Positions 1-64,000 of a stretch of 64,000 bases of DNA are shown piece by piece (position 1 is the stretch's first letter; the number at the start of each line of letters is the position of its first letter). The notes beneath the pieces were generated by a model. The model was not told where the DNA came from. It worked only from the letters and a program-made list of their open reading frames with translations, and did no database searches. The position numbers and the translations under genes are program-made. Source of the stretch: a virus; the IMG/VR virus record IMGVR_UViG_3300009509_000006, positions 34,059 to 98,058 of that record, one strand, 5' to 3'.

Positions 1-1514
1 GTCCACCCGGACTGGTTCCCGTCGTCGAAGTAGAGCTCCCTCGCGCCATTGAGGTGCAAGTCGTTCGCGCCAGTGGTCTCGATGTGCCCGGCAGTCACTC
101 CGATGTCGATCTCCACCCCACCGGTGTCGACCTTGATCTCGTTGGCGAAGTCCGTCGTCACGGCATCGATGTCGAACACGTCGACGTCGTTCTCTACGGC
201 GACCGTGCTCGTACCGCCTGCGGAGCCCTCCGTGATGACAAACAGGTCCGCCTCGGCGTTATCCCGGATCTTCCAGAAGATGCCCGCGGACTCGAGGTCC
301 AGCGTCGCGTTCGTGGTCAGGTCGACCGGCGTCGTGCCCTGCTGATCGTAGGCAGTCTGCCTGCTGACCGTCGTGGCTCCGGCAAGGTCCACGAAGATCC
401 CGGTCAGGAACGCCTGCTCTGGAATGTTGTCGAGGCTCGTCCGCTGCACGTAGGCATAGTTGATCGACTTCCCGCCAATGTCGGCGCCGTCTGCCGGGAT
501 CAGGTCGTCTCCCGTGCTGTTGAGCTTCACGAACGAGATCTGCACCTGGTGGTCCGAGTCGTTGAACGTGTCGCCGTCGACGACACCGCTCTCGGCCTGC
601 AAGAGGCCCCAGATGTCTCGGCCGTCCGAGCCCTCGATCGTCTCGCGAGTGCTGCCGTCCACGATCAGAACGAGGTTCTTGGGGCGGATAGCGTTCGCCC
701 CCGAGACCTCGGTGAGCGCGAAGCTTCCGACATCGCCGGAGAGCGTTGCGACAACAGCTCCCTCTGCATTCCCGGCATTGACCGCAGCCGTTTCGGTTGG
801 CACCTCCGAGCTCGCCGCGCTCAAGACAACAACGTCGCCGGCACCACCGGACAACGTCGCACCGCCCCACGACAATCGCACACCGGACGTGCTCTCCGTC
901 GTTGCGATCGTGTTCCCGTTCGTACCCTCGACCTTCGCCGTCGCATTCATGGTGTCGCCGGCCCCAGCAGAAGCCGACACCGTAGGATGCAATGTGGTAC
1001 TCAAGGCATAGACAGTTCCCGCACCGGGGCCGAGGTTGATAGCCGCAATCAGGTTGTCGATCGTATTCGAAGCCGAAACACCGTCGATCAGCACGTACCC
1101 ATCGACATCCGTCAACGAGGTGACGAAAGTGTACGTCTTCGTGTCGATCGTGACCGTGTCTCCGTTGTTCGGTTGTGAAAGGAACGTCAGCACCCCGGTT
1201 GCCGCGACTCCCGCTGGAACCGAAACATCGGTCAGAAGCTGCGTGCGGAACAGGAAGCGCTTCTCCTCGATGTCGTCGAGGTCGAAGTTCAGGTCGTAGA
1301 GACCCCTCTTCTTGGTGTTGACGGTAGGGACGTCATCGTACCAGTTGAGAGACCCGTCCGCGCGCAAGACCCTGTTGATCTGCGACCGGAGCGCATCCGC
1401 GTCGTCATTGCCCGAAGCCGCGTTGGTCTCCAGGGTAGAGCCCGCAGCCAGATTGTCCAAGTAGACCCTGGCGTTCCGGATCTGGGTGTCCTGGTTCAAG
1501 AGCGATCTGGACAT
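1..1514 (-). CDS. Putative tail fiber/baseplate-associated structural protein (partial, runs off left edge)
   Basis: Not in the ORF track because it has no stop in the window. My translation from ATG 1514 (GGAGG upstream) reads MSRSLLNQDTQIRNARVYLDNL... and stays open to position 3. It is T/G/D/V-rich and lies directly downstream of baseplate J. Confidence 0.6.
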   Translation of the reverse strand, partial: MSRSLLNQDTQIRNARVYLDNLAAGSTLETNAASGNDDADALRSQINRVLRADGSLNWYDDVPTVNTKKRGLYDLNFDLDDIEEKRFLFRTQLLTDVSVPAGVAATGVLTFLSQPNNGDTVTIDTKTYTFVTSLTDVDGYVLIDGVSASNTIDNLIAAINLGPGAGTVYALSTTLHPTVSASAGAGDTMNATAKVEGTNGNTIATTESTSGVRLSWGGATLSGGAGDVVVLSAASSEVPTETAAVNAGNAEGAVVATLSGDVGSFALTEVSGANAIRPKNLVLIVDGSTRETIEGSDGRDIWGLLQAESGVVDGDTFNDSDHQVQISFVKLNSTGDDLIPADGADIGGKSINYAYVQRTSLDNIPEQAFLTGIFVDLAGATTVSRQTAYDQQGTTPVDLTTNATLDLESAGIFWKIRDNAEADLFVITEGSAGGTSTVAVENDVDVFDIDAVTTDFANEIKVDTGGVEIDIGVTAGHIETTGANDLHLNGARELYFDDGNQSGW

Positions 1515-1543
1515 GCAAGCCTCCGCATCGAGGGTCGTCTCCT

Positions 1544-1563
1544 TCGCCAATAGTAGCAGGCGA
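1544..1563 (-). promoter_or_regulatory. Putative promoter: TGcTACTAT extended -10 enclosed by TCGCC/GGCGA inverted repeat
   Basis: Minus strand reads TCGCC-TGCTACTATT-GGCGA in the intergenic gap upstream of the partial fiber gene. Confidence 0.35.
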
Positions 1564-1602
1564 CACCCTTCTTCGTCATGCCCACATTCCGAGCAGTCGA
1601 GT

Positions 1603-3783
1603 TCAGGAGGCTTCTACGGTAACTGCCGTGACAGATCCGCGGGTCACGACCTCCCCGGATTCAACGATCAGGTTGCCCTTCGCGTCGAGCTTGTCCGTCA
1701 GCGTGCTCGATCCCTCCAGGTACCCTTCGATCGTTATGTTCACGTATCTAACCCCCGCCGTGCCCTTGAACGCATTGTAGAACTCGTCCAGGTACAGGCT
1801 CGCAGCGAAGGCTCGGTCACGGAGCACACCTTCGGCAAGAGCCGTCAGAGTCGCCTTCAAGACGTCGAGTGAGTAGCCAGTCAAGATCCCGGCTCGGATC
1901 GAGACAACAGCGGGGACGAGGTAGTCTTCTCCCGAGACGACTCGAACGGACTGCGTCGTTTCCTTTCGAGCCTCGAGGTACGCTTGCAGAGAGCGCACCA
2001 GGGCGGTCGTTGGCGTCGTGTAGAAGCCCCCAGCATCCCTGGTCAGGATCGGGACGGTGATGAGATTCGATTTGCAGTCTGCCGACAAGAGCCGGTCAAT
2101 GTGGTCAAAGATCTCTTCTGTGTAGCCCTCGACGAGGCTCGAGACGTCCTGGACCGCCGTGTCTATGTCCTCGAGGTCTTCGTAGATGCCCGTTGGCGGA
2201 GGCCCGGGCTCGCCCGCTTCGGTCTCGATGAGAGTCCGCTCGGTCTCGAGTGTGTCCAGGAGCGAGTCGGCCTGAGCTACAGTCAGACCAATCGCGAAGG
2301 CCCGGTCCCGCGCCTGGCCCATCACGGTGATCTCGTTGTCGACACCCGTCCAGATCACAGCCGAAGCCGTCAGGATGTCCCCGGCCGAACCGTCGATCGA
2401 ATCGAAGTAGGCCTTGAGCGCATTCTTGTCCGCGGTGGTCAACTGTGACGTCGTCGGGTCGTCAGCGATGGCATCGACGGCTGCTTTTCCGTCCGTCACC
2501 TTACCCTGAATGTGGACCGCTCCGGCATCGACCTCGTTCGCCTTGTTCTTGACGACGCGCCCGTCTGCGATAGCGCCCTGGAGCCCCGTGTCGATCCCCG
2601 TCGTCTCCGTCGCAATGTCCGTCAAGCGGTCGGTGATCACGCCGAGCGCCGTCCGAATCAAGTCCAGAGCGGCCTCGGAGTCCGCAACGGCTTGTGTGAC
2701 TGTAGGCTCGGGCTCCTGCACCGTGTTGTTGATGTCCTGGAGCAGGCTGCGCAGCGTCAAGTCCTGCTGAGCGGACCGAGCGGACAGAGCTCGAGCGACA
2801 GCGACTCGCCCAGCCACGGGATCCGTGTAGGCGCCCGCGAGGCTCTCGTAGTCCTCTTGTGTGACCGCAACCTTCCGGCTCTTCCATACCTTCGGGGCAT
2901 TCGCCTTTGCTTGCTCCAGTGTTTCTGGGTCGTCTCCTCCCTTCGAGCCCTCCGGGTTGGTGACCGTCATAGGGATCGTTTGGAAGCCAATCACCAGAGG
3001 CGTGATTACCGCCGTGATTGTCCCGCTCGAAACCTGCCCGGCCTTGCCCCGCGAGGCCACGTAAACAGCAACGATCGTCGCATTCGTCGCCGGGATGTTT
3101 CCGGCCAGGGCGTTGCCAAACGCGAGAGTCGGGGGAGTGTCGATGTAGGCGATCTCGAACTGGTCCGAGGCCTCGAAGACCAGCACTTCGTTCTCTACCC
3201 AGGCAGCGCCATCGACGGAGACAGCGACGCCCTGGACGATGTACTTGTCCTCTGGAACCCGCCGCAGCTGAAAGACCTGGTTTGCACCACCATCGGAAAC
3301 GAAGGTCTCTGTGACGGTCTCGCCCTCGTAGGCAGGGACTACCTTGACAGTTTCGCCGGGCGAGAAGATCACCTCTTCGGCAGCTTCGAAGATCAAGCCG
3401 TCCGGGCCGAGGAACTGGAATCCCGGGTGGATAGGGACGTCGAAGGCATATGTCGAGTTCAACGTCACCTGCAGGTCCACCGAGCTCGCAATCGCGGGGC
3501 TGATCTTGTAACCCAGCTGGCGCGCCAGGAGCGTGACGGCTCTCGGTGTCCGAGCGGTCCCGATGAACATATCGGTCACGCGCCGGTCGAGATAGAAGCT
3601 CAGCGTGTCAAGCGCGAAAGCTGTGTGGTCGAACAGCAGCGTTCCCAGGCTGCCAACCGTGAAGTCGTTGAAGATCGCAGCGAATCGCACCTGCGTGCGC
3701 GCGCGGAGCTCGTCGAGATGCGAGTCGAAGTCGAAGCCGACATACGACACCCGGTTCAAGTCGGTTCTGGCCATGAGGCTCAC
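1603..3783 (-). CDS. Baseplate wedge protein (T4 gp6 / baseplate J-like) with large helical insertion
   Basis: Motifs GFDFDS...LSFYLDR...ARQLGY, GGDDPETLEQAKANAP and AVTQEDYE; position downstream of gp25. Confidence 0.9.
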   Translation of the reverse strand: MSLMARTDLNRVSYVGFDFDSHLDELRARTQVRFAAIFNDFTVGSLGTLLFDHTAFALDTLSFYLDRRVTDMFIGTARTPRAVTLLARQLGYKISPAIASSVDLQVTLNSTYAFDVPIHPGFQFLGPDGLIFEAAEEVIFSPGETVKVVPAYEGETVTETFVSDGGANQVFQLRRVPEDKYIVQGVAVSVDGAAWVENEVLVFEASDQFEIAYIDTPPTLAFGNALAGNIPATNATIVAVYVASRGKAGQVSSGTITAVITPLVIGFQTIPMTVTNPEGSKGGDDPETLEQAKANAPKVWKSRKVAVTQEDYESLAGAYTDPVAGRVAVARALSARSAQQDLTLRSLLQDINNTVQEPEPTVTQAVADSEAALDLIRTALGVITDRLTDIATETTGIDTGLQGAIADGRVVKNKANEVDAGAVHIQGKVTDGKAAVDAIADDPTTSQLTTADKNALKAYFDSIDGSAGDILTASAVIWTGVDNEITVMGQARDRAFAIGLTVAQADSLLDTLETERTLIETEAGEPGPPPTGIYEDLEDIDTAVQDVSSLVEGYTEEIFDHIDRLLSADCKSNLITVPILTRDAGGFYTTPTTALVRSLQAYLEARKETTQSVRVVSGEDYLVPAVVSIRAGILTGYSLDVLKATLTALAEGVLRDRAFAASLYLDEFYNAFKGTAGVRYVNITIEGYLEGSSTLTDKLDAKGNLIVESGEVVTRGSVTAVTVEAS

Positions 3784-4160
3784 CCGATGGGAAGTGGAAT
3801 CAGCACTTGATCGGCCTGCCCGGTAGACCGCACCGCGTAGTCGATCTGAACGATGATCTCATTATCGTACCGATCGATCGAGACGTTTCGAAGTATGACG
3901 CGAGGCTCATAGCGGCCAACGACCGTCAAGACTTCCGTTCGGATGTTCTCCGCTAGCAGCACGTCGTTGTTCTCGAACACGAACCGGAGGGACTGCGTCC
4001 CCGCGGCGCGTCGCATAACACGCTGACCTCGAGACATCCTGAACAGCCGTGTCAGGTCCACGGCGACCAAGTCGAGATCCGAAGAGGGCAAGGGGAACTG
4101 CGACCCCTCTTTCCGAAAGGGCCAAGCGAAGCCCCGCGTGATGGTAGAGTTCGTGGCCAT
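3780..4160 (-). CDS. Baseplate wedge / sheath initiator (gp25/GPW-like)
   Basis: GFAWPF, GQRVMRRAAGT and YEPRV motifs; TAATG overlap supports the start at 4160. Confidence 0.9.
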   Translation of the reverse strand: MATNSTITRGFAWPFRKEGSQFPLPSSDLDLVAVDLTRLFRMSRGQRVMRRAAGTQSLRFVFENNDVLLAENIRTEVLTVVGRYEPRVILRNVSIDRYDNEIIVQIDYAVRSTGQADQVLIPLPIG

Positions 4161-4531
4161 TACAAGAGGTCCAGGGGGCATAGGGGGAGTGCCGGGAGCT
4201 GCGGGAATGGGATCGTGAACGAGAACGAGAAATTCAGCGAGATGAAAGGCAGTGTGATCGTCGGCAACTGGGGCAACGGGATGTTCAGGTCAAACGAGGG
4301 AAGGGCCGGGAGCTGCGGGAATGGGATCGTGAACGAGAACGAGAGGTTCAACGATATGAACGGCAACGTGATCGTGGGCAGCTTTGGGAGCGGGATGTTC
4401 AGGTCGAAGGAAGGCAGGGCCGGCAGCTGAGGGAATGGGATCTCAAGGCTCAACGAGATGGATAGTGAGGGCAGAGCCGGCAGCTTGATCGTCGGCGGGA
4501 ACGGCGGGAATTTGCATAGCGTATCAGCCAT
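4160..4531 (-). CDS. Pro/Leu/Phe/Ser-rich repeat protein (123 aa)
   Basis: Coupled by overlaps at both ends (TGATG and TAATG); contains a 38-aa tandem repeat. Confidence 0.7.
   Translation of the reverse strand: MADTLCKFPPFPPTIKLPALPSLSISLSLEIPFPQLPALPSFDLNIPLPKLPTITLPFISLNLSFSFTIPFPQLPALPSFDLNIPLPQLPTITLPFISLNFSFSFTIPFPQLPALPLCPLDLL
4191..4445. repeat. 114-bp coding tandem repeat (about 2.2 copies)
   Basis: gccgggagctgcgggaatgggatcgtgaacgagaacgaga occurs at 4191 and 4305, a spacing of 114 bp. Confidence 0.9.
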
Positions 4532-5022
4532 CAGATCACAGTCACAGGAGTGTTCGAAGGGAGCAGAACCATGGGGATCCCTACCGTAGCAGCATGCAAG
4601 CACGCGGCAACCCCAGCAGCTGCCGTCTCAGCTGTGTTCCCGATGTTCGCAAAGATCCCGGTGAGGCACGGCACGAGCCCAGCGACTCCAGGAACAGCCA
4701 CTGGCGCTCCAGAGTCCGCGCCCGCAGTGAACACGACAGGGGGCAAGGTCCAGAAAGTGGTCAGAGCGGTCACGAAGGCTTGCGCTGCCGTCGCCGGGCT
4801 GCCGGTCTTGGGCTCGGTCCAAGTTGCGATGAGCGTGCCACGGAAGAGCTCGGGCTCCAATCCTGTGAACAGCGGTGTCGCTGGCGTCGGCACGGTAGTA
4901 GCTTGCGCAGCGTAGTCCGCATACGCCTTCGCCCACTTGTCCGCCGTATCGAACAGGACCTTCGGGGGGTTCTGGAAAATCGATCTCAGAGCGTTCTCAA
5001 GCGTAGCTACTACCAGAGGCAT
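4531..5022 (-). CDS. Hypothetical spike-associated protein
   Basis: Coupled ORF between the spike and gp25 genes; A/T/P-rich. Confidence 0.65.
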   Translation of the reverse strand: MPLVVATLENALRSIFQNPPKVLFDTADKWAKAYADYAAQATTVPTPATPLFTGLEPELFRGTLIATWTEPKTGSPATAAQAFVTALTTFWTLPPVVFTAGADSGAPVAVPGVAGLVPCLTGIFANIGNTAETAAAGVAACLHAATVGIPMVLLPSNTPVTVI

Positions 5023-5023
5023 G

Positions 5024-5956
5024 TCACCTCGTCTTGACGGATTGGGAGAGCATAGCGGGAAGCGCGGGCTCGATCGGAGGGCCGGAGGGCCCTGTACCTG
5101 TGGGATGCTGGTGCTTGTTAAGCCAGGTCAGGAGGTCCTCTCCGAAGACGAGAGACTTGCTCGCCCCGTCACCAATCGCAACCGTGCCGCCTTTGATGTT
5201 CACGGTGGGGCCGGTCAGGTGGATATTCTTGCTCGCCGTGACTGAGCACTCGCCGTTCGCGAGCAGCACGTAGTTGCCTGCCTTGTCCACCATCTGCACG
5301 CCGGAAGAGTTCAGTGTGATCGTGTTGCCATTCTGGTCCATGATCGTGATGTTGCCGTCCGTGGCATTCATGTTGATGTTGGACCCCTCCTTGTTCACGA
5401 GCTGGATCGACCCGTCTTCGTTGAAGCTCAGGAACGAATACTCGCCCTGCGTTCGGTCTGCCGATTCCTTCGGGTCTGTGAGGGCGGGGTCTCCAGGGTC
5501 GGGCTTGTGCCACAACAGGCGAACCCGTTCGTTCCCGGGTTCGTCATTGAACACGAGCAGGTGCCCCATGCGCGTGACCATCCCACGCCGCTGCGGGACG
5601 GAGTTCGAATACTGGAACTCTACTGGGAGGTCTCTGGGGTCGTAGCCGAACCAGCCGCCGTAGTAGACATCCGGTTTCGACGGGTCACCGCACTCGAAGC
5701 ACACACGCACGGCGTCGCCAACCTCGGGCGGCCAGAAGTTCCCGCGATCGTCTCCAGCACCGGCGAAGGCTGGGTCGATCCACAGATCGAGAGCCTGATC
5801 CTGCCCAACTGCCGGGCAGACTGCCTGGATCCGGCCTCGCTCCTCTGGGTCGTCGTTGCGAGTTACTATCGCTCTGTAGTCCCCGTAGTAACGGCGGAAA
5901 GCCTCCAGGCCCGCTCGAGCGAGGCGCTCCAGGAAAGCTCCGAGTGCTGTTGCCAT
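5024..5956 (-). CDS. Baseplate spike (gp5/gpV/VgrG C-terminal-like)
   Basis: OB-fold motifs DPEERGRIQ and PEVGDAVRVCFECGDPSKP, beta-helix repeats, and a C-terminal HxH metal-binding apex (KHQHPTGTGPSGPP). Confidence 0.92.
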   Translation of the reverse strand: MATALGAFLERLARAGLEAFRRYYGDYRAIVTRNDDPEERGRIQAVCPAVGQDQALDLWIDPAFAGAGDDRGNFWPPEVGDAVRVCFECGDPSKPDVYYGGWFGYDPRDLPVEFQYSNSVPQRRGMVTRMGHLLVFNDEPGNERVRLLWHKPDPGDPALTDPKESADRTQGEYSFLSFNEDGSIQLVNKEGSNINMNATDGNITIMDQNGNTITLNSSGVQMVDKAGNYVLLANGECSVTASKNIHLTGPTVNIKGGTVAIGDGASKSLVFGEDLLTWLNKHQHPTGTGPSGPPIEPALPAMLSQSVKTR

Positions 5957-5965
5957 AGCGCACCT

Positions 5966-7405
5966 CTACCCAAGTGCAATGGGCTCGACCTCGACGTAGT
6001 CGTACTGCGTGGAGTCGAAATCTTGACTCCCGACCTTGCCCTTCGACCTGATGCTCGATGGCAGGAACTGCTCACCAAGATTCGACGTGTTACTGATACA
6101 GGACACCGTCATCTCTGCGCCGCTCGCCCCGATCGTGTAGGAGACCTTCAAAGCTCCGTACAGAGTAGCGTCGTGCCGATTCGAGATACCGATCACCTTG
6201 GCGATGTCGCCCGGAAAGAACTGCGGGTCCATCAGAGTCGTGATCTCAAGCTCGATGCCCATCCCGGATGTCATCGCGTCGTATTCGGACTTGGCCGCAT
6301 CCAAGACCCTGGACCGCTCCGGGTTGCCCGGATAGAAGTCGCCTCCGTCACCCGAGTCGCTCTCCGCCGGGTAGGAATCCGTGGCCTCGGCCTGGGTGGC
6401 GGCGTCCGCCGTCCGGCCCACCAACGCGATCGCATCGTTCACGAAGTGCTGGAGCAGCTTCCGGGACGAGGAGGTGATGTCCCTGAGCAGAACACCCCTG
6501 CAAGCTCCAGGCGCGTACACGGCGTTCGTAGGGCTGTCTACGCTGAGGATCGGGAAGACCCCCTCGACCGGCCCGACAACACCACCAGGGAAGTCGAACA
6601 GGCGGAAGGCCCGCTTGATCTCACCGGAGAAGAGCCGATTGACCGGGAAGATATGAATCGTGTTCTCCACCAGGGTCATGGTGCACCGAGCCTCGCGCAC
6701 CAGGTTCCACACGAAAGCCCAGTCCGAGAGATAGCCCTGGGCGATGCACTCCTTGTTGATCTTCAGGAGGCTGAGCGGACTGTCGGGCTGAATTCCGGCT
6801 CCGGCCTCCGCAGTCACCAAGTCCGCGTTGACCTCGAGGTTGCGCTTGATCGCCCTGTCACCCGAGGGTTGGATCGTCTCCCACGCGCCCCTTTCAATCT
6901 CGACCTCTGCGGCCAGCTGCGAGGATGTCGGGCCCTTGATCACGGTCTCGATGATCTCGAGCCGAGTCTTGTTGTTGAACGTGCGGCCAGAGTGCTGCCG
7001 CAGCGCCGAGTAGCCGCCGGTGCCCTGTGCCGTCAGCGTGATCCCGACGTCGATTCCTGTCGAGACTTCTGGGGGTAGCAGGATCCCCGTGTAGACCGGC
7101 GAGAGCACGATGCCCTCGGGCGCTCCGGCCGAGTAGCCGAACTGAACTTCCAGACTCGAGACGCCCCACTCAATGAGCGGCGAATTGATGAAGGCCTGGC
7201 CATCCCGAAACGTCGGGGAGAGCGTCGCGGTGATTCGTGGCACCTCGCCGAGCTCGAGGTCGACAGTCAAGTTCTCGAGGAAGGGCAGCGCTGGCGGCAC
7301 ATCGGGGCCGAGGTCCGGCACGTTGGTCCACAGGGGCACGCGACCGAGCGGGCTGTCGATCACGGCGATTGCAATCGGAGAGTAGTAGTCGAAGACGCCA
7401 GGCAT
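5966..7405 (-). CDS. Baseplate hub (gp27/gpD/VgrG N-terminal-like)
   Basis: LEVQFGY, QGYLSDWAFVWNLVRE and DPQFFPGD motifs; position upstream of the spike gene. Confidence 0.8.
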   Translation of the reverse strand: MPGVFDYYSPIAIAVIDSPLGRVPLWTNVPDLGPDVPPALPFLENLTVDLELGEVPRITATLSPTFRDGQAFINSPLIEWGVSSLEVQFGYSAGAPEGIVLSPVYTGILLPPEVSTGIDVGITLTAQGTGGYSALRQHSGRTFNNKTRLEIIETVIKGPTSSQLAAEVEIERGAWETIQPSGDRAIKRNLEVNADLVTAEAGAGIQPDSPLSLLKINKECIAQGYLSDWAFVWNLVREARCTMTLVENTIHIFPVNRLFSGEIKRAFRLFDFPGGVVGPVEGVFPILSVDSPTNAVYAPGACRGVLLRDITSSSRKLLQHFVNDAIALVGRTADAATQAEATDSYPAESDSGDGGDFYPGNPERSRVLDAAKSEYDAMTSGMGIELEITTLMDPQFFPGDIAKVIGISNRHDATLYGALKVSYTIGASGAEMTVSCISNTSNLGEQFLPSSIRSKGKVGSQDFDSTQYDYVEVEPIALG

Positions 7406-7448
7406 GTCCGGTACACGTACCGTTTAGTGGGTGAAATGATTGTCAAGG

Positions 7449-7763
7449 TCAGAACTTCGCGAACTTCTTCCTCATCTCCTGGAGCACGTATCGGGGCGAC
7501 GGGATCCGGATCGTCTCGCCCTGATTCAGGTCGGTAGGCTCGATCTCCATGCCATTGGCAGCAGCGATCACATGCTTGTAGAGCTCGGCACCGTAGTACC
7601 GGAAAGCAAGGGCGTCGAGCGTGTCGGCGGCAAGCACAACGTACTGGATGTCGTCTGGCTGATCGGGGATGTCGGGGTACTCGATCATACCCCAGAACTC
7701 GAAGCCGTCGATCTTGAAGATCTCTCCGAAGCGCAATCGGCTATCCACTCGTACCCGTGGCAT
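7449..7763 (-). CDS. LysM-like baseplate protein (gp53/P2 gpX-like)
   Basis: DTLDALAFRYYG...IAAAN...GETIRIP motif. Confidence 0.88.
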   Translation of the reverse strand: MPRVRVDSRLRFGEIFKIDGFEFWGMIEYPDIPDQPDDIQYVVLAADTLDALAFRYYGAELYKHVIAAANGMEIEPTDLNQGETIRIPSPRYVLQEMRKKFAKF

Positions 7764-7764
7764 G

Positions 7765-10700
7765 TCACCCTCTTGTTCGGGTCATGTTGCCGCTCCGAGC
7801 AACCCCGGTCTCGAAAGCCCCGCTCTCTCGTGCCGTCGAAGATGCCGTCTTGAGCCGCGCGCCTTGCTTTCGGGGTGTCGCTTTCGCTCCAGAGGCCTCG
7901 ACAGCCGCGATCAGCCGCTCGAATTTGACCTTGTAGTCCTCGTACCATTTCGGGAAATGGATGGCCTGGTACATGGCCTCATCAATGCTCAAGCCATCGA
8001 GTGGAGGAACCTCGGCCGGGGTAGGCGTTACTGCCGCTTCGACACCTGCCTGGAGTTCCTGTGCGGAACTCGCGATGCGCTCCAGGGCAGCCAGGGCCAT
8101 GCGCGCCGAATCCAGGTCTGCCATGATGGCAGTGACCGCCGTGTCCGTCATGTCGAGGATGTTGCCCCACGCGGTTCCCCAGCTGACCTGGATGTCTGTC
8201 GCGAGGCCCTCGAACTTGCTCGCCATGCTGTTCGTGAAAGCGCTCGTGATACCGATCATGCCGGTCTGCCACAAGGACCAGATCTGCATGGCGGTGTTGG
8301 TATCGTCTGAGATGATCCGCGACAGAGTCGGATCCGGCTCTGACACAACGACCTGCAGGGGAACCTTGAGGGGCTCGCCCGGCGAATCCGGCGACCCGCC
8401 CATCCCGGACAGCCCGGTCGTGATGTTCGCTCTCAGCATAGCGAGGGATGCAGACATCCATGTGGTGAGTGTGGGCCAAGATTCCTGGAATCCAAGCAAG
8501 AGTTCCCCGACAAAGCCGCCGCCCACCTTGGACAGCTTGCTCAATGGACTGCTCGAGTCTTCGGGTGGCGAGCTCCAGGGCAAGTACTCCATCAAACCGT
8601 CCAACTTCTCGGTCAAGAAGTTCTTGACGTCCTCCCATTTCTTCTCGAGACCTTCCAGGAATTGGCCAATGAACCCGACCGCGGCGTTGTACATGGCTGC
8701 GCCGGCGCTGATCACGGGTGTGATGAACGTCCCCGTCACCCAGTCCCCGATTGTCGACAACGCATCGCTGATCGGTTGCACGATGTAGGCTTGGACAGAG
8801 CTCGAGACCCATTCTGGCAACGTGGCCAGCCAGTTGATGGCGTTGAAGAACGCGGTCTGGAACGACGAGGCGACATCCGTGATCAGTTCCTTCAGAGCAG
8901 TGAAGTGTGTGGAGGCGCCCTCGACCAGGGTCGTGATGATCTCGGAGAAGAAGGACAGGAAGCTGTCAAGCACCTCACCCATGAAAGCGAAGGCGCTCGC
9001 GAACCAGTCAGGGATGATCGACTCACCGAACAGCCAATTCCAGATTCCGGTCAGCCAATCGCTGAACGCCTGCCACCCCTGCTTCCATGTGTCGAGAAGC
9101 GAGTTCATGAAGTCGAAGACAAGGCCAACGCTTTCCTTCAAGCCATCCCAAGAGTCCGAAATCTTCGTGACGACATTGCGCATAACAGCGCCGACGGCGG
9201 GGAAACGCCGCTCGAACCATTCGGTGATCCCCTTGAGCACACCAATGACGAGGTCTCCGACAAGCTTGATTCCTGCCCAAGCCAATTCTGGAATCATTGC
9301 GAACAGCGAGGGGATATACTTGATCACCTTCAGGGGTGCATCGACGAACAAGAACTTCCAAGCACTGAGCGCGAAGTCGATGAGGATGGGCATGGCCGTT
9401 GGAAGAAACGACCGCAACTCATCCCCGAGGGTGTCCGCAATCCCACTCACGATGGGGCCGAGATTCCCAAAGAAGCCCAGTATGATCTCCAGAGCCTGGT
9501 TCGCCCAGATGGGGATCTGGCCGAGCAGCGACTGGACGAACGGAAGCACGGCATAGAGAGCCGAGAAAGCGACACCGATCGCCATCTCAGTGAAAGTCCC
9601 GTACAGGGCCGCCAAATCCAAGCCACCGAGGAACGCGAAGGCGCTGTTCACGAACGTGATGAGGGCCTGCCCGACCGTCCCGGCGGCACTGAGCAGCGCC
9701 ACGACCACCTTCGAGATCGCACCCTCAACAGCATCACTCAAGAGAAATCCGAGCACGCTCTCGACGGTACCGAAGGCAGTGTCGAAGATGCTCTGCCACG
9801 GGATCTTCGATACCAGTGCCTTCAACGCGCCGGATACCGTCGTGTAGTAGCTCACCACGAGCGGGAGGGCCCTCTGCACGCCATCCCCTATGAACGTCAT
9901 GAGCTGCTGGCCGGCGGACCGGAGCGCCATCCCGATCGATTCCCAGTCGATCCCTTGGAGCATCAGGCCGAAGAGCTTGAGGCCACCGTAGACGACGCCG
10001 AAGAGCGCCTTGGCGATGCCGACCCACGGCAGGTTCGCTACGAAGTTCACGAGCGTCACGAAGGCCTTCCCAAGGAAGTCCCCAATGCGCCCCATCACAG
10101 AGCCCCAGTCGAGCTTGGCGAGGCTGCGGTAGAGCCCGCCGAACACCATTCGGAAGGTCTCGACGAACAGCTCGATAGCTTTGCCGACTTTGGTCTTTGC
10201 TCCGCGCGTAGGATCGAACACCGCGAGGATCTCGTCCCACACGATAGCCATGCGCCCTGGAGCACCCTTGGCCTCGCCGACGAAGTCCGCAATCAGGTTG
10301 TCCCAGAAGTTCTCCCAACCGCCGAACACCCACTCGATAAGATAGGCCTGTCGGTACAGGTAATCCCCTAGCTCAGACAGAGCGTCGACAGCCATGTCAA
10401 AAGCCGCAACGAGCACCTCACCAACTACTCTCGCCACCTTCTTGACGTCCTCGACCATTATCTCGAGGGCCTCGGACGTCGTTTTGCCCTGTGCCTTCAG
10501 GTCCGCGAAGCGAATCAGGCCGATACCCATGACTGCCGTGAGGGCGCCCCAGGGGCTGATGAGGTCGTCGAGCTTGATGCCCATCGCACCGAGAGCAGTC
10601 AGCGCCGGCGCGATCTCCCCGACCACCCGGCCGAACAGGATCGACATGGGTTGGAGCGTCTTCGGGATGAAGGCCTGCACTCCGATCTGGTGTACCTCGG

Positions 10701-12060
10701 AAAGCTTCTCGATGAGCCCACCCATCGGGCCGCCTTCCTTGACGATCTCGGTGAGCCGCTGGTTGAACTTCTTGAACTCCTTTGCCGAGTCCCGGACGAA
10801 TTCCCGCGCGGCAGGCCGAGCGATCTTGCGGAAGCCGTGCTCGAACGATTCGATCGCGCGGTCGTAGCGCTCTTGCAGGGTCAAACCAGAGCTGTGCGCC
10901 TCCCTTCCGAGCTTCCCGAGGTCCACGGTAGCGGTCTGGATGCTGCTCATCAGGTCGAGCGTTTTGTCGTCCGCGTGCTCCAGGAACATGAGGAAGTCAC
11001 CACCAATCTCCTCACCGAAGGCCTTCTGCATTTGCGTGCGGAGGTAGTTGACTGCCCCGGGTTGATCGTGGAGCATCTGCTCCCAACCACCGGCATTCTT
11101 GACGAGCTTGTTGAGCGCGATGCCGAATTCTGCGGGACCCTGTTTTAAGGCATCCATGGCGAACTGGACGTCGCCCGTCGAGCTCGTGAGACGCGAGAGC
11201 ATCTCTGGTAGTTGCTTGCCCTCCCCAGCCAGCATGTCCTGAAACTGTTGCCGCTGCTCGGTCATCGCGTTGGCAAGGCCGAGAGCCTTCTCCCTCGCAA
11301 CGTCAGAATCCTGCGAGAACTTGAACATGCCCGCGGACAACGCCATCGTCTGCTGCGCAAACGCCTTGGCCTGCTCGGGCGAGTCGCCGAGCAGCCTGCG
11401 CTGCTGCATCAGGTCCGTGAACTCCTTCATCTGATTGAACGCAGCGCCAATGTCTCCTTGGACTACGCCCATGGCATGCAGAGAGCCTACGAACTGCGCA
11501 ACCCCCTCTTCGCTCAGACCCACCTCGCGCGTCATGCGCATTGTCTGGTTCCGGATCAGGTCTGCGGATACGCCAAAGCCTTCGGCGAACCGAGCAACGT
11601 CTTTGGCGCCCTCGAGCCCGAGGGCCCGAAGCTCGTCGCCGGCCTCTTTGAAGGCACGAAGGGACTCGGCGGCAGTCTTGACATCCGTGTTGAGCGAATA
11701 TGCCATGCCCGCGGCCTTACCGGTGAAGTCCTTGAGCTCATCCCCGGTGAAGCCGAAGTTGGCACCCATGGCGCGGGCCTCCTTGCCCATACTCGCCATC
11801 TGCGATTCTAGCGACGTCGACAGGTTGATCCCTGTTTCAGCCGAGCTCGCGATGTCGCCGATCTTGTCCTTCAGCATGCCGACCGACTGCAAGAAGGTCT
11901 GCATCTTGAGCTGCCCGAGCATTGACTTCGTGGCGTCGCCCACGCCTCGAACAGCCCTTGAAACCGCTTCGAATCCCGCGCTGATCTTGTCCTGCATCCC
12001 GAGCAGGCCCTTGTCCTTCGCACCGAAGGAGAAGCCCAATCCCATAAAATTCAGCGCCAT
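7765..12060 (-). CDS. Tail tape measure protein
   Basis: 1431 aa, helical, with periodic W/F repeats and a LPWSSPPED-SSPLSKL motif; follows the tail chaperone. Confidence 0.92.
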   Translation of the reverse strand: MALNFMGLGFSFGAKDKGLLGMQDKISAGFEAVSRAVRGVGDATKSMLGQLKMQTFLQSVGMLKDKIGDIASSAETGINLSTSLESQMASMGKEARAMGANFGFTGDELKDFTGKAAGMAYSLNTDVKTAAESLRAFKEAGDELRALGLEGAKDVARFAEGFGVSADLIRNQTMRMTREVGLSEEGVAQFVGSLHAMGVVQGDIGAAFNQMKEFTDLMQQRRLLGDSPEQAKAFAQQTMALSAGMFKFSQDSDVAREKALGLANAMTEQRQQFQDMLAGEGKQLPEMLSRLTSSTGDVQFAMDALKQGPAEFGIALNKLVKNAGGWEQMLHDQPGAVNYLRTQMQKAFGEEIGGDFLMFLEHADDKTLDLMSSIQTATVDLGKLGREAHSSGLTLQERYDRAIESFEHGFRKIARPAAREFVRDSAKEFKKFNQRLTEIVKEGGPMGGLIEKLSEVHQIGVQAFIPKTLQPMSILFGRVVGEIAPALTALGAMGIKLDDLISPWGALTAVMGIGLIRFADLKAQGKTTSEALEIMVEDVKKVARVVGEVLVAAFDMAVDALSELGDYLYRQAYLIEWVFGGWENFWDNLIADFVGEAKGAPGRMAIVWDEILAVFDPTRGAKTKVGKAIELFVETFRMVFGGLYRSLAKLDWGSVMGRIGDFLGKAFVTLVNFVANLPWVGIAKALFGVVYGGLKLFGLMLQGIDWESIGMALRSAGQQLMTFIGDGVQRALPLVVSYYTTVSGALKALVSKIPWQSIFDTAFGTVESVLGFLLSDAVEGAISKVVVALLSAAGTVGQALITFVNSAFAFLGGLDLAALYGTFTEMAIGVAFSALYAVLPFVQSLLGQIPIWANQALEIILGFFGNLGPIVSGIADTLGDELRSFLPTAMPILIDFALSAWKFLFVDAPLKVIKYIPSLFAMIPELAWAGIKLVGDLVIGVLKGITEWFERRFPAVGAVMRNVVTKISDSWDGLKESVGLVFDFMNSLLDTWKQGWQAFSDWLTGIWNWLFGESIIPDWFASAFAFMGEVLDSFLSFFSEIITTLVEGASTHFTALKELITDVASSFQTAFFNAINWLATLPEWVSSSVQAYIVQPISDALSTIGDWVTGTFITPVISAGAAMYNAAVGFIGQFLEGLEKKWEDVKNFLTEKLDGLMEYLPWSSPPEDSSSPLSKLSKVGGGFVGELLLGFQESWPTLTTWMSASLAMLRANITTGLSGMGGSPDSPGEPLKVPLQVVVSEPDPTLSRIISDDTNTAMQIWSLWQTGMIGITSAFTNSMASKFEGLATDIQVSWGTAWGNILDMTDTAVTAIMADLDSARMALAALERIASSAQELQAGVEAAVTPTPAEVPPLDGLSIDEAMYQAIHFPKWYEDYKVKFERLIAAVEASGAKATPRKQGARLKTASSTARESGAFETGVARSGNMTRTRG

Positions 12061-12069
12061 GTGCCTCCC

Positions 12070-12273
12070 TCATCGTCGCCGGCGTCGAAGTCGTGCGCGG
12101 GACGCACGCTGCTGGTCCCGCTCTCGTTGGTCTGCCTCCACCAGAGAGCATATCAGTCTGTACCTGCGACCAGAAGGCATTCGTTTGACGGCTTCCTCTG
12201 TCTGGTTCACCCGCCCAATGAGGAAGAAGATCTCTTTTTCCAGCGAGCTTGCGACGCCGAAGGGAAGAAAAAA
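12070..12273 (-). CDS. Tail assembly chaperone extension (gpT/gpE'/gp51-like), probably made by -1 frameshift
   Basis: The -1 frame reads FFLPFGVASSLEKEIFFLIGRVNQTEEAVKRMPSGRRYRLI... It is entered at slippery T TTT TTC and ends just before the TMP ribosome-binding site. Confidence 0.7.
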   Translation of the reverse strand, partial: FFLPFGVASSLEKEIFFLIGRVNQTEEAVKRMPSGRRYRLICSLVEADQRERDQQRASRARLRRRRR

Positions 12274-13049
12274 CTCGGCTGCCCGGGATTGATGTCGAGC
12301 TCCCAGGGAATATTGCACCCCTGGCACTTGAGCTCCACCGTCGTGTCGACCCCGCCATCAACCTTGGCGAACTCGGCAGCGAGGTAGTCTCGGTCCTGCG
12401 AGTGCATGGCCTGCAGGTGCAACCGGTTGGGCGGCATGCCGTTGATGTCTGTGATCCGGAGCTGCAGCTCGACGCTGATCGGGGCCATGTCGCCGGAAAG
12501 CCGGTCCCGCTCCACCTCGGCATCCCCATCCACGCACTTGAATCGGACCAAGTCTCTCGAGTACGGCAACCTGACCTCGTAGAGGCGCTTCATAGGGTCC
12601 GCCATTGGCACCACCGGCAAAAGCCCCAGATCGTAGTTGAACGTGTTCATGTGCGAGCAGGTCGCCCTGGGGCACCTCTCGCGGAACGGGAACATATCGC
12701 CGTGCGTCACCCGGCGGATCCCGAAGAAAAGAAAGGTTCTGTCGCCAATAAGAAGCTTTCTTGTCAGCCCCTGAATCAGGCGCCTCTCCTCAATGTAGAG
12801 ACCCTGCTCCGGGTTGCCCACCCTCTCGATGCACGCACCAAGCAGCAGATCCATCTTGCGATCGGCCGGCACGTGCTTCGAAGACAGCATGTCCTCTTCC
12901 ACGCCTGTTGTTCCGCGCAGCTTCACCTCAGTGTGCAGCACATTGTTCTCGTCAATGTAGCCACACGGCATGGTGAACACCCCGATGTCCGAGGACGGCT
13001 CCTTCAATTGGCTCTCGATGAGCCCTTCTACTGCTATCGTGTCAGACAT
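12207..13049 (-). CDS. Tail assembly chaperone / baseplate hub assembly protein (T4 gp26-like)
   Basis: LLIGDRTFLFFGIRRVTHG, two Cys pairs and C-terminal SFFFP; position between the tube and TMP genes. Confidence 0.85.
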   Translation of the reverse strand: MSDTIAVEGLIESQLKEPSSDIGVFTMPCGYIDENNVLHTEVKLRGTTGVEEDMLSSKHVPADRKMDLLLGACIERVGNPEQGLYIEERRLIQGLTRKLLIGDRTFLFFGIRRVTHGDMFPFRERCPRATCSHMNTFNYDLGLLPVVPMADPMKRLYEVRLPYSRDLVRFKCVDGDAEVERDRLSGDMAPISVELQLRITDINGMPPNRLHLQAMHSQDRDYLAAEFAKVDGGVDTTVELKCQGCNIPWELDINPGQPSFFFPSASQARWKKRSSSSLGG

Positions 13050-13593
13050 TTCGCCCCCCGACCTCGTCCCAGGCTTCGAGCCACATCATGAGAAGGGCCT
13101 TGGTCGTCTCCGTCACCGTCAGGCCTTCGCCGCGCGCCAGCCCCTTGAACTGCATGTACGTGTCCTTGCCCACCCAGACGTTCACCTTCACATCCGCCTG
13201 GACATCCTGGTAGTTGACCAGGTCGCTGTACAGCTCCCGCTTGTCCACGAAGCGCACCATGAGATAGCGCACCAGGCTCGAGAGCGAGTTGTACCGGTTC
13301 TTGCCCTTCAGGACAGCGCGAAGGCGCTCGTACAACTCCCGGGACATGAAAAAATTCACAGCCCGTGACGGCTCCTTCTCGTTCGACGACAAGTCGCACG
13401 CGAAGTCGCAGGTGCGACACAGCAGAACCGAGTTCGACACAGCCACCTGGCCGCCGAGGTCCTCCGGCACAACCAGGCGCACGACCAGTCGATCCGTTTC
13501 CCCGCAGTTCACACAGCGCGACCCGTGATGGAGCCACACCGCCCGCTCGAACGGAATCCCGTTCGCCTCCAACACTTCAATTTCTTCTCTCAT
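13042..13593 (-). CDS. Degenerate HNH-like Zn finger fused to two ribbon-helix-helix-like domains (putative regulator)
   Basis: CVNCG...VPEDLGG...SNSVLLCRTC; RHH-like segments AVNFFMSRELYERL...SLSSLVRYLM and VNVWVGKDTYMQFK...TVTETTKALL. Confidence 0.6.
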   Translation of the reverse strand: MREEIEVLEANGIPFERAVWLHHGSRCVNCGETDRLVVRLVVPEDLGGQVAVSNSVLLCRTCDFACDLSSNEKEPSRAVNFFMSRELYERLRAVLKGKNRYNSLSSLVRYLMVRFVDKRELYSDLVNYQDVQADVKVNVWVGKDTYMQFKGLARGEGLTVTETTKALLMMWLEAWDEVGGRNV

Positions 13594-13603
13594 CGACCTC
13601 CTC

Positions 13604-13656
13604 CACGGTTACACTACCTCTGATAGATGTATATCAACCGTGAAGTAAGGTCAATT
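13604..13656 (-). promoter_or_regulatory. AT-rich intergenic promoter/operator with two inverted repeats
   Basis: CACGGTT (13604) pairs with AACCGTG (13642); TGATA-N6-TATCA at 13621-13636; TTGACC on the minus strand. Confidence 0.45.
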
Positions 13657-13658
13657 CT

Positions 13659-13835
13659 CTATCGCCGCCTGCGTTTCTTGCGGGCTCGCTTCAAGCGCAT
13701 GAACACGGACATGTCGTCGGGGTCGAGGATCCACGAGTCGGGCACACTTCGCAGAGGCGGGAAAGTGGCCTTTGTGAAGTAGCCCACGTTGGCGGTCGTG
13801 GTCTGCTCGCTCATGCGCCAGCGTCTTCGTGCCAC
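13659..13835 (-). CDS. 58-aa protein resembling the major capsid N-terminus, with a basic tail
   Basis: My translation: MARRRWRMSEQTTTANVGYFTKATFPPLRSVPDSWILDPDDMSVFMRLKRARKKRRRR. GTG start 1 nt after the tube gene stop; below the ORF track size cutoff. Confidence 0.65.
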   Translation of the reverse strand: MARRRWRMSEQTTTANVGYFTKATFPPLRSVPDSWILDPDDMSVFMRLKRARKKRRRR

Positions 13836-13836
13836 G

Positions 13837-14601
13837 TCAACCCCCTGCGAGCGAGACCTCGGTGAACTGCTCGACCTCGATGTCGAGCTCCATGATGCTC
13901 ACCTCGCTCGACATGGCATCGAAGTCGCTGGCGACCTTGTACCGGGTCGGAATGCAACTCTTGAGCTTCCACGCTCGAGCGGGAAGGCGATCAACCTTCG
14001 CGCCCAGGCCTCCGAAGTCGAGAGCGGCGCCCAACGCCGTAGCTGCTCCAGTGAGTGTAGGGCCGCCGAAGAGCCCCGCCAGCAGGATCCCGAATCCGAG
14101 GCCCGCGTTGCCGAGCCCGTAGTGCGCGAAAGTCTGCACGAGGAGGAGGTCTCGGCGATACGTCACGCCGCCGATCCTCGGAAACCCGAAGAGGCCGCCT
14201 ACAGAGGCAAGGGCGAGCGCAGCAGTTCCTACGTTCTCGCCAATACCCTCGCTCAAGGCGCCGCCTCCGATCGTCAACGAGAGCCCGTACTGCTTCGACT
14301 GGAAGTCCTCGGTGTCGCCAGAGACGGCAGTCTTGATCCAGCGGTAGAAGTCGGAGTCGTAGAAGAGCGCGCCCCTCTGAAGCGTCATAGTGGACACGCC
14401 TGCCGCCTTGACGACCTTCCGCGGGTAGGGCCAGTTCCCTTCCTGGATGGTCTCGAACTCGACGTAGAGCTCGGGCGCAGTGATCTCAGAGAAGCCGAAC
14501 AGGGGCGTGAATATGGGGAGCGCGAGCGCCTCGATCGGGGCCACGTCAATCAAGTAGAACGGATACACCTGCAAGTGGTCTTGCAGGGCCGATCTGGTCA
14601 T
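13837..14601 (-). CDS. Tail tube protein 2 (gp19/Afp-like) with Gly-rich hydrophobic insertions
   Basis: GFSEITAPE, EGN, TLQRG, RRDL and AWKLKSCIPTRYK...DFDAMSSEVSIMELDI motifs. Confidence 0.85.
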   Translation of the reverse strand: MTRSALQDHLQVYPFYLIDVAPIEALALPIFTPLFGFSEITAPELYVEFETIQEGNWPYPRKVVKAAGVSTMTLQRGALFYDSDFYRWIKTAVSGDTEDFQSKQYGLSLTIGGGALSEGIGENVGTAALALASVGGLFGFPRIGGVTYRRDLLLVQTFAHYGLGNAGLGFGILLAGLFGGPTLTGAATALGAALDFGGLGAKVDRLPARAWKLKSCIPTRYKVASDFDAMSSEVSIMELDIEVEQFTEVSLAGG

Positions 14602-14619
14602 GGTGACCCCTCACTGGAA

Positions 14620-15174
14620 TCAGGGAGCGTACTCGATGCTCTCGACATTCTCGTAGGCGATGTCCAGCTCCTGGATCGAGACTTCGGACGAAGTGGCGTC
14701 GAGGTCGCCACTGAACTTGTGACGTGTCGGGAAGGACTGGTGCAGGATGAACTGCCGTCCCGTCCCGGCGTCCAGGTTGAGCTTCGTCTGGTTCTCGCCC
14801 CCGGCGCCCGGGAAGCCACGGCTCAGCGTGTTCTCGCGGTGGAACTGCGTGATGAGCACCTTCGCGCGGTACTCGCCCGATCCCTCGATCACAACACGGA
14901 GCCAGTCCCAGAAGGCCGAGCTCTGTCTGGTCACACCACGGCTGAATGTGCAATCCGACATGCTCGGCTTGCCCGGATACTTGCGGGTGTAGATGTCGGT
15001 CCCTTCGGAGTACTCGGCCGGCTCGACCGTGACCTCGGGCGTGGTGATTGCCGAGAAGCCCGCCTGCGGGTAGCCGGGGATGCGCTGGAAGTACAGGCGC
15101 TCCCCGATCCCGATGGCGTCCGCGTGGAACCGGAAGCCCTGAAGGAAATCGGAAGATTCTGGTCTCGACGACAT
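14620..15174 (-). CDS. Tail tube protein 1 (gp19/Afp-like)
   Basis: AGFSAITTPE, YSEG...KYPGK, FSRGV and DLDATSSEVSIQELDIAYE motifs. Confidence 0.92.
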   Translation of the reverse strand: MSSRPESSDFLQGFRFHADAIGIGERLYFQRIPGYPQAGFSAITTPEVTVEPAEYSEGTDIYTRKYPGKPSMSDCTFSRGVTRQSSAFWDWLRVVIEGSGEYRAKVLITQFHRENTLSRGFPGAGGENQTKLNLDAGTGRQFILHQSFPTRHKFSGDLDATSSEVSIQELDIAYENVESIEYAP

Positions 15175-15226
15175 AGTCGACCTCTTGCTTGTGCGTCAGA
15201 GAAATGGACTCCCGGCATCAGAAGGA

Positions 15227-15835
15227 TCAGGACTCACGACGGATCAGGACGAAGACTTCTCCGACCGCAGTGCTGTCGCTCCGATACACGAACAGACCCT
15301 TGGTGACTGCCGGAGTTGCCACCGCAGAGGCATTGTCCGAAGCGTCGGCACGCCCCAGGGAGGTACTGTCCATCGTGGCGAGCACATTCCCAGCACCAGC
15401 CGCCTCGTCCCGGAGCTCCCACGTGCCAGCCACCGCAGTGCTGATCTTCGCCCAGGCATCAACGACGCGGAACTTGTAGGGCAGGTTGTCGAGGGCATAG
15501 GCGACCACGTCATCAGCGCCACCACCGCCAACAGGGCAATTGATGCGAAGGAGAGCCACGCCGGAAAGCAGAGCTGCCGCGGCGACTTCCTGGAAGTCGT
15601 CACCGGTGATCGAGTTCGGCGGGGCCATCAGACCCGAGGCGAGCTCGTCGGCTGTGTACTCGATGGAAAAGGAGATGTTGCCCAGGGCGAGCTGCTCCTG
15701 AACAACGCGGAGACCGGGCACCTCGGAAGGCGACCGGTTCTCGAGCTCGAGCGTCGCGCCACCGGGGAGCGTGTAGTAGAAGTCGCCCAGGTGGATCGCG
15801 TCGCTGGTCAGGTTGACGATCGTGAACTTTGCCAT
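15227..15835 (-). CDS. Hypothetical virion structural protein
   Basis: GGAGGT ribosome-binding site; position between sheath and tube genes; beta-rich C-terminus. Confidence 0.7.
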   Translation of the reverse strand: MAKFTIVNLTSDAIHLGDFYYTLPGGATLELENRSPSEVPGLRVVQEQLALGNISFSIEYTADELASGLMAPPNSITGDDFQEVAAAALLSGVALLRINCPVGGGGADDVVAYALDNLPYKFRVVDAWAKISTAVAGTWELRDEAAGAGNVLATMDSTSLGRADASDNASAVATPAVTKGLFVYRSDSTAVGEVFVLIRRES

Positions 15836-15890
15836 CTCTTGAGACCTCCATACCGGAAGGCGGAACCGGGCCCTGTGGCCCAGGCGCCTA

Positions 15891-18800
15891 TCAGGTCAAC
15901 GTCTTCTGCGTGAATCGGAACCGCACGAACTCGGCAGGCTTCTGTGGCGCCAGAGCGATGTCAATGATCACCTGGCCAGCGTCGATGCTCTCTGGAGAGT
16001 TGTTCGTGCTGTCCACCGTGACGATGAAGGCCTCGGAAGGCTGGGCGCCTGCCAGGATGCCTTCGTTGAACAGATTGAGGAAGAAGCCCTCGAGCTGCGC
16101 CTTGATCCGGGTCCACAGGGCCGGGCCGTTGTTCTCGAACACGATCCAGAACGTCGAGTTGTAGACGCTCCGCTCGGCAAACATGAACATCCGCCGCGTC
16201 GAAATGTAGCGCCAATCGCTCTGATTCGAGATCGTGCGAACGCCCCAGACAGCTCGGCCGGTCGCCGCGCTTGCGATGAGCGGGTTGATCTTGTTCGGGT
16301 AGACCGTGTTCCGCTCTTCGATGTCGGGCTCGGTCTCGAGACCCGTGACGAAGCGGAGCTGGCCGTCGACGACTCCACCGGGAGCCTTGCCGACGTTGCG
16401 GTCGTTGTCGGTCCGCGCGTAGATCCCAGCGATGTGCCCCAGAGGCGGGATCAGAAGGTCTCGGTTGTCCGATAGCGGATCCGCGATCTTCACCCACGGC
16501 CAATACAGGGCGGCCCACTTCGAGAAGCGTTGGAGCGTGTACCGGAACCAGCTGACCGCCTCTTGTGCGGTGAGCGCGGACGGAACGGCCAGGATAGCGA
16601 AGCGGTCGCCACCGTGCGGGAGCGCTTCCCGAGCGTCGCAGTAGTCGAGGATGTCGCCCGTGATCGTCGTGTCGCCGGCCCAGTCTGGCACGATCAACTG
16701 CAAGAGCTCGTCGACCTTGTTGAACGCGAAGATGCCTTCGTAGTTCGGGCTGAGAGTCGGGCTCGTGAACTGGTTTCGCCCCCACTGTGTCGTCGAAGTG
16801 AACGTCCCGTTCGTCCCTTCTGCGTAGCCCTTGGTCGTGTCGCCAAAGTCTTCGTCGTGCTGCGTCTCTTCGGGCTCGGTGTAGTAGTTCAGGACGGCGA
16901 GCGTCCCGTTCTTGATCGGGTGCCCGGCGACCACCGTCACGTCGATCAAGCCGCTCGAGTACGTGATCTCGTTCGTTCCGGCGGCATCGATGTCCCCGGT
17001 CAGATTGCCGGCCCCGTCATCGATGATCGTGCGAGTGCTGTCGTCCGTCGCCGACGTGTACGTGAGCGAGAAGGTGCGAGGCTGCACGGGGGCGTTTCCG
17101 ACATAGTCCTGGATCGTTCGACCGCCCGTTGTCTCGTCCCCGCCGACCAGAACTCGATAGCGCGGGACAGCCTGGAGCTGCCCCGGAGCCTCGTTGCCTC
17201 CGGGCTCGTTGACCACGACCAGATCCGAGAGATCGTTGACCACATCGGCGAAGAACTTGGTCGAGGTGTCGTCCGAGAAGTCGAGCTCTTCGTAGGGCTC
17301 GCTGATCGAGTAGTCCTGGAGCGAGCTGTTGTACTCCAGCACCTGGAAGTCGAAGCGGCTGAACTGCCCGGTCTCCGCAGTGTAGTAGTCGACGTTGCCC
17401 TTCACACGCAGGCGCACGTCATTGCCCCACTCTCCACGAGAGGACGGGTCGAGGTCCCAGGCGTAGATGTTGTAAGTCCACAGGATCGGGCCGCCGTTCC
17501 CGGCGCCAGTGGGGCCAATGGGTGCCGTCGAGAAGTTGAGCGTGTACGACCCGTCGTCGTAGTCGACAACAGAGGCCGCGGCAACATCCCCTGTGATGTT
17601 CCCGGCACCATCATCCGTCGCGGTCTTGGTGTCGCTCGCGAGGTCATAGTCCGCCGTCACAAGCGAGTTGGCATCGATGGCCACGGCGGTGCGCAGAGAC
17701 CACACACCGGTGCGGCAATCCATGATGGCGTACACACCCGAGGGAGGAGGTGTCGCAGCCGTCGCATAGGTCCAACGGTCGATCTTCACCGAAAGAACCG
17801 CTGTGCGAGGTGTTCCGCCTGCTTCCCACTTGAGGGTCACACTCCCACCAAGGTAGGAGAACAACGCCTCGTCGAGACCCGGACCATCGACGCCTCCGGT
17901 CGGTTGCGTCACCGTGATCGCGCCACCGGTCGTGTTCTCGGCCCACGAGGTAACGTTCCCTGCCGTTCCGGGGTTCGTGTTGTAGATGTCGACCTGGGAC
18001 AGGCTCGCGTTCTGCGTCGCGGACTTCAACGTGAGGCCGGAGGCCACACCATTGATCGCCGCACGCATGGCTTCGGCGACATCGTCTGTGGAAGCGACGG
18101 CGCTGATATCGACGGGGACGTTTCCAGCAGTCACCGAGGAATCGTCGTCGAACTCGAACACGGTCGGCGTGTTGATCCCGTCGTCCAGCGTGAACGTATC
18201 ACCATCGACGATCTGCAGAGCGCCGAACGCCGTGACGACCATGCGACCGTCGGCACCTCTGCCGTCCGGGAGCTGTCCTCCAAACTTCGTGGAAGACCCA
18301 TCCCCAACAACCGCACCAGTTCGGCCGCTCGCGTTCGACACGGCGCTCGTCGGCGACGACCCGAGCTCACGCCACCGAATCTCGACAGATTCGGGCACGA
18401 TAGGGGTGTCGCCGTCATTGACTTTCAGCCCGGTTGTGATCGCGGTCTTCGAGAATGCGGTCGTGGTCCCGTCGCCCGTCTCAGCTTCGTAGTCGTATTG
18501 CTTCGACTGAATCTTGGCCTCGGCGAGCGTCGCGTCCCCTGGCACGACACGGACAATGTAGGCGCGCCTTCCTCCGTTCGCGAAGTAGGCCGCCATGGAA
18601 TGGCCCAGGAAGCTCTCTTGCGTGAGCGCCCCGAACTTTCGGGTGTAGTCGTCGAAAGACGTCACCAGCGTTGCAAGATTCTCGGGCCCCTTGGGCGAGT
18701 AGCCGAGGCCGCCAACGGTGGAGGTCGAGACCCCCTGGATCACTTGCACCTGGGACGGCACCTCTTCGATGAAGACGCCAGCACTCAGGATCTCTGCCAC
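15891..18800 (-). CDS. Contractile tail sheath protein (gp18/FI) with inserted domains
   Basis: SAGVFIEEV, KGPEN, YFANGGRRAYIVRV, ALYWPW, PPLGHIAGIYARTD, WGVRT, WRYISTRR and KPAEFVRFRF motifs. Confidence 0.97.
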   Translation of the reverse strand: MAEILSAGVFIEEVPSQVQVIQGVSTSTVGGLGYSPKGPENLATLVTSFDDYTRKFGALTQESFLGHSMAAYFANGGRRAYIVRVVPGDATLAEAKIQSKQYDYEAETGDGTTTAFSKTAITTGLKVNDGDTPIVPESVEIRWRELGSSPTSAVSNASGRTGAVVGDGSSTKFGGQLPDGRGADGRMVVTAFGALQIVDGDTFTLDDGINTPTVFEFDDDSSVTAGNVPVDISAVASTDDVAEAMRAAINGVASGLTLKSATQNASLSQVDIYNTNPGTAGNVTSWAENTTGGAITVTQPTGGVDGPGLDEALFSYLGGSVTLKWEAGGTPRTAVLSVKIDRWTYATAATPPPSGVYAIMDCRTGVWSLRTAVAIDANSLVTADYDLASDTKTATDDGAGNITGDVAAASVVDYDDGSYTLNFSTAPIGPTGAGNGGPILWTYNIYAWDLDPSSRGEWGNDVRLRVKGNVDYYTAETGQFSRFDFQVLEYNSSLQDYSISEPYEELDFSDDTSTKFFADVVNDLSDLVVVNEPGGNEAPGQLQAVPRYRVLVGGDETTGGRTIQDYVGNAPVQPRTFSLTYTSATDDSTRTIIDDGAGNLTGDIDAAGTNEITYSSGLIDVTVVAGHPIKNGTLAVLNYYTEPEETQHDEDFGDTTKGYAEGTNGTFTSTTQWGRNQFTSPTLSPNYEGIFAFNKVDELLQLIVPDWAGDTTITGDILDYCDAREALPHGGDRFAILAVPSALTAQEAVSWFRYTLQRFSKWAALYWPWVKIADPLSDNRDLLIPPLGHIAGIYARTDNDRNVGKAPGGVVDGQLRFVTGLETEPDIEERNTVYPNKINPLIASAATGRAVWGVRTISNQSDWRYISTRRMFMFAERSVYNSTFWIVFENNGPALWTRIKAQLEGFFLNLFNEGILAGAQPSEAFIVTVDSTNNSPESIDAGQVIIDIALAPQKPAEFVRFRFTQKTLT

Positions 18801-18812
18801 TGTATCCTCCTA

Positions 18813-19112
18813 TCAGCCCTTCTTGCTCGTCGCCTTTTTCTTGCTTGTCGTCCTCTTCTTCGGAGCCGGCTTATCGGGCTTCGGCTCGGGCTCGACAGGA
18901 GCAGACGCCGTCGCGGGTACGGGCTCAGGCTCGGGGTCTGGTTTCGGGGCTCTCCGAGCGAGAATGCGGAGCTTGTACAGCCGCACAAGCTCCGGCGAGC
19001 CCTCGAGCTCCTCGGGCACCTCGACCCACTTCCGCGGAGGGAAGCTCTGCGAACTGCCGTCTCTCAGAGTAGCGGCACGTGGGCTCCGCGTCTTGTTGTA
19101 GTAGCTAGCCAT
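18813..19112 (-). CDS. Small hypothetical protein with Pro/Lys-rich tail
   Basis: Coupled ORF immediately upstream of the sheath gene. Confidence 0.7.
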   Translation of the reverse strand: MASYYNKTRSPRAATLRDGSSQSFPPRKWVEVPEELEGSPELVRLYKLRILARRAPKPDPEPEPVPATASAPVEPEPKPDKPAPKKRTTSKKKATSKKG

Positions 19113-19872
19113 CGTGGATCTCGCTCCGAATCGTCGGGATTTGCGTTACAGCACGCCTCACTTCCGGGGGATTGAGGTCGATTTCACCCTGAACGCGCAA
19201 ACTCAACCGGAACCCTATCTTCCGCGCAGTCACATCGAGGAGCTCGTCTTCCGTGTCGATACTCTCCGCATCAGCGTGGTACGTGCGGACGTCTCCTATG
19301 GTATCAACTACGCGGACGTTGCAATAGGGTTGATAGATGCTCATGACGTAGTGGAAGATCGCGCCAGCCTGGTTTCGCGGGCCTTCCACATTCACCCCAC
19401 CACGGTTGCGGGCGAGCACCTGGATGCCGTAGCTGATATCGAACGGGACCGCCTGGGGCGTGAACTCATAGGAGTCGTACCCATAGACCTTCCGACCGTC
19501 TGGGTACTCGATCACAGTCGGCAAGGCTCCCTTTGCAGGCGCGCGGTATTGCGTGTTGCCCGGATGCCACCGGTTCATTGCCCGCTCTATCCCTTCTCGC
19601 ATCACAGCGATCATGGGCATCTTCGCGTCGGCGAGCATGTCGTCCGGGTTCCCGAAGATGATGGGGATTCCGGGAAGCCCCGGAGGAGGACAGACACCGG
19701 TGATGCCCATGTCCTCGATCGTCGCGATCGTGATGTAGTAGTCAGCTCCGACCTTTGTAGGGTTCAAGGTCAGCACCACCCCGGAGTCGAAGTCCCGGAG
19801 CGTAACGCGCCCACACCGAGCGCGTCCGAGGCTCCGGTCCTCGTGATCCAGGCTAGCAACTACGTTCGGCAT
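19105..19872 (-). CDS. Tail terminator / sheath stabiliser (gp15/DUF4255-like)
   Basis: LRDFD, KMPMIAV and PFDISYGIQVLAR motifs; position between neck and sheath genes. Confidence 0.75.
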   Translation of the reverse strand: MPNVVASLDHEDRSLGRARCGRVTLRDFDSGVVLTLNPTKVGADYYITIATIEDMGITGVCPPPGLPGIPIIFGNPDDMLADAKMPMIAVMREGIERAMNRWHPGNTQYRAPAKGALPTVIEYPDGRKVYGYDSYEFTPQAVPFDISYGIQVLARNRGGVNVEGPRNQAGAIFHYVMSIYQPYCNVRVVDTIGDVRTYHADAESIDTEDELLDVTARKIGFRLSLRVQGEIDLNPPEVRRAVTQIPTIRSEIHDG

Positions 19873-19876
19873 GGGT

Positions 19877-20278
19877 TTACGCGCCCGCGTTCACCTGGGA
19901 TCGAGCAATCGACAGGGCACGCTCGCCGAGACCGCAAGTGGCCGCCCGAGCGATCCAGATCGCCAGGCCCTTCTGGTCGTTCGGGATTTCGAAGAGCAAA
20001 GCCTCCTCGATCATCTGGTCAATGGCCGTGCCGACGCACTGCATGGCTCCGTCCACAGTGAGCCCGTACTCGACGCCGATCGCATCGACGATGTCCTCGA
20101 TGTAGCGATCGAAGTCGTGCGTGACGCCAGTGATGTTCGTGGCCTTGCCGGTACCAGGCAGACTGCCGTGTCGATCGGTTGCGGCTTCGCCGAGCGCCTC
20201 CTTGGAGGAGTCGAACTCCATGTCGCCAATGATCTTGTCACGGATGCCTTCCAGAACGGCGTTGAATTCCGAATTCAT
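19877..20278 (-). CDS. Hypothetical acidic protein
   Basis: GGAGA ribosome-binding site; lies within the structural operon. Confidence 0.7.
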   Translation of the reverse strand: MNSEFNAVLEGIRDKIIGDMEFDSSKEALGEAATDRHGSLPGTGKATNITGVTHDFDRYIEDIVDAIGVEYGLTVDGAMQCVGTAIDQMIEEALLFEIPNDQKGLAIWIARAATCGLGERALSIARSQVNAGA

Positions 20279-20287
20279 GCTTCTCTC

Positions 20288-21100
20288 CTACGCGCGGATT
20301 CCGAGGGTCTTCTGGAACTTGAAGTAGTCCCCGAGCTGGCTTGCTGACATCCGAGTAGATGCCACCGGACGCTTCCAGCCCCGGTACATCGGATCCATCA
20401 TAGTGCGAACCCAGGCTTTCTGGGAACGAGCAATCCCCAAAAACCCCGACAGGACACGCCGGACAGCGGGGCGCCAGTGAGGTCGAGGCTTCATGCCACC
20501 GAGGCCGAGCTCCAAGCGAAGCGCTTCGAAGGCAATGTCAGGAGCAGCTCGGACCGAAGGCATCGCCTTCTTTTTCTTGTCGCCTCGCACCCCGGCTTTC
20601 GCCAATTGCGGACGCCACTCTTTCTCGTCCCTACGGCGCTGCTTGGCGACACGCTGCACCTCTCGCACATGCACACGGCGCGAGACGAGCCGCGCGTCCG
20701 CCTTCTTCGGAGCGAAGGGTAGGGTGTCCAAAGTCCAAGGGGAAAAGCGGGCCAAGATAGCGATCTCCTCTGGAAGCCTGCGTTGGCGCCGACGAGGCTC
20801 AACATACAGAACCAACTTTTGAGCGTCAACACGGCTTACCCGCTTAGAGCGAGGCGTAGCGCGGACGATCCAGCCACCCTCGTCCTTCGACAGGCCCACG
20901 ATCCGGTCGACACGAAAGGCTTTGCGGTATGCTTTCCAGTCCGTACCCTGGGGCACTTTGGAGAGCACTCGCGTCTCAACGTGCTCCGCAACGACTCGGG
21001 GCACATCGTCCAGAAGAGCTCTTGTCCGGTCCTGCCACTCCTTCAGGAGGCGCGCCAGTTGCTTGACGCTCTCGCCCGGTCTGACCCGAATTTCAATCAT
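20288..21100 (-). CDS. Arg-rich tail completion / HK97 gp10-like protein
   Basis: LELGLGGMKPRPHWRPA resembles the E-x-G-T-x-x-M-x-x-R-P-F-x-R-P-A motif; start overlaps the upstream stop. Confidence 0.55.
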   Translation of the reverse strand: MIEIRVRPGESVKQLARLLKEWQDRTRALLDDVPRVVAEHVETRVLSKVPQGTDWKAYRKAFRVDRIVGLSKDEGGWIVRATPRSKRVSRVDAQKLVLYVEPRRRQRRLPEEIAILARFSPWTLDTLPFAPKKADARLVSRRVHVREVQRVAKQRRRDEKEWRPQLAKAGVRGDKKKKAMPSVRAAPDIAFEALRLELGLGGMKPRPHWRPAVRRVLSGFLGIARSQKAWVRTMMDPMYRGWKRPVASTRMSASQLGDYFKFQKTLGIRA

Positions 21101-21548
21101 TCGCCTCTCTCGCCAAGGCTCGGGCGTTCTCCGCAAGGAGAGCCGAGAGAGTCTTCGGTCGGTCGCGCTCCAGTTTGTCGACTGTGAGCAGGAAGCCGTC
21201 GCGCTTCACAATGATCTCGTTCGGACGCCTCGGGCGCTCGAGGGGCTCCAGGTCTGTGAGGAAAGAGAGATGCTCTTCGCACACGCCGACCTTGCCGTCG
21301 TGTCCCTTGACGCCGACAGCGTAGGCTGTGTTGTTGCCGCACACGAAGCACCACGAGACCATAGCCTCCGGGGTCAAAGGGCCTTCGTACTCCGGGAACA
21401 CCTTGCCGCCAATCGGTCCACAGCACGACTTGCCAAGGCAGCGCTTGCCTGGGACACCCGCTTCTCGCGCTCGCCAGAACTTCGTGCACGTGGCACAGAC
21501 CATACCGAGGCCCTTGGACATCACAGCTTGGATGGCAGCGACGTTCAT
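21093..21548 (-). CDS. Cys-rich Zn-binding protein
   Basis: CATC, C-x4-CCGP, CFVC and CEEH motifs. Confidence 0.7.
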   Translation of the reverse strand: MNVAAIQAVMSKGLGMVCATCTKFWRAREAGVPGKRCLGKSCCGPIGGKVFPEYEGPLTPEAMVSWCFVCGNNTAYAVGVKGHDGKVGVCEEHLSFLTDLEPLERPRRPNEIIVKRDGFLLTVDKLERDRPKTLSALLAENARALAREAND

Positions 21549-22168
21549 GGACAGGGGCCCTCCGGCGAATCGATGATTTTCTGCTCGGGCGTGAAGGTCG
21601 TATTCCGCCTGATGTCAAAAAGGAACCCTACAAACGCCGGTCCGTCAAACAAGTGCCCGTCGTCGGCAACCTGCGTGACATCGAAGAAGTAGCCCTCGCC
21701 ACCGGAAGCACCATCGAAGTACGGGATCCGCCAGAACTCGAGGATGTCTCCTTCGGAGGGCGCCGGACATCCCACACGCTCGAATTCACGCCTGGGGATC
21801 CACGCCTCCGTGTACCACTCGATCCGAAACCCGGTCTCCTCGGCGGTAGCGGATCCGGGCTCGTGCCCCACGAAGGCAAACATCTTGAAAGGCCCGTTCC
21901 AAGCTCGGTTGATGGGCTCGTTGTAGACGGGATCGACATCGGTGTTGTCTGCGTCGAAGCTGTAGTAGCGGATCTCGACACCGCAGATCCGGATGTGCTC
22001 GTTGGCCCACAGGTCGAAGAGGGGGAGCTCGACGTCGGTCAGGCGCAGAGTGAACGTGGCCAGTTGTTCGCCGTGGACTTCACCGACAACGTGCTTCTCT
22101 TCCTCTTCGTAGCCACCGAGGGATTGAAGGTGCCAGCGCATATCGGGGACGTCGTGCTGCCTCGGCAT
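21545..22168 (-). CDS. Neck / head-closure protein (gp14-like)
   Basis: CGVEIRYY, DPVYNEP and PSEGDILEF motifs. Confidence 0.75.
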   Translation of the reverse strand: MPRQHDVPDMRWHLQSLGGYEEEEKHVVGEVHGEQLATFTLRLTDVELPLFDLWANEHIRICGVEIRYYSFDADNTDVDPVYNEPINRAWNGPFKMFAFVGHEPGSATAEETGFRIEWYTEAWIPRREFERVGCPAPSEGDILEFWRIPYFDGASGGEGYFFDVTQVADDGHLFDGPAFVGFLFDIRRNTTFTPEQKIIDSPEGPCP

Positions 22169-22171
22169 GAC

Positions 22172-22921
22172 TCACCCCGTGATGAAGGGCATTGGCATGC
22201 CCGCCTTGATGATGTCCTCGTCGAGCGTCCGCATCTCTTCCTGCCCTTCCGAGAGAATGTCGCGGCCATCGAGCTGGCGCTCGCCTTGTGCTCCAGGGAA
22301 ACCGGCGTACTTGGATCGTATCCGGCCCACGAGGATCTTCGCGTTGGCGAGCATGTGGCGCCTCACCAGCTGGTGGTCGAAGTGCCGGAGCTCAGTGAAC
22401 GCGATCGAGGCGCTGCTGTAGACGAGCATCATCTGGCCTGAGGTGCGCGGCGCCGGGCTCAGGATCACCTTGCGCGTGTACTCGTCCCAAATCCAGTTTG
22501 CATCCGCCGACATCACCCGCTTCGCCATCTCTGTGTACTGGATTGCCTGCGCCAGGCTCGAGTACAGCCCCGCCGACTCGGGGGCTGCGAAGACGTCGTA
22601 GGGGATCTTCTCGTCTGCCAGGATGTAGGGCGAGAACACCATCGTGAAGTCGTGCGGTGCCGAAGGCAAGAGCACCTCTACAACATCGTCGCAGTCGTCC
22701 GGCACATCGTACTCGACAACATTGGTAGCCACATCGATCAGTCGGTATCGCGCCACGCCCTTCTTCGAGATGAACCAGTCCTTCGCGTCCTCGACGAGGT
22801 CATCGAGGTGCGCGGGGTGTAGCTCCACTTTGAGGATTGGAGCGCCAAGACGACGGAGCACCCACTTCTGGAGTTGCTCTTCGTCCATGACAATCTGGCG
22901 AGAGCGGGCCGAATAGGTCAT
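22172..22921 (-). CDS. Neck / head-tail adaptor (gp13-like)
   Basis: LRRLGAPILKVEL and AKILVGRIRSKY...LDGRDILSEG motifs. Confidence 0.9.
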   Translation of the reverse strand: MTYSARSRQIVMDEEQLQKWVLRRLGAPILKVELHPAHLDDLVEDAKDWFISKKGVARYRLIDVATNVVEYDVPDDCDDVVEVLLPSAPHDFTMVFSPYILADEKIPYDVFAAPESAGLYSSLAQAIQYTEMAKRVMSADANWIWDEYTRKVILSPAPRTSGQMMLVYSSASIAFTELRHFDHQLVRRHMLANAKILVGRIRSKYAGFPGAQGERQLDGRDILSEGQEEMRTLDEDIIKAGMPMPFITG

Positions 22922-23313
22922 GCGTCAATGGCCTCAAGCTGCTCAAGGATCGCAGCCTTCACGGTCTTGCGGTCCTTGTTCTCTTCCTCGTACTCGAGAA
23001 CCTCTCGAAGCTCCTCCGCCGTGAACTCGTACTGCTCGACGGTCTCGATGACCTCGGTCGCACGCAGGCTGTCGTAGTCCTCGATGGGGAATTCGGTCTC
23101 GACGGAGGGGTCCAGGTCATCGGGATCCGGACATCCTTCTTCGGGAGCGTCGGCCTCGGCCACCTTCGTGTCGTCGGGCTCCTGCTTTGGCGCCTCCACA
23201 TCCTCGAACAGGTGGGGCATGATCTTCGCCACTTCCTCGGAGACGAGGTCTCCGTATCGATACGCCCTACCACGATGGTAGAGTATCGAACCCTTTGTCT
23301 TCAGCCTTCTCAC
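22918..23313 (-). CDS. Hypothetical protein with C-terminal helical domain (PIEDYDSL...YEEENKDRKTV)
   Basis: Coupled ORF; the small domain is a recognisable one common near phage head genes. Confidence 0.65.
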   Translation of the reverse strand: MRRLKTKGSILYHRGRAYRYGDLVSEEVAKIMPHLFEDVEAPKQEPDDTKVAEADAPEEGCPDPDDLDPSVETEFPIEDYDSLRATEVIETVEQYEFTAEELREVLEYEEENKDRKTVKAAILEQLEAIDA

Positions 23314-23322
23314 GGGGACCTC

Positions 23323-23970
23323 CTACCCCTCGAGCACAGGGCCCGAGCTCAAAATTTCCGAAGCGACGAGTTCGAGCGGGTCCACCGTGTTCCGCTTCCC
23401 GCTCGCTCGCTCCTCGTAGATATCATCGTCTTCGCCCGGCATCTCTTCGGGACCCTTGTACGGAGAGCGAATGACAGGGTCGTTGCGGTAGCCACCGCGT
23501 TCCCCCTCAAGGAGGGGGCCACGACGCAGGATCTCTTCGGCAAGCGCGTCTTCGACATCAGGGTCAAACAGGCCACCCTCCGGATCCGTAGGTGGCGCCC
23601 CTCGGACCGGACGCGGCTCACGGGCAGGAGCATGCACTGCTCCCTGCGATTCGTGGATCTCACGGCGCAGCACCCGGATGTCGGCACCAAGCTGGTCCAC
23701 ACGACCCGAGAGGTCCTCGACCAACTGGATCAGGTGCACGAGCAGTTTTGCGCTCGGTGGGATCGCAGGCCGCTCGGTATCCTCTCGGGGGTCTCGGTCG
23801 CGCCCCAGGTCTTTCGCTGGGACCGTTCGAGCCGGCGACCTGTACAGGGATTGCCTGGGCGCTCGGGAACGCTCCAGGGCCTCCTCGTCTTGTTCGCGCA
23901 TGGGGCTGATACCCATCCCTCGCAATTGCGAGAGTACGTTCTGAACTCGCTCGTCGCCTCGCCTCGGCAT
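23323..23970 (-). CDS. Hypothetical low-complexity protein
   Basis: Strong AAGGAGG ribosome-binding site; central coiled coil. Confidence 0.65.
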   Translation of the reverse strand: MPRRGDERVQNVLSQLRGMGISPMREQDEEALERSRAPRQSLYRSPARTVPAKDLGRDRDPREDTERPAIPPSAKLLVHLIQLVEDLSGRVDQLGADIRVLRREIHESQGAVHAPAREPRPVRGAPPTDPEGGLFDPDVEDALAEEILRRGPLLEGERGGYRNDPVIRSPYKGPEEMPGEDDDIYEERASGKRNTVDPLELVASEILSSGPVLEG

Positions 23971-24054
23971 CTCTTCCTCCTTCGTCTCCTTAGTCTGGGC
24001 CGAAACGACCCAGCCCGTCCAGTATAGAGACGAGACACAGGCGAAGAAAGGCGC

Positions 24055-24579
24055 CTACTTCCCAGGAAACTCCTTCTTGAGCTTCGATTCCACAGCCTTG
24101 TTCCACGACTTGAGCTTCGGGCCCTCCCACCAGCGCGACGCCGCGGCGCCGACAGCCGCAGCGCCTCCCCAGAAGGGGTCGTACCGCCCGTACAGCTGCT
24201 TCGTGTCCGAGATCTTTGCGCTGGCGTGCCCAACGAGGTGTCGAGCGTTGACGAGCTCCGGTGGAAGGATCATGAGGAGGCCTTCCTTCCTGAGCATCTC
24301 AACAGTGAAGTCCGTACCCTTGAGCATTCCTCGGGCGTCGTCCATCGCGCTTTTGCCAATGTCGAATCCCTGCTCGCGCGTCAGGTACTTGCGCCCGTAG
24401 GCAACGCCCTTCTTCCACTGGGCCTCGGCAAACTTCGATCCGGACAAGGATTTGCCGAATTTGTCCTTGTAGCCCATGAAGGGCTTCTTCCACTCTTCGT
24501 GTGGGACAGGAGGATCGGGAAATTGCGCCTCAAGCTTGCCCTCGAGCAGGTCCCGGCCCTCTTGGATGAAACGTCGCAC
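24055..24579 (-). CDS. Putative internal head protein 3 (shared leader MRRFIQEGRDLLE)
   Basis: Leader shared with the two upstream genes; Lys-rich. Confidence 0.65.
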   Translation of the reverse strand: MRRFIQEGRDLLEGKLEAQFPDPPVPHEEWKKPFMGYKDKFGKSLSGSKFAEAQWKKGVAYGRKYLTREQGFDIGKSAMDDARGMLKGTDFTVEMLRKEGLLMILPPELVNARHLVGHASAKISDTKQLYGRYDPFWGGAAAVGAAASRWWEGPKLKSWNKAVESKLKKEFPGK

Positions 24580-24580
24580 A

Positions 24581-24844
24581 TCAGCCCCCTACTTCCTTGA
24601 GCTTCGCGGCCACTTCGGGGTCCTTGCCCCAGCGCTTCCTGACAGCCGCCTTCACGGCAGGGTAGTCACTGGAGTCACCACGCTTCGCCTGGATGTAGGC
24701 GAGAGCGCGGATCGCGTGCTCCTGGTCATGGATCGGCCACCCCTTGCGCTCGGGGAAGACGAATGACGACTTTTTCATGCGCTCGCGCTTCCCTGGCGTG
24801 ATCTCGTCGAGCAGCGCACGTCCTTCTTCGATCAGGTCTCGCAT
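24581..24844 (-). CDS. Putative internal head protein 2 (leader MRDLIEEGRALLDE; small basic domain, possibly DUF6582-like)
   Basis: TGATG overlap sets the start at 24844; motif RERMKKSSFVFPERKGWPIHDQEHAIRAL. Confidence 0.7.
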   Translation of the reverse strand: MRDLIEEGRALLDEITPGKRERMKKSSFVFPERKGWPIHDQEHAIRALAYIQAKRGDSSDYPAVKAAVRKRWGKDPEVAAKLKEVGG

Positions 24845-25791
24845 CACACAACTCCCATGTCCTGGAGCACAGTGACCACACCCTTCTTGATGCGGTTCTG
24901 GCTCTTTGGCGTGAGGTGTTTCTTGATCTCGCGCCATGTGTTGGATTGCCCGAGCAGAAACGTCACCGCCTTGCTCTGCGGCCACGCTACGAGTTTCGCT
25001 CTGTGCGCGCCAACCAGGTCCCGAACCTGCGCGGAAATCTCCTGCATGTAGGCCTTCACCTCTTCGGGCGAGTTGTAGTAGCGAGCCTGGCGCTCCTTCG
25101 CCTTGGCCTTCGCCTGAGCTCGCTGCTCTTTCGGACTGTCCGGCGGATGCAATCCCACCTTCGTGAGGGTCATCTTCAGCCGCTCAGTTGAGTCGCCGAT
25201 CCCGAGCTCTTTTCGCTTCCGGGCGATCAGTCGGTGCGAGACCTCGCCATAGCCAGCTGCCTTCAAAATCTGCGAGATCTGCCTATCCGAGAAGGGATGA
25301 ACAGGGTTCTCCTGCTGGAGCAGCGCTACGATGTGACGCTCCAGGCTCTTCTTTCGCAGCACGTCCTTGGCGTGGGTGATCTCGTGCATGAGGGCGTACT
25401 TCATGGCGCCCTGAATGCTCGACATCTCGGTCCCACGCAAGAGCGGCACGAGCTCGCCGGCACCGAGATTTCCGTTCAGCATCATGTTGATGATTCGCTC
25501 TTTCGGCGCGTAGACGGCACCCAGAAAGAGCCCGCGCACGCCGGGCCTCTTGACGCTGATCACCGAGACCGGAATCTCGCGCTTCTTGCCCTTGACATCG
25601 GACACAGTGATCTTCTCGGTGGCCCACAGCTTGTCGCCGATCGGCTTGGTCGGTTGCACCCTCGCCATGCTCTGGAGCGCGGGCACGAACTGGCCCATGA
25701 GCCGCTTGACGAGCATCGTAACGACTTGGTCAGGCAGCTTGATCGGGCGGGCTTCGAGGAGCTTGTGCCCTTCCGTGATCAGGTCTCGCAT
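24844..25791 (-). CDS. Putative internal head protein 1: zincin (HEITH) with inserted sigma-54 C-terminal DNA-binding domain
   Basis: Leader MRDLITEGHKLLE; HEITH followed later by YYNSPEEVKAY; insert IVALLQQENPVHPFSDRQISQILKAAGYGEVSHRLIARKRKELGIGDSTER. Confidence 0.75.
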   Translation of the reverse strand: MRDLITEGHKLLEARPIKLPDQVVTMLVKRLMGQFVPALQSMARVQPTKPIGDKLWATEKITVSDVKGKKREIPVSVISVKRPGVRGLFLGAVYAPKERIINMMLNGNLGAGELVPLLRGTEMSSIQGAMKYALMHEITHAKDVLRKKSLERHIVALLQQENPVHPFSDRQISQILKAAGYGEVSHRLIARKRKELGIGDSTERLKMTLTKVGLHPPDSPKEQRAQAKAKAKERQARYYNSPEEVKAYMQEISAQVRDLVGAHRAKLVAWPQSKAVTFLLGQSNTWREIKKHLTPKSQNRIKKGVVTVLQDMGVV

Positions 25792-25800
25792 GGCTACCTC

Positions 25801-25839
25801 AAACAGAAAGGCCGCCCACCCAGATCGGGGGAGCGGCCC
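25801..25839 (-). terminator. Rho-independent terminator after the major capsid gene
   Basis: Minus strand GGCCGCTC...GGGCGGCC stem followed by TTTCTGTTT. Confidence 0.75.
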
Positions 25840-25880
25840 AGTACGACCGTGTCAATGGAACGACCCGAGACCGAGCCGCA

Positions 25881-27377
25881 TCAGATGTTGAGCACGCGGA
25901 CCTGCCCGTAGTATTCGGCCCGAAGCAGCTTCTTCGCGTAGCGGGTACGCAGACCCTTACGGAAGCTCATGTCATTCGGATCCAAAAAGGTGGGCGTCAC
26001 CTGCAACGGGACGTAGGGGGCCCAGACGAACCCGGCGTCCAAGTACGAGCCGCCCTTGAGGCCCAGCATCGCGAAGTCGGACGCGAAGAACGGGTCGACG
26101 TAGACGACCCACTTCCGCATCAGGGTGCCGGCCTTGTAGACGCCGAACTGGCCGTGCTGCGTCAGGGGGCGCGGCATGTCGGCCGGTCCGAGCGGGCTCT
26201 CGCCGCCGCTCACCCAGATCGGGCGGTAGTCGCCGTGAGTGGTCAGCTGCTCCATCAGAGCGCTGATCTCGGGCGAGGTCACAATCCAGTTCGCGGGCGC
26301 ACGCAGGGTCCGCTTGTGGATCGAGTTCGACACCTGGGACAGCACGGTGACGAGCGACCGGAGGTGATCGATCTCGGCGATGCCGCTGGGCGGGATCCGA
26401 TCGAAGGTTCCACCGCTCCCGGTCGAGGCCAGGAACAGGTCCTGGATGATCTCCCGGTCGATCTCGAGCGCCATCTCGCTCGCCGCTGCAGCGACCAGCT
26501 CCGTCTCGGCTTCGAGCCCCTGCAGGTTGCGCAGGTCCTCAGCCGCTTCCGAGCTCCAGAGAGCCTTGAGACGACGCGGGACCGCCTCGATGACGGCTTT
26601 CTTCACGTCGAGCTGCACTTCGGGCAGCTTGGTGTTGAGCTCGCCGTCGTAGCTGTAGTACATCTTGATCTGGTGGCCAGCCACGGGGTCGACGGCGAAA
26701 CGCACACCCGCCAGGGCACCATTCGAGTAGTTCAGGGTGCCGGCGGTGAGATCGGTGCTGGTGTCCGCGGCACCACTCGCCAGGAACTTGCCCTCCTGAA
26801 TCACGGACCCGGCCGCATCGAGGTCGCGGATGATCACGTCATAACCGCGATCGGTACTCGGCTTGTGCACCGGAGTGAGAGCCAGATTCACACTGATCGG
26901 CACACCACTGGGACCGTAGTCCGAGCCGGTACCGGTGGCGAGGATTTCACCATTCACGAACTCCGAGCTGTAGTAGCGGTCGAAGTCGCGCGGGAACACG
27001 TCGCCGCGAGTCGTTTCCCCCTTGGTCGTACCGTAGACATAGTCCAGGTAGAACACGGCGCCCTGCGGCGCGGTCATGGGCTGCACCGAGACGATCTCGT
27101 TCACGATCAAGTTCGGGAACACACGGCTGAGCACCGGGAACACGAATTTCGTGAAGTAGCCCACATTGATGGCCCTCGTCTCTTCGTTCATGCTACGAAG
27201 GTGACGGGCCTGGTTCTCGTAGAGCATCGCCATGCAGCCCCGAATGTAGCGCTCGTGGCGACAGCGATCCGGCATCCCTTCCAGAAGGGGTGCCCACTTC
27301 TCCACGTATGCGCCGACGAGACGGCGGTCGGCGATGGTGCCACTGCTATCTTCGATCACAACTCGACGAGCTTCCAC
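25881..27377 (-). CDS. Major capsid protein (T4 gp23-like)
   Basis: KWAPLLEG, IVSVQPMTAPQGAVFYLDY, RRLKALWSSEAAEDL, LEIDREII and APYVPL...RKGLRTRYA motifs. Confidence 0.97.
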   Translation of the reverse strand: MEARRVVIEDSSGTIADRRLVGAYVEKWAPLLEGMPDRCRHERYIRGCMAMLYENQARHLRSMNEETRAINVGYFTKFVFPVLSRVFPNLIVNEIVSVQPMTAPQGAVFYLDYVYGTTKGETTRGDVFPRDFDRYYSSEFVNGEILATGTGSDYGPSGVPISVNLALTPVHKPSTDRGYDVIIRDLDAAGSVIQEGKFLASGAADTSTDLTAGTLNYSNGALAGVRFAVDPVAGHQIKMYYSYDGELNTKLPEVQLDVKKAVIEAVPRRLKALWSSEAAEDLRNLQGLEAETELVAAAASEMALEIDREIIQDLFLASTGSGGTFDRIPPSGIAEIDHLRSLVTVLSQVSNSIHKRTLRAPANWIVTSPEISALMEQLTTHGDYRPIWVSGGESPLGPADMPRPLTQHGQFGVYKAGTLMRKWVVYVDPFFASDFAMLGLKGGSYLDAGFVWAPYVPLQVTPTFLDPNDMSFRKGLRTRYAKKLLRAEYYGQVRVLNI

Positions 27378-27408
27378 TTCGCCGTCCTCCTACTGTTGGT
27401 TTCCGGGG

Positions 27409-28959
27409 TCAATCCGCTCCAGGCGGCATCAACTCCTTCAGGGCTCCGAGGCCAACACCGAGACCATTGAAATCGGTGTCCTCACTGAGTGCTCTCCTGA
27501 CAGGCGTATCCGGCCAGGGCTCCTCCTCGTCGAACGGTGTGTGTCCGACTCCGCCCCCCAATTGACGGCGAATCCGCGAAACCGTGGATTCGATGGCCTC
27601 CAGCGAACGCTTCGGAGGCCGGAACTGCTCGATGATCGAGTCGACGTCTTCGCGAGACGACAGGGCCGATCGGTCGAACACTTCCCTGATCTGCTTGGCC
27701 CTCGGGTGCTTGCCGATACGTCTCTCCCCGTACAGCTGAAGGCCCGTGATGTGCAGTGCTTCGGCAGACTTGTGTAGCGCGGTCTCCAGGTCGCGCACAC
27801 GGTCGTGCAGCTGCTCGAACTGAGCTTCGGCGCGCTCGGTGAGCTCGCGGTGTTGCTCCTGCGCCTGTTCCTCCTCCAGACGCAGCTCTTCGAGATGCTC
27901 TTGCACAGAGGCGAGCTTCGACTGGAAGTCCGCCTCGGATTCGAACCGCGAGAGGTCTCCGACCAGTTGCCGCACACGCTCGGCATCCGGGTTCTGGTGC
28001 AACTCTCGCTCCATGTACCAGGCGAACCCGGCCACCTGGGCCAGAGTCACCAGCTTCTCGTTCTCTTCCTCGAGTTCGGCCACGCGGGCACGCACCTTGT
28101 CTCTCGACTCTCGCAGCCGAGCGATCTCTTCGTCTCTGCGCTCCAGGGCTTCGCGGGCTTCTCCGGATCGCATGAAAGGCGCGAGAGCCTCTCGGATCAC
28201 GTGGAAGGCCTCGACCTTCTGGAGCGTCTCGTCGCTGCGCAGCTCGGCCCGGACGTCCGCCTCGACGACCGTGCGCAGCTCGGACATTCGCGTCAGGATG
28301 TCCGTGGCGATCTCGGCATTCATGTCGGGATCGCCCGAAGCGTTCTCTTCGGGAAGGAACTCGTCCCCTTCCGGGAACTCGATACCTTCGAACAGGAGCA
28401 TGCTGTCAAGGTCGACACTCTCGCCGACCATTGTCGGGTAGGCGGTCTGATCCGCGGGGTCGGCAACGAAGTCGAATGCGATGAGCTTGTAGTCCTCCTG
28501 GACCACGTTCTCGCCGAACTCGTTTGGCTTCGTCGTCCCGTAGCCTCGGGACGAGATTCCGACCTTGCCTCCCTCACGCAGGATGGCTGCGAGATCCTTG
28601 CCCGCCGCCGTACCGAGGATCTGCGCCTCGCCGTACACGACATCGTCGCGGACCTCGAGCTTCGTGATCAGGTGGCTTGCCCTGGACAGCTTCGTTTTGC
28701 CGTCTTCTGGATGATCGAGCTCGCCGTAGCACTTTCGCTCAGCAAGGCGCGGCAACAGGCGCTTGATCTCCCGCTCCCACAGAGCCTTTGGGTAGACGCG
28801 CTTATTTTCGGTCGGGATACCGGCGCGGGCGAACTCACCGCGCATGAAAAGACGCTTCGTTGCCACGTCTTCGACGAGCTCGAGCTCGGTCCCCTCGATC
28901 CACTCGATGAGATGATTGAGGTCGCCGACCTTCGTGTCTTCTGTGAGCTGCTTCGTCAT
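27409..28959 (-). CDS. Prohead protease (gp21-like) fused to coiled-coil scaffold (gp22-like)
   Basis: NKRVYP, GELDHP, SHLI, VGISSRGYG and FDFVADP motifs; Glu-rich coiled-coil C-terminus. Start taken at the TGATG overlap (28959); 28974 is an alternative. Confidence 0.93.
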   Translation of the reverse strand: MTKQLTEDTKVGDLNHLIEWIEGTELELVEDVATKRLFMRGEFARAGIPTENKRVYPKALWEREIKRLLPRLAERKCYGELDHPEDGKTKLSRASHLITKLEVRDDVVYGEAQILGTAAGKDLAAILREGGKVGISSRGYGTTKPNEFGENVVQEDYKLIAFDFVADPADQTAYPTMVGESVDLDSMLLFEGIEFPEGDEFLPEENASGDPDMNAEIATDILTRMSELRTVVEADVRAELRSDETLQKVEAFHVIREALAPFMRSGEAREALERRDEEIARLRESRDKVRARVAELEEENEKLVTLAQVAGFAWYMERELHQNPDAERVRQLVGDLSRFESEADFQSKLASVQEHLEELRLEEEQAQEQHRELTERAEAQFEQLHDRVRDLETALHKSAEALHITGLQLYGERRIGKHPRAKQIREVFDRSALSSREDVDSIIEQFRPPKRSLEAIESTVSRIRRQLGGGVGHTPFDEEEPWPDTPVRRALSEDTDFNGLGVGLGALKELMPPGAD

Positions 28960-29189
28960 CAGTACCGCCGCCATCGAAACTGACCCCGTAGCGGGGTCCT
29001 ATCCAGGAGACCGGGCTTCTTGCGAACAACCCGGGACTTGCGCTGTGTGGCCTTCTGGTAGTTGAAAGCGTCTCTCCTCCCACTCGAGGTGGACACGCGG
29101 CGTCCCCGCGTCGAATGCGAGAGCGTAGGCCTTGTCGGTTTGATTCGCCGGCGCGCTACGATCCCGCGGTTCCGCCTCAGTCTTCCCCC
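28959..29189 (-). CDS. Arg/Lys-rich 76-codon open frame, candidate -1 frameshift extension of the upstream core protein
   Basis: Fills the intergenic gap, has no start codon near its 5' end, is entered at G GGG GAA, and ends TGATG on the protease start. Confidence 0.55.
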   Translation of the reverse strand, partial: GGRLRRNRGIVARRRIKPTRPTLSHSTRGRRVSTSSGRRDAFNYQKATQRKSRVVRKKPGLLDRTPLRGQFRWRRY

Positions 29190-29923
29190 TGGTCGTCGCC
29201 CTCCACGATGCTCTCGTACACCTCGCAGGCGTCGAGAAGAACCGAGAACTGCGATTCGAAAGCCTCTTGAAGAGCCTCGAGGTCCTCGATGTCACCCTCT
29301 TCGATGGCATCGACAACCGTGCCGGCGAGGTTCGCCAGGCCCACGCAGCTGTCCGCGAGCTCGGCGAGCTCTTCGTCCTCGTCTTCGTTCGCGAAGAAGC
29401 GGAACGCCTCGCTCAGAAGCGCCGCGATCTCCTGGATGTACCCGAAACCCTCGTGCGCTTCGGTCAGGACATCGTCACGGTCGATCTCGACCGCCTCGGG
29501 CTCGGTGTGATCGACGAGACCCTTGATCTCGCTGATCAGGTCCGTGATGCGCCCCAGGGCGACATCGTCTTCCTTGCGAGTGCCCTTTCGGAGAGCCGCA
29601 GCTGCGACCTTCTCCTTGTGGGTCTGCCACTGCGGGCGTTCGTACTTCTTCTCGCGCTTTCGAGCGGCAGCCTTTCCTTTGCCACCTCGGCGATAGCGCC
29701 GGCCACGAAGAAGCTCCTTCATGGGAGTCCTTGCCAATGTCTTTTTCGTCCCGATGCGACGCTTGATTCGGACGCGCTCTTCGAGCTCGCCGTCCTTGTC
29801 GTCGTCGTCGCCCTCGAGCTCGGGGTCCGTCGTGACCTCGTCCTCCTCGGGGAGCACGTCTTCGCTCAGGAGCCCGATCGCCTTGAGGTCCTCTTGCAGG
29901 GACCGCACTACGACGTTGTACAT
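29177..29923 (-). CDS. Prohead core protein (gp67/gp68-like)
   Basis: Alternating acidic and Arg/Lys blocks; position between portal and protease genes. Confidence 0.65.
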   Translation of the reverse strand: MYNVVVRSLQEDLKAIGLLSEDVLPEEDEVTTDPELEGDDDDKDGELEERVRIKRRIGTKKTLARTPMKELLRGRRYRRGGKGKAAARKREKKYERPQWQTHKEKVAAAALRKGTRKEDDVALGRITDLISEIKGLVDHTEPEAVEIDRDDVLTEAHEGFGYIQEIAALLSEAFRFFANEDEDEELAELADSCVGLANLAGTVVDAIEEGDIEDLEALQEAFESQFSVLLDACEVYESIVEGDDQGED

Positions 29924-29934
29924 TCCGATTCCTC

Positions 29935-30819
29935 CTACTCGCTCAGTTTGTCTGCCACTCCCTGCAGGAAGCCCCCCGCGACCTGATACGCCGGGAATTC
30001 CAAGGCCAGTGCGTCATACAGTCTGCTCAACTGTTCGGGGCAAGAAAGCCCAAGTGTCGCATCTTCGACGAGACGCCCGAGGCCTTCGAGGTCGTCCGCA
30101 AGGTCTCTCCCGAACGAGACAAGAGCATCGCCGAGGCCATCTTCGAGCCTCGAAGTGCCTTCTGTGATGCCCTCTACAGAAGCATTCACCGAAGAGGCCA
30201 AATCGTCAAGACCTTCGGCCAGTTTCCTGACCTCTTGCCTGACGAGCAACAGGGTCTCGGCATCCGTGCCCGCGTTCTGGTGCTCCAGGAGTTCTGTGAG
30301 CCCAGGCTCGAAAGCCTCGTCGACCTCACCCGCAACCGCCTCGAATTCCGAGGACTTGGCCTCGTAGGCCTGGCGCCACGGACGAGGCCTCTTGATCGCT
30401 TCGACCATTCTGTCGACACGCTGTTCGTCAGTGAGTGGCGGGCAGTGCGGTGCGATCGCCTCGAGGAGTTCCATGGCGGCGCTCTCGTTGCCTTCGGCGA
30501 ACAAACGAACGGCACGCATGGCATCTCGGATCCGGAAATACTCGGCGTCCTCACCCCTGTAGATCGGGATCTCAAGGGGCTTGGAGTCGACAAGGTCCGA
30601 GCCGTCAAAGCTCAGATCGAGAAAGCGGCCGTCCTCGGAGGCCACGATCGCGCGGTCTTCGAAGGTACCCACGGTCCAGAAACGGACCCCGTCCTCGAAA
30701 ATGCGATCCTGGTTTCGTTCGATGGCGTGCTGAACGTCACCAATCTTGGCTTCGAACGAGCCAGAAAGGATGGGCCGAAGAGCTTCGGCAGGGACGAACG
30801 TTTCAGCCTGTTTCGACAC
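29935..30819 (-). CDS. Hypothetical acidic head-module protein
   Basis: GAGGT ribosome-binding site; follows the portal gene. Confidence 0.7.
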   Translation of the reverse strand: MSKQAETFVPAEALRPILSGSFEAKIGDVQHAIERNQDRIFEDGVRFWTVGTFEDRAIVASEDGRFLDLSFDGSDLVDSKPLEIPIYRGEDAEYFRIRDAMRAVRLFAEGNESAAMELLEAIAPHCPPLTDEQRVDRMVEAIKRPRPWRQAYEAKSSEFEAVAGEVDEAFEPGLTELLEHQNAGTDAETLLLVRQEVRKLAEGLDDLASSVNASVEGITEGTSRLEDGLGDALVSFGRDLADDLEGLGRLVEDATLGLSCPEQLSRLYDALALEFPAYQVAGGFLQGVADKLSE

Positions 30820-30823
30820 CGCT

Positions 30824-32659
30824 CTACCTCGCGTGATGCGGCCTCCGGTTTAGCTCTCGAGTGTGCATTCGAATCTCCCGGACCTGAGCAGCAATGCGAC
30901 TCTGCTCCCTGACCAGGCGCCCCCAAGGCGTGTTCGAGTACATATCCCCACGAAAGCCCATGCCAGATGGCACCCGCTCAGAGATACCATTGCCCCCCGC
31001 ACCGATCAAGTACGGTGCCCTGGGGGTGCCAGTGAACAGCCGAGGACGCCGGCCGCCGAGAAGCAGGTTTCCGTATGGGGCCCGGGACTCGAATCCGCCG
31101 CCACCTTCCTGCCCACCTTGTGCAGCCATCATAGCCTTCTGCATGAGGGCTTGCGCCTGGCCTTCGATAGCGCCCTGACGCACAGCCTCCTCGTCGCGCT
31201 GATCCATGATAGTGCGAATCTCGTCGTCCGTCAGGCCCTCACCGTGCTTCAGCGCGTATTGGAGCGATACGTGCTCGCGCATACGGCTCATCCAATCGGC
31301 CCGAGCGTTCTTCACCTCGAGCTGCGCCAGCTCGAAGATCGAGCTCGGCACCGTGAACTTCACCTCGAACTCGACGTTGTCCGGTGGGATCCCAAGAGCC
31401 GCCAGGTGCACACGGAAGACCTTCTCGAGTCCCTCGCGCAGGCACTGCTGCAGTCTCATGACCGTGCGCGCGAAACGGACGTCCTCGCTCGACAGGATCG
31501 CCCGGTTCACGCCCTCTTCCTGTGAGAAGTAGGCCTTCGGCACCTGCATCGCCGCGAACAGCTTGCGAAGGAAATATTCGATGTCTTCCATGTGCTGCCA
31601 GTTCGGACCGCCCAGCAGCTCGATTCGTGTAGCCTCGGTACCATTGATCACAGGCACGAAGAAGTCTTCGTCTTGCGCCAGTGCGTCGAAGCGCAGGTCG
31701 CGCTGATTCGTGATCGGGTTGACGAACTTCTTCTTTTTGTACTGCTGCCGGATCTTGTGCAGCATCTTGAGGGCTTCGTGCGGCGGCAGGTTGCCCGTGT
31801 CGACGTAGAAAGCGAAGCGCTCGGGAGCGCGCTGCAGCCTGTAGACCAACGCAGCGTCTTCCAGAAGGATCAGCCGCTTCCAGATCCAGCGAGCCGGCTC
31901 GAGAATGCTCCAGCCGTAGACAGAGCGGCGGTGCTTCGCGCGCATTCGAAAGTGCGCGACCTGCCAGTTCTCGAACGGGATCACTTCGTTGTAGCCGACG
32001 CTTCTCGGCGGCGTCGCCGAGAGCTCGTTCGGCTGCCCAGGGCCTTTGTACTGGAATTGGAAGCGCTTCGAGAGCAGGTCCTGGAACTCTTTCGGCGAGA
32101 ATCCGATGCGCCGCTTGAAGTCCTGGACGAAGCCGTAGAGCTCGCCACGGGGTCCCTCGATGCGCCGCACAGAGTGCGCAGGCAAGTGATTCAGCCCGAC
32201 GACGCCCTCCTCGGCAACCAGGATCTCTTCGTAGTCGTTGCCTGTCTTCGACGTCGACCGGGCGATCTCCCACAGGTCCCTATCTTCCAAGCGCAGGGTC
32301 CGGTGGAACAGATCGTTTCCGAGTTGGGCAATATCGCGGTCCGGGCTCTCCACCCAGACACGGCGCCCACCTGGTGTGTCTGGCTGCGTCGCGTCGTCGG
32401 CGTAGATGTTGAGCGCGGCGCTCACCTCCGGGTAGTCGTCCATCGTTTCGTAGTCGATGAACCGCGACATGAGGTCTTGCTCCAGCTTGAGGTAGTCCGC
32501 CACGACATCGTAGCCGTAGCTCTGGAGCATATCGTAGGCCGAGCCTGGAAGCGTAGCGGCTGTCGCTCCTTGAGCCAGGCGCAGCTGCACCTGCTCTTTG
32601 TCCCTGCCGAACCAGGAGCGGATACCACCGAACACGCGGTTCATGAAGCCAGGCATCAA
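30824..32659 (-). CDS. Portal protein (T4 gp20-like)
   Basis: YETMDDYPEVSAALNIYADD, LLEDAALVYRLQRAPERFAFYVDTGNLP, EDFFVP and DIEYFLRKLFAAMQVPK motifs. Confidence 0.97.
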   Translation of the reverse strand: MMPGFMNRVFGGIRSWFGRDKEQVQLRLAQGATAATLPGSAYDMLQSYGYDVVADYLKLEQDLMSRFIDYETMDDYPEVSAALNIYADDATQPDTPGGRRVWVESPDRDIAQLGNDLFHRTLRLEDRDLWEIARSTSKTGNDYEEILVAEEGVVGLNHLPAHSVRRIEGPRGELYGFVQDFKRRIGFSPKEFQDLLSKRFQFQYKGPGQPNELSATPPRSVGYNEVIPFENWQVAHFRMRAKHRRSVYGWSILEPARWIWKRLILLEDAALVYRLQRAPERFAFYVDTGNLPPHEALKMLHKIRQQYKKKKFVNPITNQRDLRFDALAQDEDFFVPVINGTEATRIELLGGPNWQHMEDIEYFLRKLFAAMQVPKAYFSQEEGVNRAILSSEDVRFARTVMRLQQCLREGLEKVFRVHLAALGIPPDNVEFEVKFTVPSSIFELAQLEVKNARADWMSRMREHVSLQYALKHGEGLTDDEIRTIMDQRDEEAVRQGAIEGQAQALMQKAMMAAQGGQEGGGGFESRAPYGNLLLGGRRPRLFTGTPRAPYLIGAGGNGISERVPSGMGFRGDMYSNTPWGRLVREQSRIAAQVREIRMHTRELNRRPHHAR

Positions 32660-32970
32660 CCCCTCGCCGCCAACTGTGTGAGGAACGTCTCCTGAAAGAG
32701 ACGCGGGTCCTTTAGGTAGGCTCTCAGGCGCTTGGCCAGCGCTTCGGACAGTCCCTCGACGCCGACATAGTCTGCCGCACGGAGGCCTTGCGCTTCAAGA
32801 CCGTCCGCCAATTCCTGCGCCGCAAGGATGCCGAGGTTCTCGACTATGGGCTCCAGGGGGATGGCCTCCGCGATCTCTTTGGCCTTTTCCCGAGCGAGGC
32901 TCGACACAGAGAGCAGAGTCGACGCGAGGTCTCCCTCGAATATACGCCTCGCGGCTTCCAGTGCATTCAT
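32656..32970 (-). CDS. Hypothetical protein
   Basis: Coupled ORF between terminase and portal genes. Confidence 0.7.
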   Translation of the reverse strand: MNALEAARRIFEGDLASTLLSVSSLAREKAKEIAEAIPLEPIVENLGILAAQELADGLEAQGLRAADYVGVEGLSEALAKRLRAYLKDPRLFQETFLTQLAARG

Positions 32971-32973
32971 GAA

Positions 32974-35001
32974 TCACCCCACGAGGAAAGGCATGGACCC
33001 CCACTCTCTCGCTGTGTCCACCGACAACCCCATCGAGTTCAGCGCATCCCGGTGCCCAGCAGCCACTGCATGTTGTTGCTCAACCATCCAGGCCTGGCTG
33101 TCCGGGTCATCGTAGGTGCTCAGGCCCATCAGGAACGGGGTCGGCGACACGTTCCGAACGGTCTTGAGCGAGTACAGTGCCCCGGCCATCGCGTCGGAAA
33201 CATCCTTTGCACCATTGCGTGGCTTGAGCACCTTGCGCTTCTCCCAGTCGGCCTCAAGGGACTGCAACTGGTTCAACACAGGGTTGTAGGCGTAACACGA
33301 CACGCGGTCCTCGTACAAAGCCTGCTTGAGAGTCTGGTACGGATCCCACGTTCTGTCCATCGAAACTTGATCCGTCGTGAACCCCTTCTTCGACAGCGTC
33401 TGCAAGCTGTCGATGGACTGCCACTGATCCATCGTGACGTGCACGATCGGGAATCCGTGAGCCTTCAGGTCGTAGACGAGTTGGCGGTACAGCGCGAAGT
33501 CGAGGTCCCCTCCGGGAGGTGGGACGATTTCGAGGATCAGGTCGATCACATACTGCGGTGCGAGCTCCTCGTAGACCCGGAGGCTCGAGTCCATTCGCCG
33601 CACCGGCACCTGCCCACCAATGTGGGCCATGCAGAGACCGGCCGAGCAGTTGTTCAGAGCGGGGTCGATGTGCACGTGGCGCTGCGCCGACGGATTCAAG
33701 AGTGGGATCAGCTTCTGCTCGGTCTCCTTGAATCCCGTGCGAACCGCGATCGCCCGCACAAGCTTCTCCCACAGGAAGTCGCCTCCAAGCGACGGGTCGA
33801 AGACCTCCGAGGTGAAAGGGTGCTCCCGAGTCGCATCCACCATGTCGTGGATCTTGTCTCGGCGTTGAATGAACGGCGAGACTGCGGTGGTTGCAATCCC
33901 GGCCAGGTCACGAATCGAGCCCTCGAGGTCGGAGGTGAACTCCGATCGCAGGTCCTCGGGAACCTCGATGAGCACTGTGCGCTCTGGTTGGTTCTCCTTG
34001 ATCAGGACAGCTTCGTCCTCTCCCAGAATCCGGGAGCGCACCTGCTCGTTGCCGCACAGTACGTAGAAGCGCCGGGGACCATAGTCGTCTGGCTTGACAT
34101 CCCAGAGTGCGTAGTCACGGACAAAGATCGTCGAGTCGTACTTCGCCGCTTCGATTCTCTGCTGGATGAACGAATCGTGCGTCGCCTTCGAGCTCGGGAG
34201 GAAGAGCTTGCCAGCGCGTCCATATCGCGAGTGGATCCGGCGCTTGATCGAATCGTACAGGTCTTTCGCCATGTTGACCGCGCCGAAACGGTCGTTCGCC
34301 TTCTTCTTCCTGACGGGCAGGAAGTTGCCCTCGTCGATGAGGCCAGCGATCAGGTTCATGCCGAGTGCGCCACGCGGCGTTGTCGCCCTGGAGACCACCA
34401 GCACGTTGTTGGGGAACCGGATGTTCTTCTGCGTGATCTTGAAGGGGAAGTGCTCAGCGAAGTAGGGGCTCTGCGCGATCTTGCCCACAACGTTCTTGAG
34501 CGCGACCTCTTTGGCCAGCTCCTCGTTCGCGCTGAAACAAGCAATCGAGATGGGGGCCTCTTTCGAAAGACCGTAGGCCCGCTGCGGCTGATGCAAACAC
34601 GAGAGCTCGTAGAGCATCCGACAGATGCCGATCGAGCACGAGAACGTCTTGCCCGTCCCGATCGCTCCCGTGAAGATCACCTCGCTGTACTGCCCATCGA
34701 AGACCTCGATCAGGTCATCGAGCAGTTGTGGGAAGATCACGTTGCACGTCTCGCCCAGATAGTACGGGTCGAGGATGAACGTGCGCATGTCGACGGGCTC
34801 GCGGATGTACTGCGCCGTCGCGATCTGGTCGACAACCCTTCTGCCTTCGTGCTCCAGGTCTTCGCCGAGCGCCTCCGCATACATCTGGAGCACGAGCTCT
34901 TTCTCGCCAGGCGAGAGCTTGTGGAATTCAGCAGCTACCAACTCTTCGAGGTCGTCGACAGTCTGCTCGCTCCAAGATCGACCCTGCTCCTCGTGGATCA
35001 T
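32974..35001 (-). CDS. terL: Terminase large subunit
   Basis: Walker A GAIGTGKT, Walker B GLIDE, nuclease motifs HIDPA...DQWQS...KDVSDA. Confidence 0.93.
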   Translation of the reverse strand: MIHEEQGRSWSEQTVDDLEELVAAEFHKLSPGEKELVLQMYAEALGEDLEHEGRRVVDQIATAQYIREPVDMRTFILDPYYLGETCNVIFPQLLDDLIEVFDGQYSEVIFTGAIGTGKTFSCSIGICRMLYELSCLHQPQRAYGLSKEAPISIACFSANEELAKEVALKNVVGKIAQSPYFAEHFPFKITQKNIRFPNNVLVVSRATTPRGALGMNLIAGLIDEGNFLPVRKKKANDRFGAVNMAKDLYDSIKRRIHSRYGRAGKLFLPSSKATHDSFIQQRIEAAKYDSTIFVRDYALWDVKPDDYGPRRFYVLCGNEQVRSRILGEDEAVLIKENQPERTVLIEVPEDLRSEFTSDLEGSIRDLAGIATTAVSPFIQRRDKIHDMVDATREHPFTSEVFDPSLGGDFLWEKLVRAIAVRTGFKETEQKLIPLLNPSAQRHVHIDPALNNCSAGLCMAHIGGQVPVRRMDSSLRVYEELAPQYVIDLILEIVPPPGGDLDFALYRQLVYDLKAHGFPIVHVTMDQWQSIDSLQTLSKKGFTTDQVSMDRTWDPYQTLKQALYEDRVSCYAYNPVLNQLQSLEADWEKRKVLKPRNGAKDVSDAMAGALYSLKTVRNVSPTPFLMGLSTYDDPDSQAWMVEQQHAVAAGHRDALNSMGLSVDTAREWGSMPFLVG

Positions 35002-35699
35002 GACGCCTCCGCTACGTCTGCTGCCTCATCTTCTTCGGCCTTCTTAGCAGCGAGTGCAAGCATCCGGTGGACAAGCCCGAGCGCCTTCTGTCGGCTCTTC
35101 GGGCTCTCGGCGACCTCGGCGAAGGCCGGCGCCGCCTGCGCAAAGCTGAGCGAGATCTGAGGACCCTGCTGGTCCACCTCGAGCACACCAAGATTCCTCT
35201 TCGTGATACCGAAGTCCATCTGGACCTGGGCGTAGGCTTGCAGGATCGCCCGTGCTTCTTTGACCTCGCGAACCGTACTCTTGAACAGCTTGTTGATGTT
35301 CTTCTCAGTCGTCGCGTCTATCTGGATTCGTTTCTGCTGCAGCCGGAACAATTCCTCGAGCTCCCTGAGCACATCGAGGCCCTCGGTGATCTGTGTCACT
35401 GCCTTCGTGTGCGTCGAGGGGGCAACCGAGCGAACCATCTGGGATGGCGGGATCTCCTTCGCGTACTCTGAGATCGCCCGGGCAACCGTCGCAGGCTTCG
35501 CATCCGTGTACTCGCCCTTCTCCTCCTGGATGAACCGAACGACGTCAGTGGTACGCCAGCCATTGACGATCCGCTCGTGGACCTGTTCGAAGCAGTCGAG
35601 CCCCTTCAGCCTGCTCGTGAAGTTCGGCTTCTTCTTCTTCTTGCGAGTCCTTCTCTTGCGACTCTGGGGCGAAATGGCGGGATTCGTGCGTGATTCCAT
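34998..35699 (-). CDS. Putative terminase small subunit
   Basis: Overlaps the terL start (ATGA); HTH-like N-terminus followed by a coiled coil. Confidence 0.65.
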   Translation of the reverse strand: MESRTNPAISPQSRKRRTRKKKKKPNFTSRLKGLDCFEQVHERIVNGWRTTDVVRFIQEEKGEYTDAKPATVARAISEYAKEIPPSQMVRSVAPSTHTKAVTQITEGLDVLRELEELFRLQQKRIQIDATTEKNINKLFKSTVREVKEARAILQAYAQVQMDFGITKRNLGVLEVDQQGPQISLSFAQAAPAFAEVAESPKSRQKALGLVHRMLALAAKKAEEDEAADVAEAS

Positions 35700-35704
35700 G
35701 GGAA

Positions 35705-35752
35705 GCCTCGCTTTACTATCGCCAGTCTAGGCGATACAGCGAAGCATGTCGA
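35705..35752 (-). promoter_or_regulatory. Putative late-operon promoter TCGACA-N17-TAGACT with the -10 box inside an inverted repeat
   Basis: -35 at 35747-35752 and -10 at 35724-35729; TATCGCC/GGCGATA arms flank the -10. Confidence 0.55.
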
Positions 35753-35760
35753 ATCGCGCC

Positions 35761-37542
35761 TTATTTCGCCTCGGCCCACGAGTAGCCCGAGTTCGCATCC
35801 ACTTCGCAGGGCACGTCAGGGATGAGCGGCGCCATCCCCTCGCGCATTCCGTCTTCCAGGTCGGCCTTCACCGACGAGATCAATTCGGGGTCGTCCCGGC
35901 ACTCACACACGATCTCGTCGTGCACCATGTGGACCATCTTGACGTCGTCGCCGTACTTGCGCATCCGGTGGTAGACACACCAGAGCGCCGCCTTGAGCCC
36001 GTCGGCTCCCGCGCCCTGGATCGGCGTGTTGAAAAACTCGTTCCGTGCGGTGTCCTTGTCGAGGTAGCGCAAGCGTCCCGCAGGCGTGTACGAGCGACCG
36101 GTCGCCTGCCCCTGCGCGAGCACGAGGTCCTGCCAGTACCGAATGAAGGGGTACCCTTCGAAGAACTTGCGCACGAACGTTCGGGCCTCGCGGAAGCTCA
36201 TCGCGACGCCGTAGTTCTTCTGGGCATAGATGACGAGCTTCTTTGCGCCGAGCCCGTATAGCAGCCCGAAGTTAAGCGGCTTCGCCTCCTGCCGCTGGTC
36301 GTCCGTGACCTTCTCATACGCCACACTCGAGACTATGCCGCCGGTCTTGCGATGCGGGTCGAGCCCACTGCGGAAGACCTCGAGCAGCGTCGGGTCCTGC
36401 GTGAGCTGCGCGGCAAGCCGGAGTTCGATCTGACCGTAGTCGGCCAGCACAAGAATCCACCCTGGCAAGGTTCGGAAGCAATCCCGAAAGGCCTTCAGCC
36501 GCGGGATCTGCTGCAGGTTCGGATTCGAGCTCGAGTAGCGCCCTGCGCCCGTGTACGGGTAGAAGCTCGTGTGGATCCGTCCCGTGACCGGATTGATGTG
36601 CTCCAGGTAGTCGGGCCCGAAGCTACTGATACGCTTCGAAGCCTTCTTGTAGTCGATGATCTTCTGCACGATCGGGTGCTCGCCAGCGAGCATCGCGAGC
36701 ACTTCTTCCTTCGTCGAGTCGACATCGATGTCGAGGCGCGCCAGGGACTGCTGGAGCTGCTCTGTGGAATTCAGGTTCCACACCGTGCCCATGTCTCCGA
36801 ACAGGCCGAGCTGCCCCCTCGGATGGGGCAACTCCCGGAGCAAGACGTCCTGGAGCAGCTTGAACTCGGCCTCATTCTTCTTCGCAAGCTTGAGCCACGA
36901 TGCCTTGTCGAGCCGGAATCCGTTCAACTCGATCGAGCTCTCCGGGAGGATCGCCTGAAACTCGAGCAGCGCAATCCGGTTCAGGCCAAGACTGGCGAGC
37001 TTTGGCTTGAGCTCATCGCGCAATGGCATGAGGTGCTGGACGTCTTCAGCAGCGTAGTCGAGCTGCACCTGTGAGAGCTCCTTGCGCGACCAGTCCGACG
37101 CTCCCATCGGGGGAGCGTCGACCGAGATCCCGAGGTCACGGATGCACAGGGACTCCAGGTCGTGGGGCTTGTTGCGCCCGTTGTGGATCAGGTAGCTGGC
37201 GCGCATCGTGTCGAAGACCGGCCACATCAAGGTATCGTAATGCCGCAGCAGCATCTTCTGGTCGAATTTCAGGTTGTGCCCGACGACAACCGGGTGTCCT
37301 TTGCCGACCTTGCATTCCGGGTTGTGCAGCGCGTCTCGAATCGGACCGAGCGTCTTCGTCCGAGCCATGTCGACGACGTTGACGCTCTTGCCCGTGTTGA
37401 TCTGGAACAAGCGGACACCGCCCTTGTGCGGATCCAGGCTCAGAGTCTCGGTGTCCAAGGCGACAACGGGAGCCTGATCGATCTCGTTCGCAATGCGCCC
37501 AAGGTCTTCGGCGTCGGTGACGTATTCGTAGTCTGGTATCAT
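35761..37542 (-). CDS. polA: Family A DNA polymerase with 3'-5' exonuclease
   Basis: Exonuclease motifs DTET, HNLKFD and YAAED; polymerase motifs GRYSSSNPNLQQIP, DYGQIELR, KPLNFGLLYG and VHDE. No 5'-3' exonuclease domain. Confidence 0.97.
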   Translation of the reverse strand: MIPDYEYVTDAEDLGRIANEIDQAPVVALDTETLSLDPHKGGVRLFQINTGKSVNVVDMARTKTLGPIRDALHNPECKVGKGHPVVVGHNLKFDQKMLLRHYDTLMWPVFDTMRASYLIHNGRNKPHDLESLCIRDLGISVDAPPMGASDWSRKELSQVQLDYAAEDVQHLMPLRDELKPKLASLGLNRIALLEFQAILPESSIELNGFRLDKASWLKLAKKNEAEFKLLQDVLLRELPHPRGQLGLFGDMGTVWNLNSTEQLQQSLARLDIDVDSTKEEVLAMLAGEHPIVQKIIDYKKASKRISSFGPDYLEHINPVTGRIHTSFYPYTGAGRYSSSNPNLQQIPRLKAFRDCFRTLPGWILVLADYGQIELRLAAQLTQDPTLLEVFRSGLDPHRKTGGIVSSVAYEKVTDDQRQEAKPLNFGLLYGLGAKKLVIYAQKNYGVAMSFREARTFVRKFFEGYPFIRYWQDLVLAQGQATGRSYTPAGRLRYLDKDTARNEFFNTPIQGAGADGLKAALWCVYHRMRKYGDDVKMVHMVHDEIVCECRDDPELISSVKADLEDGMREGMAPLIPDVPCEVDANSGYSWAEAK

Positions 37543-37559
37543 GGTATGTCCCCTACAGG

Positions 37560-37589
37560 ACTATACCACGTTAGGAGATGTATGGTAAA
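37560..37589 (-). promoter_or_regulatory. Sigma70-like promoter for the polymerase gene (TTTACC-N18-TATAGT)
   Basis: Extended -10 TGgTATAGT; shares GGTATA with the other promoters. Confidence 0.55.
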
Positions 37590-38056
37590 GATCCGGGTGG
37601 CAGCGAAGTGGCACCTGCGGCCTTTCGGAGAAGAGCCCGGTTGTGCTCGCGATCCCAGTAACCGTCCGGGTCGAAGTCCTGCCAGAGCATCTCGATCATC
37701 TGCTCGCGGTCCTGGACAGTATCAATCATCTCGTCGCTCGCCCACGTCATGCGCCATCGGTCAAGCGACATCGGGATGAAGTGCAGCTCCGATCCTTCGG
37801 GGTAGTTCGGGTCGAAAGTCTCTACGACGATCGTACCGTCCTTGCGCTCCTCCCGAATATGTCCGAACACGCCCCGGTACGATTTCCCGGTGTAGTCAGG
37901 CGCCACGGGGATGAGGAACAGAAACTCGGATACGTTGTGACTGGGCTCGGGCCCGTGCGCTTCGAATGCTCCGAGCGCCATGTCCTCCGTGTCCAAGTCG
38001 ACGACGCCCTCTTTGTAGAGGACAGTCCGGTAGATTTCTCGATACTGGAGAGGCAT
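37571..38056 (-). CDS. Acidic 161-aa protein coupled to the giant protein (candidate immunity/partner)
   Basis: Start MPLQYREIY overlaps the giant gene stop as TGATG at 38056. Confidence 0.65.
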   Translation of the reverse strand: MPLQYREIYRTVLYKEGVVDLDTEDMALGAFEAHGPEPSHNVSEFLFLIPVAPDYTGKSYRGVFGHIREERKDGTIVVETFDPNYPEGSELHFIPMSLDRWRMTWASDEMIDTVQDREQMIEMLWQDFDPDGYWDREHNRALLRKAAGATSLPPGSLPYIS

Positions 38057-41000
38057 CACGTCACCAACGGTTTGATGAAGTCCTCGTAGACCTCTTGGGC
38101 TTTGATGTTCGGCTTGTAGACAACGAATTCCTCGATGGGCACTCCGTTGTATTCGGTCAGGCCGCGCTGTGCGCACAGCTGCAAAAGGTTGGTCCTCGCG
38201 GCAGGGGAGCCACAGACGATTCGGGCCAGGCGCTGAATACTGACGCCCTTTCGGAAGCTCCACTCCATCTTATTCTTGTGGGTGACATTCTGGCTCTCAG
38301 CCAGTTTGTCCACGGAATCCCGCGTGTCGAAGGAACTGCCTTCGTCACAATGCCCGAACGAGTCACAGGGGTATCCGTAGAGGTCGAGCCGGTCGGCCAC
38401 ATCGGGCGTGAACACCTGCGCATACGCCGAAGGCTGCCACGTGCCACTGAACAATTCCTTGCCCGGAGCGGTCCCAGCCTGGGCAAAAGGCGTGAGCAGA
38501 ATACCATCTGCCGAACCGGAGTCGATGTCCGATTGCGGACTGATCCCGTAAGTCTCGGTCATTCCCAAGCCCAGTCGCTCATTGATACCGCCGGTTCCCT
38601 GGAGCATTACACCAAGCGGGCCGAGCGGATTGCCGGACACCGAGGTGAAAAATCGCAGGTTGCCGCCGGCGAGCTTCTTCCACCGGCCCTCTTGCACGTG
38701 CGTGACGTGCTCGTCCGTCTTGACGACCTTGATGTCGTCGATGTCTTTTTGAGAGTAGCCGAGCTCGGCGAGCCGTGCCTTGACCTTGTTGTAGTCGTTC
38801 AGGTCCGCATCGGACATCCGATACTTGTACTGCCCTGCCTTCGGGTGTCCATGCGGATACTTCGTTGGATTCGTCACAGAGTCTGGGTCGATGCACCAGA
38901 GCAGCCGGCGAGCCTTCATCATGCGCTCTTCCTTCTGCGTCGGCGGTCGGAACACCGTGTCCGACAAGCCGGGCTTGACCTTCTCGAGGCATCGGCGGAG
39001 CGCTTGGCCAGGCGTCTCTCCGGGCTTCGGGCGAATCTTTGCGTTCACCATGCCCATCAGGGACCAGCGACTCTTCTTCGTGGACAGGTAGACTTGCGAG
39101 CCCTGATCGCTCCACTTCGGGCCCTCTGTCGCAACCTTGGAAGAACGTCCGCATTCCTTGGCTTGGACGAAGCCGGCCTTCTCCTTGTACGTCCCAGTGT
39201 TCTCGTCATAGTCGGCTACAGGCCACTGGAACGACCCGTTCTGGTTGCTCGACAAGCCCTGCCACACCTCTTTCCTCAACTTGAAGTTGAAGTGGTAGTA
39301 GGTGTTTCCGTTCGTGTCGACAATCTTGCGGCACCTGGAAGCCATGCCTTCCACATCACCGCCGTCGCTGTAGAAGCCGTACCCCTTCGGCGTGTAATCG
39401 AGACCCTCGAGGTTCTCGAGGTCGTCGATATTGGCCTCCTGCTCGAGGTCATCCCAGGAAGCAAGAGTTGGGAGCTTGATTCCCTTTCCGGGCTCGGGCT
39501 TCGGGTAGGAACTCCCAGTTGTGACGGACGGTGGAGGAGCCGGCGGAGTGACATTGTAGTCCGGGTTCGGCATCTTGAGCTTGATCTTGCTCGTATCGAT
39601 ATGTCCGACCTCTGTCGCTCCAGGCGTCATGTCCGCGATCTTGACCTTGACCATGTTGTACGCGGACCCAGCGACGGGGCCCTCGTAGGGCACACCCGAG
39701 TCGTCCAGGATCTTCTGGAGATCGCCGAGCGACATACTGCCCGAAGGAACTTTGAGCATGGCCTTTCCAGGAATGTCTCCGGGCTGCGCGAACTGCGCCT
39801 TGATCTCCGTGAACTTGCCACCAGTCTGCGCAAACAGAGCCGAGACGTTCGAGTCGATCGTCATCGGGACTGCAGAGGGCGCCGGGGTCGGCGGGGGTAG
39901 GGGCGGCTCGGCCGTTTCGGGCGCAGCTGTCGATTCCCAGCCACCGGCGAACGTGAACTTGCCCTTCTTTGCAAACGGGTTGCCGAAGTGCCGCTTGTTG
40001 TAGGCCTGCGTGAGAAAGGCCTCCATGTCGGCCTTGAGATTCGCCTTGCGCGTGACACACGCTGACAAGAAAGCGTCGCGCCTCTTCTTGTTCGCCTTGC
40101 CCTGCATCTCAGGAACCGTGTTCGCGTAAGCCATGCACTGCGACTGGTACTCCTTCATGGGGATCGCATCGATGGCGTTGATCCGCGCCTCGAGCTTCTT
40201 CGGGTCGAAGTTGATGTTCCCGTTCGTCCAGGCATCCCAGAAGCTGTTGTAGTAGGGAGGGGCGCCGTTCGCGGCGTTCGGACCCGAGGAGGGGTCGAAC
40301 ATCTTCCAATGGCCGCCCTTCTTCTTCCATCCAAGGTAGTCAGTCAGGGAACTCTTCGTCCCCTTGTAGTCCATGAAGCGCCAGCCTTGCTCCTTGTCGA
40401 TGCCCACGATCTTGCCATTCGAGAGCATCATCAAGTTGCCCGCGTAGCTGTCATGCTGGCTCATCATCCAGTCCATGACATGCTCCTCGGCCACATTGAG
40501 CTGCTGGTCCTCTGTGAGAGAGCTGGGAGACACGCCTCCGAGCGTCTTCGAACCGGACAGCCATGGCTGAAGCGTTCCAGGTTCTCCGTTGGGGAGCGTG
40601 ACGTGCCGAACTGGAATGGCGTCGGGGTCTACCTTTCGAGCCATCACGGAGAATGACTGCTGGGCAGCAGCGGCGAAGGGCTTGTTGGCCATTGCCCCGA
40701 ACTTCTCCTTCGCCGACTTGTACAGGTAGATCTGTCCGTCCGGGCCCTTGTAGAAAGCCTTCGCCCCTGCTCCCGCGAGCGCCCCGGCCGTCTTCCCTTC
40801 GATCTTGTGGCTCGAGGGCAGCTTGGCCAAGTCCTCGAGTTTCGGGACGGTAGCGATCTCTGGGATCGGCTTCTTCTTCTTCGGTGCCGGCGGCGCCTCG
40901 AACTTGAACGGCCCTTCCACACCGGCGGCGTTCTGCACTGTCGTGAAGAACTTCTCGAAGTCAGCCCGGATGTTCTGTTTGCGCTGTAGCGCTTTCTGCA

Positions 41001-44000
41001 GGGCGCCCTCGTACTGCGCTCCGGGGGCGGCCAAGCTCATGTAGGGCTTGATCAGCGCCTCGTAGTCCTCATCCGAAAGAGCCTCGATCTTCTTGATTAC
41101 GGACGCTGCCGCATCGAAATCGAGATCAATGCTGCCGTCCCTGTGCGCCTGGTACAGTGCGGCGTAGACCGGGGGAGTAGCATTCTTCTGTTGCGCTCCA
41201 GACAGTTCGGCATCGATGCTCGTCGGCTCACCGCCCTGCACCATGAACTTGAAGGCCTGCTCCTTGTCGATCCCGACGATGCCGCCAGCCTTCGTGCGCA
41301 GGAAGTTGTCGCCCTTCGTATCATGCGAGCCCACCAGCCAGTCGAGCACGTGCTCTCGCAACAGATCGTTCCGCTGCTTCGAGGTCAGCGCCTTGATCTT
41401 CGACATCGGGACCTGGGTTCCGCCCTTGCCATAGCCAGGAGCGATCGTCCCGTTGTTCTCGATCATCGGTTGGATCGAGCCATAGCCCTGAGACGTCTGC
41501 ATCGCCTTGACGGGCACGTATCCGCCCGCGGGCATAATTGCCGCAGCCACTGCAGATACGACTTGCGCGGCCCGAGCCGCCTGCTTGGCTCCGCCACTCG
41601 CTCCAGGTTTGAACAGGTATATTCCGCCCTCGAGGTCCTCGAAGTAGCTCTTCGGCTTGATTCCCCCAAGCTCGGCCTGCGCCTCGCCAACGAACACGAG
41701 CTGGTTTCCAGACGTCGGCATATCGCTCGCGAGCGGCGGCACCGACCACTTCTTCTTTTTCTTGTTCTTCTCCTTCTCGTACTTTTCCTCCCAGTCCGCA
41801 CCAAGCGCCGCCGTCAGCAGCATCTTCTGGACCGGGGTCAGGCCGTCCGGGCCCATCACGCCCGCTTCCTTGAGTGTATCGACGACCTTCTTGTGAACCT
41901 GCTCCTGAGATAAAAGGCTCGGGTCTAGGGAAGGCGGGGCGGAAACAGCAGCCATGATAGCCGCTTCGTCGATGTCCGGGTCGGGCTTGTGGTACGGAGC
42001 GTACAGGCCCACCGCCTTGTGGGTCTGCTTCTTGAGCGTGTTGAACGTCGACGACTTGGCCAGCGAGTGCGCGGCCTTCAGGAGCTCGTAGGCCTCGTCC
42101 GCGAGCATCCCGAGGTCTTTCTCAACGGCCGACCCCGGGTATTCTTTCTTGATCCACTTGGCCTTCTGGAGCTTGTACGTCCCTGGAGGCCAGGCGTTCA
42201 CCATCTTTGCCAGGGCTTTCATGGCACCGTAGTGCACGGGCCAGATCTTCGGTCCGTACTGACTGCCCGGGAACGACCCTCCCTGCCCGAAGTATGTAAG
42301 TCCCCACGTTTCGCCGGAAGCCTTGAAGCTCTTGACCGCATTGAAAAACTTCTTGAATGCGGCAGAGCCCATTTTATTGACGTCGATCTCAGTCCATGGG
42401 GCCTCTGGCACTGTTGTCTCTGGAGCTTCCGTATCGAAGAAGCCGAGGAACTCGTCGATCTTGCCGTCCGCGAGGTCGCCCATGGCACCGACGAACTCGT
42501 CCTCGGACATCCCGAAGTGCTCGCCCACATCGGTCATATCGGCAGTGATGCCGAGCTCGGTGACAGCGTGAGCGAACTGGAGCGCCTTGTACTTCGCCTT
42601 CCAATCGTTTCCGGCGAGCTTGACGACGGCCTTCCCGAACGGCGTCTCCATGTCCACCGCGCTGATACCACCGATCGAATCGAGAGCGTCGCCGAAGTGC
42701 CCATACTTTGACGGGAACATGCCCAGCACTTCGCTCTTCTTCTTCGTCAGGTTGCCGAGCAGCGCCGCAACATCGGGCTCGGGCTCGAGCTCGGTAGCGA
42801 GCTCTTCGGGCTCTGGCTCAGGTGGCGGCGGAGGCGGAGGCGGGGTCTCGGCGTCCACGGGGGCAGCAGTCCCGATGCCATGGTTGAAATACGTGTAGAA
42901 CTGCTTCAGCGCCTCTTCCTTCGCTTCCCCTGGCGCTGCCGTCTTGACCTTGTTGGCGTGGAAGAATGCCAGCACGGTTCCTTGGTAGCTATTGAATCCG
43001 AACGCCTCCTTCAACTTGTTCAGAGTCGGCTCGCTATCCTCTGCGCTACCCTCCGGGTCAATATTGTGCAGGGCATAGGCGGCGAACTGGAGCGCCTTGG
43101 CCTTCTTCTTCCAGTCCGTCCCATGCTTTTCCTTGAACGTGCTCTGTGCTCCGGGGGACAACGTGTCGAGCCCGGCCTCGTAGACCGAATTCGCGAGCAC
43201 GCCGAGCGCCTTCGGGTGTGGCGGGAATCCGTTCAGGGCCTCGGCAGTCTGATTCGACGACATGGTGGGGAAGGCCGGCGCGGGCGGCACCGGGTCCTCA
43301 ACGGGCTCGGACACGAAGTCGAAGTCTTCCCACTCCTCCTCGGGCTCCGGCTCCGGGGGCGCAAGACCAGTCGCCTGGTGGTAGGCATCGTACATATCGT
43401 CGAGGGCATCCGCCTTCATGCCCTCGGGCTCGCCACCAAGGGTGCCCGCGATCGCCGCGAACTTCACGAAGTCGACCTCGTCGACACCCCCCATGCCCGC
43501 AGCATTCTGTGCCTTCACCCAGTTCTCACCAGAATCGTCGGGGAGCCCCGGCCCGCCCATGTTGTGGATGACCACGGCAGCCGCCGCCATAGCGTCCGCT
43601 TTCGTCATCCAGTCCGGGCCAATCGAGTTCGCGAGTGCGGTAGCAACAGGCGCCGGGAGATTCTCCGGGCCGCCGTTCGTCACGACAGCCACGCCGAGAC
43701 TCTTGTCCGGCTCGGGGTATCCCGCGAGAGCTGCCTTCGCCTGGTTTGCCGAGATCCCGTAGGGGGCCACGGGCTGATCGAACGGGTCGGGTTCGGGCTC
43801 CGGCTCGGGCTCCGGCTCGGGCTCCGGGGGCGGCGGCGCGGGAGTGGGCTCAGGCTCGGGCTCCGGCTCGGGCGGGGCGGGCTCTGGTTCTGGCTCGGGC
43901 TCTGGGGGAGACGGGGGTGGCGGGGGCTCCGGCGCCACGAGGGCAGCCGGAGTCGCCTTGGCGTACTGGTCCGCCCAGTCGTCGCCATAGTGCGCTTTCA

Positions 44001-44427
44001 TAGTGCCCGCGATCTTGTCGTCGCCCTGGAGCTCACCGAGATTCATGCCCTCGAGCTCCATGATCTTCTTCATGATCTCGATCGTGGGCATCTTGCCGGC
44101 CTTCTTCATCGCAGCCAGCTGCTTGCCGATCGTGCCTGGGTGGTCCTTCTGGATCTCGACGTCTGCCGGGATGTCCGTGACGTCCTTGTGTCCCGACTTG
44201 AGCGTGCCGATCACCTTCGCCGCCGCTGCGCTTCCCTCCGGCGGATCCATCAGCATCGGGAAGACCGTCTGAATCTTCCAGTGGGGAAACATGTTCGGCT
44301 GCGGCTTCTTCGGATCCTTCTTCTGCGGCGTCCACGTGTACACGAGGAGCGGCGTCATCTTGTAGAACGAGGCTTCGCACAGCGCGCTCAGCGGGACGAG
44401 AGAACCGTGCTTCTTCGGGCCAGGCAT
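38056..44427 (-). CDS. Giant (~2123 aa) multidomain protein: Pro/Glu linkers, two HipA/PI3K-like kinase domains, possible ART-like C-terminus
   Basis: GGAGGT ribosome-binding site before ATG 44427. Kinase 1: YLFK...EHVLDWLVGSHDTKGDNF...GIDKEQ. Kinase 2: YLYK...EHVMDWMMSQHDSYAGNL...GIDKEQ. Confidence 0.8.
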   Translation of the reverse strand: MPGPKKHGSLVPLSALCEASFYKMTPLLVYTWTPQKKDPKKPQPNMFPHWKIQTVFPMLMDPPEGSAAAAKVIGTLKSGHKDVTDIPADVEIQKDHPGTIGKQLAAMKKAGKMPTIEIMKKIMELEGMNLGELQGDDKIAGTMKAHYGDDWADQYAKATPAALVAPEPPPPPSPPEPEPEPEPAPPEPEPEPEPTPAPPPPEPEPEPEPEPEPDPFDQPVAPYGISANQAKAALAGYPEPDKSLGVAVVTNGGPENLPAPVATALANSIGPDWMTKADAMAAAAVVIHNMGGPGLPDDSGENWVKAQNAAGMGGVDEVDFVKFAAIAGTLGGEPEGMKADALDDMYDAYHQATGLAPPEPEPEEEWEDFDFVSEPVEDPVPPAPAFPTMSSNQTAEALNGFPPHPKALGVLANSVYEAGLDTLSPGAQSTFKEKHGTDWKKKAKALQFAAYALHNIDPEGSAEDSEPTLNKLKEAFGFNSYQGTVLAFFHANKVKTAAPGEAKEEALKQFYTYFNHGIGTAAPVDAETPPPPPPPPEPEPEELATELEPEPDVAALLGNLTKKKSEVLGMFPSKYGHFGDALDSIGGISAVDMETPFGKAVVKLAGNDWKAKYKALQFAHAVTELGITADMTDVGEHFGMSEDEFVGAMGDLADGKIDEFLGFFDTEAPETTVPEAPWTEIDVNKMGSAAFKKFFNAVKSFKASGETWGLTYFGQGGSFPGSQYGPKIWPVHYGAMKALAKMVNAWPPGTYKLQKAKWIKKEYPGSAVEKDLGMLADEAYELLKAAHSLAKSSTFNTLKKQTHKAVGLYAPYHKPDPDIDEAAIMAAVSAPPSLDPSLLSQEQVHKKVVDTLKEAGVMGPDGLTPVQKMLLTAALGADWEEKYEKEKNKKKKKWSVPPLASDMPTSGNQLVFVGEAQAELGGIKPKSYFEDLEGGIYLFKPGASGGAKQAARAAQVVSAVAAAIMPAGGYVPVKAMQTSQGYGSIQPMIENNGTIAPGYGKGGTQVPMSKIKALTSKQRNDLLREHVLDWLVGSHDTKGDNFLRTKAGGIVGIDKEQAFKFMVQGGEPTSIDAELSGAQQKNATPPVYAALYQAHRDGSIDLDFDAAASVIKKIEALSDEDYEALIKPYMSLAAPGAQYEGALQKALQRKQNIRADFEKFFTTVQNAAGVEGPFKFEAPPAPKKKKPIPEIATVPKLEDLAKLPSSHKIEGKTAGALAGAGAKAFYKGPDGQIYLYKSAKEKFGAMANKPFAAAAQQSFSVMARKVDPDAIPVRHVTLPNGEPGTLQPWLSGSKTLGGVSPSSLTEDQQLNVAEEHVMDWMMSQHDSYAGNLMMLSNGKIVGIDKEQGWRFMDYKGTKSSLTDYLGWKKKGGHWKMFDPSSGPNAANGAPPYYNSFWDAWTNGNINFDPKKLEARINAIDAIPMKEYQSQCMAYANTVPEMQGKANKKRRDAFLSACVTRKANLKADMEAFLTQAYNKRHFGNPFAKKGKFTFAGGWESTAAPETAEPPLPPPTPAPSAVPMTIDSNVSALFAQTGGKFTEIKAQFAQPGDIPGKAMLKVPSGSMSLGDLQKILDDSGVPYEGPVAGSAYNMVKVKIADMTPGATEVGHIDTSKIKLKMPNPDYNVTPPAPPPSVTTGSSYPKPEPGKGIKLPTLASWDDLEQEANIDDLENLEGLDYTPKGYGFYSDGGDVEGMASRCRKIVDTNGNTYYHFNFKLRKEVWQGLSSNQNGSFQWPVADYDENTGTYKEKAGFVQAKECGRSSKVATEGPKWSDQGSQVYLSTKKSRWSLMGMVNAKIRPKPGETPGQALRRCLEKVKPGLSDTVFRPPTQKEERMMKARRLLWCIDPDSVTNPTKYPHGHPKAGQYKYRMSDADLNDYNKVKARLAELGYSQKDIDDIKVVKTDEHVTHVQEGRWKKLAGGNLRFFTSVSGNPLGPLGVMLQGTGGINERLGLGMTETYGISPQSDIDSGSADGILLTPFAQAGTAPGKELFSGTWQPSAYAQVFTPDVADRLDLYGYPCDSFGHCDEGSSFDTRDSVDKLAESQNVTHKNKMEWSFRKGVSIQRLARIVCGSPAARTNLLQLCAQRGLTEYNGVPIEEFVVYKPNIKAQEVYEDFIKPLVT

Positions 44428-44520
44428 GGACACCTCCGACGCTTGCAATCCTCGTAGAGAATGGCGTTTCCACGGGATCCGTGTCAACCTCTACCCCGGT
44501 CCTTAGAGAAGGAGACGAAG

Positions 44521-45465
44521 ATGGACAGAATCCTTGTTGTGGGCGGCGCTGGCTACATCGGCGGCGCCGTCACCGATCTGCTGCTCGCAAACCATCTCGA
44601 GTTTCGGGTGCTCGACACCCTCCTCTACGAGGAGGTCTATCGCAAACCGGTAGCGTTCTACAATGTCGACGTCCGGGATCACGCGGCGCTCCTGCAGCAT
44701 CTGCCCTGGGCAGACATCGTGATCTGGCTCGCCGCCTTGGTAGGTGACGGCGCCTGTGCCATTCATCCGGGTATCACGAAGGCAATCAACCAGGATTCCG
44801 TGCAGTTCCTTGCGGACAACTTCGATGGCCGGATCGTATTCCCGTCTACCGCCAGCGTGTACGGTGTCCAGGACGACTTCGTAGACGAGAGCTCGCCGAC
44901 GAACCCCCTGTCGGTCTACGCCGAGACCAAGCTCGAGTGCGAGCGAATACTCGCCCGGAAAGACGCACTGATTCTGCGACTCGGGACGCTGTTCGGACTC
45001 GGGGACCTGTTCTCACGTATTCGCCTGGACCTCGTCGTCAACACAATGAGTGTGAAAGCGCAACTGCATGGGGCGCTCCAGGTGTTCGGGGGCCGGCAAT
45101 ACAGACCTGTCCTCCATGTCCGAGACGCCGCCCTCGCCATGTTTGCCTGTATGAACACCGGGTACTCTGGTGTGTTCGATCTGGTGCACGAGAACGTTCG
45201 GATCGGAGAGCTCGGACGGCGGATCGCGAAAGCAATCCCGGGAACGCGAGTCGAAGTCATCCCATGGGACAAAGCCGATACGCGCTCCTACCGGGTTCGT
45301 GGCGAGAAGGCCAAGGCGTTGCCTTTCAATTCCAGTCTGGGCATCGAGGTTGGTATCCAGGAGCTATCGGGCTTGGTGAGCTATGGGAGACTGCCGGACC
45401 CAGACAACCCGCGCTTCACGAACCAGCGCTACCTCTCGGCGTTCAACGACCGTTTGCAGCGGTGA
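44521..45465 (+). CDS. NAD-dependent sugar-nucleotide epimerase/dehydratase (extended SDR)
   Basis: GGAGYIG, STASVYG and YAETK motifs; AAGGAG ribosome-binding site. The only convincing plus-strand gene. Confidence 0.93.
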   Translation: MDRILVVGGAGYIGGAVTDLLLANHLEFRVLDTLLYEEVYRKPVAFYNVDVRDHAALLQHLPWADIVIWLAALVGDGACAIHPGITKAINQDSVQFLADNFDGRIVFPSTASVYGVQDDFVDESSPTNPLSVYAETKLECERILARKDALILRLGTLFGLGDLFSRIRLDLVVNTMSVKAQLHGALQVFGGRQYRPVLHVRDAALAMFACMNTGYSGVFDLVHENVRIGELGRRIAKAIPGTRVEVIPWDKADTRSYRVRGEKAKALPFNSSLGIEVGIQELSGLVSYGRLPDPDNPRFTNQRYLSAFNDRLQR

Positions 45466-46333
45466 ACGCAGCGAGCTCCTCGAGCATCTCCAGGATCGTT
45501 GGCGGCTCCGAGTAGCCGGCTGCGAGCCATAGCGCTTCGTTCACGTCGGGACGCTCCGTACTCAGGATCCGGGATACCGGCTTTCCAGAGGGCTTCGGCG
45601 TGATCTCGATCTCGTGGTCGAAGGAGTGAGCAATGCGCGCCAGGAGCTCGTACTTGTCGACCTCGTCGGCGGGGACGATGTGCTGCCTTCGGGGCAGCGT
45701 CGTGATGCCCGACCGGATGATCCCGACACAGATCTTCGCGAACTGGAGCGTGGTCATCCCGTTCCACAGGTGATCCGTGAAGCCGAAGGCCTTCTCCTGC
45801 GACAGCAGCCACTCAAGCAAGAAGTGCTTTCGCCCTCTCTCCGGTCCGATTACAGAGGTGCGGAGATGCGAGACACTTGGCAGATTGACTTCGCCGAGGC
45901 TCTTCGTCTTTCCGTAGACATCGGGCGCGTCGTGCGGCGTACTCTCCGGGATCTCTTCGCAGTGGTTGCCGAATACGCAGTCCGTCGCGATCTGGAGGAT
46001 GTGCGTACCGGTCTTGCACGCCGCGTCCGCGAGCAGGTGTGGGAAGACCACGTTGACGTGATTCGCGACGAACACATCCTTTGCCGATTCCTCCTGGATG
46101 TGCGGCTTCGTGATACCGATCGCGTTGATTGCCCACTTGTGCCCCTGGAGGATCTCGTGGACAGCATCTGGGTTGAAAGCGTCGAACAGCTGCCACGACA
46201 CGCCCGGCGTCGGGGGCGGCGGGCATCGCTTCATGTCGCGGAATGTCGCGAGCACCTGGTAGTCGGCCTGGCGCAGGATCTCGACGCACATCGAGCCAAG
46301 CATGCCGGTTCCGCCAAACACTACAACAGCCAT
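45443..46333 (-). CDS. rmlD: dTDP-4-dehydrorhamnose reductase-like
   Basis: GGTGMLG, ATDCVF, YGKTKSLGE and RTSVIG motifs. Confidence 0.9.
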   Translation of the reverse strand: MAVVVFGGTGMLGSMCVEILRQADYQVLATFRDMKRCPPPPTPGVSWQLFDAFNPDAVHEILQGHKWAINAIGITKPHIQEESAKDVFVANHVNVVFPHLLADAACKTGTHILQIATDCVFGNHCEEIPESTPHDAPDVYGKTKSLGEVNLPSVSHLRTSVIGPERGRKHFLLEWLLSQEKAFGFTDHLWNGMTTLQFAKICVGIIRSGITTLPRRQHIVPADEVDKYELLARIAHSFDHEIEITPKPSGKPVSRILSTERPDVNEALWLAAGYSEPPTILEMLEELAAFTAANGR

Positions 46334-46334
46334 G

Positions 46335-46817
46335 TCATCGCTCCTCGATGTGCCAGGGATCCCAGAAGTCGAACGGGAGCCTGTAGTCGTCCTGCTTTGA
46401 TTCCTCGAGCGTCGCCGTCGAGAAGAACATGAGGCGGCAGTCGGGGGTCAGCGTCCTGAAGCCGTTCGCGTAGCCAGCCGGAATGCGCAAGACCGAGGGC
46501 TTCATGTCCGAAAGCACGAAACGCTCGGGGTCGACGTCCTGCATCTCCATCTGCTTCATGGGATCGACGTCGTCAATATGGTTCCACGTGAAGTCCAGGA
46601 TCGGAACGATGGCGATCAGCGCAGACCCGCACACGGCGATCACGTACTTGGTCTCGTGGCGGTGGGCATGCCAGGCCCGGATGAAGCCTTGCCGATGATT
46701 CGCCACCATGTAGAAGCGGCGAACCCCGGCGTCGAATGGATCGAAGTCGTTCACGTACCAGAGCGGGCCGCGGTCATCCACGTGCAGCCCGCCCGGTCGG
46801 TTCAAGAGTTGGGGCAT
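46335..46817 (-). CDS. rmlC: dTDP-4-dehydrorhamnose 3,5-epimerase-like cupin
   Basis: DDRG, IRAWHAH and IPAGYANGF motifs. Confidence 0.88.
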   Translation of the reverse strand: MPQLLNRPGGLHVDDRGPLWYVNDFDPFDAGVRRFYMVANHRQGFIRAWHAHRHETKYVIAVCGSALIAIVPILDFTWNHIDDVDPMKQMEMQDVDPERFVLSDMKPSVLRIPAGYANGFRTLTPDCRLMFFSTATLEESKQDDYRLPFDFWDPWHIEER

Positions 46818-48268
46818 GAGTCTCCGTCTCCTCTCTGCTTTCGCATTCTCAGCTCAGGTCCATCGCAGGTGTCTCTGAATCCGCGAAGGCGAGCTGACGC
46901 AATGAAGTCGTTCCGCGAGCGTCCACGATAGGAATGCTTGCGGATCGACAAGGGCGTGTCCGGGTACTTTTTCAGCCAGGCCTCGAACTCAGACAGCGTG
47001 AACTCGTCCGGGTCGCCAGCGCGCTCCAGGGTCGAGTCCACGATCTCGATCACGCTCGGATCGGGGTCTGGCCGGTGGTCCGCCTCGGCCTGCCGGATCA
47101 GCGCAGCCAGACCATCCGCGAACGCATCGGGCTCCCATTTCGCCCGGACCTTCCTGGAGGCCTCCTCGAGCTTCTCCTGCACGTCGTCGTCCCAGTAGTG
47201 GTCGGCAAGCCACGCGAGCAGCCCTCGGAGCTCGTCCTGCGTGTCGAAGCGGAAGGGGTAGTCAGGCAAGAGGTCGTCCCATACGGGAACGCGCGGGATC
47301 GCGAGCGCGACGCGCATGTACGCCATCTCTCTCGGGACCGCCATCGGGCCTCCCTGCTCGATCAGGAAGGCGCTGAGGTGCGCTTGCCAGGCCTTCTTGT
47401 AGAACAGCTGTTGGGGGCACGGGCACAAGAGCTCGTAAGGCATGGACCCGGCTTGCAGGCGCTTGATCGTTTCCTTCACGGGAGCACCATACGCCGACTT
47501 GGAGGGCGAAGTGATCACGAGCTCGACAGGTCGCCCGGTCATGTACAGGATCTCGGCCTCGCGCAGGATCTCGCCTGGATGATAGTGCGACGCCAGCCTG
47601 GACCCGAAGTGGAAGATGATCTTGTCGCGCGGCTTGGGCTTCCGGTTGGCGTCAATGCGCCCGAAGTCGAGCGCCGCGGGGCCCACCATGTACGGTCGCT
47701 CCAGGAAGAGCTTCAGGGCTCTACCGGAGGCGTACTTGCGAACCACCTTGGCGCAGAAGTCGCGGTCGTATTCCGAAAGGAAGACGTTGTAGCCGAAAAG
47801 CCACCCGATGACCTGGGCGGCCTCGAGCTCCTTCGTGCACTGGTGCCTGCCCTCCTGCGAGATCGGGTACTGCATGATGTTGATCACGGGCGAGGGGGCC
47901 TTCCAGTTGCGCACGTTCGAGTTCAGGAGGGTGTGGGCCCAGAGCGAGATGTAGTGCTTGTCGCAGATCAGCACGTCGAAGTGGTGCGTGCCGAATATCT
48001 TGTGGAACATCCTGATGTAGATGTCTGGCAGGTAGGTGACCTCCTCGGACTGCATCGGGAGGGCCGGCACTCGGAACACATGAATGCGGGGGTGCTCCAG
48101 GTACTCGTGGGCATCGCCGATGTCGAAGGGATCCTCGGGCAGCGGGTAGTAGAGGTACATGTCGGGGTTCCGGTCCACCATGGTACGCAGAAGCGTCTTC
48201 ATGTTGTTGTAGACCGAGCATCCCTCGACGTTCTTGTTCGTGAAGAATGGGACGTAGAGGAGTCGCAT
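46802..48268 (-). CDS. GT-B fold glycosyltransferase
   Basis: MRLLYVP start, FDVLICD, IIFHFGSRL, and E-GGPMAVPRE-M-ALAIP in the donor-binding region. Confidence 0.7.
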   Translation of the reverse strand: MRLLYVPFFTNKNVEGCSVYNNMKTLLRTMVDRNPDMYLYYPLPEDPFDIGDAHEYLEHPRIHVFRVPALPMQSEEVTYLPDIYIRMFHKIFGTHHFDVLICDKHYISLWAHTLLNSNVRNWKAPSPVINIMQYPISQEGRHQCTKELEAAQVIGWLFGYNVFLSEYDRDFCAKVVRKYASGRALKLFLERPYMVGPAALDFGRIDANRKPKPRDKIIFHFGSRLASHYHPGEILREAEILYMTGRPVELVITSPSKSAYGAPVKETIKRLQAGSMPYELLCPCPQQLFYKKAWQAHLSAFLIEQGGPMAVPREMAYMRVALAIPRVPVWDDLLPDYPFRFDTQDELRGLLAWLADHYWDDDVQEKLEEASRKVRAKWEPDAFADGLAALIRQAEADHRPDPDPSVIEIVDSTLERAGDPDEFTLSEFEAWLKKYPDTPLSIRKHSYRGRSRNDFIASARLRGFRDTCDGPELRMRKQRGDGDSCPNS

Positions 48269-49089
48269 CAGAAGTCCACGTCGTCGTCTTTCCTGGCCTC
48301 GGCGAGCTTCTGCTCCAGCTCTTTGGCGCAGCGTTTCACGATCGGCGCCATCACCTCGTTGATGTCCTTGCCAGCGACCCGGCAGTAGTCCATCACTTGC
48401 GTCATCGCCCGCTTCATCTTGCGGTCCATCGAGACGTAGATGTGCTCGAACTTTCCGAAGGTGAAGATCATGAACGAGAGCTGCACGGTGTCGCCGTACT
48501 TGTCGAACATCTCCCGGATGATCCTGTCGAGGTCTTCGACCGTGCGGGCGTCTTTCGCAGCGGCATCGAATTCATCGTGCATGCTTTTCGGCAAGGCCTC
48601 CTTCATGCCCTCCTTGACACCGGCGACGAGCTTGTTGAAAGCATGCTTGTCTGTGAAAGCGAAGAGGTCCTGCAACGGCTCCTTGCCGTACTTGCCGGCC
48701 ATCTCCTCGTAGAGCCTGATGAATTTCTCGCCGTCGATCTTGCCGCTCAAGACGTTGAGACGCACTGTGATGAACTTCTGCTTGTCCTCGTCCCAGGCGC
48801 CGTCCGGATCCTGCACGATCAGACAGGGGATCTCCTCGTAGCCGAGGGACTGGGCTGCGCGCCAGCGGTGCTCACCACCAATGATTCGGTACTTCGCCCC
48901 GAACTCACTCTCGTCCTCGTCCTCGATCTCGATCACGGTGATCGCGTTGATGAAGCCTTCTGCGGCGATCTCGTCAACCAGGCGCTCGAAGGTCTCCGGC
49001 TCCATGTGCTGCGGGTTCCACTTGTTCGGAACGAGCGAGTCGATCGGGAGGTAGCGGAGATCGTGTTGTTCGTTGTCCATGTCCATCAT
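48268..49089 (-). CDS. ParB/Srx-like domain protein
   Basis: LVPNKWNP, GFINAITV and IIGGEHRWRAA motifs. Confidence 0.9.
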   Translation of the reverse strand: MMDMDNEQHDLRYLPIDSLVPNKWNPQHMEPETFERLVDEIAAEGFINAITVIEIEDEDESEFGAKYRIIGGEHRWRAAQSLGYEEIPCLIVQDPDGAWDEDKQKFITVRLNVLSGKIDGEKFIRLYEEMAGKYGKEPLQDLFAFTDKHAFNKLVAGVKEGMKEALPKSMHDEFDAAAKDARTVEDLDRIIREMFDKYGDTVQLSFMIFTFGKFEHIYVSMDRKMKRAMTQVMDYCRVAGKDINEVMAPIVKRCAKELEQKLAEARKDDDVDF

Positions 49090-49108
49090 GACGATGGCCC
49101 CCAAGTAC

Positions 49109-49131
49109 GAAAGCCGGAGTCGAGCCCCGGC
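49109..49131 (-). terminator. Putative terminator hairpin
   Basis: Minus strand GCCGGGG-CTCGA-CTCCGGC-TTT. Confidence 0.45.
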
Positions 49132-49151
49132 GCGGTCACAGTAGAGTTCGC

Positions 49152-50312
49152 CTATTCAGGCAGCTTCGGGTATCGGTGCTCCAGGCCTGCACGTCGGATC
49201 AGCTTGCGGTAGAAGAAGGCATCCATCAGGTCGGCCAGGCCGAACAGCCCCTCCGGGATCTCGACGTCTTCCCACTTCAGGTTTTGCCAGCCGTCGCCGT
49301 GCGTGCGAGCCGCGATCTCGCGCCACAACACGCCACGGATCAGACCACTGAACCGAGTGTCCATGAATGGCGGCTCCGGTTTGCCAGGCTGGATCTCGAG
49401 CAGGCGCTTGGCGTAGCGCGCCAGGCCAACGCGAGTGTGGTTGTCGTAGATGTAGTAGGCCAACTGGGGCATCGTCGGGAGCTCGTCATAGAGCTCGACG
49501 TTTCGATTCGGGTGAAACTCGTTCGCCTCGTTCGACCAGAAGCCGCCGAGCATCTCGATGAACATGAGAGGCGCGTAGAATGTGTGCTGACTCCACTTCG
49601 TCAGCGCCAGGTCGTGGGCAGGGCAGACCTCGAGCCTCCGGCCACGACCGATCAAGAGCTCGCGCATATCGGATTCGCGTCCCAGCAGGCGAGCCGTCCA
49701 TAAGGCCTCGAGCAACGTCCCGAAGTCAGACTCGACTTCGAGGACAGCGTACAGATCCTGGAAGGAAGACAACGGCTCAGGGCGTCCGTCCTTGGTCTCG
49801 AAACTCGAGCCGAGTGCTATAGGGTACGCCATGAGGTACTGGACGAAAGCTCCGTAGCGGCACCGGAGCTCGCACTTCTTCTTGGAGGCGGCAAGGTCTC
49901 GAACCATGCTCTCCAAGCTTCGGCCTCGGAGACTCTGCCACACGTTCACGAGATACAGGTTTCGCGTCTCCTCGAGCAGGATGTTGCGGCAGTAGGCCTT
50001 CGCCTTCGACGGGCTCGAAGCCGCCGCAATCCAGGAAGCCCAGCGGAGCGCATCGACGACGTCGCAGCGGCGAACGGCCTTGTGGAGTCCTGAACGCCCG
50101 ATAAACGAGGCTTCACGAGCGTTGCAGGCAACGTGCAGAGCGCGCATCAGGTCCGGCCTCGGGCCCTTCGCTCCAACGTAGGCGCTTCTCCGGGCGCTCG
50201 CCAGATAGCGCCCCCCATCGCTCGCAAAGAAGTAGAACTCGTCCAGGTCGGCGACCTTGAAAGCAGGAATCGCCGCCTTCGTGGGCTGTTCGGCAAACAG
50301 GCTGGATTGCAT
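49152..50312 (-). CDS. Hypothetical protein with MgsA/RarA-like helical domain
   Basis: SGLHKAVRRCDVVDALRWA...NILLEE and YIYDNHTRVG motifs; no Walker A. Confidence 0.55.
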   Translation of the reverse strand: MQSSLFAEQPTKAAIPAFKVADLDEFYFFASDGGRYLASARRSAYVGAKGPRPDLMRALHVACNAREASFIGRSGLHKAVRRCDVVDALRWASWIAAASSPSKAKAYCRNILLEETRNLYLVNVWQSLRGRSLESMVRDLAASKKKCELRCRYGAFVQYLMAYPIALGSSFETKDGRPEPLSSFQDLYAVLEVESDFGTLLEALWTARLLGRESDMRELLIGRGRRLEVCPAHDLALTKWSQHTFYAPLMFIEMLGGFWSNEANEFHPNRNVELYDELPTMPQLAYYIYDNHTRVGLARYAKRLLEIQPGKPEPPFMDTRFSGLIRGVLWREIAARTHGDGWQNLKWEDVEIPEGLFGLADLMDAFFYRKLIRRAGLEHRYPKLPE

Positions 50313-50338
50313 CTCGACCTCCGTGTTCTGTCCGCCCA

Positions 50339-50367
50339 GCTATACCAAGTACGAAGACGATAGTCAA
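50339..50367 (-). promoter_or_regulatory. Sigma70-like promoter TTGACT-N17-TATAGC
   Basis: Intergenic, canonical spacing, followed by a GGAGGT ribosome-binding site. Confidence 0.7.
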
Positions 50368-50368
50368 G

Positions 50369-50620
50369 CTACAGGTGCTCTTCGAGAACCGTAGCGAGCG
50401 CGTCGCACTGAAGCGATACGAGCTTGAGCTCGGCGACTAGTTTGCGCACGAAGTCGTCCATCTCACTTGGGTCCTCCGGGTTGTAGTCCTCACCGGGGAC
50501 GCCCCTGTCTTTGATGACCTCGATCCATGATTCGAGTATCCAGTGCGCCTGGGAGACATAGCCGAGGATGATCTCTCGTCGGATTGGCAAGGAGGGCAAC
50601 CGCAGAGCATCAGTCGTCAT
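50369..50620 (-). CDS. Hypothetical protein
   Basis: Coupled 83-aa ORF. Confidence 0.6.
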   Translation of the reverse strand: MTTDALRLPSLPIRREIILGYVSQAHWILESWIEVIKDRGVPGEDYNPEDPSEMDDFVRKLVAELKLVSLQCDALATVLEEHL

Positions 50621-51539
50621 CGTCTTCGTCCTTCTTGTGCTTCTCGATGTGCTCGATCAGGTCCACCATGTTCTTCGTGCCCCAGAGAAGCTCGGGCACT
50701 GGGTCGACGCTGTCCTTATCGATGGCGATCAGCTTGACGTCGAGGACCTTCTCGAGCGTCGCCATGTAGTGCTTGAAAGCGCTGTGGCCAGAGAAGACGC
50801 CCGCGTGGCCGGCCAGGAAGTCGGCACAGATCAGACAGAAGAGGTGCCCATTGTGGCCTTTCCGTGGAACCTCGGCTACGAGGGCGGCAGCGTCGAGGGC
50901 GTGCTCTATGATCTCATGCTGGTCCGGGAACGCATGGATCTTGGTCAGCTTCAGAGACCGGATATCAGCATCTTCCTCCTCGGTCGGAACAGGATACTTC
51001 TCTTCGTCGTCCGGGTCGTAGTCCTCATCCGCCTCGAGAGCCTTCTGGCGCTCCAGGGCCTCCTGCTTATCTCGCAGGTCCTTGTAGGCACCGATTATAG
51101 CGATGAGGTCGGCGACACTGGTGTTCTCGGCCACGTCGACCCAGTAGGCCGCGTTGGCAGATGTCAACACGGACACGAGATGGCGGCACTTCGAGATCCC
51201 GAGGTCGTAGACCCGAGCCTTTATCGCAGGGTCAATGTCGTGCCGGACCTCGATCACCCAGTAGATCTTGCGCAGGAATCTGGTCTTCGAGGGCGCATAT
51301 CCCAACTCCGCCAGAGCCCACTCCTCATCGGTATCGTAGCCCCACAGCGTGACGATACTGTCGTTGTCAGGGTCGTTATCGATCGGGGTGTCGTAGACCA
51401 GGTACAGGAGCCTGGCCATGTCGACGTAGCTGCGCTCGATCTGACGCACCAGAGAGACAGCCTCTTTCCGGATCTGCGCAGCCCATTCCTTCGACCCGAT
51501 CTTGGGACCATCAACAACGGAGTCCAGTTCGGCATTCAT
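50610..51539 (-). CDS. Hypothetical DNA-binding protein (DUF3102-like N-terminus)
   Basis: Start MNAELD follows the ruvC stop; segment MARLLYLV...WGY...EWALAELGY. Confidence 0.55.
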   Translation of the reverse strand: MNAELDSVVDGPKIGSKEWAAQIRKEAVSLVRQIERSYVDMARLLYLVYDTPIDNDPDNDSIVTLWGYDTDEEWALAELGYAPSKTRFLRKIYWVIEVRHDIDPAIKARVYDLGISKCRHLVSVLTSANAAYWVDVAENTSVADLIAIIGAYKDLRDKQEALERQKALEADEDYDPDDEEKYPVPTEEEDADIRSLKLTKIHAFPDQHEIIEHALDAAALVAEVPRKGHNGHLFCLICADFLAGHAGVFSGHSAFKHYMATLEKVLDVKLIAIDKDSVDPVPELLWGTKNMVDLIEHIEKHKKDEDDDD

Positions 51540-51541
51540 GC

Positions 51542-52129
51542 TCACACCCCGCACAGGCGCTTTACGCTCAAGAACCCCTGGGAGTGCCGCTGCGCCCAGA
51601 TAGCGGCTCCCGCGTCGTACATATGCTCGCGATGCGTCTTCGCGATCTTCAGTATCATCCCGTGCACAGATTCTGGAAGCCGCGAGGCCTCCACGAAGGC
51701 GTCCGCGACCTCTTGCTTCGAAGCGCTCTGCTTGCCGCACATCACGATCTTCAGCCGCTGAGGCGTGATCTCGTACACGGGGAGCTCGTGCGTCTCTGCC
51801 CACGATCCAACTGCGCCCCAGGCGAGGCCGAGCAAAGACGCCGACCGAGCGCTCTGCGAGCCCGCCGGGGCTTCTGGAAACACCGCACGAATCCCGGACC
51901 ACTCGGCCAGGATCTGGTTGAGCTCGCGCGTGATGAACTGAACTCCCTCGAGGTTCTTGCGCGCAACGCTGGCATTCGGGGCAAGGTCCTTGTGGTTCCG
52001 GATCAACCCGAAGGCCTCATAGTGCAGAGCGTTGCGCCCCAGGCGAGCTACACACCAGCCGAACTTGCGGTAGGCGGGGTCGAGGCCGAGCAAGCGGACG
52101 GGGCTATCGGAACCGGGCACGGATAGCAT
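51542..52129 (-). CDS. ruvC: RuvC-like Holliday junction resolvase
   Basis: LLGLDP, VFPE, TPQRLK, ASKQEV and HMYDA motifs. Confidence 0.9.
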   Translation of the reverse strand: MLSVPGSDSPVRLLGLDPAYRKFGWCVARLGRNALHYEAFGLIRNHKDLAPNASVARKNLEGVQFITRELNQILAEWSGIRAVFPEAPAGSQSARSASLLGLAWGAVGSWAETHELPVYEITPQRLKIVMCGKQSASKQEVADAFVEASRLPESVHGMILKIAKTHREHMYDAGAAIWAQRHSQGFLSVKRLCGV

Positions 52130-52445
52130 CTTCGTCCTCGAACTTGCGGGAGGTAATCGCCAGGCCGAGCAAGAGCTGGTCGGCGTCCTTGATCGAAGCG
52201 AGCTTGCCGTCCGCGTTCTGCCGGAGCGGCTCGCCCCGCTCGTCACCTACGTCGGCGATGAAGTCCAGGAATTCGGGCTTGTGCCCGATCCCAGACACGT
52301 CGTAGAGGTAGCACCACGAGCAGACATAGCCCTTCGGGTCCTGCACACGGAACCGGGCCAGGACCTCGTGGCAATGGTCGCACTCGAACGGCGCGGGTAG
52401 GGGGGTCAACTCGACGGGCAGGAGGATCGGTTTACGGAGTCGCAA
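52104..52445 (-). CDS. Zn-finger hypothetical protein
   Basis: CDHC and CSWC motifs; TTG start after GGAGGT. Confidence 0.6.
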   Translation of the reverse strand: MRLRKPILLPVELTPLPAPFECDHCHEVLARFRVQDPKGYVCSWCYLYDVSGIGHKPEFLDFIADVGDERGEPLRQNADGKLASIKDADQLLLGLAITSRKFEDEDAIRARFR

Positions 52446-53388
52446 AGCACACCTCCGAAGATGCGCAGTCCTTGGCAAGATTGCACGTTGGATTCGCACA
52501 GACACGCTTCGGGAGCCCCTCACCACTATGCAGGTGCTCGCGCATCTGGCGCAGAGATTCCCAGCGGCGCTCGGTCAATGCCTCGTCGAACTCGATCTCC
52601 TGCGCGTGCAAGGCCTTCAGGCCGTTTGCGCCCTTGTTCCAATACAGGATCAGAGCCCACGAAGTGCCAGTCAGGCGCATGTAGCAGTTGGCCTGGATCA
52701 CGTGCTCGACCTTCGGGCGATGGCGCACCTTCCAGAAGCCGAGGTCCGAGATCGATTTGACCTCAAGAATGCCCCAGCCCTTGCGCCAGGGGAGGTAGAT
52801 GAGTCCATCGGGGTGTCCGCCAATCATGATCTCGGCATCACCGTACCAGGACTCCTTGTACGTGAAGGCCGGGGCGCCACTCGGTCCAGGCTCCTTGCCG
52901 CACTGCTCACATTGGAGCGGGCAGGTGCGCAAGGAAGTCAGGCGCACAGCCATGAGACGCTCCAGCTCCTGTTGGAGATCCGGGGATCCCGCCACCTTTC
53001 GCACATTGCGGATCAAGCGGATCTGGCGTCGTCCCTCGAGGTTGAGGCCGCCGTGTCGATGCCCACAACGATTGCACTTCCAGATTCCGTAGAGGCAGCC
53101 GGCACTGGCAAGGATCACATTCTGGACAGCCCAATGCAGCGCAGTGCCATGCAGGAAGATCAGCGAGAGGTCCGCACCCGCGGTGCCTGGGACGAGATTC
53201 CCATCCCGAACACCAATCACGTGCTGGCGTGCGCACAGGTACGGCAGGGACGAGACACGCAGCCATTCCGTACCCGTCATGGGCGTGATATCGCGAGCAC
53301 GGCTCTCAAGCAGGGCTCGGCCGACTAGCTCTTCGAAAGAGCTCGGCGACGTCGCCGCCGTGAGAAGATCCTTCGTATCCATCCCCAT
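52432..53388 (-). CDS. Cas4-like PD-(D/E)XK exonuclease
   Basis: LCAR, GTALH, GHPDG, LEVKS, QANCY and C-terminal Cys cluster; Zn-ribbon insertion. Confidence 0.85.
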   Translation of the reverse strand: MGMDTKDLLTAATSPSSFEELVGRALLESRARDITPMTGTEWLRVSSLPYLCARQHVIGVRDGNLVPGTAGADLSLIFLHGTALHWAVQNVILASAGCLYGIWKCNRCGHRHGGLNLEGRRQIRLIRNVRKVAGSPDLQQELERLMAVRLTSLRTCPLQCEQCGKEPGPSGAPAFTYKESWYGDAEIMIGGHPDGLIYLPWRKGWGILEVKSISDLGFWKVRHRPKVEHVIQANCYMRLTGTSWALILYWNKGANGLKALHAQEIEFDEALTERRWESLRQMREHLHSGEGLPKRVCANPTCNLAKDCASSEVCFATP

Positions 53389-53669
53389 CTCCGTCTCTTT
53401 GGCCCGATCACCTCAATGGCGTGCTGCATGACCTCCACCCCGGCCCGCAACAATTGCACAGCATGCGTCTTGGTGAGCAGGACCCCGCAATTATAGCACA
53501 CCCAGGCGGCTTCCTCCCAGGACAACGTGTCACCGCAAGCCTCGCAAACGAAGCAAACACGTAGCTTTCCGTCTTTCTCGTACAGGTGGGGGCGGCAATT
53601 CGGAGCCGAGCCAGGCGGATTGACACCATTCATCAGCTCGGCGATCGTCGGGCGGCGCCTCTCATTCAT
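53325..53669 (-). CDS. Zn-ribbon hypothetical protein
   Basis: CEAC and CYNC motifs. Confidence 0.6.
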   Translation of the reverse strand: MNERRRPTIAELMNGVNPPGSAPNCRPHLYEKDGKLRVCFVCEACGDTLSWEEAAWVCYNCGVLLTKTHAVQLLRAGVEVMQHAIEVIGPKRRRWGWIRRIFSRRRRRRALSKS

Positions 53670-54177
53670 AGCTCACCTTGCCACAACGACGGCAAACGAC
53701 CGCCCAGTTACCAGGCATGCCCCGGACTTCCAGCGCGTGCTCGCATTCGTCTTCGGAGTCCTCTGTGCCAAAGTCAACAGCCCCGAGGGGGAGAAGGATC
53801 CAATCGGAATCGCCCATGTCCCGTTCGAACGTGATACCCACCGCTGGAATCTTGCCCTCCCGTTTGGCCGCACGAGTTACCTTCTTGAGCCAAGCGTACT
53901 TGATCGAGATCGACTCGCGCGTCGTCGATTTGTGCTCCAGGTGCAGTGTGTCGCTGGTCACGTCTGCACCCGCAGTCTCCTCGGGCGCACCGAATGTCTT
54001 CGCGCGGGGGCGAACACGGGGGTAGTTGCGGTGTGGCAACTCGATGACCGCACCGGAGGCCTTGAGCGTGTGGCCACCGGTCTTCTTCGCGAAGCGCTCC
54101 TCATGATGGCGCGTGTCCCGAATGAGCTTCGCCTGCAGCCACTTCGGAATCGCCGAGTCGTCAGACTTCCTTGACAT
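53662..54177 (-). CDS. PD-(D/E)XK resolvase-like endonuclease
   Basis: HEERFAK, ASGA and ADV...LEHKST...SISIK motifs. Confidence 0.75.
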   Translation of the reverse strand: MSRKSDDSAIPKWLQAKLIRDTRHHEERFAKKTGGHTLKASGAVIELPHRNYPRVRPRAKTFGAPEETAGADVTSDTLHLEHKSTTRESISIKYAWLKKVTRAAKREGKIPAVGITFERDMGDSDWILLPLGAVDFGTEDSEDECEHALEVRGMPGNWAVVCRRCGKVSYE

Positions 54178-54300
54178 GGCTCGCTTTGCACTTCGGGCAG
54201 GTGTAGCGCCACAGCACGGGGGTAGCCCAGACACTCTCTGGGTCGGGCTCGCCGAACATCGGGACTTGGCACTTCGAGCAGAGTTCGCTGTCTGGGCAGT

Positions 54301-55563
54301 TCAGGCTCTCCCCAACTCTATCAGGTCCACCCTCACCTGCCATTTCAACTCCGGGTCCGCCTCCAACGCCTCCTTCACCGAATTCATGTTCGGGAACTCT
54401 CGCTCGCGGTACACCCAGGGGCTCGATTTGTTGTCCGGGTTCTTCTTCGCGATCAATCCGAACTTCCTGGCCTTCGAGAACATCCATGCTTCGTCCCCCA
54501 CATCTCCCATCTTCTTGTGTTGGGTGTCGTAGAACACGATGTCGAACGAGCCTTTCGCCCTGGGCCGGTTCGTCTTGTTCTTCGTCACCCGGAAGTTAGC
54601 CGTGCAGAATGGCGCAAAATCGAACGTCTCCTCGCTGTACTTATCCGGGTACGTGACTTTCGAATACCGGACCTCGGTGCAGGCAGCATACTGCGCCATC
54701 TTGCCTCCAACCTTGTCCTCAGGATTGCCGTAAGTCTGGCCGATCTTCACACGGGTCTGATTCGAGCAGAGCAGCGTCGGCAAGCGGGAACCCTTTCGCC
54801 GAATCGCCAGCATGCCCGACAGGAACTTGCGCGTACCCCTCGAGATCAGCTTCGCCTGGAGCGCCACCTCGTCCTTGCCGACCGAGACGTCGGTCTCCTT
54901 GTCCGGCACGAGCAGAGCCAGCGAGTCGATCACCACAAGGTCCACATGCCCCGTGCGGAGGAACAGGTCGCTCGCATCGACGCCCAACTCCCCGATCTCG
55001 GGCTCCATGAGCATCAGATTCTCGAGGTCGACACCGCACCGGGCTGCCCATGTGGGATCCCAGTCATTCTCGACAGTGATCAGAGCGACCACCGCGCCTC
55101 TCGAGGCCGAACACGCGCAGTATTTCAGGGGCTGACAGCAGATGGAGCAACACTGTTGCACCGAAGCAATAGAGTGGAGCAGCGTGTAGGTCTTCGCCGC
55201 GCCGGGGTCCCCGTACACAACGTGAAGCTTGCCAGCTTCCCAACCACCCTCGAGGGCGAAGTCGAGCGGAACGATGCCCGAAGGCCAACGAAGACGATGC
55301 GTCGCGGTAACATCACTGGCGATGTGCACGACATTCTTGCCGTAGGCCGGTTTGAGCGTCTTCGCCACGCCCTGGACGATATCACGGGGGCTCGCAGCCT
55401 CCAGCTTGGGCTCGTCCTTCTTGGACTTCTTCTTGGCCTTGGGTTTGGCCTTGGCCTTCGGTTTCGCCTTGGCCTTCTTTGTCTTCTTGGGCTCCTCGAC
55501 CTCTTCGAGCTCAGAAAGGCTTTCGGCCTTTGGCGAATCGTCTGATTTCTTTGACTTCGGCAT
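54301..55563 (-). CDS. recA: RecA recombinase with Cys-rich insertion
   Basis: SGIVPLDFALEGG, GDPGAAKT, VVIDSLALLVP, NQTRVKIG-YGNPE-GG and VTKNK motifs. Confidence 0.93.
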   Translation of the reverse strand: MPKSKKSDDSPKAESLSELEEVEEPKKTKKAKAKPKAKAKPKAKKKSKKDEPKLEAASPRDIVQGVAKTLKPAYGKNVVHIASDVTATHRLRWPSGIVPLDFALEGGWEAGKLHVVYGDPGAAKTYTLLHSIASVQQCCSICCQPLKYCACSASRGAVVALITVENDWDPTWAARCGVDLENLMLMEPEIGELGVDASDLFLRTGHVDLVVIDSLALLVPDKETDVSVGKDEVALQAKLISRGTRKFLSGMLAIRRKGSRLPTLLCSNQTRVKIGQTYGNPEDKVGGKMAQYAACTEVRYSKVTYPDKYSEETFDFAPFCTANFRVTKNKTNRPRAKGSFDIVFYDTQHKKMGDVGDEAWMFSKARKFGLIAKKNPDNKSSPWVYREREFPNMNSVKEALEADPELKWQVRVDLIELGRA

Positions 55564-55837
55564 CCAGCCGCTCCTTGACGATATTCTTCACGAATGCGAA
55601 CACCTCGGCGTGCTCTTCTGGGTAGCAGGGCATCTCGATCCCGACGAGCACGCGAACGCTCTCGTACTGCCCGATCCCGAATGTACCGCCGAGCTCGAGC
55701 TTCACCCGGGCAGGCTCGCTCTGAAACACGGAGACCTCGAGCGGCTCCTGAGACACCTCCTGCTTCTGCGTCTTCCCGTATCGGGTCAACGTGCGCTCCA
55801 CGAGCAGAGTTGACGATTCTCGTTTCTCACCCATCAT
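55511..55837 (-). CDS. Hypothetical protein
   Basis: GGAGG ribosome-binding site; T-x-x-x-GQYESVRV motif. Confidence 0.65.
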   Translation of the reverse strand: MMGEKRESSTLLVERTLTRYGKTQKQEVSQEPLEVSVFQSEPARVKLELGGTFGIGQYESVRVLVGIEMPCYPEEHAEVFAFVKNIVKERLDAEVKEIRRFAKGRKPF

Positions 55838-56628
55838 TCCTCCTTGGAGGCGACCACCGAGGCCCCCCAGACCTGCAGCTGCCCCCATCTTTCGTGAATG
55901 TCCTCGTAGAGCGACTGCCACTTCGCCTCTCCTCGAATGCAGTCGCCCTTCTCCTCGAAGGCCGTCTTTGCGGCCAGAATCATCTTCGACGTGTACAGGC
56001 GCTGCCCACCACCAGATCGGAGCGGAGTCGTCGGGATGCGCTGCTGCATCTCGAGCGCGATCACAGCATCCCGGGTACGGTTGAGCGCCTCAGCGAACAT
56101 TCGGATCCGGAACAAGCGCTCGGCCTTCACCGTCCCGTCCGCGTACCGGACACGCACCAGTGCGACTGGCGTGCGTGTCTTTCGACGTGTGTTCGAGGGC
56201 GGCGTGAACGTGCGGACGATCGATTCCACCATGTCAGGGGTGTAGACCCGATCGCCACGGCGTGATCGCAGCGGCGTGCTCTTGATCCGACCCTCCCGTA
56301 TCCAGGCACGAACGGACTGGATCGAGCGGCCGAGCACCGCGGCGAGCACCCCGACCGTATAAGCGGGGCCTTTGACCTCGCGACCGTCCGGGTAGAAGGC
56401 CACGTCCACTACCTTCCATCCCCGGTTCTTCGTGCTCACCAAGGAAGCCTGGCGCTGTTTCGTGCGCTCCACCCGTGCCGAGTCTTTGCGCCTCTTGCGG
56501 GAGTCACGATTGCGCTTGAGCACCTTCGCCCTATACGCCGGGTCGCTCTGGTACCTATCCCGGCGCTCGCGATTGAAGCCATCACGATGGCGCTCGTACC
56601 AAACTGCAAATGTCCAATCCGAAGACAT
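55834..56628 (-). CDS. Tandem MerR-like HTH DNA-binding protein
   Basis: Two repeats: YTVGVLAAVLGRSIQSVRAW...GDRVYT and FAEALNRTRDAV...GQRLYT. Confidence 0.8.
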   Translation of the reverse strand: MSSDWTFAVWYERHRDGFNRERRDRYQSDPAYRAKVLKRNRDSRKRRKDSARVERTKQRQASLVSTKNRGWKVVDVAFYPDGREVKGPAYTVGVLAAVLGRSIQSVRAWIREGRIKSTPLRSRRGDRVYTPDMVESIVRTFTPPSNTRRKTRTPVALVRVRYADGTVKAERLFRIRMFAEALNRTRDAVIALEMQQRIPTTPLRSGGGQRLYTSKMILAAKTAFEEKGDCIRGEAKWQSLYEDIHERWGQLQVWGASVVASKEE

Positions 56629-56647
56629 ATCGTGACCCCTCACCCCT

Positions 56648-56676
56648 GTTATACCGCGTAGAGACGCGATTGTCAA
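56648..56676 (-). promoter_or_regulatory. Sigma70-like promoter TTGACA-N17-TATAAC
   Basis: Near-consensus boxes with canonical spacing. Confidence 0.8.
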
Positions 56677-58013
56677 GCGGCGATGCGTTCGTAGAGGCGC
56701 TCCCGATTCAGCGCCCAGCGGTAGAAGAGCGGGACGGCGTCATCGCGGAAGTCGACGACGATCGGGACCTTCTTGCCCTCATACTCGCGGAGGATTCGAC
56801 CGACAGCCTGTTCGGCGTCGGAGGTCGGCATCACAAGGAACAAGGTGTCGAGTGGCGGCACGTCGAAGCCCTCAGCGGCGAACTGGTATGTGGCGAATAT
56901 GACCTGAGCCTCTTTCGCCTCGTCGAGCTTGGCGCCTTTCACTCCGCCGACGCAACGCCCCAGGCTGGGGATGTCTGCGATGTCGTTGTCCTGCTTCCAC
57001 ACGTGGACGAACAGGTTCTCAAGGATGTCGAGGTGCTTGAGCCGCTTCGACAGGATCAAGATGCGACGGCCAGCCTTCACAGCATCGAGCAGAGTGTTGA
57101 CGATCAGGAGGTTGCGCGCACTATTGTGCATCATCCATCGAAAGAGCAGCGAGTCGCTGACGTCTTCGGGGTCGATGCCGCTCCCCAAGACCCGAAACCG
57201 TGTGTAGATGCGCTTGATGTACGGCTTGAGCTTTGCCAAGTCGCCCGCGTGAATCATCGGGCCGATGTGGTACAGGAAAGCGTCGTCCGCTCCATCCTTG
57301 CGCTTCGGCGTCGCGGAGAGCCCCACCCGCCAGCGTGCGGGGAACCGCCCGGGGATCGTCGAGAACGTCGGGGCGCCCACCCGATGGACCTCATCGAAGA
57401 AGAGTAGTCCTGGCCACGCAAACAGGGTTGGAGGATAGTCGTGGTCGTAGAACGACTGCATCATCGCGACGGCAATGTGCTTGCCCGAGAACTCGCACCT
57501 GGGGCCCTGGATCACGCCGTACTCGGCTTGGGGCAAGAACTTCTCGAAGGCCTTGATCCATTGCGACATCAGGTTGTCGCGCTGCACGAAGACGATCGCA
57601 GGGACACCGAGGTCTGCGAAGAGCGCACAGGCGAAGACAGTCTTCCCCCATCCAGTCGCCGCCTTGACGATTCCGCCAAGCTTGCGGTCCAGGATCGGAC
57701 GGACTCGTTGGAATGCGAGCCGCTGTCCGGGGCGGAGCTGGCCGACGAACTTGATGTCGCCAGGCCACATGCTCGAGAGCCCCTCGGTGACGAAGAGCTC
57801 GACGTTGTGATTCAGCTGAGCATTGCCGAAGAAGTATTCACGCGGGACTCCGAACTCGGTCTTCGTCTCGGTCCAGAGCCGTAGCGTGTGCGCTTCCGCC
57901 TTCGGGTGTGTCGCACGGGTCGTGACCGTCAGGGCGAGCTTCAGGCGCCGGATCTTCTCGTAGCCGAGCTGCCGCTTCTCGAACCAGGCCCACGAGTCGA
58001 CACGTATGTCCAT
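56673..58013 (-). CDS. SF2 DExH helicase (UvsW/XPB-like)
   Basis: ATGWGKT, DEVH, GLSATP, EGFDVP and QAVGRILR motifs. Confidence 0.95.
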   Translation of the reverse strand: MDIRVDSWAWFEKRQLGYEKIRRLKLALTVTTRATHPKAEAHTLRLWTETKTEFGVPREYFFGNAQLNHNVELFVTEGLSSMWPGDIKFVGQLRPGQRLAFQRVRPILDRKLGGIVKAATGWGKTVFACALFADLGVPAIVFVQRDNLMSQWIKAFEKFLPQAEYGVIQGPRCEFSGKHIAVAMMQSFYDHDYPPTLFAWPGLLFFDEVHRVGAPTFSTIPGRFPARWRVGLSATPKRKDGADDAFLYHIGPMIHAGDLAKLKPYIKRIYTRFRVLGSGIDPEDVSDSLLFRWMMHNSARNLLIVNTLLDAVKAGRRILILSKRLKHLDILENLFVHVWKQDNDIADIPSLGRCVGGVKGAKLDEAKEAQVIFATYQFAAEGFDVPPLDTLFLVMPTSDAEQAVGRILREYEGKKVPIVVDFRDDAVPLFYRWALNRERLYERIAA

Positions 58014-58651
58014 CAGAAGGCCAGGTCTTTGTCTTTCCGCTTCGAGCGCATGCCGAGGATGCCGTACCCAGCGATGTCAGCCCAGGGGTCCTCGTCGAAA
58101 GCCCCCTTGTCGTTGGCGATCCGGAACATCTTGTCGATGAGCCGCACGAGCGCGAGCATGTCGAGATACTGATCGGGCTTCACCCCGTCGGGGTAGAGGA
58201 TCTCGAGGAGCTTGCAGGCCTTCTCGAACGAGTCGCCGTAGGCCTTGTTCTTGCGCTCGACCAGCTGGCCGATCATGAGCCCGAGCTCTTCGAAGGCGCC
58301 GAGCTCAACGTTGTCGATCAGATCCTCGGCAGTCCAAGGAAGCTCCTTGTCAATCGGCTTGCCGCCTTCGTGCTCCAGGTGTTCGGTGCCGGAAGGCTCA
58401 GTGTCGTCGGGAAACGGCATTCCTCTGGTCTCGGGCTCTGTTCCCATACTGCTCATTCTTCGTCTCCTCATTTCGTCGCGCTTTGCTTTGACGTCGGCGA
58501 GGCTGATCTCGGCCCAGGACTGCACAGAGCCCCCAGGGGGCACGTGCACGTGATCCGGAGCGCCAAACACGAGAATCTGCCCGGGCTTCATCTCGTCGTC
58601 CACGTAGACGTCCCACTTGCCGGCGAGCTTGCCCGCGTACCGAATCGTCAC
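58013..58651 (-). CDS. Protein with C-terminal DUF1599/Nmad1-like all-alpha NTP-pyrophosphatase-like domain
   Basis: RKNKAYGDSF...RLIDKMFRI...DPWADIAGYGIL motif. Confidence 0.65.
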   Translation of the reverse strand: MTIRYAGKLAGKWDVYVDDEMKPGQILVFGAPDHVHVPPGGSVQSWAEISLADVKAKRDEMRRRRMSSMGTEPETRGMPFPDDTEPSGTEHLEHEGGKPIDKELPWTAEDLIDNVELGAFEELGLMIGQLVERKNKAYGDSFEKACKLLEILYPDGVKPDQYLDMLALVRLIDKMFRIANDKGAFDEDPWADIAGYGILGMRSKRKDKDLAF

Positions 58652-58854
58652 AGCGTCGGCCTCCCCTCGGCCTTCTTCTTCTCTTCCGTGATCACGAAGT
58701 CGACCTCACCGAATGCGGCCCGGGCCCACCCCCGGGGCACCCGGTTGTGCTTGTCGAAAGCACGGACCTCCACCTCACGCACGATCCCGTCATTCTCAAC
58801 GTTCACGAGCAGACGGCCCGTCCCCAGAAACAGGGTCGAGTTGATCAGTCGCAT
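58648..58854 (-). CDS. Hypothetical protein
   Basis: GGAGGAG ribosome-binding site; coupled to neighbours. Confidence 0.5.
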   Translation of the reverse strand: MRLINSTLFLGTGRLLVNVENDGIVREVEVRAFDKHNRVPRGWARAAFGEVDFVITEEKKKAEGRPTL

Positions 58855-59086
58855 CGTCTCCTCCTCGCTTGTCGAAACAGGCTTGGCACAGGACGGCGTG
58901 CCCCGTGCTCTCTTCGCGATACCATCCCTTGGGGAGGTCCTCGGTGGTGAGCAGGATCTCCGGCGGCAGCTCAGCGAACAGCATGCCCATCGGGGATCTC
59001 GGTGGGGCTATGCTACGCTCGAAGCGCTCCACAACGCCACAGCCATCGCATCGAGCGACGAAGACCTTGATCTCATGTATGGGCAC
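58796..59086 (-). CDS. Zn-finger hypothetical protein
   Basis: CDGC and CQAC motifs; AGGAG ribosome-binding site. Confidence 0.55.
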   Translation of the reverse strand: MPIHEIKVFVARCDGCGVVERFERSIAPPRSPMGMLFAELPPEILLTTEDLPKGWYREESTGHAVLCQACFDKRGGDDATDQLDPVSGDGPSARER

Positions 59087-59103
59087 GGTCTTCTCCTGTA
59101 CGC

Positions 59104-59137
59104 GAAAGGGGGAGCCAGGTCAGTGCCCGGCTCCCCC
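59104..59137 (-). terminator. Rho-independent terminator after SSB
   Basis: Minus strand GGGGGAGCCGGG-loop-CCTGGCTCCCCC-TTT. Confidence 0.65.
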
Positions 59138-59177
59138 ATCCCCCGAGCCCTTGCTCGGTGCCTCACACCACCGGGGT

Positions 59178-60008
59178 TCAGAATGGGATGTCGTCCGCAT
59201 CCGCGTCGCTCGCGTCGAACGCGCCTCCGCCTCCATTGCTGACTTCCGAACTGCTCGTGCTGTCACCAGTCGGTCCGAAGCCGATGATCTCGTCCAGGAG
59301 GTCTTCGGGCGGCGGCGCCAGCACCTTCTCATAGTTGAAGGGCACCACCTTGCGGAGCAATCTCTTGCCATCCGACTCCGGGTCGAACTCGACCTGGAAC
59401 AGGTCCTTGAGCGCCTGCATCTTCTTCTCGTCGGCCTCGGCCTCGTCCCACATCCTCGACAGCGGCTTCCCGGCGTAGTTGGCGACCTGGAACACCTCGA
59501 AGAGGTCGACCGCCCGCTTGCGCTCGTGCTCGCTGCCGACCGAGGGCGACTTGTCATCGCCGTACCGGCGCGCGATGACTATACTTCCGGCCCAGGTCTC
59601 ACCCTCCTCCTTCAGCTCGAGCCTCTTGCGAATGATGGTGTCGTTCGTTCGGAACTTCGCGGGGAAGAGCTTCATCTCGTATTGGCGCTCCTTGCCTGAG
59701 CGATCCGTCCACTTCTGGCAGTCGACGACCGTGTAGGCATAGACCGAGTTGCGCCTCGAGGTCTTCGTCCGAGACCGGCCCAGTCGCACGCAGCACTTGG
59801 GAGTCTGAACTCGAGTGTCGCAGGTGATCCGCGTCCACCCATTCGGCCCCTTGAACTCGTGCTCGTAGTAGCCGTCCCCGGCTTCGTCGACCGTGACGAT
59901 CTCGCGCTTCTCCCCGTTCTTCATCCGAAAGCGATCAGGCCCGAAAAGCAGTGCTCGCCGGGCCTGTTCCTCCTTCGCCATCTGCTCCGCACTTTTCAAC
60001 CAACTCAT
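59178..60008 (-). CDS. Phage single-stranded DNA-binding protein
   Basis: gp32-like His/Cys arrangement; acidic tail ending DDIPF. Confidence 0.82.
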   Translation of the reverse strand: MSWLKSAEQMAKEEQARRALLFGPDRFRMKNGEKREIVTVDEAGDGYYEHEFKGPNGWTRITCDTRVQTPKCCVRLGRSRTKTSRRNSVYAYTVVDCQKWTDRSGKERQYEMKLFPAKFRTNDTIIRKRLELKEEGETWAGSIVIARRYGDDKSPSVGSEHERKRAVDLFEVFQVANYAGKPLSRMWDEAEADEKKMQALKDLFQVEFDPESDGKRLLRKVVPFNYEKVLAPPPEDLLDEIIGFGPTGDSTSSSEVSNGGGGAFDASDADADDIPF

Positions 60009-60107
60009 CGATCCCTCCTTATCCCTTCGTTTCCCGCAGGATCCCTCGACTTCGGAGGCCCGCCCGCTTCAATACGACTCCCGCGTAGCGACCTCCCAGC
60101 GAAGGTC

Positions 60108-60137
60108 ACTATACCGGGTAGCAGCCCCGATTGTCAA
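60108..60137 (-). promoter_or_regulatory. Sigma70-like promoter TTGACA-N18-TATAGT
   Basis: Upstream of the SSB gene. Confidence 0.7.
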
Positions 60138-61093
60138 GAGCGGAGATAGCCACCTTGTCTTTCTTTTGGACCGACCGCGAAGGCGTCATCGGGATTCCAT
60201 TTATTCTCTCTGGCCATCCGAAAGATAGTACCGAGGCCCCGGCCGCCCGCGGACTTCTTGAAGCTCTTCCACTTGGTCTCGAGCTCTTTGATGCCGGGGT
60301 ACTTCGAAGACCGCTGCGACCACTCGTCCCACATCTGGAATCCCTGGCCATTGCCGTCTCCCATGGCGTCCCAGGACTGGAGCGCAAACCCGACGTGGAG
60401 CCAGACGTCGTAGTCCTCGGGCTCGATGTGCGCCAGGGCTGCTCTGACCGTCGCCGCGTCCCGCGAGTACGGGTCGAGGTAACAATTGCTCGGCCGTGAC
60501 CCGCCTTCGGACAAGAAGCCTTCCCGGGGGAAGAGGCGGCGCGTCCAGTAAGGTGCTCCAGGGGGGCGCTTCTCAGGGTACTTGCGCCAGGTGTAGACGC
60601 GCCCACTCGCGTGTATCGAGGGTGGGCTGACCACGTAGCCGCGGCTCAGCACGTCAATCCCTCGGGATGTTCCACGCTGTGTCATCCGTCCGATCGGGTA
60701 GTCGTCTTCTCGGTGATAGTAGTAATGCCAGCCTTTTCCCGTCGACACGGACACAGTCCTGATAATGCCGCGCTCCATGGCTTCGACGAGAGCGGCCTGG
60801 CTGTCGAGATCGAGAACGACGAGATTCGAGGGCTCAAGCAGGATGCCGACGTTGGCCTTCGGGTTCCTGGACCAGAAGTCTCGCACCTCGTCGGCACCGA
60901 GGCGCAGCTTGTGATAGCCGAACCCCGTGATCGGCGCCTTGCCGACCTCCCTGGGCTTGTGGTCCTTGCCACACGCGCACTTGCCGAAGGAATCCGGGTA
61001 GCAGAGCGGGATCGGATACCAGCCGAGCGCCACGTAGCGCAGCGCGTCGGCCATCGGGTTCGTCAATACCAGGCTGCGGTCGTGCATGTTCAT
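60134..61093 (-). CDS. Bifunctional primase-polymerase (Prim-Pol + PriCT-2)
   Basis: GWYPIPL, GKAP, NVGI, VVLDLD, TGKGWHYYY and VVSPPSIH motifs; YDVWLHVGFAL...WDEWSQRSSKY. Confidence 0.93.
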   Translation of the reverse strand: MNMHDRSLVLTNPMADALRYVALGWYPIPLCYPDSFGKCACGKDHKPREVGKAPITGFGYHKLRLGADEVRDFWSRNPKANVGILLEPSNLVVLDLDSQAALVEAMERGIIRTVSVSTGKGWHYYYHREDDYPIGRMTQRGTSRGIDVLSRGYVVSPPSIHASGRVYTWRKYPEKRPPGAPYWTRRLFPREGFLSEGGSRPSNCYLDPYSRDAATVRAALAHIEPEDYDVWLHVGFALQSWDAMGDGNGQGFQMWDEWSQRSSKYPGIKELETKWKSFKKSAGGRGLGTIFRMARENKWNPDDAFAVGPKERQGGYLRS

Positions 61094-62376
61094 CAGAAGA
61101 TCGGGTCCTCTTCGACATCGTCCGGCGTGCCATGCTCGTCTGCGTCACCGCCGCCGTAGGGGTTCTGATCGCCGAAGTGCATCGTGTCGAAGTCCCAGTT
61201 GCTATCGAAATCCGGGATCACACTCTCGCGGGCCTTCATCGTGTGCACGGTCATGATGCCGTCCTGGCGCTGCTTCTCGTCCTGCACGAGAGCGAAGGCC
61301 AGATCAGCATTCTGCCCACCCACGTCCGAGAGCCCGATGTTGTCGATCGAGCTCGACGTGACGCTTCCGACCTTGGCCTCGCGGTTGAACTGTGCCGAGA
61401 CTGCGATCGGGATCCCGTACTTCTTCTTGAGACGCGCCAGGCCGTTGTAGGCCTCGGCCATGCGCTCGTTCCGCGTGCGGCCTGGAACACGCAGAAGGTA
61501 GGCGCCGTCCAGCACGCAGAGCTCGGGCTCGCACTCGCCGATCGAGGCGTCTACCGCATCCATTGAGAAGTCGAAGTCGCCGCCGACGATCAGGAGACGG
61601 TTGTCGTCATCGAAGGCCTGAGCGGCTTTGTACAGGCGCGGCTCCGAGTAGATGTCGAGGTCGCCGCGACGCATCGCGCGGTACGGGAGCTTCTCGTACA
61701 TGGCGAGGAAGCGCTGCACGATCGTGCGGCGGGCCATCTCGGTCGAGATGAACAGCACCTTCCGGTTGTCCTTCCACGCAGTCAACGTGATCAAGATCAA
61801 TGCCCAGGTCTTGCCCACCGAGGTTCGAGCCACGAACAGAACAAGGTCCTCGGGCCACATGCCGAAGGTCTCGATGTTCAGAGTCTTCCAGGGGAAGGGG
61901 ATCCCGCGAAGGCCTCCCTTGATCGCCTCGTAGTGGCTGATCACATCGGGCACGATGTCGGCGAAGCGATGCACCCGTAGGGTGGCCAAGCGCTCAGCCC
62001 TGATGTCCTCGACGGCAGCCAGTGTGCGCTCCCACGCCTTCTCCGGGGCGTGGCCCTGCAGCAACCCCTGGATTTCCGACCGATGCGCGTCGAGCTTGAA
62101 GTGCAGCCGGATCCTCTTGACGGAGTCGATCCAGACCTCGAGCTTCTGGCCGTCGGAAGCCGGGACGTCGATGTCGGTGAAGCCTGCGATGTGCTCGCGC
62201 GTGGGCAGCACGCTGTACTTCGCCGCGTGGTCGAGGATGAAACGATAGGCGTCGGCGGCCTCGGGGTCCTGCAGGTGCGATGGCGTGATGCCCTCTGCCA
62301 CAGCGAGCCGCAGTCCGGGCGGCCCGGCATCGAGAACAGCGGAAACGAGACTCATGAAAGGGTCAGGCATCGTCAT
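61093..62376 (-). CDS. dnaB: DnaB-like replicative helicase
   Basis: ARTSVGKT, ISTEM, VLDGAYL, AQFNR, GQNAD and KARE motifs. Confidence 0.93.
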   Translation of the reverse strand: MTMPDPFMSLVSAVLDAGPPGLRLAVAEGITPSHLQDPEAADAYRFILDHAAKYSVLPTREHIAGFTDIDVPASDGQKLEVWIDSVKRIRLHFKLDAHRSEIQGLLQGHAPEKAWERTLAAVEDIRAERLATLRVHRFADIVPDVISHYEAIKGGLRGIPFPWKTLNIETFGMWPEDLVLFVARTSVGKTWALILITLTAWKDNRKVLFISTEMARRTIVQRFLAMYEKLPYRAMRRGDLDIYSEPRLYKAAQAFDDDNRLLIVGGDFDFSMDAVDASIGECEPELCVLDGAYLLRVPGRTRNERMAEAYNGLARLKKKYGIPIAVSAQFNREAKVGSVTSSSIDNIGLSDVGGQNADLAFALVQDEKQRQDGIMTVHTMKARESVIPDFDSNWDFDTMHFGDQNPYGGGDADEHGTPDDVEEDPIF

Positions 62377-63040
62377 CTCCCCCGAAGAGCTCGTCACAGA
62401 GAGCGTCCTGGCGCCGCTCTCGATAGTTCTCGCCGATAACGGGCACGGGAACGATGGAAGTGACGCCACCCAGAAAGTCGGAAAGGTCCTCCTCCGGGTT
62501 CAGGCGCGTCGTAATGATCGTGACCTTGCGATTCTCCGCTCGTCTGCGCGCAAGATGCAGGAACTCCGGCCTGCCATAGAACTTGTCCTCGAGGTCGAAA
62601 TCCGTGAGGTCGTCGATCACCAGGCAAATCACATCGAGGCAACGCTGGCGCATCGAGAACTCGTCGCTGTAGCGCTCATTGCGCCGAAGCGCCTCGCGAT
62701 ACTCGGCCGCCGACAACCACAGCACATCGAAGCACTTGAGATAGGCGGCCTTCGCCAGCACGCTCGCGATGCTCGACTTGCCCACCCCGGCAGCGCCCCA
62801 GAAGAAGAGCGCGAGGCCCATGCGAAGGAACTCTTCGAGACGCTCCTGGATACGCGACACCGGGGTCTTCGCCGACTCGGGAATCGCCTTGTCGTGAGCT
62901 CGCCAGAGCAGCTTCGGAACGCCCATGCTCTGCAAGTCGGTCTTCGTGATCTTGCGAGGCGGCTTCGGCGGAGACGGTGGCGATTGCGCCGCCTCCTCTG
63001 CCGCCAGCCGCGCAAACATCTCTTGATTCGATTCACCCAT
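62363..63040 (-). CDS. DnaC/IstB-like helicase loader
   Basis: GAAGVGKS, LVIDDL and TIITT motifs. Confidence 0.88.
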   Translation of the reverse strand: MGESNQEMFARLAAEEAAQSPPSPPKPPRKITKTDLQSMGVPKLLWRAHDKAIPESAKTPVSRIQERLEEFLRMGLALFFWGAAGVGKSSIASVLAKAAYLKCFDVLWLSAAEYREALRRNERYSDEFSMRQRCLDVICLVIDDLTDFDLEDKFYGRPEFLHLARRRAENRKVTIITTRLNPEEDLSDFLGGVTSIVPVPVIGENYRERRQDALCDELFGGDDDA

Positions 63041-63056
63041 CTTCGTCTCCTATGTA

Positions 63057-63112
63057 GTGACCGAGTGACCAAGTGACCAAGTGACCAAGTGACCAAGCGA
63101 CCAAGTGATCAA
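63057..63112. repeat. Seven tandem copies of 8-bp GTGACCAA
   Basis: gtgaccga, gtgaccaa x4, gcgaccaa, gtgatcaa; fills the gap between initiator and loader genes. Confidence 0.95.
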
Positions 63113-64000
63113 GCCAAGCCGATCGCCTCAAGCTTCGGCTTCGCCGCCGCATAGTCCTTCTTGAGATCCTTCGGCATGCTACGCCCCATGAGGTGCGGCT
63201 TCTCACGCAGCTTGTCTTTCCACGCGCGATACGCCTCGAGCGTCGGCTGCACCGACAGCCATACCTGGCCGTCATTGACCAAGGTCTCGTGGAACGTGTG
63301 CAGCGCACTCAGGCTCGGATAGGCGCCCTTGCGCTTCCACCGATCGCGCAGGGGCTCCCAGTTCCTGATCAGGAAGCTCGCCGCTACTTGCACAGCCTCG
63401 AGACCGTAGTTGTCAACGAGCCAAGTGATCTGCCCCCTTGCCGCCTTGCTCAAGGCCCCGGGCGTGGCGTCCGGGTAGATCTCCTTTAGCTCCGCCGTCC
63501 AGTGCTTGTGCAGCGCCGTGACCTGCTTCGGGATGGGCTTGCCCTTGAACACCTCCGCCTTCATCGAGCGGCTGTCGGAATCGCTGCGAAGCCTCTGCGC
63601 CGCTTCCCTCTGCGTCGCCCTCAAACGCTCCCTCGCCTCCCGTTGAACACGAGCGTCCAGCTGTGAGAGTAGCTCTCCCTTTGTGGGAGATGTAGTTGCG
63701 GCGAAATTCTCTTCTTGCTCCAGTGCCCTCAGCGAAGCTGTCTGGGGTGCTCCAGCGAGCGGAGCGAGATGGTGCTCCAGGGGGTTAGAATTGCGCTCGC
63801 TCGGAAGACCCCGAGCTCCCCGGAGCGAGGGCAAAGCCCCTGGGGCACAAGCCCCGGGGGAGTCTTCTATTTCTCTTCTCTCTATTTCTTTCTCTCTATT
63901 TGATCTCTCTATTCTGGGGGACTCTGTGTCCCACCCCCTGCGTCCTGGTGTCCCACCCCCTGCGTCCTGGTGTCCCACCCCCTGCGTCCTGGTGTCCCAC
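63109..64000 (-). CDS. Putative replication initiator (partial, 5' end outside window)
   Basis: Frame is open to the right edge; lies upstream of the DnaC/DnaB genes; contains iterons and a low-complexity linker, as in lambda O-type initiators. Confidence 0.65.
   Translation of the reverse strand, partial: WDTRTQGVGHQDAGGGTPGRRGWDTESPRIERSNREKEIERREIEDSPGACAPGALPSLRGARGLPSERNSNPLEHHLAPLAGAPQTASLRALEQEENFAATTSPTKGELLSQLDARVQREARERLRATQREAAQRLRSDSDSRSMKAEVFKGKPIPKQVTALHKHWTAELKEIYPDATPGALSKAARGQITWLVDNYGLEAVQVAASFLIRNWEPLRDRWKRKGAYPSLSALHTFHETLVNDGQVWLSVQPTLEAYRAWKDKLREKPHLMGRSMPKDLKKDYAAAKPKLEAIGLA
63926..64000. repeat. 22-bp perfect tandem repeats (at least 3.4 copies), putative origin iterons
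   Basis: GTGTCCCACCCCCTGCGTCCTG at 63926, 63948 and 63970, with a partial copy at 63992; adjacent AT/pyrimidine-rich tract at 63862-63915. Confidence 0.85.

Follow-up and report, generated by a model that had tools for sequence, protein, structure and literature searches.

The window, i.e., the whole stretch of 64,000 nucleotides analyzed here, is part of a 98,058-bp contig and contains a head module of the T4 type. This module includes genes for a portal protein (1e-60), a gp21-type (S77) prohead protease with a Glu-rich, scaffold-like C-terminal half (27409..28974, minus strand; Pfam Peptidase_S77, 5.7e-16; phrog_207, 1.8e-45), and a gp23-like major capsid protein (25881..27377, minus strand; Pfam Gp23, 6e-64); two Glu-rich proteins are encoded between the portal and protease genes. 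In an alignment of the protease with the T4 gp21 structure (5JBL; E = 7e-13), the His of GELDHP and the Ser of GISSRG, which we take to be the catalytic residues of gp21, are at conserved positions. Together with the Pfam match, this confirms that a gp21-like protease is encoded here, as stated in the first-pass annotation of this DNA. Directly downstream of the capsid gene, and all on the minus strand, are g1 (24844-25791; 315 aa, ATG start), g2 (24581-24844; 87 aa), and g3 (24055-24579; 174 aa, GTG start). In fact, g2 starts at position 24844 with an ATG that forms the overlap ATGA with the stop codon of g1. A 13-bp GC-rich hairpin with a U-run (25800..25840, minus strand; RNA fold centroid) lies between the capsid stop codon and the g1 start codon. 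The hairpin is evident upon folding and was missed in a scan for consensus terminators because of a bulge; it is terminator-like and would be predicted to reduce expression of the downstream genes, referred to below as cargo genes, relative to that of the capsid gene.

The three proteins encoded downstream of the capsid gene have a common N-terminal leader, MR[DR][LF]IxEGxxLL[DE], and are otherwise unrelated. In g1, the leader comprises residues 1-13 (MRDLITEGHKLLE; 25753..25791, minus strand; profile E = 8e-8) with a predicted cut before Ala14; in g2, residues 1-14 (MRDLIEEGRALLDE; 24803..24844, minus strand; 4e-8) with a predicted cut before Ile15; and in g3, residues 1-13 (MRRFIQEGRDLLE; 24541..24579, minus strand; 1e-5) with a predicted cut before Gly14. 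Past residue 20, the three proteins have no significant mutual similarity (local alignment z ≤3.2 versus shuffles), and the earlier description of a shared N-terminus followed by divergence is correct. We also compared the N-termini of 3,779 possible ORF starts all against all, in an unbiased manner. Pairs of leader genes scored 46 and 34 (background mean, −13.6; sd, 8.2) and, barring internal repeats and one capsid-like fragment, were the sole high scorers between separate genuine gene starts. A six-frame search of the 98,058-bp contig with a regular expression and a profile returned exactly five matches, all at start codons, and no further copy. Thus, the family of three described in the first-pass annotation stands, but three is too few, and the family has at least five members. 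The two additional genes, g4 (contig positions 1389-1706, minus strand; 105 aa, N-terminus MRNMIQEGRLLLE followed by Gly) and g5 (contig positions 4423-4848, minus strand; 141 aa, N-terminus MRDLIDEAQLLLA), are located outside the window. In g5, Ala and Gln replace the Gly-Arg core, and the terminal LLE is absent. Each of the leader genes has a Shine-Dalgarno-like GGAG, GAGG, or GGGGG sequence 7-12 nt 5' of its start. In an AlphaFold2 model of g1, the leader forms a helix (residues 2-13) and is the lowest-confidence part of an otherwise pLDDT-91 model. A 13-residue peptide is, therefore, common to at least five unrelated proteins of this uncultured, distantly T4-like phage.

The first two of these genes had also been described as sharing the DNA at their starts, and we found that an identical 15-nt start, ATGCGAGACCTGATC, is present in three leader genes that are up to 55 kb apart, g1 and g2 among them. 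The presence of this sequence in distant genes points to recent copying or gene conversion and raises the question of whether the similarity is a feature of the DNA, i.e., a recombination cassette or a translation-initiation region, and the peptide has no function. The similarity begins exactly at the start codon, and the upstream DNA of the leader genes is unrelated. Beyond the 15 nt, the amino acids are conserved with synonymous differences in the codons (GGG/GGA/GGC, CGT/CGG/CGC, CGA/AGG, and CTC/CTG/TTG). Together, the unrelated upstream DNA and the synonymous codon differences argue for selection on the leader peptide. Moreover, conservation extends to the amphipathic pattern and the terminal Glu, and in a relative (see below) the peptide motif is retained with other codons and behind a different prefix. 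Based on these observations, we consider a pure DNA-level feature very improbable. A targeting function would nevertheless allow for recombination of the leader, as cargo would be swapped by this route.

The bodies of the leader proteins differ in kind. The g1 cargo (24844..25752, minus strand) belongs to an uncurated family of 482 members with an HExxH motif. Among 80 sequences of this family, H136, E137, H140, Y238, N240, and E244 are invariant, and HExxH together with the conserved downstream Glu ligand E244 identifies g1 as gluzincin-type. An insert at residues ~146-198 resembles an RpoN box (Pfam Sigma54_DBD, 2.6e-8) and matches sigma-54 RpoN domains structurally (5ui5_V, Z 5.2, rmsd 1.9, 36% identity; 2o8k, probability 0.99). 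Accordingly annotated, g1 is a predicted gluzincin-type metallopeptidase with a predicted sigma-54-like DNA-binding insert. Its AlphaFold2 model had a pLDDT of 66.7 with a 4-sequence alignment and 91.3 with 80 sequences. For the whole zincin fold, Foldseek against the PDB and a wide VIA-align search gave no convincing match (best Z 6.5, to the C-terminal helices); no solved relative exceeded Z 8, and only the RpoN insert was matched. PHROGs returned nothing for 10 members of the family. The g2 cargo (24581..24802, minus strand) is a small basic protein (mature pI 10.1) that weakly resembles DUF6582 (Pfam, 1.8e-4, below the cut-off) and phrog_16160 (5e-8), and a word-index protein search returned only g2 itself. 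The g3 cargo (24055..24540, minus strand) is a basic orphan protein (mature pI 9.7) with no homologue besides itself in an index of 5.8 billion proteins and none in the ESM Atlas. There were no Pfam or PHROG matches for g3, g4, g5, or the small cargo proteins of relatives. All 11 small cargo proteins examined are basic, with mature pI values of 9.7-11.0 versus a rough median of 5.6 for the ORF set.

That the leader genes are small, basic, and clustered, and that g3, g4, and g5 are orphans, would fit with paralogues of one ancestor in which the bodies diverged past recognition and the N-terminus was conserved. However, g1 is one of many zincins that share an invariant HExxH...E signature and g2 resembles DUF6582/phrog_16160, which argues for independent origins of the cargo bodies, and in a relative the leader is found on a RelA_SpoT enzyme. 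We, therefore, regard common descent of the leader genes as extremely improbable.

The first-pass annotation had proposed scanning the genome and related phages with a leader profile, and in this genome the scan gave the five N-terminal matches described above. In the nearest relative (G001/G002), in which the capsid protein is 74% identical, a homologous leader, [AVTL][VI][EDQ]xGRxL[LF]xE, is present on at least nine genes, among them those for a RelA_SpoT enzyme (7.5e-16) and three zincins. The only cargo common to the two phages is the zincin, g1, and the leader is kept in both. When our genome was searched with a profile built exclusively from the leaders of the relative, g2 was the best match (E = 4.5e-4), and the top six ORFs also included g3, g4, and g1. 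Across unrelated cargo, the prefixes are genome specific, MRDLI here and MSxLSE in the relative. Two observations on this relative deviate from the general pattern: its RelA_SpoT cargo is not basic (pI 6.1), and a 693-aa protein of G001 has a degenerate leader ending in RLRSE/W with Arg at P3 (here and below, the slash marks the predicted cut). No matches to a degenerate DNA pattern for MRDLIxEGxxLL[DE] were found in IMG/VR, so that this precise version of the leader may be private to the present phage, and the leader regular expression gave only chance internal matches in 66 capsid-related loci. By unbiased comparison of N-termini, the method that also detected the leader of the nearest relative, we identified a second leader (class B), MNxRINxLLExIRxxLGE, in some more distant relatives. 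It is present in multiple copies, on several basic cargo genes, in the loci L004 and L055. In the window, a conserved, acidic protein of 133 aa (19877..20278, minus strand) has an N-terminus, MNSEFNAVLE/GIRDKII, of this second class and is the sole match in this genome to the class profile (A3; E = 4.9e-10). Conservation of the leader in related loci thus holds for the nearest relative, with different cargo, but does not extend to G004 (126 kb; N-terminus scan of the whole contig and profile searches) and G005 (168 kb; profile searches), in which no multi-gene leader family was found. Either the leader system is, therefore, lineage specific, or the tags of these two genomes were missed.

Nearly all leaders terminate in hydrophobic-x-Glu. 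In four of the five genes here, the leader ends as LLE/A (g1), LDE/I (g2), LLE/G (g3), and LLE/G (g4), and the sole candidate site in g5 is IDE/A at residues 5-7. On its own, hydrophobic-x-Glu is a low-information motif that occurs by chance near ~35% of N-termini: [LIMF]-x-E is present within residues 4-22 in 20 of 57 ORFs. The additional hydrophobic-x-Glu sites that had been listed earlier near the N-termini of the giant protein and of the products of 32656-32970 and 19877-20278 do exist, but because 20 of 57 ORFs have the motif, these sites are not above chance on their own and do not add support. Separately, 19877-20278 is an exception among them in that its N-terminus matches the second leader class.

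The zincin family allows the position of the terminal Glu to be compared with a domain boundary. In this family, the leader abuts the start of the conserved domain (E/ARPI). In 19 of the 80 sequences, the last residues of the N-terminal extension are [LIVMF]xE, directly adjoining the conserved ARPIxLDK with which the domain starts, and other members have differing N-terminal extensions or almost none. Among 26 further viral records that contain the zincin, Pfam S77, which misses the divergent Glu-specific proteases of jumbo phages, identified a protease in only two, and both of these have a leader-terminal Glu at the junction. One of the two has a class-B leader, and both leader classes end in L-x-E ahead of the same zincin domain. 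Conversely, five S77-negative records with the zincin, each ≥90% complete, have no junction Glu. The association between S77 and the junction Glu comes from few, phylogenetically related records. The capsid protein itself provides a further comparison. Its propeptide has two hydrophobic-x-Glu sites conserved in the clade, PLLE/G (residues 31-34) and SMNE/E (residues 62-65), for which an alignment of 38 relatives gave the consensus sequences KW..[LFM][LM]E/G and [LM]xE/[ED]TR..NVG.FTK. The S77-type protease is the presumed leader-removing enzyme.

These observations bear on an alternative in which the leader is a permanent, uncleaved helix that docks to a common partner outside the core and the terminal Glu is incidental. 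Examples of such a partner are the portal or neck, the tail lumen, the packaged DNA, and a phage chaperone. Consistent with this alternative, the class-B leader is also present on the conserved acidic protein encoded among neck and tail genes, and the class-B cargo genes of L004 are located just downstream of the 3' end of the sheath gene. However, an incidental Glu is difficult to reconcile with its location exactly at the zincin domain boundary in 19 of the 80 members and in every S77-positive phage, with the L-x-E of two leader classes before the same cargo domain, and with conservation of the same motif in the capsid propeptide. We consider a permanent docking helix unlikely.

Alternatively, the leader could be a tag recognized by an enzyme or pathway unrelated to the capsid, for example one for modification, secretion/export, or regulated degradation. 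A signal peptide was ruled out since the leader is an acidic amphipathic helix without a hydrophobic core. A radical-SAM tag is unsupported: no match to PF04055 was found in the 98-kb contig (~57% of the genome) in a search for which the control was positive in 14 of 14 genomes. The remaining 43% of the genome lies off the contig, which leaves room for such a pathway. Against it, three leader genes are located in the head module directly after the capsid gene, and the hydrophobic-x-Glu ending fits with the encoded T4-type protease. A function of this kind is, in our view, quite improbable.

By analogy to T4, we hold it moderately probable that the leader is a capsid-targeting propeptide, and all comparative tests that were run are consistent with a cargo leader of this type. 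This idea from the first-pass annotation gained from the finding of the leader on different cargo in a relative, the hydrophobic-x-Glu ends, the zincin boundary, the S77 protease, and the basic cargo. The propeptide would have 13-14 residues, M-R-[DRN]-[LFM]-I-x-E-G-[RH]-x-L-L-(x)-E, and would form an amphipathic helix with L4, I5, G8, L11, and L12 on its hydrophobic face. The subsequent steps, from core docking through cleavage and packaging to injection, are inferred. The helix would dock a newly made cargo protein onto the prohead scaffolding core, which would be made up of the fused protease-scaffold protein plus the Glu-rich core proteins whose genes lie between those for the portal and the capsid. 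After closure of the shell, the S77 protease would cut behind the terminal Glu, with the hydrophobic residue at P3, and the leader would depart. The mature, mostly basic cargo would remain with the DNA and would presumably be delivered into the next host. The cargo set turns over fast, and the leader is retained and evolves in concert within each genome. Here, the cargo comprises a zincin with a sigma-54-like insert, a DUF6582-like protein, and orphans; in the relative, it comprises more zincins and a RelA/SpoT-type enzyme.

A broader and more tentative possibility is that there are at least two interchangeable leader classes that function as genome-specific address labels, evolve together with the prohead core, and have the protease cut site at their end. 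The finding that one zincin family has different leader classes ending at the protease motif suggests that injected proteins could be listed from sequence only. If this were true, the genome sequence of an uncultured phage would directly reveal which proteins it packages and injects, and the injected set, including sigma-54-domain zincins and a RelA/SpoT-type pyrophosphokinase, would represent pre-made effectors against the host. The widespread ARPIxLDK zincins would then serve phages generally as injected effectors, and their N-terminal extensions would indicate the specificity of each phage's head protease. Proteins coinjected with DNA are prime candidates for anti-defense or host takeover, and, given a cultured member of the clade, the leader might be usable as a portable packaging tag.

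To our knowledge, experimental proof of capsid-targeting leaders is limited to T4 and P1, and for phiKZ-like giant phages such leaders have been inferred from proteomics. In T4, a 10-residue capsid-targeting sequence (CTS) directs the internal proteins as well as foreign proteins to the scaffolding core and is removed by gp21 (PMC9026906, PMC3012670, PMC10229621); it is carried by IPI, IPII, IPIII, and Alt (Mullaney & Black 1996; reviewed in PMC9026906, PMC3012670). Like the T4 CTS, the leader is a short N-terminal peptide with a hydrophobic-x-Glu end on unrelated, mostly basic proteins. As in T4, it coexists with gp20/gp21/gp23-type head genes including an S77 protease, and related phages differ greatly in their cargo genes but keep the leader. 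In contrast, by eye the leader does not resemble the T4 CTS (MKTYQEFIAE) and is, therefore, at best an analogue or a version diverged beyond recognition. It is also longer (13-17 residues) and has a G-R core, three cargo genes are located immediately after the capsid gene, and the cargo includes zincin peptidases and, in the relative, a RelA/SpoT enzyme. Encapsulin cargo-loading peptides are likewise short, portable peptides on unrelated cargo, and they bind the interior of an HK97-fold shell; unlike the leader, they are usually C-terminal, are not removed, are unrelated in sequence, and function without DNA packaging or injection. In the phiKZ-like phages 201phi2-1, phiKZ, and SPN3US, a gp21-related protease acts at a short motif, with cleavage after Glu, and gp53 and gp54 of SPN3US have an identical 15-residue N-terminus and diverged bodies (PMC5694885, PMC10052503). 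The propeptides of these phages are mostly >100 residues and common to paralogues, whereas those here are short and on unrelated proteins; moreover, the heads of these giant phages are far more complex. For DarB of P1, the N-terminal 30 residues are described as sufficient to send the protein or a reporter into the head of this myophage for delivery to the host; this signal concerns one protein rather than a multi-gene leader family, and the accessible part of that report describes no removal of the signal (PMC9024508). The principle is, thus, already known from T4, and the leader described here is another version of it with an unrelated sequence, through which the T4 logic would be extended to a clade of T4-like phages that is distant, uncultured, and GC-rich.

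The first-pass annotation had proposed that the three genes after the capsid gene share an N-terminal leader, which sends interchangeable cargo into the head and is cut after a hydrophobic-x-Glu motif by a gp21-like protease. The shared leader and the divergent bodies were borne out: g1 (24844-25791, minus strand; 315 aa) begins MRDLITEGHKLLE followed by A, g2 (24581-24844, minus strand; 87 aa) MRDLIEEGRALLDE followed by I, and g3 (24055-24579, minus strand; 174 aa; GTG start) MRRFIQEGRDLLE followed by G, each with a Shine-Dalgarno-like sequence upstream. An unbiased scan that compared residues 1 to 16 at all 3,779 possible ORF starts gave leader-pair scores of 46 and 34 (mean, -13.6; SD, 8.2). 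Using six-frame regex and profile searches of the whole contig, we found exactly five matches, each at a start codon. The two beyond those reported lie outside the window: g4 (contig 1389-1706, minus strand; 105 aa), with MRNMIQEGRLLLE followed by G, and g5 (contig 4423-4848, minus strand; 141 aa), with a degenerate leader, MRDLIDEAQLLLA. The 98,058-bp contig (GC, 61.6%), whose right-hand 64 kb make up the window, carries nearly all genes on the minus strand and is about 57% complete according to CheckV; therefore, further leader genes may exist. Directly upstream of g4, contig 1721-3280 (minus strand) encodes a 519-aa protein in which an internal repeat of the type ALKHIQNAMDEMDFIAVSNAIG occurs four times. 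The fourth-highest N-terminal pair of the unbiased scan involved a short ORF (13659-13814, minus strand) with a copy of the capsid N-arm (TTANVGYFTKATFPPL vs TRAINVGYFTKFVFPVL at capsid residues ~66 to 86).

The five leader proteins have no significant mutual similarity beyond residue 20, and their cargo families are of independent origin, which argues against the leader genes being diverged paralogues. Leader codons vary synonymously between genes and the DNA upstream of the starts is unrelated, showing that it is the peptide that is under selection; this variation, together with conservation of the peptide in the nearest relative, speaks against a purely DNA-level cassette. The first 15 nt are identical in three of the genes, pointing to recent copying. 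A probable leaky terminator, a 13-bp GC-rich hairpin followed by UUUCUGUUU (25800-25840, minus strand), lies in the gap from the capsid stop to the start of g1, shortly ahead of that gene's ribosome-binding site. The true g2 start, the ATG at 24844, overlaps the g1 stop as ATGA, and g2 and g3 are 1 nt apart. We infer that g1-g2-g3 form one coupled unit that depends on read-through and is expressed less strongly than the capsid protein, which would fit low-copy head contents.

Searching IMG/VR with the capsid protein yielded 66 loci. The leader had been expected to be conserved in related phages, and this holds for a homologous form, although the exact window leader is absent from all 66 loci and from IMG/VR as a whole. 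An unbiased within-locus comparison of N-termini in the nearest relative (G001/G002; capsid 74% identical) identified MS[KRQS]LSE[AVT][VI][EDQ][RK]GR[EG][LF][LF]xE followed by [AV], which aligns with the window leader (AVERGRELLSE vs LIEEGRALLDE; together, class A). Whole-record profile searches and inspection placed it on at least nine genes, including those for three small basic proteins and one short ORF, the g1 orthologue P0003, two zincin paralogues (P0005 and P0142), a 693-aa protein, and a 285-aa RelA_SpoT-domain enzyme (L070:97-954, minus strand, i.e. G001 contig 16896-17753; PF04607, 7.5e-16; leader MKRLIEEGRKILQE). A second g1 orthologue on another contig, P0002, starts with MAELSELIEEGRALLE followed by T. 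When the 1,611 six-frame ORFs of the window genome were scored with a profile built from the relative's leaders alone, g2 came out on top (E = 4.5e-4), and g3, g4, and g1 were within the top six. The only cargo common to the two phages is g1. Capsid relatives at ~65% identity have no leader-type genes between the capsid and head-tail adaptor genes; in the relative's locus L041, that region is enlarged to about 8 kb and contains homing endonucleases. The region behaves as a hyperplastic cargo island. The endonucleases in L041 are of the LAGLIDADG and HNH types (11586-12428 and 18931-19560). We note that G001 has intein-like C-terminal motifs (MFDLTVPG...VVHN), and the large relative G004 possibly has a similar pair.

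The head module is T4-like. It comprises a large terminase (32974-35001), a gp20-type portal (30824-32659; Portal_T4, 1e-60), two Glu-rich proteins (29935-30819 and 29177-29923), an S77 protease of the gp21 type fused to a Glu-rich scaffold-like half (27409-28974), and a gp23-type capsid protein (25881-27377; 6e-64). The presence of a gp21-like protease was thus confirmed (Peptidase_S77, 5.7e-16; phrog_207, 1.8e-45): it aligns with the T4 gp21 structure 5JBL (E = 7e-13), with the His of GELDHP and the Ser of GISSRG, which we take to be the gp21 catalytic residues, at conserved positions. The closest capsid match among GenBank phages is only 35% identical, so that cultured phages are all distant.

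Cleavage by T4 gp21 and its giant-phage relatives follows the Glu of a short motif (PMC9026906, PMC5694885). Almost all leaders, those of the second class described below included, end in [LIF]-x-E, and the next residue is small or aliphatic; g5 (only I-D-E, residues 5 to 7) and the 693-aa protein of G001 (RLRSE followed by W) deviate. Two sites of this kind, KW..[LFM][LM]E followed by G and [LM]xE followed by [ED]TR..NVG.FTK, are conserved across capsid propeptides from 38 relatives, and [LIM]xE is densest in putative core proteins, namely p248 (13 sites against an expectation of 5.9), the protease's scaffold half, and p294. The first of these, p248, is the Glu-rich protein at 29177-29923 (minus strand) between portal and protease and has the top density of the head module; in the relatives' loci L016/L017 (6885-8142) it is duplicated, both copies having MRKPVVITSLEEDLQ.IGL at the N-terminus. 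Taken alone, the hydrophobic-x-Glu motif counts for little: chance places it near 20 of 57 N-termini, and the additional N-terminal sites previously cited as support consequently carry no weight.

A second leader class (class B) was found in locus L004, where MNKRINRLLEGIRRELGE followed by A is identical on three basic proteins with unrelated bodies, and in L055, where MQDRFNTLLEAI... is present on at least three genes. A conserved acidic protein of 133 aa, found in all relatives searched, matches this class at its N-terminus; the window copy (19877-20278; MNSEFNAVLE followed by GIRDKII) is the only class B match in this genome. Profile searches of the large relatives G004 (126 kb) and G005 (168 kb) detected no multi-gene leader family of either class, nor did a whole-contig N-terminus scan of G004 detect a leader family. 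In G006 (capsid 64% identical), the zincin cargo starts with MRESINSILSRIRLELGE followed by GRPIPIDK, so that this one family has a class B-like leader there and class A in the window phage. An uncleaved tag that docks cargo at some other virion site would not be expected to have its Glu precisely on the domain boundary in both leader classes, as seen here.

The small cargos are basic in all 11 cases examined (five in the window phage, three each in L041 and L004; mature pI, 9.7 to 11.0; rough genome ORF median, 5.6). The relative's RelA_SpoT protein is not (pI, 6.1); it is a candidate pre-packaged nucleotide-pyrophosphokinase effector. Of the window cargos, g2 is weakly DUF6582-like and g3, g4, and g5 are orphans. 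From an 80-sequence alignment, g1 was modelled with confidence (pLDDT, 91.3; pTM, 0.81) as a zincin without a convincing match among solved zincin structures, its leader forming a separate helix (residues 2 to 13), the lowest-confidence segment. Residues ~146 to 198, which separate HExxH from the third zinc ligand (Glu), form an inserted sigma-54 RpoN-box-like DNA-binding domain (Pfam, 2.6e-8; 5ui5_V, Z = 5.2, rmsd 1.9 Å over 50 residues, 36% identity; 2o8k, probability 0.99), which P0005 and P0142 lack.

Searching 1.84 billion proteins with a profile of g1 and relatives gave 482 representatives of an uncurated family that neither Pfam nor PHROG models cover. The majority are ~250-aa zincins in which H136, E137, H140, Y238, N240, and E244 are invariant; some are domains inside 700- to 2,000-aa proteins with other zincin domains. 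The conserved domain begins [AST]RPIxLDK after a variable extension of 1 to 36 residues, which for 19 of the 80 aligned sequences ends in [LIVMF]xE exactly at this junction. Roughly 15 aligned members instead have an 'RVAARF'-type extension that is not Glu-ended, and the family occurs in IMG/VR contigs of up to 485 kb (loci L085-L113; proteins P0005-P0153). Among 26 further zincin-encoding IMG/VR records, Pfam S77 proteases were detected in just 2 (G006 and G027), both with a Glu-ended junction leader, and five S77-negative records at least 90% complete had no Glu-ended leader there. This association is supportive, not decisive: numbers are small, the S77-positive phages are mutually related, and Pfam S77 misses divergent Glu-specific proteases of phiKZ-like phages.

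The best-supported reading, and one we consider moderately probable, is that the leader is a T4-style capsid-targeting propeptide. Its amphipathic N-terminal helix would dock cargo on the scaffolding core, the S77 protease would cut it off after the terminal Glu, and the mature, mostly basic cargo would remain in the head and presumably be injected. A tag for another enzyme is less favored, as no radical-SAM gene is present on the 98,058-bp contig (about 57% of the genome). In T4, where such a mechanism is established, the 10-residue capsid targeting sequence (CTS) is sufficient for targeting and is removed by gp21, and cargo genes differ between relatives (PMC9026906, PMC3012670, PMC10229621), as here, where only g1 is common to two phages. 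A second experimentally tested N-terminal capsid signal is that of P1 DarB (PMC9024508). Reviews already propose the CTS as a general device of T4-like phages (PMC9026906), and the principle is already known. What is new is the clade, uncultured and distant from the T-evens, and its cargo types; two leader classes, neither T4-like in sequence, with genome-specific concerted evolution; and the use of different leaders, each with the protease motif at its end, on one cargo family.

Follow-up and report, generated by a model that had tools for sequence, protein, structure and literature searches.

DNA-protein-crosslink proteases (SPRTN/Wss1) and IrrE exemplify the coupling of a zincin protease to DNA; to our knowledge this strategy has no precedent in virion cargo. 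The cargo of phage T4 includes the internal proteins IPI-III and Alt, which carry a capsid-targeting sequence and are cut by gp21 after L/I-x-E; the internal proteins are basic and DNA-associated, are loaded into the prohead and are ejected together with the DNA.

The RpoN domain is treated as a signature of sigma-54. Within that factor it touches neither core RNA polymerase (RNAP) nor the remaining sigma-54, and it forms an independent module for recognition of the -24 element (PMC5095919). In isolation the domain still binds the -24 element without RNAP and, in trans, represses sigma-54 promoters (PMC5626770). Because it binds the element and makes no contact with the core, a detached copy should be able to bind DNA and unable to serve as a sigma factor. 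Two arginines of sigma-54, R455 and R456, read bases, and single changes of R456 re-target the factor to other promoters (PMC12096077). The tyrosine of the RpoN box has been reported to be crucial for binding (PMC5626770). Among zincin-like peptidases, the metallopeptidases of phage polyvalent proteins (MPTases) have a site between two helices that takes variable inserts (PMC5512222). The gene described here, from an uncultured T4-like phage, places an RpoN-type domain in the predicted active-site loop of a zincin-like protein.

Genomic context

The gene, P0001, occupies 24844-25791 on the minus strand of the window (the whole stretch of 64,000 nucleotides that was analysed) and in the window translation encodes 315 aa followed by a stop codon. 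The source record is a 98-kb IMG/VR virus that is approximately 57% complete, with a G+C content of 60-63% and genes nearly all on the minus strand. P0001 sits within a T4-type head module, flanked by homologues of gp20, gp21 and gp23. The surrounding features are as follows.

24055-24579, minus strand: leader-bearing basic gene, 174 aa
24581-24844, minus strand: leader-bearing basic gene, 87 aa, with a sub-threshold DUF6582 match
25801-25839, minus strand: G+C-rich hairpin, then UUUCUGUUU, between the capsid gene stop and the P0001 gene
25881-27377, minus strand: gp23-type major capsid protein (E 6e-64), directly upstream of the P0001 gene
27409-28974, minus strand: gp21-type prohead serine protease (Peptidase_S77, 59 bits against a cut-off of 27; phrog_207, E 1.8e-45) with a long C-terminal extension
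30824-32659: portal, gp20 homologue (Portal_T4, E 1e-60)
38056-44487: 2143-aa protein

Genes for a sheath, a tube, a family A DNA polymerase and a RecA-like protein lie elsewhere in the window. The closest relative of the capsid protein in the phage collection belongs to an uncultured 595-kb phage and is 35% identical. A GAGG at 25800-25797 stands 6 nt before the P0001 ATG at 25791, and the P0001 stop codon shares 1 nt with the ATG of the next leader-bearing gene. The hairpin at 25801-25839 (dG -23.7 kcal/mol) has a z of only -1.8, that is, a weak value, and by its appearance it looks, weakly, like an attenuating terminator.

A sigma-54 RpoN-type domain inside the protein

The protein divides into the following parts, all on the minus strand.

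25753-25791, minus strand: N-terminal leader MRDLITEGHKLLE, residues 1-13, ending in an L-x-E site before A14-R-P-I
25363-25752, minus strand: zincin-like core, N-terminal part, residues 14-143 (helix 21-45, four strands within 54-106, active-site helix 126-142)
25372-25386, minus strand: HEITH motif (H136, E137, H140), invariant in 86 relatives
25177-25362, minus strand: predicted inserted RpoN-type three-helix DNA-binding domain, residues 144-205 (helices 147-159, 169-178 and 186-195)
25081-25176, minus strand: rest of the insert, residues 206-237 (tail of helix 201-211, Pro-rich linker HPPDSP, basic Lys/Ala-rich helix 220-237)
24847-25080, minus strand: zincin-like core, C-terminal part, residues 238-315

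The original prediction, a sigma-54 RpoN-box domain within a zincin, was built on three strings that are all present in the protein: HEITH at residues 136-140 (25386-25372), IVALLQQ...DSTER at 154-204 and YYNSPEEVKAY at 238-248 (25080-25048). Its interval, 25175-25390, is correct and covers residues ~135-206, and the strand, minus, had to be added. It had the zincin resume after ...STER; the core does resume at YYNSPEEVKAY, but 33 further inserted residues (205-237) intervene. The Lys/Ala-rich helix 220-237 continues into the conserved Y238, and the insert as a whole (144-237) has a pI of 10.6.

The resemblance of the insert to the C-terminal helix-turn-helix (HTH) of sigma-54 is confirmed by profile, sequence and structure comparisons. 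Pfam Sigma54_DBD (PF04552) matches residues 140-204 with 34.2 bits against a gathering cut-off of 22.8 (E 2.6e-8), and the match covers positions 94-158 of the 160 in the profile, which correspond to the C-terminal RpoN domain. A six-frame search of the record returns the profile at the same place with 34.8 bits, and it contains no second Sigma54_DBD copy. When the PDB is searched with phmmer, the A. aeolicus RpoN domain ranks first (2ahq, 2o8k; E 1.5e-4), and the insert is 38% identical to it over 55 columns. An AlphaFold2 model from an 86-sequence alignment (pLDDT 91.6, pTM 0.81), which superseded a poor model from three sequences (pLDDT 62.9), gives an RpoN-like three-helix bundle at residues 145-204, and its top structural matches are sigma-54 RpoN domains, with an rmsd of 2.1-2.7 Å over 56-57 residues. 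The RpoN framework is also kept, namely P-[FLY]-S-D, the G before the recognition helix and the L-G-I after it. Judged by sequence and model, the insert is a true RpoN-type domain, with a likeness far beyond chance. Pfam finds only the DBD part of sigma-54 in the protein; Region I and the core-binding domain are absent, and the remainder outside the insert belongs to a different family.

The recognition helix departs from the canonical sequence: SHRLIARKRK aligns with the RpoN box ARRTVAKYRE and is identical to it at 3 of 10 positions. The equivalents of R456 and R462 are retained as R187 and R193. The R455 equivalent is H186 in P0001 and F in the orthologue P0002, and the Y461 equivalent in P0001 is K, so the canonical box with R455, R456 and Y461 is not found in this protein. 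Otherwise the helix hardly varies across the three orthologues (S185, R187, L188, and A190 to G197 are kept), which argues that it is under selection. We conclude from the sequence that the insert would bind DNA with a specificity that is not necessarily that of the -24 element; such binding may be weak or altered, because the R455 and Y461 equivalents have changed.

The zincin-like core and its family

The four core strands of the model (54-64, 70-80, 89-95 and 100-106, taken as secondary structure only) precede the HExxH helix. After the insert, the segment Y238-x-N240-x-P-x-E244-V-x-A247 opens helix 242-269, which is followed by a helical bundle (272-311) containing W286. The resulting order of helix, sheet, HExxH helix and Glu helix matches the core of the polyvalent-protein zincin-like peptidases, which are of the gluzincin type.

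Among 1.84 billion representatives, an exhaustive profile search recovered at least 434 relatives, most of them 230-290 aa long and matching as two pieces that flank the insert. This family of ~245-aa proteins is known solely from metagenomic and phage records and is without any Pfam model. Six residues (H136, E137, H140, N240, E244 and A247) are invariant in 86 relatives that share 22-35% identity with the query, and R15, G68, L134, T139, Y238 and W286 are conserved in at least 90% of the same alignment. D143, which lies three residues past HExxH, is at least 90% conserved in an alignment of 51 sequences. The 86-sequence alignment contains no invariant His outside HExxH, the end of strand 2 included. 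The suggestion that a putative third ligand lies in the resumed segment gains from E244, which is invariant in the 86 relatives and stands where helix 242-269 begins.

When family members are compared with Pfam, their sub-threshold matches are almost all to zincins, led by M91 (13 of the 86) and followed by Zincin_1, SprT-like, M48, M90, M76 and M35. The core domain also occurs within proteins of 700-2000 aa, in one case together with an SprT-like domain. BFVD matches consist of unnamed phage proteins and one protein named for a 'large polyvalent protein associated domain', and an insert-free member compared with the ESM Atlas falls among unnamed viral clusters, the nearest named match being LPD23 at 0.86, which serves as a lead only. 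The whole model has no Foldseek match in the PDB at E <= 0.001, and the family profile finds among PDB sequences only a designed protein (E 0.26). The earlier assignment to the zincin metallopeptidases is therefore upheld in part: the HExxH and Glu motifs, the topology and the weak but recurrent zincin matches speak for it, whereas comparison of the core with characterised peptidases gave zero profile or structure matches above threshold. A zincin-like core is well supported by sequence and model together, and the conserved motifs suggest a putative zinc site and an active protease.

Origin of the insertion

The term 'inserted' proved apt, as the insert-free form is the rule of the family: the spacing between HExxH and the Y-x-N/Glu helix is 10-49 aa in 138 of 144 relatives. 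Spacings of 92-105 aa are restricted to two small lineages, P0001-P0003 and the next-closest lineage, P0004/P0153/P0154, in which P0004 has a weak Sigma54_DBD match. This restriction indicates that the RpoN domain is a derived insertion, which is rare and probably arose once. Both forms can also be compared side by side, since in the related phage L001 the insert-bearing orthologue P0003 adjoins an insert-free paralogue, P0005, and L002 has the same arrangement. The insert-free paralogues carry the same leader, and the cargo enzyme may therefore have worked already before the insert gave it a function in localisation.

A word-indexed homologue search returned two orthologues as the only whole-length matches, no match to the N-terminal part of P0001 among shorter proteins and, with the insert alone as query, the orthologue only. 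A tblastn search of 50,697 phage records with P0001 gave no match, and two insert-free relatives gave a single one, to the uncultured 485-kb phage LR745208.1. A profile search of Xanthomonas phage XacN1 reached only 12.6 bits, at the HExxH region, and no link emerged between the family and a cultured phage that has a proteome.

Some metagenomic proteins that are not sigma factors also contain RpoN-type domains, in 2-9 tandem copies. Several of these proteins have signal-peptide-like N-termini, and the copies are 30-44% identical to the phage insert. Their existence points to the RpoN domain as a mobile module beyond sigma-54. It would be a DNA-reading module that is inserted in enzymes and arrayed in tandem in apparently secreted proteins, and its occurrence both in the active-site loop of a phage zincin and in non-sigma arrays suggests a portable DNA-binding unit. 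The literature search returned no paper on RpoN domains outside sigma-54 and no description of the zincin/RpoN fusion; the original prediction likewise knew of none.

The leader and probable packaging

The leader motif, with the consensus [IV]-[ED]-x-G-[RH]-x-L-[LF]-x(0,1)-E, opens four otherwise unrelated genes in the 98-kb record (P0001, the next two and one at record position 1706) and five genes after the capsid gene in L001, P0003 and P0005 among them. All leader-bearing proteins of the record for which a pI was computed are basic (pI 9.7-10.3). The N-terminal region of the capsid protein holds P-L-L-E-G, a site of the same L-x-E type as that in the P0001 leader. The leader is a candidate capsid-targeting sequence or propeptide that would be removed by the gp21-like protease. 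It could instead be a conserved assembly or regulatory motif that acts without injection. The shared leader and the presence of a gp21-type prohead protease in the genome argue for a T4-style packaged and injected protein; by this analogy packaging of P0001 in the capsid is likely, and the earlier description of the protein as packaged is plausible on the same two grounds. A leader common to genes beside the capsid gene may also provide a handle for listing the injected proteins of uncultured T4-like phages.

Proposed mechanism and alternatives

Our leading interpretation, to which we give an even chance, is that P0001 is a virion-packaged, leader-trimmed basic zincin that would be held on DNA by its RpoN-type domain and basic helix and would cleave DNA-associated proteins. 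The protein before the insertion would have been a stand-alone zincin-like metallopeptidase of the phage polyvalent-protein kind, whose descendant gained, in the variable loop that joins the HExxH helix to the Glu helix, both the RpoN-type HTH and the basic helix. P0001 would be made late, alongside the head proteins; its 13-residue leader would carry it into the prohead, where the gp21-like protease would trim the leader after L-L-E. The basic mature protein would then ride the packaged DNA into the cell, and the RpoN-type domain would keep the catalytic domain on DNA, where DNA-associated proteins of the host or of rivals would be cleaved. Candidate targets include defence nucleases, repressors, and nucleoid or transcription proteins. 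Of the two functions originally proposed, competition at sigma-54 promoters and a DNA-tethered protease, the evidence favours the latter, and P0001 may be a concrete example of a phage-delivered protease that is tethered to DNA from the outset. A point against this interpretation is that polyvalent-protein zincins have also been proposed to act in self-processing only (PMC5512222).

In an alternative that we consider rather unlikely, the insert binds the phage's own DNA, for packaging, ejection, head organisation or protection, and the zincin only processes phage proteins, whether itself or the giant polyvalent protein. The basic character of the leader-bearing proteins agrees with it, as the T4 internal proteins share that character, associate with DNA and leave the head together with it, and the 2143-aa protein encoded at 38056-44487 would be a possible giant polyvalent substrate. 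Processing of phage proteins in the head or after injection has been proposed for polyvalent-protein zincins (PMC5512222). A sequence-specific type of HTH with a near-invariant recognition helix nevertheless exceeds the needs of bulk binding, and the insert-free paralogues, like most relatives, manage without a DNA-binding domain.

The domain may instead act as a natural RpoN roadblock, in which injected P0001 would occupy host -24 elements, block or degrade the sigma-54 holoenzyme or its activators, and shut down stress and defence genes. A precedent exists in the engineered 60-aa A. aeolicus RpoN domain, which in trans binds the -24 element with a Kd of ~109 nM and represses several hundred P. 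aeruginosa genes (PMC5626770); the 38% identity over 55 columns to this domain and the retained equivalents of R456 and R462 are in its favour. Were it true, sigma-54-dependent stress and defence programmes would be silenced within seconds of infection. However, the base-reading R455 is replaced by H186 (F in P0002), and changes at the neighbouring R456 alone suffice to re-target sigma-54 (PMC12096077). The tyrosine of the box that is reported as crucial is Lys, and seven of its ten residues differ. In addition, the non-sigma RpoN-type repeats include similarly divergent recognition helices, which indicates that the RpoN fold is not tied to -24 sites. Consensus -24/-12 sites are not in excess in the window (2 found against 3.6 expected). 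Competition at -24 elements is thus possible but unsupported, given the changed R455 and Y461 equivalents, and this part of the original prediction is not sustained. We regard the roadblock as improbable, and equally doubtful is the version in which the RpoN domain homes to -24-like elements and the zincin destroys the proteins that it meets on them, such as the sigma-54 closed complex, its AAA+ activators or others.

It is also quite unlikely that P0001 is an unpackaged late cytoplasmic regulator or an ImmA/IrrE-like anti-repressor protease that cleaves a repressor bound to DNA, with the leader as a translational, regulatory or assembly motif. P0001 has no Peptidase_M78/ImmA profile match, and M78 does not figure in the list of the 25 commonest families for the 86 relatives. 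Moreover, the gene follows the capsid gene directly within the head module, and the leader ends in a gp21-type L-x-E site common to unrelated small basic proteins.

Comparison with known systems

The DNA-tethered, packaged zincin favoured here can be set against five described systems. IPI, IPII, IPIII and Alt of T4 resemble the present set in having a short leader with an L/I-x-E site on unrelated basic proteins; homologues of gp20, gp21 and gp23 accompany it in the genome, and entry along with the DNA is expected. They differ in that neither the leader nor the proteins show sequence similarity, and in that the present genes follow the capsid gene directly on its downstream side. For the phage proteins described here, packaging and leader cleavage are predicted.

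IrrE/PprI (COG2856) and SPRTN/Wss1 are likewise zincins coupled to DNA-binding modules, although these modules are appended rather than inserted and belong to other families. Their matches to P0001 are weak and include no profile match, and ImmA/IrrE shows only a weak structural likeness.

The polyvalent-protein MPTases of phages and plasmids (PMC5512222; Iyer, Burroughs, Anand, de Souza, Aravind 2017) share with P0001 the N-terminal helix, the sheet, the HExxH helix and the Glu helix. Of two marks of their clade, the Asp three residues past HExxH is conserved in the P0001 family as D143, whereas a His closing strand 2 was not seen as an invariant residue. The P0001 family is phage-restricted and, like the MPTases, also occurs inside very large multidomain proteins. 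In contrast to the MPTases, it consists here of stand-alone proteins of 245-315 aa with a capsid-type leader of their own and is matched by no Pfam or LPD model. An RpoN-type insert does not figure in that work, in which 'RpoN' and 'sigma-54' occur 0 times.

RpoN* (PMC5626770) is, like the insert, an RpoN domain detached from sigma-54, and it acts on DNA alone. It is engineered, has a canonical RpoN box and carries no enzyme, whereas in the phage domain the recognition helix has diverged. The RpoN domain of sigma-54 itself (the last ~60 residues of PF04552; 2AHQ, 2O8K, 5UI5, 5NWT and 8F1J) has the same three-helix HTH bundle as the insert; in P0001 the bundle sits in a loop within an enzyme-like domain and does not form the C-terminus of a sigma factor, and the protein cannot recruit RNAP because it is without Region I and the core-binding domain. 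The zincin family, which fits the polyvalent-protein MPTases, and the leader logic, which follows T4, are both of kinds already known; what is new is the insertion of an RpoN domain and the tandem RpoN copies in non-sigma proteins.

Leader-bearing genes and the putatively cleaved N-terminus

The residues that follow the putative cleavage site of the leader, A/S-R-P-I, are conserved throughout the zincin-like family, with R15 retained in at least 90% of the aligned members. Since this conservation extends to members that lack the leader altogether, the N-terminus exposed by the putative cleavage would, judging from the alignment, form a conserved part of either the fold or the active site. The leader is also not restricted to the cluster that follows the capsid gene, because a fourth copy lies elsewhere in the viral record (G000:C1), where it reads MRNMIQEGRLLLE-G... 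and precedes a basic, Gly/Lys-rich product of 105 aa:

G000:C1, minus strand, from about 1706 to 1392: fourth leader gene, outside the window and 32 kb upstream of it

Neighboring elements in the window

The capsid and zincin genes are separated by a G+C-rich hairpin with a folding energy of -23.7 kcal/mol and a z-score of only -1.8, which may attenuate transcription as a terminator and so keep the cargo expressed at a lower level than the capsid. Farther along, a giant ORF without a significant Pfam match is a candidate for a polyvalent or injected protein, and this 2143-aa product is a conceivable substrate of the stand-alone zincin. A pair of NAD-dependent epimerase/dehydratase or RmlD-like genes suggests sugar-nucleotide metabolism in the phage, possibly serving DNA or surface modification.

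25801-25839, minus strand: G+C-rich hairpin, then UUUCUGUUU, between the capsid and zincin genes
38056-44487, minus strand: 2143-aa ORF
44461-45465, plus strand: NAD-dependent epimerase/dehydratase or RmlD-like gene
45443-46333, minus strand: NAD-dependent epimerase/dehydratase or RmlD-like gene

Tandem RpoN-type proteins outside sigma-54

Absent from the window, a set of non-sigma metagenomic proteins (P0017, P0019, P0023, P0028, P0049, P0069, P0076, P0077 and P0145) is made up of 2-9 tandem Sigma54_DBD (RpoN-type) domains, one example of 603 aa carrying nine copies (E 1e-85). Several have hydrophobic N-termini resembling signal peptides or those of lipoproteins. Some repeats retain the canonical VARRTVAKYR, the majority being divergent. 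No description of such proteins was found in the literature searched.

Comparison with a related phage

After the capsid gene in the related phage locus L001, five genes bear the leader. Three encode small proteins without a Pfam match, a fourth encodes P0003, the zincin with the insert, and the fifth, which converges on the P0003 gene, encodes its insert-free paralogue P0005. The same region holds a 158-aa ORF, likewise without a Pfam match, which by eye looks like the central, insertion portion of the capsid protein and may represent a capsid surface domain copied as a separate gene. Motifs resembling the capsid in this ORF are ...Y-x-D/N-G-E-I-L-x-x-G-x-G... and ...N-Y-x-x-G-x-L-x-G-V-R-F....

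L001:3319-4161, plus strand: gene for a homing endonuclease of the LAGLIDADG type (LAGLIDADG_3, E 2e-6), adjoining the capsid gene
L001:4211-4498, 4646-4978, 7633-7992 and 7989-8930, plus strand: leader-bearing genes
L001:7010-7486, plus strand: 158-aa ORF
L001:8927-9676, minus strand: leader-bearing gene

The two phages differ in that the homing endonuclease gene directly follows the capsid gene in L001, whereas it is missing from that position in the window.

Follow-up and report, generated by a model that had tools for sequence, protein, structure and literature searches.

We propose that in an uncultured T4-type phage from sediments an acidic protein of the head module is made in two forms, and that a -1 frameshift one codon before the end of its gene would append a conserved, strongly basic tail to the longer one. 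The window analysed here, i.e. the whole stretch of 64,000 nt that was studied, is part of a 98-kb viral contig from IMG/VR, and the minus strand carries its T4-type head module together with all features described below. We assign a probability of roughly 0.84 to the whole explanation, which comprises the dual decoding of the gene for a 248-aa protein by a -1 frameshift, the basic tail, and the termination of that tail on TGATG. Taken for the family of related phages, the frameshift reading is very probably right, and for the window phage itself it is probably right. What we infer beyond this is where exactly the ribosomes slip in the window phage and how efficiently they do so, together with the coupling to the protease gene and the role of the tail.

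According to the proposed mechanism, most ribosomes would stop at the TGA at 29179-29177 and release the short form of the protein, which is encoded in the zero frame at 29177-29923. Some ribosomes would slip one base back on the heptamer G GGG GAA, where the tRNA-Gly would re-pair from GGG to GGG and the tRNA-Glu, moving from GAA onto GGA, would form a G:U pair at the middle position. The slipped ribosomes would then read 74 more codons in the -1 frame and yield a predicted long form of 321 aa with a net charge of -4, the charge of the tail (+24) nearly cancelling that of the acidic body (-29). Their translation would end on TGATG, where the protease-scaffold gene begins, and part of the translation of the protease would probably be supplied by termination-reinitiation, because the protease gene has a weak ribosome-binding site.

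The head module includes the portal gene (PF07230, 30824-32659), a gene for a 294-aa protein for which we have no assignment (29935-30819), the 248-aa gene, a gap of about 215 nt, a gene for a prohead protease (Peptidase_S77, PF03420) with a long coiled-coil, scaffold-like C-terminal fusion (516 or 521 aa, 27409-28959 or 27409-28974, depending on the start codon), and a gp23-like capsid gene (25881-27377). The 248-aa protein has a net charge of -29 and a pI of 4.5. Its gene, situated between those of the portal and the protease, is preceded by a strong Shine-Dalgarno sequence (AGGAGGA, at ideal spacing, as before the capsid gene), and the predicted duplex with the anti-Shine-Dalgarno sequence reaches -10.2 kcal/mol, as it does for the capsid gene. 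The N-terminus of the protein contains a sequence, S-L-Q-E|D, that resembles the cleavage site of T4-type prohead proteases. Searches with the 248-aa protein matched no Pfam or PHROG family, and a profile search of the PDB returned only designed coiled coils. An earlier note on this DNA had called the gene a head core gene; comparison with T4 gp67 and gp68 revealed no homology, and therefore "head core gene" and "prohead core protein" are labels by position and composition only.

The 3' end of the 248-aa gene reads GAC CAG GGG GAA GAC TGA. The proposed slip site G GGG GAA (29183-29189) would place GGG in the P-site and GAA in the A-site one codon before the TGA, and it is the sole heptamer candidate within the 112-nt overlap of the zero and -1 frames. 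From position 29291 the -1 frame runs without a stop to the TAC at 28964-28962 and ends with the TGA at 28961-28959, which overlaps the ATG at 28959-28957 to form TGATG (28957-28961). The part of this frame that follows the slip, 28962-29183, comprises 74 codons, among them 21 for Arg and 5 for Lys. The gene end, the position of the heptamer and the junction with the protease ATG are thus exactly as the earlier note had described them. The -1 frame contains a single in-frame start codon, a GTG at 29094-29096, 80 nt beyond the zero-frame stop, from which a protein of 45 aa would be made.

Two elements near the heptamer could act as stimulators. A Shine-Dalgarno-like GGAGG (29200-29204) lies 10 nt upstream and may work in the manner of the stimulator of dnaX, and the TGA follows one codon after the slip site. 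Both an upstream Shine-Dalgarno sequence and a nearby stop ("shifty stops") are known kinds of stimulator of bacterial frameshifts. The GGAGG taken alone is weak evidence, since Shine-Dalgarno-like motifs are also common at this place in the relatives, where they are created by GAG-rich acidic tails. As for structure, the RNA downstream of the heptamer in the window folds no better than shuffled sequences (z of -0.6 and +0.2). The corresponding 70 nt in the relatives are more structured than dinucleotide shuffles (mean z -1.8, with 57% of the values below -1.64); there the stem is often formed by the codons of an EAW motif paired with those of TAYSS, a feature that is lost in the window.

The window on its own is ambiguous as to whether the gap is coding. 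We estimate from base composition that a frame of 76 codons would be open by chance in about 10% of cases in DNA of 62% GC, and the codon-usage likelihood of the -1 frame in the gap is close to zero (minimum log-likelihood ratio 0.9), whereas true coding windows of the same phage score 41 +/- 10 and off-frame ones -45 +/- 11. The Arg-rich composition of the tail lowers this score. GC content in the gap is highest at the third position of the codons read in the -1 frame. Since the openness of the frame is within the reach of chance, the case rests on comparison with relatives, and what goes beyond chance is the homology of the -1 frame to a conserved peptide.

The protease-scaffold protein has many metagenomic homologs, at identities of up to 46%, and an exhaustive phmmer search with the 248-aa protein found 35 homologs. 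Single-sequence scans of IMG/VR with either protein found nothing, and a word-index search with the 248-aa protein returned only the protein itself. A scan of IMG/VR driven by an alignment of the protease gave 211 relatives, from which 80 loci were taken. In 70 of these 80 fetched relatives, or 71 loci with that of the window, a homolog of the 248-aa protein is encoded upstream of the protease; it is the directly adjacent gene in all 67 loci in which both genes could be placed. The two genes are separated by a gap of about 136-290 nt in all loci except one, in which the upstream gene had been mis-assigned. The tail is missed by gene callers and appears as an empty gap of 200 nt. Among the GenBank phages no DNA match was found, nor any tblastn match for the tail of the window or for a consensus-like tail; the clade has no cultured member in the collection of GenBank phages that was searched.

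Translation of the gaps in the relatives reveals a conserved basic peptide, of which the window carries a diverged copy, homologous to the family at 28962-29114. The consensus of the family can be written as WRxRRTAYSSGRRExIG .. KRKTRKVKKK .. TPFRSNFRWRRY-stop or, in an alternative rendering, as (E)AWRxRRTAYSSGRRExIG .. NPFKRKTRKVKKK .. TPFRSNFRWRRY-stop. The tails of 52 related metagenomic loci, but not that of the window, were combined into a profile, which was compared by hmmsearch with 1200 six-frame segments. It matches the -1 segment 28962-29291 of the window with E=7e-12 over profile positions 3-56 of 56, and the next best segment has an E-value of 0.44. The tail of the window is the most diverged member of the family: the EAW motif is lost and a near-invariant Tyr is replaced by Thr. 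Its C-terminal motif TP(L)RGQFRWRRY differs from the family consensus at three positions only. The tail peptides matched no Pfam or PHROG family; an AlphaFold model of the tail alone is nearly all coil with a low pLDDT of 66, and we do not rely on it.

The frame relation between the two coding segments was determined in 53 distinct loci. In 49 of them the peptide is in the -1 frame relative to the upstream gene and in none is it in the +1 frame. In one locus (L013) the peptide is in the -1 frame as well when the true upstream gene is used, and in three others (L010, L015 and L068) it is in frame 0 behind the stop, with an ATG or GTG of its own. Between the upstream stop of the -1 frame and the conserved motif, ATG, GTG and TTG are all absent from most loci. 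In about 41 of the 49 loci an in-phase heptamer of the type X XXY YYZ is found inside the overlap of the two frames, usually 0-1 codons before the stop; by our estimate, a given in-phase heptamer XXXYYYN would occur by chance with a frequency of about 1/256 per codon position. The most frequent forms are G GGA AAC (18 loci), G GGA AAA (8), C CCT TTC/T/G (7) and A AAA AAA/G (3). In two loci (L042 and L051) a stop of the -1 frame just upstream reduces the overlap to 10-13 nt, which is essentially the heptamer alone.

The peptide is also under purifying selection in loci that range from 44 to 69% GC. The median pN is 0.40 and the median pS is 0.80, and 99.9% of pairs have a pN lower than their pS. 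Pairwise differences at the first, second and third codon positions amount to 0.46, 0.36 and 0.64, respectively. Invariant Arg residues are encoded by all six codons, and invariant Ser residues by both AGY and TCN. Taken together, the comparison shows that in the family this frame is translated, and that ribosomes enter it from the upstream gene by shifting to -1. With about 50 diverged relatives keeping an acidic gene followed by a basic tail in the -1 frame, the layout has to be regarded as real. The window agrees with it in all its elements, namely the acidic homolog, a gap in the range of about 160-290 nt, the S77 protease-scaffold gene and the basic peptide in the -1 frame. The earlier suggestion of a -1 frameshift at G GGG GAA that adds an Arg/Lys-rich tail is thus strongly supported by comparison, and the conservation of the -1 frame, named in the same note as a way to check it, is borne out.

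The heptamer of the window is non-canonical in that GGGGGAA does not conform to X XXY YYZ. It occupies the place where the two sister loci (L002 and L004) carry G GGA AAC; in a FastTree phylogeny of the protease-scaffold proteins the window groups with these two loci with a support of 99. The same heptamer is found at the homologous place in four other loci (L021, L031, L049 and L057), and its distribution on the tree calls for four independent origins. In a set of about a thousand annotated tail-chaperone frameshifts of actinophages, the authors of the program PRFect report GGGGGAA to be the sole sequence of their "fivetwo" class, and they offer as the rationale the G:U pair formed upon re-pairing of the tRNA-Glu on GGA (PMC10885494). 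It is also the predicted slip site of corynephage phi16, where it is accompanied by an internal Shine-Dalgarno sequence (PMC5506516). The earlier note had named GGGGGAA as the tail-chaperone slip motif reported for mycobacteriophage L5, and the first of these two papers documents it as such for actinophages. The very same heptamer would serve in the window, and in the present family the canonical heptamer has been replaced by the actinophage-type GGGGGAA at least four times independently. This repeated origin suggests, on comparative grounds, that GGGGGAA is a general bacterial slip site rather than a peculiarity of actinobacterial hosts.

The divergence of the window may nonetheless raise the suspicion that an ancestral frameshift is decaying or has already been lost in its lineage, GGGAAAC having drifted to GGGGGAA, so that the tail would persist only as a spacer or leader of the protease gene. 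Such a course of events would account for the most diverged tail of the family, the non-canonical heptamer, the lack of significant downstream structure and the low codon-usage score. It does not explain why the frame is still open over 110 codons, why the TGATG overlap has been retained, or why the C-terminal motif has stayed close to the consensus and the tail still matches the profile as strongly as it does. In addition, GGGGGAA is an established slip motif (PMC10885494) that has arisen four times in this family with the tail conserved. We therefore regard decay or loss of the frameshift in the window lineage as unlikely.

Another way to read the -1 frame is as a free protein of 45 aa, initiated at the internal GTG 29096 and not joined to the upstream protein. 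The GTG is in frame and is preceded, 6 nt upstream, by a weak GGGGA. The three relatives in which the peptide has an ATG or GTG of its own indicate that a free peptide can function, and because they start it independently, fusion to the upstream protein is evidently not obligatory for function. In the window, however, the GTG lies inside the conserved motif: the alignment to the profile begins five codons upstream of it, and a protein initiated there would lack three invariant Arg residues, those of alignment positions 2, 4 and 5. None of the relatives has a start codon at this position, and the -1 frame is open across all 29 codons from the slip site to the GTG. We consider a free 45-aa product decidedly improbable and retain the extension of the 248-aa protein by a frameshift as the preferred reading.

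It might further be argued that the gap is non-coding and that high GC content is what makes its -1 frame open and rich in Arg, given that off-frame translations of GC-rich DNA are typically rich in Arg and often open, and that the codon-usage score is near zero. The profile match, the purifying selection across a wide range of GC content and the 49:0 ratio of -1 to +1 frames speak against this; in our view the match and the selection already refute it, and we give it practically no credence. Finally, homopolymer runs are prone to error, but it is hardly conceivable that a simple in-frame fusion is masked by an indel introduced into the G run during sequencing or assembly, because contigs from three other studies (marine sediment, sediment and sludge) are identical to the window over 29167-29385, with 0 differences and 0 indels, the -1 offset recurs in about 50 relatives whose heptamers contain no long homopolymer, and natural in-frame fusions of the tail, sought by an admittedly weak search, were found neither among the longer proteins nor among all fetched proteins.

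Programmed frameshifts are well known in tailed phages, where they affect the tail chaperone genes and a small number of capsid genes. The closest mechanistic parallel is offered by gene G/GT of phage lambda, which slips on G GGA AAG. As is proposed for the window gene, in G/GT and the tail chaperones in general a heptamer precedes the stop by a few codons, and a -1 slip on it produces a short and a C-terminally extended form of the protein in a fixed ratio; the G GGA AAC/A of our relatives is close to the lambda sequence. Unlike G/GT, which is found between the genes of the tail tube and the tape measure, the window gene is located in the head module, between the PF07230 portal and the PF03420 protease. 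The extensions differ as well, a domain that binds the tape measure in GT and a short basic peptide that ends on the start of the prohead protease in the window. Assignment of the window gene to the G/GT class of tail assembly chaperones was considered and was rejected on account of its position in the head module.

Among head genes, gene 10A/10B of phages T7 and T3 and reportedly also gp5A/5B of Lactobacillus phage A2 undergo a -1 frameshift close to their ends. These systems resemble the arrangement proposed for the window in that the shift near the 3' end of the gene results in a minor, longer head protein. They concern the major capsid protein, whereas the window gene is a non-capsid gene with an acidic, scaffold- or core-like product, to which a highly conserved and strongly basic part would be added. 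In E. coli dnaX, which encodes tau and gamma, the -1 slip is assisted by a strong downstream hairpin and, about 10 nt upstream of the site, by an internal Shine-Dalgarno sequence, and the shift truncates the protein. The window has the Shine-Dalgarno-like GGAGG 10 nt upstream of its heptamer, but its shift would extend the protein, and no significant hairpin was seen in it. The proposed mechanism is that of a textbook -1 frameshift, and the gene is different from those of lambda G/GT, T7 10A/10B and A2 5A/5B. In the literature that we searched, no frameshift is described in a head-assembly core gene of T4-type phages.

In terms of position, the window gene corresponds to genes 67 and 68 of phage T4, the small core genes situated between the portal gene 20 and the protease gene 21, which is followed by the capsid gene. 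T4 gp67 has a poly-acidic tail, the C-terminal half of gp68 is strongly basic, and the stop/start overlaps of 67/68 and 68/21 comprise one base each. Both T4 and the window thus present an acidic module and then a basic module that abuts the start of the protease. In T4, unlike in the window, these modules are separate proteins with separate initiation and no fusion by frameshifting. At the level of homology, hhalign comparisons of the core family with T4 gave probabilities of 21% for gp67 and 0.2% for gp68, that of the tail with gp68 gave 0.2%, and neither the 248-aa protein nor the tails matched Pfam GP67 (PF17634) or PHROG 1064 and 1049. By analogy, the most likely role of the tail would be that of a basic partner by which the prohead receives acidic-only and acidic-plus-basic core protein in a fixed proportion. 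Binding of DNA by the tail, as proposed in the earlier note, is a possibility that gains no support from the analysis. The analysis brings to light a hidden, conserved peptide of virion assembly, and it suggests how T4-type phages may set the stoichiometry of acidic and basic core components and possibly the dose of the protease.

The possible link to the protease concerns the junction of the two genes. The longest open reading frame of the protease starts at ATG 28974, which corrects a detail of the earlier note; we favour ATG 28959 as the start, because in the family the stop of the tail overlaps or nearly touches the ATG of the protease and the N-terminus of the protease reads M-x3-4-LTED. 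In 42 of 53 loci the tail stop and the protease ATG are at most 8 nt apart, TGATG and TAATG being the commonest arrangements. At the two candidate ATGs of the window the predicted duplex with the anti-Shine-Dalgarno sequence amounts to only -6.3 and -5.7 kcal/mol, which is a weak match, and no internal start led by a Shine-Dalgarno sequence, such as would allow a separate scaffold to be made, was seen within the protease gene. These data fit a translational coupling of tail termination to the start of the protease. Alternatively, the pattern could result from tight packing of the genes together with moderately Shine-Dalgarno-like, G-rich codons (those for W-R-R). It is tempting, if rather unlikely, to go further and to suppose that a single recoding event sets two doses at once. 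Only the frameshifted ribosomes would reach TGATG, and the protease-scaffold gene, for want of a good ribosome-binding site, would be translated mainly by those that reinitiate there, so that the efficiency of slipping would determine both how much long form is made relative to the short form of the core protein and how much prohead protease each head receives. GGGGGAA, GGGAAAC, CCCTTTC and the unexplained CGC CCT ACC site of locus L025 would then be interchangeable settings of the same device.

Just upstream of the protease start, the earlier note had also pointed to a hairpin, the inverted repeat GACCCCG-CTA-CGGGGTC at 28982-28998. The repeat is present, and we rejected it as a conserved RNA element, given that all 7 of its 7 pairs can form in only 2 of 53 loci, while the mode is 2-4 of 7. 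With its pairing not conserved, the hairpin is best explained as a by-product of the coding sequence, in which it lies inside the tail codons for T-P-L-R-G.

The conserved basic peptide that forms the -1-frame tail beyond the 248-aa acidic head-module gene of the window is found as a small free-standing gene in three of the related metagenomic loci (L010, 4705-4920; L015; L068), where it starts with ATG or GTG, in frame 0, after the stop codon of the upstream gene (the homologue of the 248-aa gene). This arrangement shows that evolution has switched between the frameshift fusion and the separate expression of the basic peptide. In six relatives (L018, L024, L026, L029, L036 and L061), strong stem-loops (z -3.2 to -5.4) lie within 70 nt after the heptamer at which the frameshift is proposed, and in their stems the E-E-A-W codons pair with the T-A-Y-S-S codons of the tail. 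With this pairing, the most conserved part of the tail may be under a double constraint, of both the protein and the RNA structure.

In a subgroup comprising the loci L006, L020, L035, L073 and L080 and the proteins P0131, P0133, P0135 and P0138, the slip site is C CCT TTC/T, and the zero frame runs 2-18 codons beyond it. Since this site is embedded in the conserved motif K-K-M-P-(A/P)-F-(I/L)-K-K-K, the protein motif and the slip site coincide. In four relatives (L025, 4690-4725; L027; L059; L065) the upstream gene ends with CGC CCT ACC (AAG) TAG. The conserved tail is kept in the -1 frame in L025, L027 and L065, in which the 22-85 nt overlap of the two frames contains no canonical heptamer; the tail of L059 is degenerate and was missed by the motif search. 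At these CGC CCT ACC ends, re-pairing is possible only through slippage in the P site, on C CCT, and they may represent a so far unrecognised type of slip site.

The N-terminus of the 248-aa protein (window 29891-29923) is conserved among the homologues, with the family consensus ..(I/V)TSLEEDFKxIGL and the window version RSLQEDLKAIGL. Its L-x-E followed by D is similar to the T4 prohead-protease cleavage consensus, and by this analogy the first ~10 residues may be a removable capsid-targeting leader. The adjacent prohead protease gene (window 27409-28974) encodes a fusion, in which the S77 domain (residues ~40-185) is joined to a coiled-coil part about 330 residues long. Between its protease and capsid genes the window has no separate scaffold gene, and the protease gene showed no SD-led internal start from which a nested scaffold could be made.

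Contigs from no fewer than four studies (of marine sediment, sediment and sludge) carry sequence identical to window 28700-29700, so this phage, or a strain very close to it, has a wide distribution in sediments.

Follow-up and report, generated by a model that had tools for sequence, protein, structure and literature searches.

ADP-ribosyltransferases (ARTs) that are packaged in phage heads, such as T4 Alt and the MuF toxins, are known, and few of them have been studied. Alt is an ART of the R-S-E type and does not belong to the DarT-like branch, and we know of neither a kinase nor a coupled partner for it. It provides a functional precedent, being a large ART that a T4-type phage packs in its head and injects together with its DNA (PMC9503650, where the family is called Alt/VIP2). 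Typical domains of polyvalent proteins, which occur in phages and conjugative elements, include ARTs as well as kinases of a special group, and these proteins are predicted to be packed in the virion and injected (PMC5512222, PMC9503650). The MuF polymorphic toxins carry a C-terminal toxin-type enzyme, often an ART, that is followed by a small cognate gene, and they are reported almost only from temperate phages (PMC5576092); the Bxa/Bsi/BAH system is that of a Bacteroides stercoris prophage (PMC11699363). We describe here a giant phage gene whose product most likely represents a variant of this known strategy of packed and injected enzyme cargo. The gene lies in a 64,000-nt stretch of DNA (the window), and the locus has the following features:

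38056..44427, minus strand: giant gene, 2,123 aa plus stop, with an ATG start at 44427
44431..44437, minus strand: Shine-Dalgarno-like GGAGGTG, read from the sequence, with a 3-nt spacer to the ATG
41746..44427, minus strand: variable N-terminal region (aa 1-894) with Pro/Glu-rich linkers and repeats, conserved in the closest relatives only
42547..43770, minus strand: three clear repeats of ~76 aa (aa 220-295, 385-460 and 555-627) with a G-x-DW-x-x-K motif
about 40912-41745, minus strand: kinase domain K1 (aa 895-1172), 29% identical to K2
about 39928-40764, minus strand: kinase domain K2 (aa 1222-1500), 29% identical to K1
39511..39927, minus strand: Pro-rich linker and variable segment of ~140 aa (aa 1501-1639), poorly conserved among homologues
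38749..39510, minus strand: beta-rich domain (~aa 1680-1800) and helical segment (~aa 1805-1893), conserved
38737..38835, minus strand: possible HeH / Rho_N-like helix-hairpin-helix motif (aa 1865-1897), just N-terminal of the ART
38059..38748, minus strand: DarT-like ART domain (aa 1894-2123), from structure matches and invariant residues
37571..38056, minus strand: partner gene encoding an acidic protein of 161 aa (pI 4.6), its start overlapping the stop of the giant gene

The source is an uncultured T4-like phage with an estimated size of ~170 kb, and its contig encodes a gp23-type capsid protein, a gp20-type portal and an S77 prohead protease; T4-like phages are generally lytic. Nucleotide-sugar genes lie directly upstream of the giant gene. 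The frame is uninterrupted over 2,143 codons (38056-44487, minus strand) and reads as an intact single gene, and the ATG at 44427 is its likely start because GGAGGTG precedes it by 3 nt; with this start we reproduce the interval 38056-44427 that the first-pass annotation had given, and a product of 2,123 aa. Searches of Pfam, PHROGs and PDB sequences with the whole protein returned no family match, only low-complexity Pro/Glu. The protein database contains ~33 homologues of comparable length, with 29-40% identity in the kinase region, and since both kinase copies and the C-terminal module are kept in them, these features are conserved rather than specific to the window. The order giant gene, partner, PolA, 233-aa ORF, TerL and portal is kept in ~30 T4-like loci, and the giant gene is a conserved core gene of this T4-like clade. 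In the literature we found no published description of a family that combines the kinase with a DarT-like ART.

K1 and K2, of ~280 aa each, are 29% identical over 262 residues with an E value of 1e-29, which places their likeness far above chance. Both contain an ATP-binding beta-3 Lys, a D-x4-N catalytic loop and a DFG-equivalent Asp, which are Lys940, H1035-D1036-T-K1038-G-D-N1041 and the metal-binding D1054 within GIDKEQ in K1, and Lys1237, H1325-D1326-S-Y1328-A-G-N1331 and D1344 within GIDKEQ in K2. The key residues of K1 are invariant across 25 full-length homologues, and K940, D1036, N1041 and D1054 of K1, as well as K1237, D1326, N1331 and D1344 of K2, are invariant or at least 90% conserved. 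The first-pass annotation had proposed two homologous kinase domains in this part of the chain, and both the likeness and the motifs that it named (IYLFK / IYLYK, EHV-x-DW-x4-HD-x4-N and GIDKEQ) are found in the two copies, as are the Pro/Glu linkers and the differing loops, HDTKGDN and HDSYAGN. A loop of the form D-x-K-x-x-N is restricted to the first copy of two-kinase proteins (12/12), and other kinase copies have D-x-[H/F/Y]-x-x-N; these loop types suggest, and only suggest, that K1 and K2 may differ in specificity. The second kinase is degenerate in a few relatives (HATHGGT, SNTHAGN), so activity of every copy is not obligatory.

Only structure comparisons were informative for the fold assignment. 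A protein-kinase-like fold had been named beforehand as the check on the kinase reading, and the duplicated domain models as a bilobal fold of this kind, with CtkA, PI3K/PI4K and HipA-type kinases as its top matches and an alignment with CtkA over its full length. The model places the duplicated domain in the CtkA / PI3K-PI4K / HipA branch of the protein-kinase-like superfamily. Neither Pfam PI3_PI4_kinase (PF00454) nor HipA_C (PF07804) matches K1 or K2, and in the relatives all kinase Pfam matches fall below the curated cut-offs: PI3_PI4_kinase is weak in 15/66 (best E 0.0058), and HipA_C reaches a best E of 1.9e-4 among the 66 members and, in P0048, 28.8 bits versus a cut-off of 30.5. When the kinase and C-terminal alignments were used as profiles against PDB sequences, nothing meaningful emerged. 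Identity to Helicobacter pylori CtkA (PDB 3akk), type II PI4-kinases, HipA/HipT, and Legionella LepB and MavQ is only 10-13%, and the giant protein differs from the CtkA/PI4-kinase/HipA relatives in the tandem duplication with two types of catalytic loop; nothing in the comparison with type II PI4-kinases and CtkA points to a lipid over a protein substrate.

These kinases bear on the relationship to the polyvalent proteins, which are likewise large multi-domain phage chains joining host-modifying enzymes (PMC5512222, PMC9503650). Polyvalent proteins combine at least two effector-type domains in a single phage or plasmid polypeptide, and the giant protein has two kinases and one ART. The Q-P motif and the EH-x8-HD spacing of its kinases could fit the account given in the polyvalent-protein literature; however, the C-terminal lobe is described as missing from polyvalent kinases (PMC5512222), whereas the kinase model here spans full CtkA. 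DarT has no occurrence in the 2017 polyvalent paper (PMC5512222), and 'DarT-like' is used in the accessible part of PMC9503650 for the insect-virus ORF28 family only. Neither the combination of kinase and DarT-like ART nor a small partner is described in the accessible sections of these two papers.

The ART assignment comes from the C-terminal structure model (pLDDT 91.1), for which DarT1 and three more DarT structures occupy ranks 1-4 of 48,161 chains, followed by Tpt1, OspC3, CteC, CopC, Scabin and pierisin, all of them ARTs; the top ~15 chains are likewise all ARTs. The best matches to the last ~200 aa (PDB 8baq, 7omv, 7omu and 7yk3) cover the whole DarT chain, at a sequence identity of ~10%. 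The invariant residues of the domain are R1951, G1961, D1967, G1971, R2013, D2015, D2022, G2025 and E2055, and S1963 is near-invariant. In the model, R1951 lies in the beta-1/beta-2 loop, S1963 lies after beta-2, and E2055, invariant in 49 sequences, opens the strand at model residues 416-420 after the long loop that follows beta-4. The catalytic layout of DarT1 comprises R52, S63 and E152, with H17 in beta-1, the H of H-Y-E, contacting the NAD+ ribose (PMC11543638). As modeled, R1951, S1963 and E2055 appear to match this layout, with the NAD-loop Arg, the Ser after beta-2 and the catalytic Glu in the expected order; R1951, a candidate for the catalytic Arg (R51/R52 in DarT), lies 12 residues before the Ser, versus 11 in DarT1.

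There are also departures from DarT. The position of the beta-1 His is Ser1929 in the giant protein and is variable in most relatives (N, A, Q or S), with His in a subset of short forms only. Pfam DarT (PF14487) has no match over the whole contig even at E 10, and in three relatives it matches at E 8e-4 to 3.5e-3, one of them scoring 19.6 bits, below the cut-off of 22.5. No true DarT was found in the control genomes, tblastn with the DarT-like C-terminal module against 50,697 phage records gave no match even at E 10, and an ESM Atlas search with the ART part returned low-score leads only (OspC, DarT and ART-PolyVal), which we do not count as evidence. DarT1 and DarT2 are stand-alone host defence toxins, whereas here the ART is joined to 1,900 aa of phage protein and is accompanied by no DarG or NADAR partner.

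The first-pass annotation had picked out ER-x-G-x-G, GISPQSDIDSGSADG, RLDLYGY and EWSFRKGV in the C-terminal ~200 aa, all of which are found, and it had read them as an ART that lacks the expected first His, with T4 Alt as precedent. The ART fold, whose absence had been set beforehand as the refuting outcome for this part, is borne out by the model and its closest chains, and the missing His corresponds to Ser1929; the domain is DarT-like rather than Alt-like. We rejected an Alt-like (R-S-E, PF03496) ART for the giant protein, which gives no such Pfam match, and saw no sequence or structural match between it and T4 Alt; an ART of PF03496 type is present in some of the kinase-bearing relatives. 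As the target we would first name a nucleic-acid base, the kind of substrate that DarT, Scabin and pierisin modify, at a little under even chances; a protein is a serious contender beside it, and something else takes the small remainder.

The partner gene is tightly associated with the giant gene. Nearly every related viral locus has an ORF of 110-165 aa at -6 to +21 nt from the stop, 71 of these ORFs fall in one BLAST cluster, and a downstream partner is conserved at more than 70 loci. An HMM of the relatives' partner ORFs matches the 161-aa protein over its full length (E 1e-7), and only this HMM did so; a jackhmmer search from the single sequence converged empty, and Pfam, PHROG and ESM Atlas provided no lead. 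The partner is a conserved family of its own. In bacterial genomes it is also found behind ART genes that have no kinase, an association that links it to the ART, and it is probably an immunity protein for that domain. The giant gene resembles the MuF toxins in pairing a C-terminal enzyme with a small downstream gene. However, the partner has no Pfam or PHROG match to a known family such as a cognate DarG macrodomain or NADAR antitoxin, and differs in this from the MuF and Bxa-Bsi systems.

The regions outside the enzymatic domains are less readily interpreted. Pfam reports only a low-complexity PE match within aa 1-894 and no match for aa 1501-1639. The three clear repeats are joined by two partial copies, one near aa 139-162 and one near aa 858-884. 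The three-copy HMM recovers each of the clear repeats at E 1e-34 to 1e-39, which is circular although these copies align well, and it has several weak matches in the N-terminal regions of homologues. The beta-rich domain and helical segment are located before the ART in the kinase-bearing relatives. The helical model and the sequence pattern suggest that aa 1865-1897 may form an HeH / Rho_N-like motif; among family members there are weak Pfam matches to RecX_HTH1 in three and to Rho_N in one, for which positions are not given. We considered a MuF domain at the N-terminus, which Pfam did not find: PF04233 (Phage_Mu_F) has no match in the giant protein at E<=1. The N-terminus has no recognizable capsid-targeting leader, and the MRDLI..EG..LLE leader common to three head-cargo genes is absent from it.

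The evidence for delivery comes from the relatives. Those of ~1,100 aa have Phage_Mu_F at the N-terminus (E 1.6e-13 to 2e-6 in L034, L039, L046 and L062), and the MuF-fused genes of smaller phages and prophages lie between the portal and the protease/capsid genes. These short relatives are true MuF fusions beside a portal gene, in contrast to the giant protein, which is without MuF and belongs to a T4-like phage. Mycobacteriophage McProf gp54 is the nearest such case in a named, deposited phage record, with the order terminase, portal, MuF-kinase-ART, small ORF, scaffold and capsid; a small ORF follows gp54 as the partner gene follows the giant gene. The mycobacteriophage proteins McProf gp54 and Aikoy gp15, annotated as 'minor capsid and ADP-ribosyltransferase fusion', are kinase-domain homologues at 27-32% identity; no other GenBank phage genome has a detectable one, and the kinase domain is unannotated in their records. 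The word 'kinase' is absent from the text of the MuF toxin paper (PMC5576092). Metagenomic proteins with the MuF and kinase layout have a PF03496-type ART. The kinase is recurrently fused to two ART classes, PF03496-type and DarT-like, which suggests that phosphorylation and ADP-ribosylation may be functionally linked.

Fusion of the kinase-ART cassette to MuF beside the portal supports capsid packaging and injection, although for the giant protein, which has neither MuF nor a capsid-targeting leader, this is extrapolated from relatives with a different N-terminus. We infer that the giant protein is packaged and injected, and consider it reasonably probable overall that it is a phage effector of this kind, of the multi-enzyme ('polyvalent') type. 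The proposed mechanism starts from the folds, the conservation of catalytic positions, the gene pairing and the synteny that are observed here. The chain would run from a variable, repeat-bearing N-terminus through two tandem CtkA/PI4KII-like kinases and a beta-rich and helical module to the DarT-like ART, with the small acidic protein translationally coupled behind it. The giant protein would be made late, together with the head genes, and the partner, acting as an inhibitor or immunity protein, would keep the ART inactive inside the cell that makes it; the giant protein would then enter the capsid and exit along with the phage genome. Soon after the next cell is infected, the kinases, drawing on ATP, and the ART, drawing on NAD+, would modify targets of that host to bring about take-over or counter-defence.

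A more specific version is that a DarT-type nucleic-acid ART serves as a capsid-delivered phage weapon on host DNA or RNA, together with one or two dedicated kinases, to which it is fused in phages of many kinds, and a new non-enzymatic immunity family, and as an indispensable core gene in one lytic T4-like clade; we offer this tentatively and regard it as rather doubtful. If the ART does act on nucleic acids, the system would be a mirror image of the DarTG defence system. Several points weigh against the effector reading as a whole: the missing MuF domain and leader, the Pfam kinase and DarT matches that all stay below the curated cut-offs, the degenerate second kinase of a few relatives, the lack of conservation of DarT's NAD+-binding beta-1 His, and the danger that a DNA-directed ART would pose to the phage's own DNA.

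Among the alternatives, the one that survives best is that the enzymes are real but unpackaged, acting in the producing cell on host or phage proteins or on phage DNA, during replication and packaging, with the partner regulating them instead of conferring immunity. The missing MuF or other known head-targeting domain is consistent with this, as are the core status of the giant gene in the clade, its position directly upstream of the DNA polymerase, and the nucleotide-sugar genes just upstream. We nonetheless consider it unlikely, given that many other phages and prophages carry this kinase-ART cassette in covalent fusion with MuF, at the minor-head-protein position, and that delivered effectors typically pair a variable N-terminus with an enzymatic C-terminus that stays constant (PMC5512222, PMC5576092). 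It is less likely still that the protein is mainly a structural or assembly component of the head, whose kinase-like and ART-like domains are pseudoenzyme scaffolds or binding modules. Its status as a core gene in fixed synteny beside terminase and portal, the loss of the catalytic Asp or Asn from one kinase copy in some relatives, and the missing beta-1 NAD-binding His would all suit such a role, but the kinase Lys, D-x4-N and metal Asp and the ART Arg, Ser and Glu are invariant across 25-66 diverse sequences, and it is typically toxic enzymes that come with a small partner so closely coupled and co-varying. Finally, a MuF-type polymorphic toxin with which lysogens compete against other bacteria, released at prophage induction and lethal to neighbours without the immunity that the small gene would confer, would share the C-terminal toxin and small downstream gene of the MuF (PMC5576092) and Bxa/Bsi (PMC11699363) systems and has prophage copies in Bacillota and Mycobacterium genomes, but is highly improbable for a core gene of a T4-like clade on a contig with gp23-type capsid, gp20-type portal and S77 prohead protease, MuF toxins being reported almost only from temperate phages (PMC5576092).

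The packaged, injected effector that we favor would belong to a very large family, as yet unnamed, that the giant gene defines and whose constant parts are the atypical kinase, the DarT-like ART and the small partner. The ART-domain profile matches 2,559 clusters (50% identity) at E<=1e-3 in metagenomes, and the family ranges from small temperate phages, prophages of gut Bacillota and mycobacteria, and CPR (Saccharibacteria) genomes to large T4-like phages. Cultured strains with the ART module make the family open to experiment: Mycolicibacterium sphagni ENV482 and Mycobacterium hubeiense QGD101 have the ART with no kinase detected, and Ruminococcus sp. AF41-9 and Thermoanaerobacterium sp. DL9XJH110 have the kinase-ART form of ~1,130-1,150 aa.

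The giant gene is real and well conserved. It lies in a single open frame on the minus strand (44487 to 38056), and the ATG at position 44427, 3 nt after GGAGGTG, gives a product of 2,123 residues and reproduces exactly the coordinates proposed in the first-pass annotation. The two homologous domains proposed there, K1 and K2 (the first and second kinase domains, residues 895-1172 and 1222-1500), align with 29% identity (E 1e-29); the Y-L-[FY]-K lysine, EHV-x-DW-x4-HD-x4-N, and GIDKEQ motifs are all present in both, the catalytic loops do differ (HDTKGDN in K1, HDSYAGN in K2), and the C-terminal strings that had been likened to ADP-ribosyltransferases (ARTs) are found in the protein. The features within and next to the gene are as follows.

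38056-44427, minus strand: giant gene, encoding K1, K2, and the DarT-like ART (residues 1894-2123)
42547-43770, minus strand: three clear ~76-residue repeats marked by a G-x-DW-x-x-K motif, and two partial copies besides, in the variable N-terminus of the giant protein
38737-38835, minus strand: short helix-hairpin-helix-like segment just before the ART, SDADLNDYNKVKARLAELGYSQKDI
37571-38056, minus strand: partner ORF, 161 residues, acidic, its start overlapping the giant-gene stop

A search with the kinase region returned 62 proteins of 1,167-3,716 residues, about 33 of which carry both kinase copies (29-40% identity). Among these relatives BLAST finds K1 and K2 conserved, no conservation of the N-terminal ~890 residues, and a C-terminal module of ~450 residues that is always at the extreme end; the N-termini of homologues contain weak copies of the ~76-residue repeat. 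A scan of IMG/VR yielded 79 loci, many of them encoding proteins of ~1,100-1,150 residues in which a single kinase is combined with this C-terminal module.

The kinase and ART fold assignments are strong. The AlphaFold model of K2, built on an alignment (A2) of 66 non-redundant kinase copies, has a pLDDT of 89.7 and a pTM of 0.90, and the Foldseek comparison suggested at first pass gave 63 PDB matches at E<=1e-3, nearly all of them PI3K, PI4KII, LepB, CtkA, MavQ, or other kinases. Compared with Pfam one by one, the 66 copies recurrently match only PI3_PI4_kinase (15) and HipA_C (10), with no kinase match above the cut-off. The beta-3 Lys, the catalytic-loop Asp and Asn, and the IDKEQ Asp show little or no variation in either copy. 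At the third loop position, all 12 first copies from two-kinase proteins have Lys (D-x-K-x-x-N, the pattern of Ser/Thr protein kinases), whereas every second or single copy has His, Phe, or Tyr there. By this feature K2 seems to be of the ancestral type, with K1 a derived paralogue. The loop difference is also compatible with the two kinase specificities envisaged earlier. In two relatives the second copy lacks the catalytic Asp and/or Asn (HATHGGT and SNTHAGN; L045:10064-10864 and L009:13976-14794), and these are probable pseudokinases.

The C-terminal domain is predicted to be DarT-like in fold, and probably in mechanism. The model of residues 1640-2123, based on a 49-sequence alignment (A3), has a pLDDT of 91.1. 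Nine positions are invariant in all 49 sequences (R1951, G1961, D1967, G1971, R2013, D2015, D2022, G2025, and E2055) and S1963 is nearly so. In the model, R1951 falls within the beta-1/beta-2 loop, S1963 comes after beta-2, and E2055 is at the start of the strand reached through a long loop past beta-4. The layout mirrors that of the DarT1 residues R52, S63, and E152, to which PMC11543638 assigns roles. However, the counterpart of the beta-1 His of DarT1 (H17) is Ser1929 at a non-conserved position, bearing out the earlier remark that the expected first His is missing, and we therefore describe the domain as DarT-like rather than file it as a DarT family member. Weak Pfam DarT matches in three relatives and the matches of baculovirus and iridovirus proteins in BFVD to the C-terminal module point the same way; an ORF28 family of arthropod DNA viruses is described as DarT-related in PMC9503650. 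In kinase-bearing relatives the ART is preceded by a conserved domain rich in beta structure and by a helical segment, which may bear a HeH-type motif. Family members have weak RecX_HTH1 and Rho_N Pfam matches, at unreported positions within the proteins. If the segment at 38737-38835 is a HeH motif, a nucleic-acid target of the ART would be favoured.

The partner is translationally coupled to the giant gene, and a small ORF (110-165 residues) begins -6 to +21 nt from the stop at almost all related viral loci. Of these small downstream ORFs 71 form one BLAST cluster, and an HMM of the clustered ORFs matches the window partner over its full length (E 1e-7). The partner has no match to a known family. 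In bacterial genomes, 41 of 78 ORFs that follow ART-bearing genes match the HMM, including those after kinase-less ART proteins of Saccharibacteria; the presence of the partner thus tracks the ART, not the kinase, as expected of an immunity protein or inhibitor; it is probably one of these, from a new family.

The ~1,100-residue relatives carry Phage_Mu_F (MuF), a head-protein domain, at the N-terminus, and locus L062 encodes, in this order, terminase, portal, MuF-kinase-ART, small partner, protease, and capsid. Mycobacteriophage McProf gp54 (L081), annotated as a minor capsid/ART fusion, is similarly positioned and is followed by a 122-residue ORF. Both it and Aikoy gp15 (L082) contain a CtkA/PI4K-like kinase copy with 27-32% identity to that of the window; the GenBank annotations mention only minor capsid/ART or ART. 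No MuF domain was found in the window protein. It is reasonable to infer that the giant protein is packaged in the virion.

Multi-enzyme, probably virion-delivered phage proteins that include ARTs and a kinase group are a described theme (Iyer et al., PMC5512222; PMC9503650), as are MuF toxins with immunity genes (PMC5576092, PMC11699363). Within the available portions of the literature we found no published description of the kinase/DarT-like ART cassette, the small partner family, or the tandem-kinase, MuF-less form as a T4-like core gene. A tblastn search of 50,697 GenBank phage records with the DarT-like module found no match, whereas the ART-module profile recovered 2,559 clusters of metagenomic proteins. 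Many Saccharibacteria and other CPR genomes (loci L090-L157) encode 480-870-residue proteins with the same ART and no kinase, often followed by the partner, and in two Shapirobacteria ORFs (2,915 and 4,160 residues) the DarT-like domain is internal.

The window spans positions 34059-98058 of an IMG/VR viral contig of 98 kb with an estimated completeness of 57%; its G+C content is ~61%, and no tRNA genes were found in it. On the minus strand, 3' of the giant gene, are a family-A DNA polymerase (PolA), a 233-residue protein, the large terminase (TerL), and a T4 gp20-type portal, followed by two unassigned proteins, an S77-type prohead protease, and a gp23-type major capsid protein. The portal is only ~34% identical to those of the closest GenBank phages, and the source phage therefore belongs to a T4-like lineage that is deep and uncultured. 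In ~30 uncultured T4-like loci (L002-L033, L045) the series giant gene, partner, PolA, 233-residue ORF, TerL, and portal (window 32974-38056, minus strand) is kept, which makes the giant gene a core component that heads the packaging module. A DNA polymerase between an effector gene and packaging genes is unusual among T4-like phages. Immediately upstream of the giant gene are two further genes.

within 44461-46333, plus strand: NAD-dependent epimerase/dehydratase
within 44461-46333, minus strand: RmlD-like reductase

A DNA-directed ART might spare the phage DNA if the latter is modified. The epimerase/dehydratase and reductase genes belong to a nucleotide-sugar cluster.
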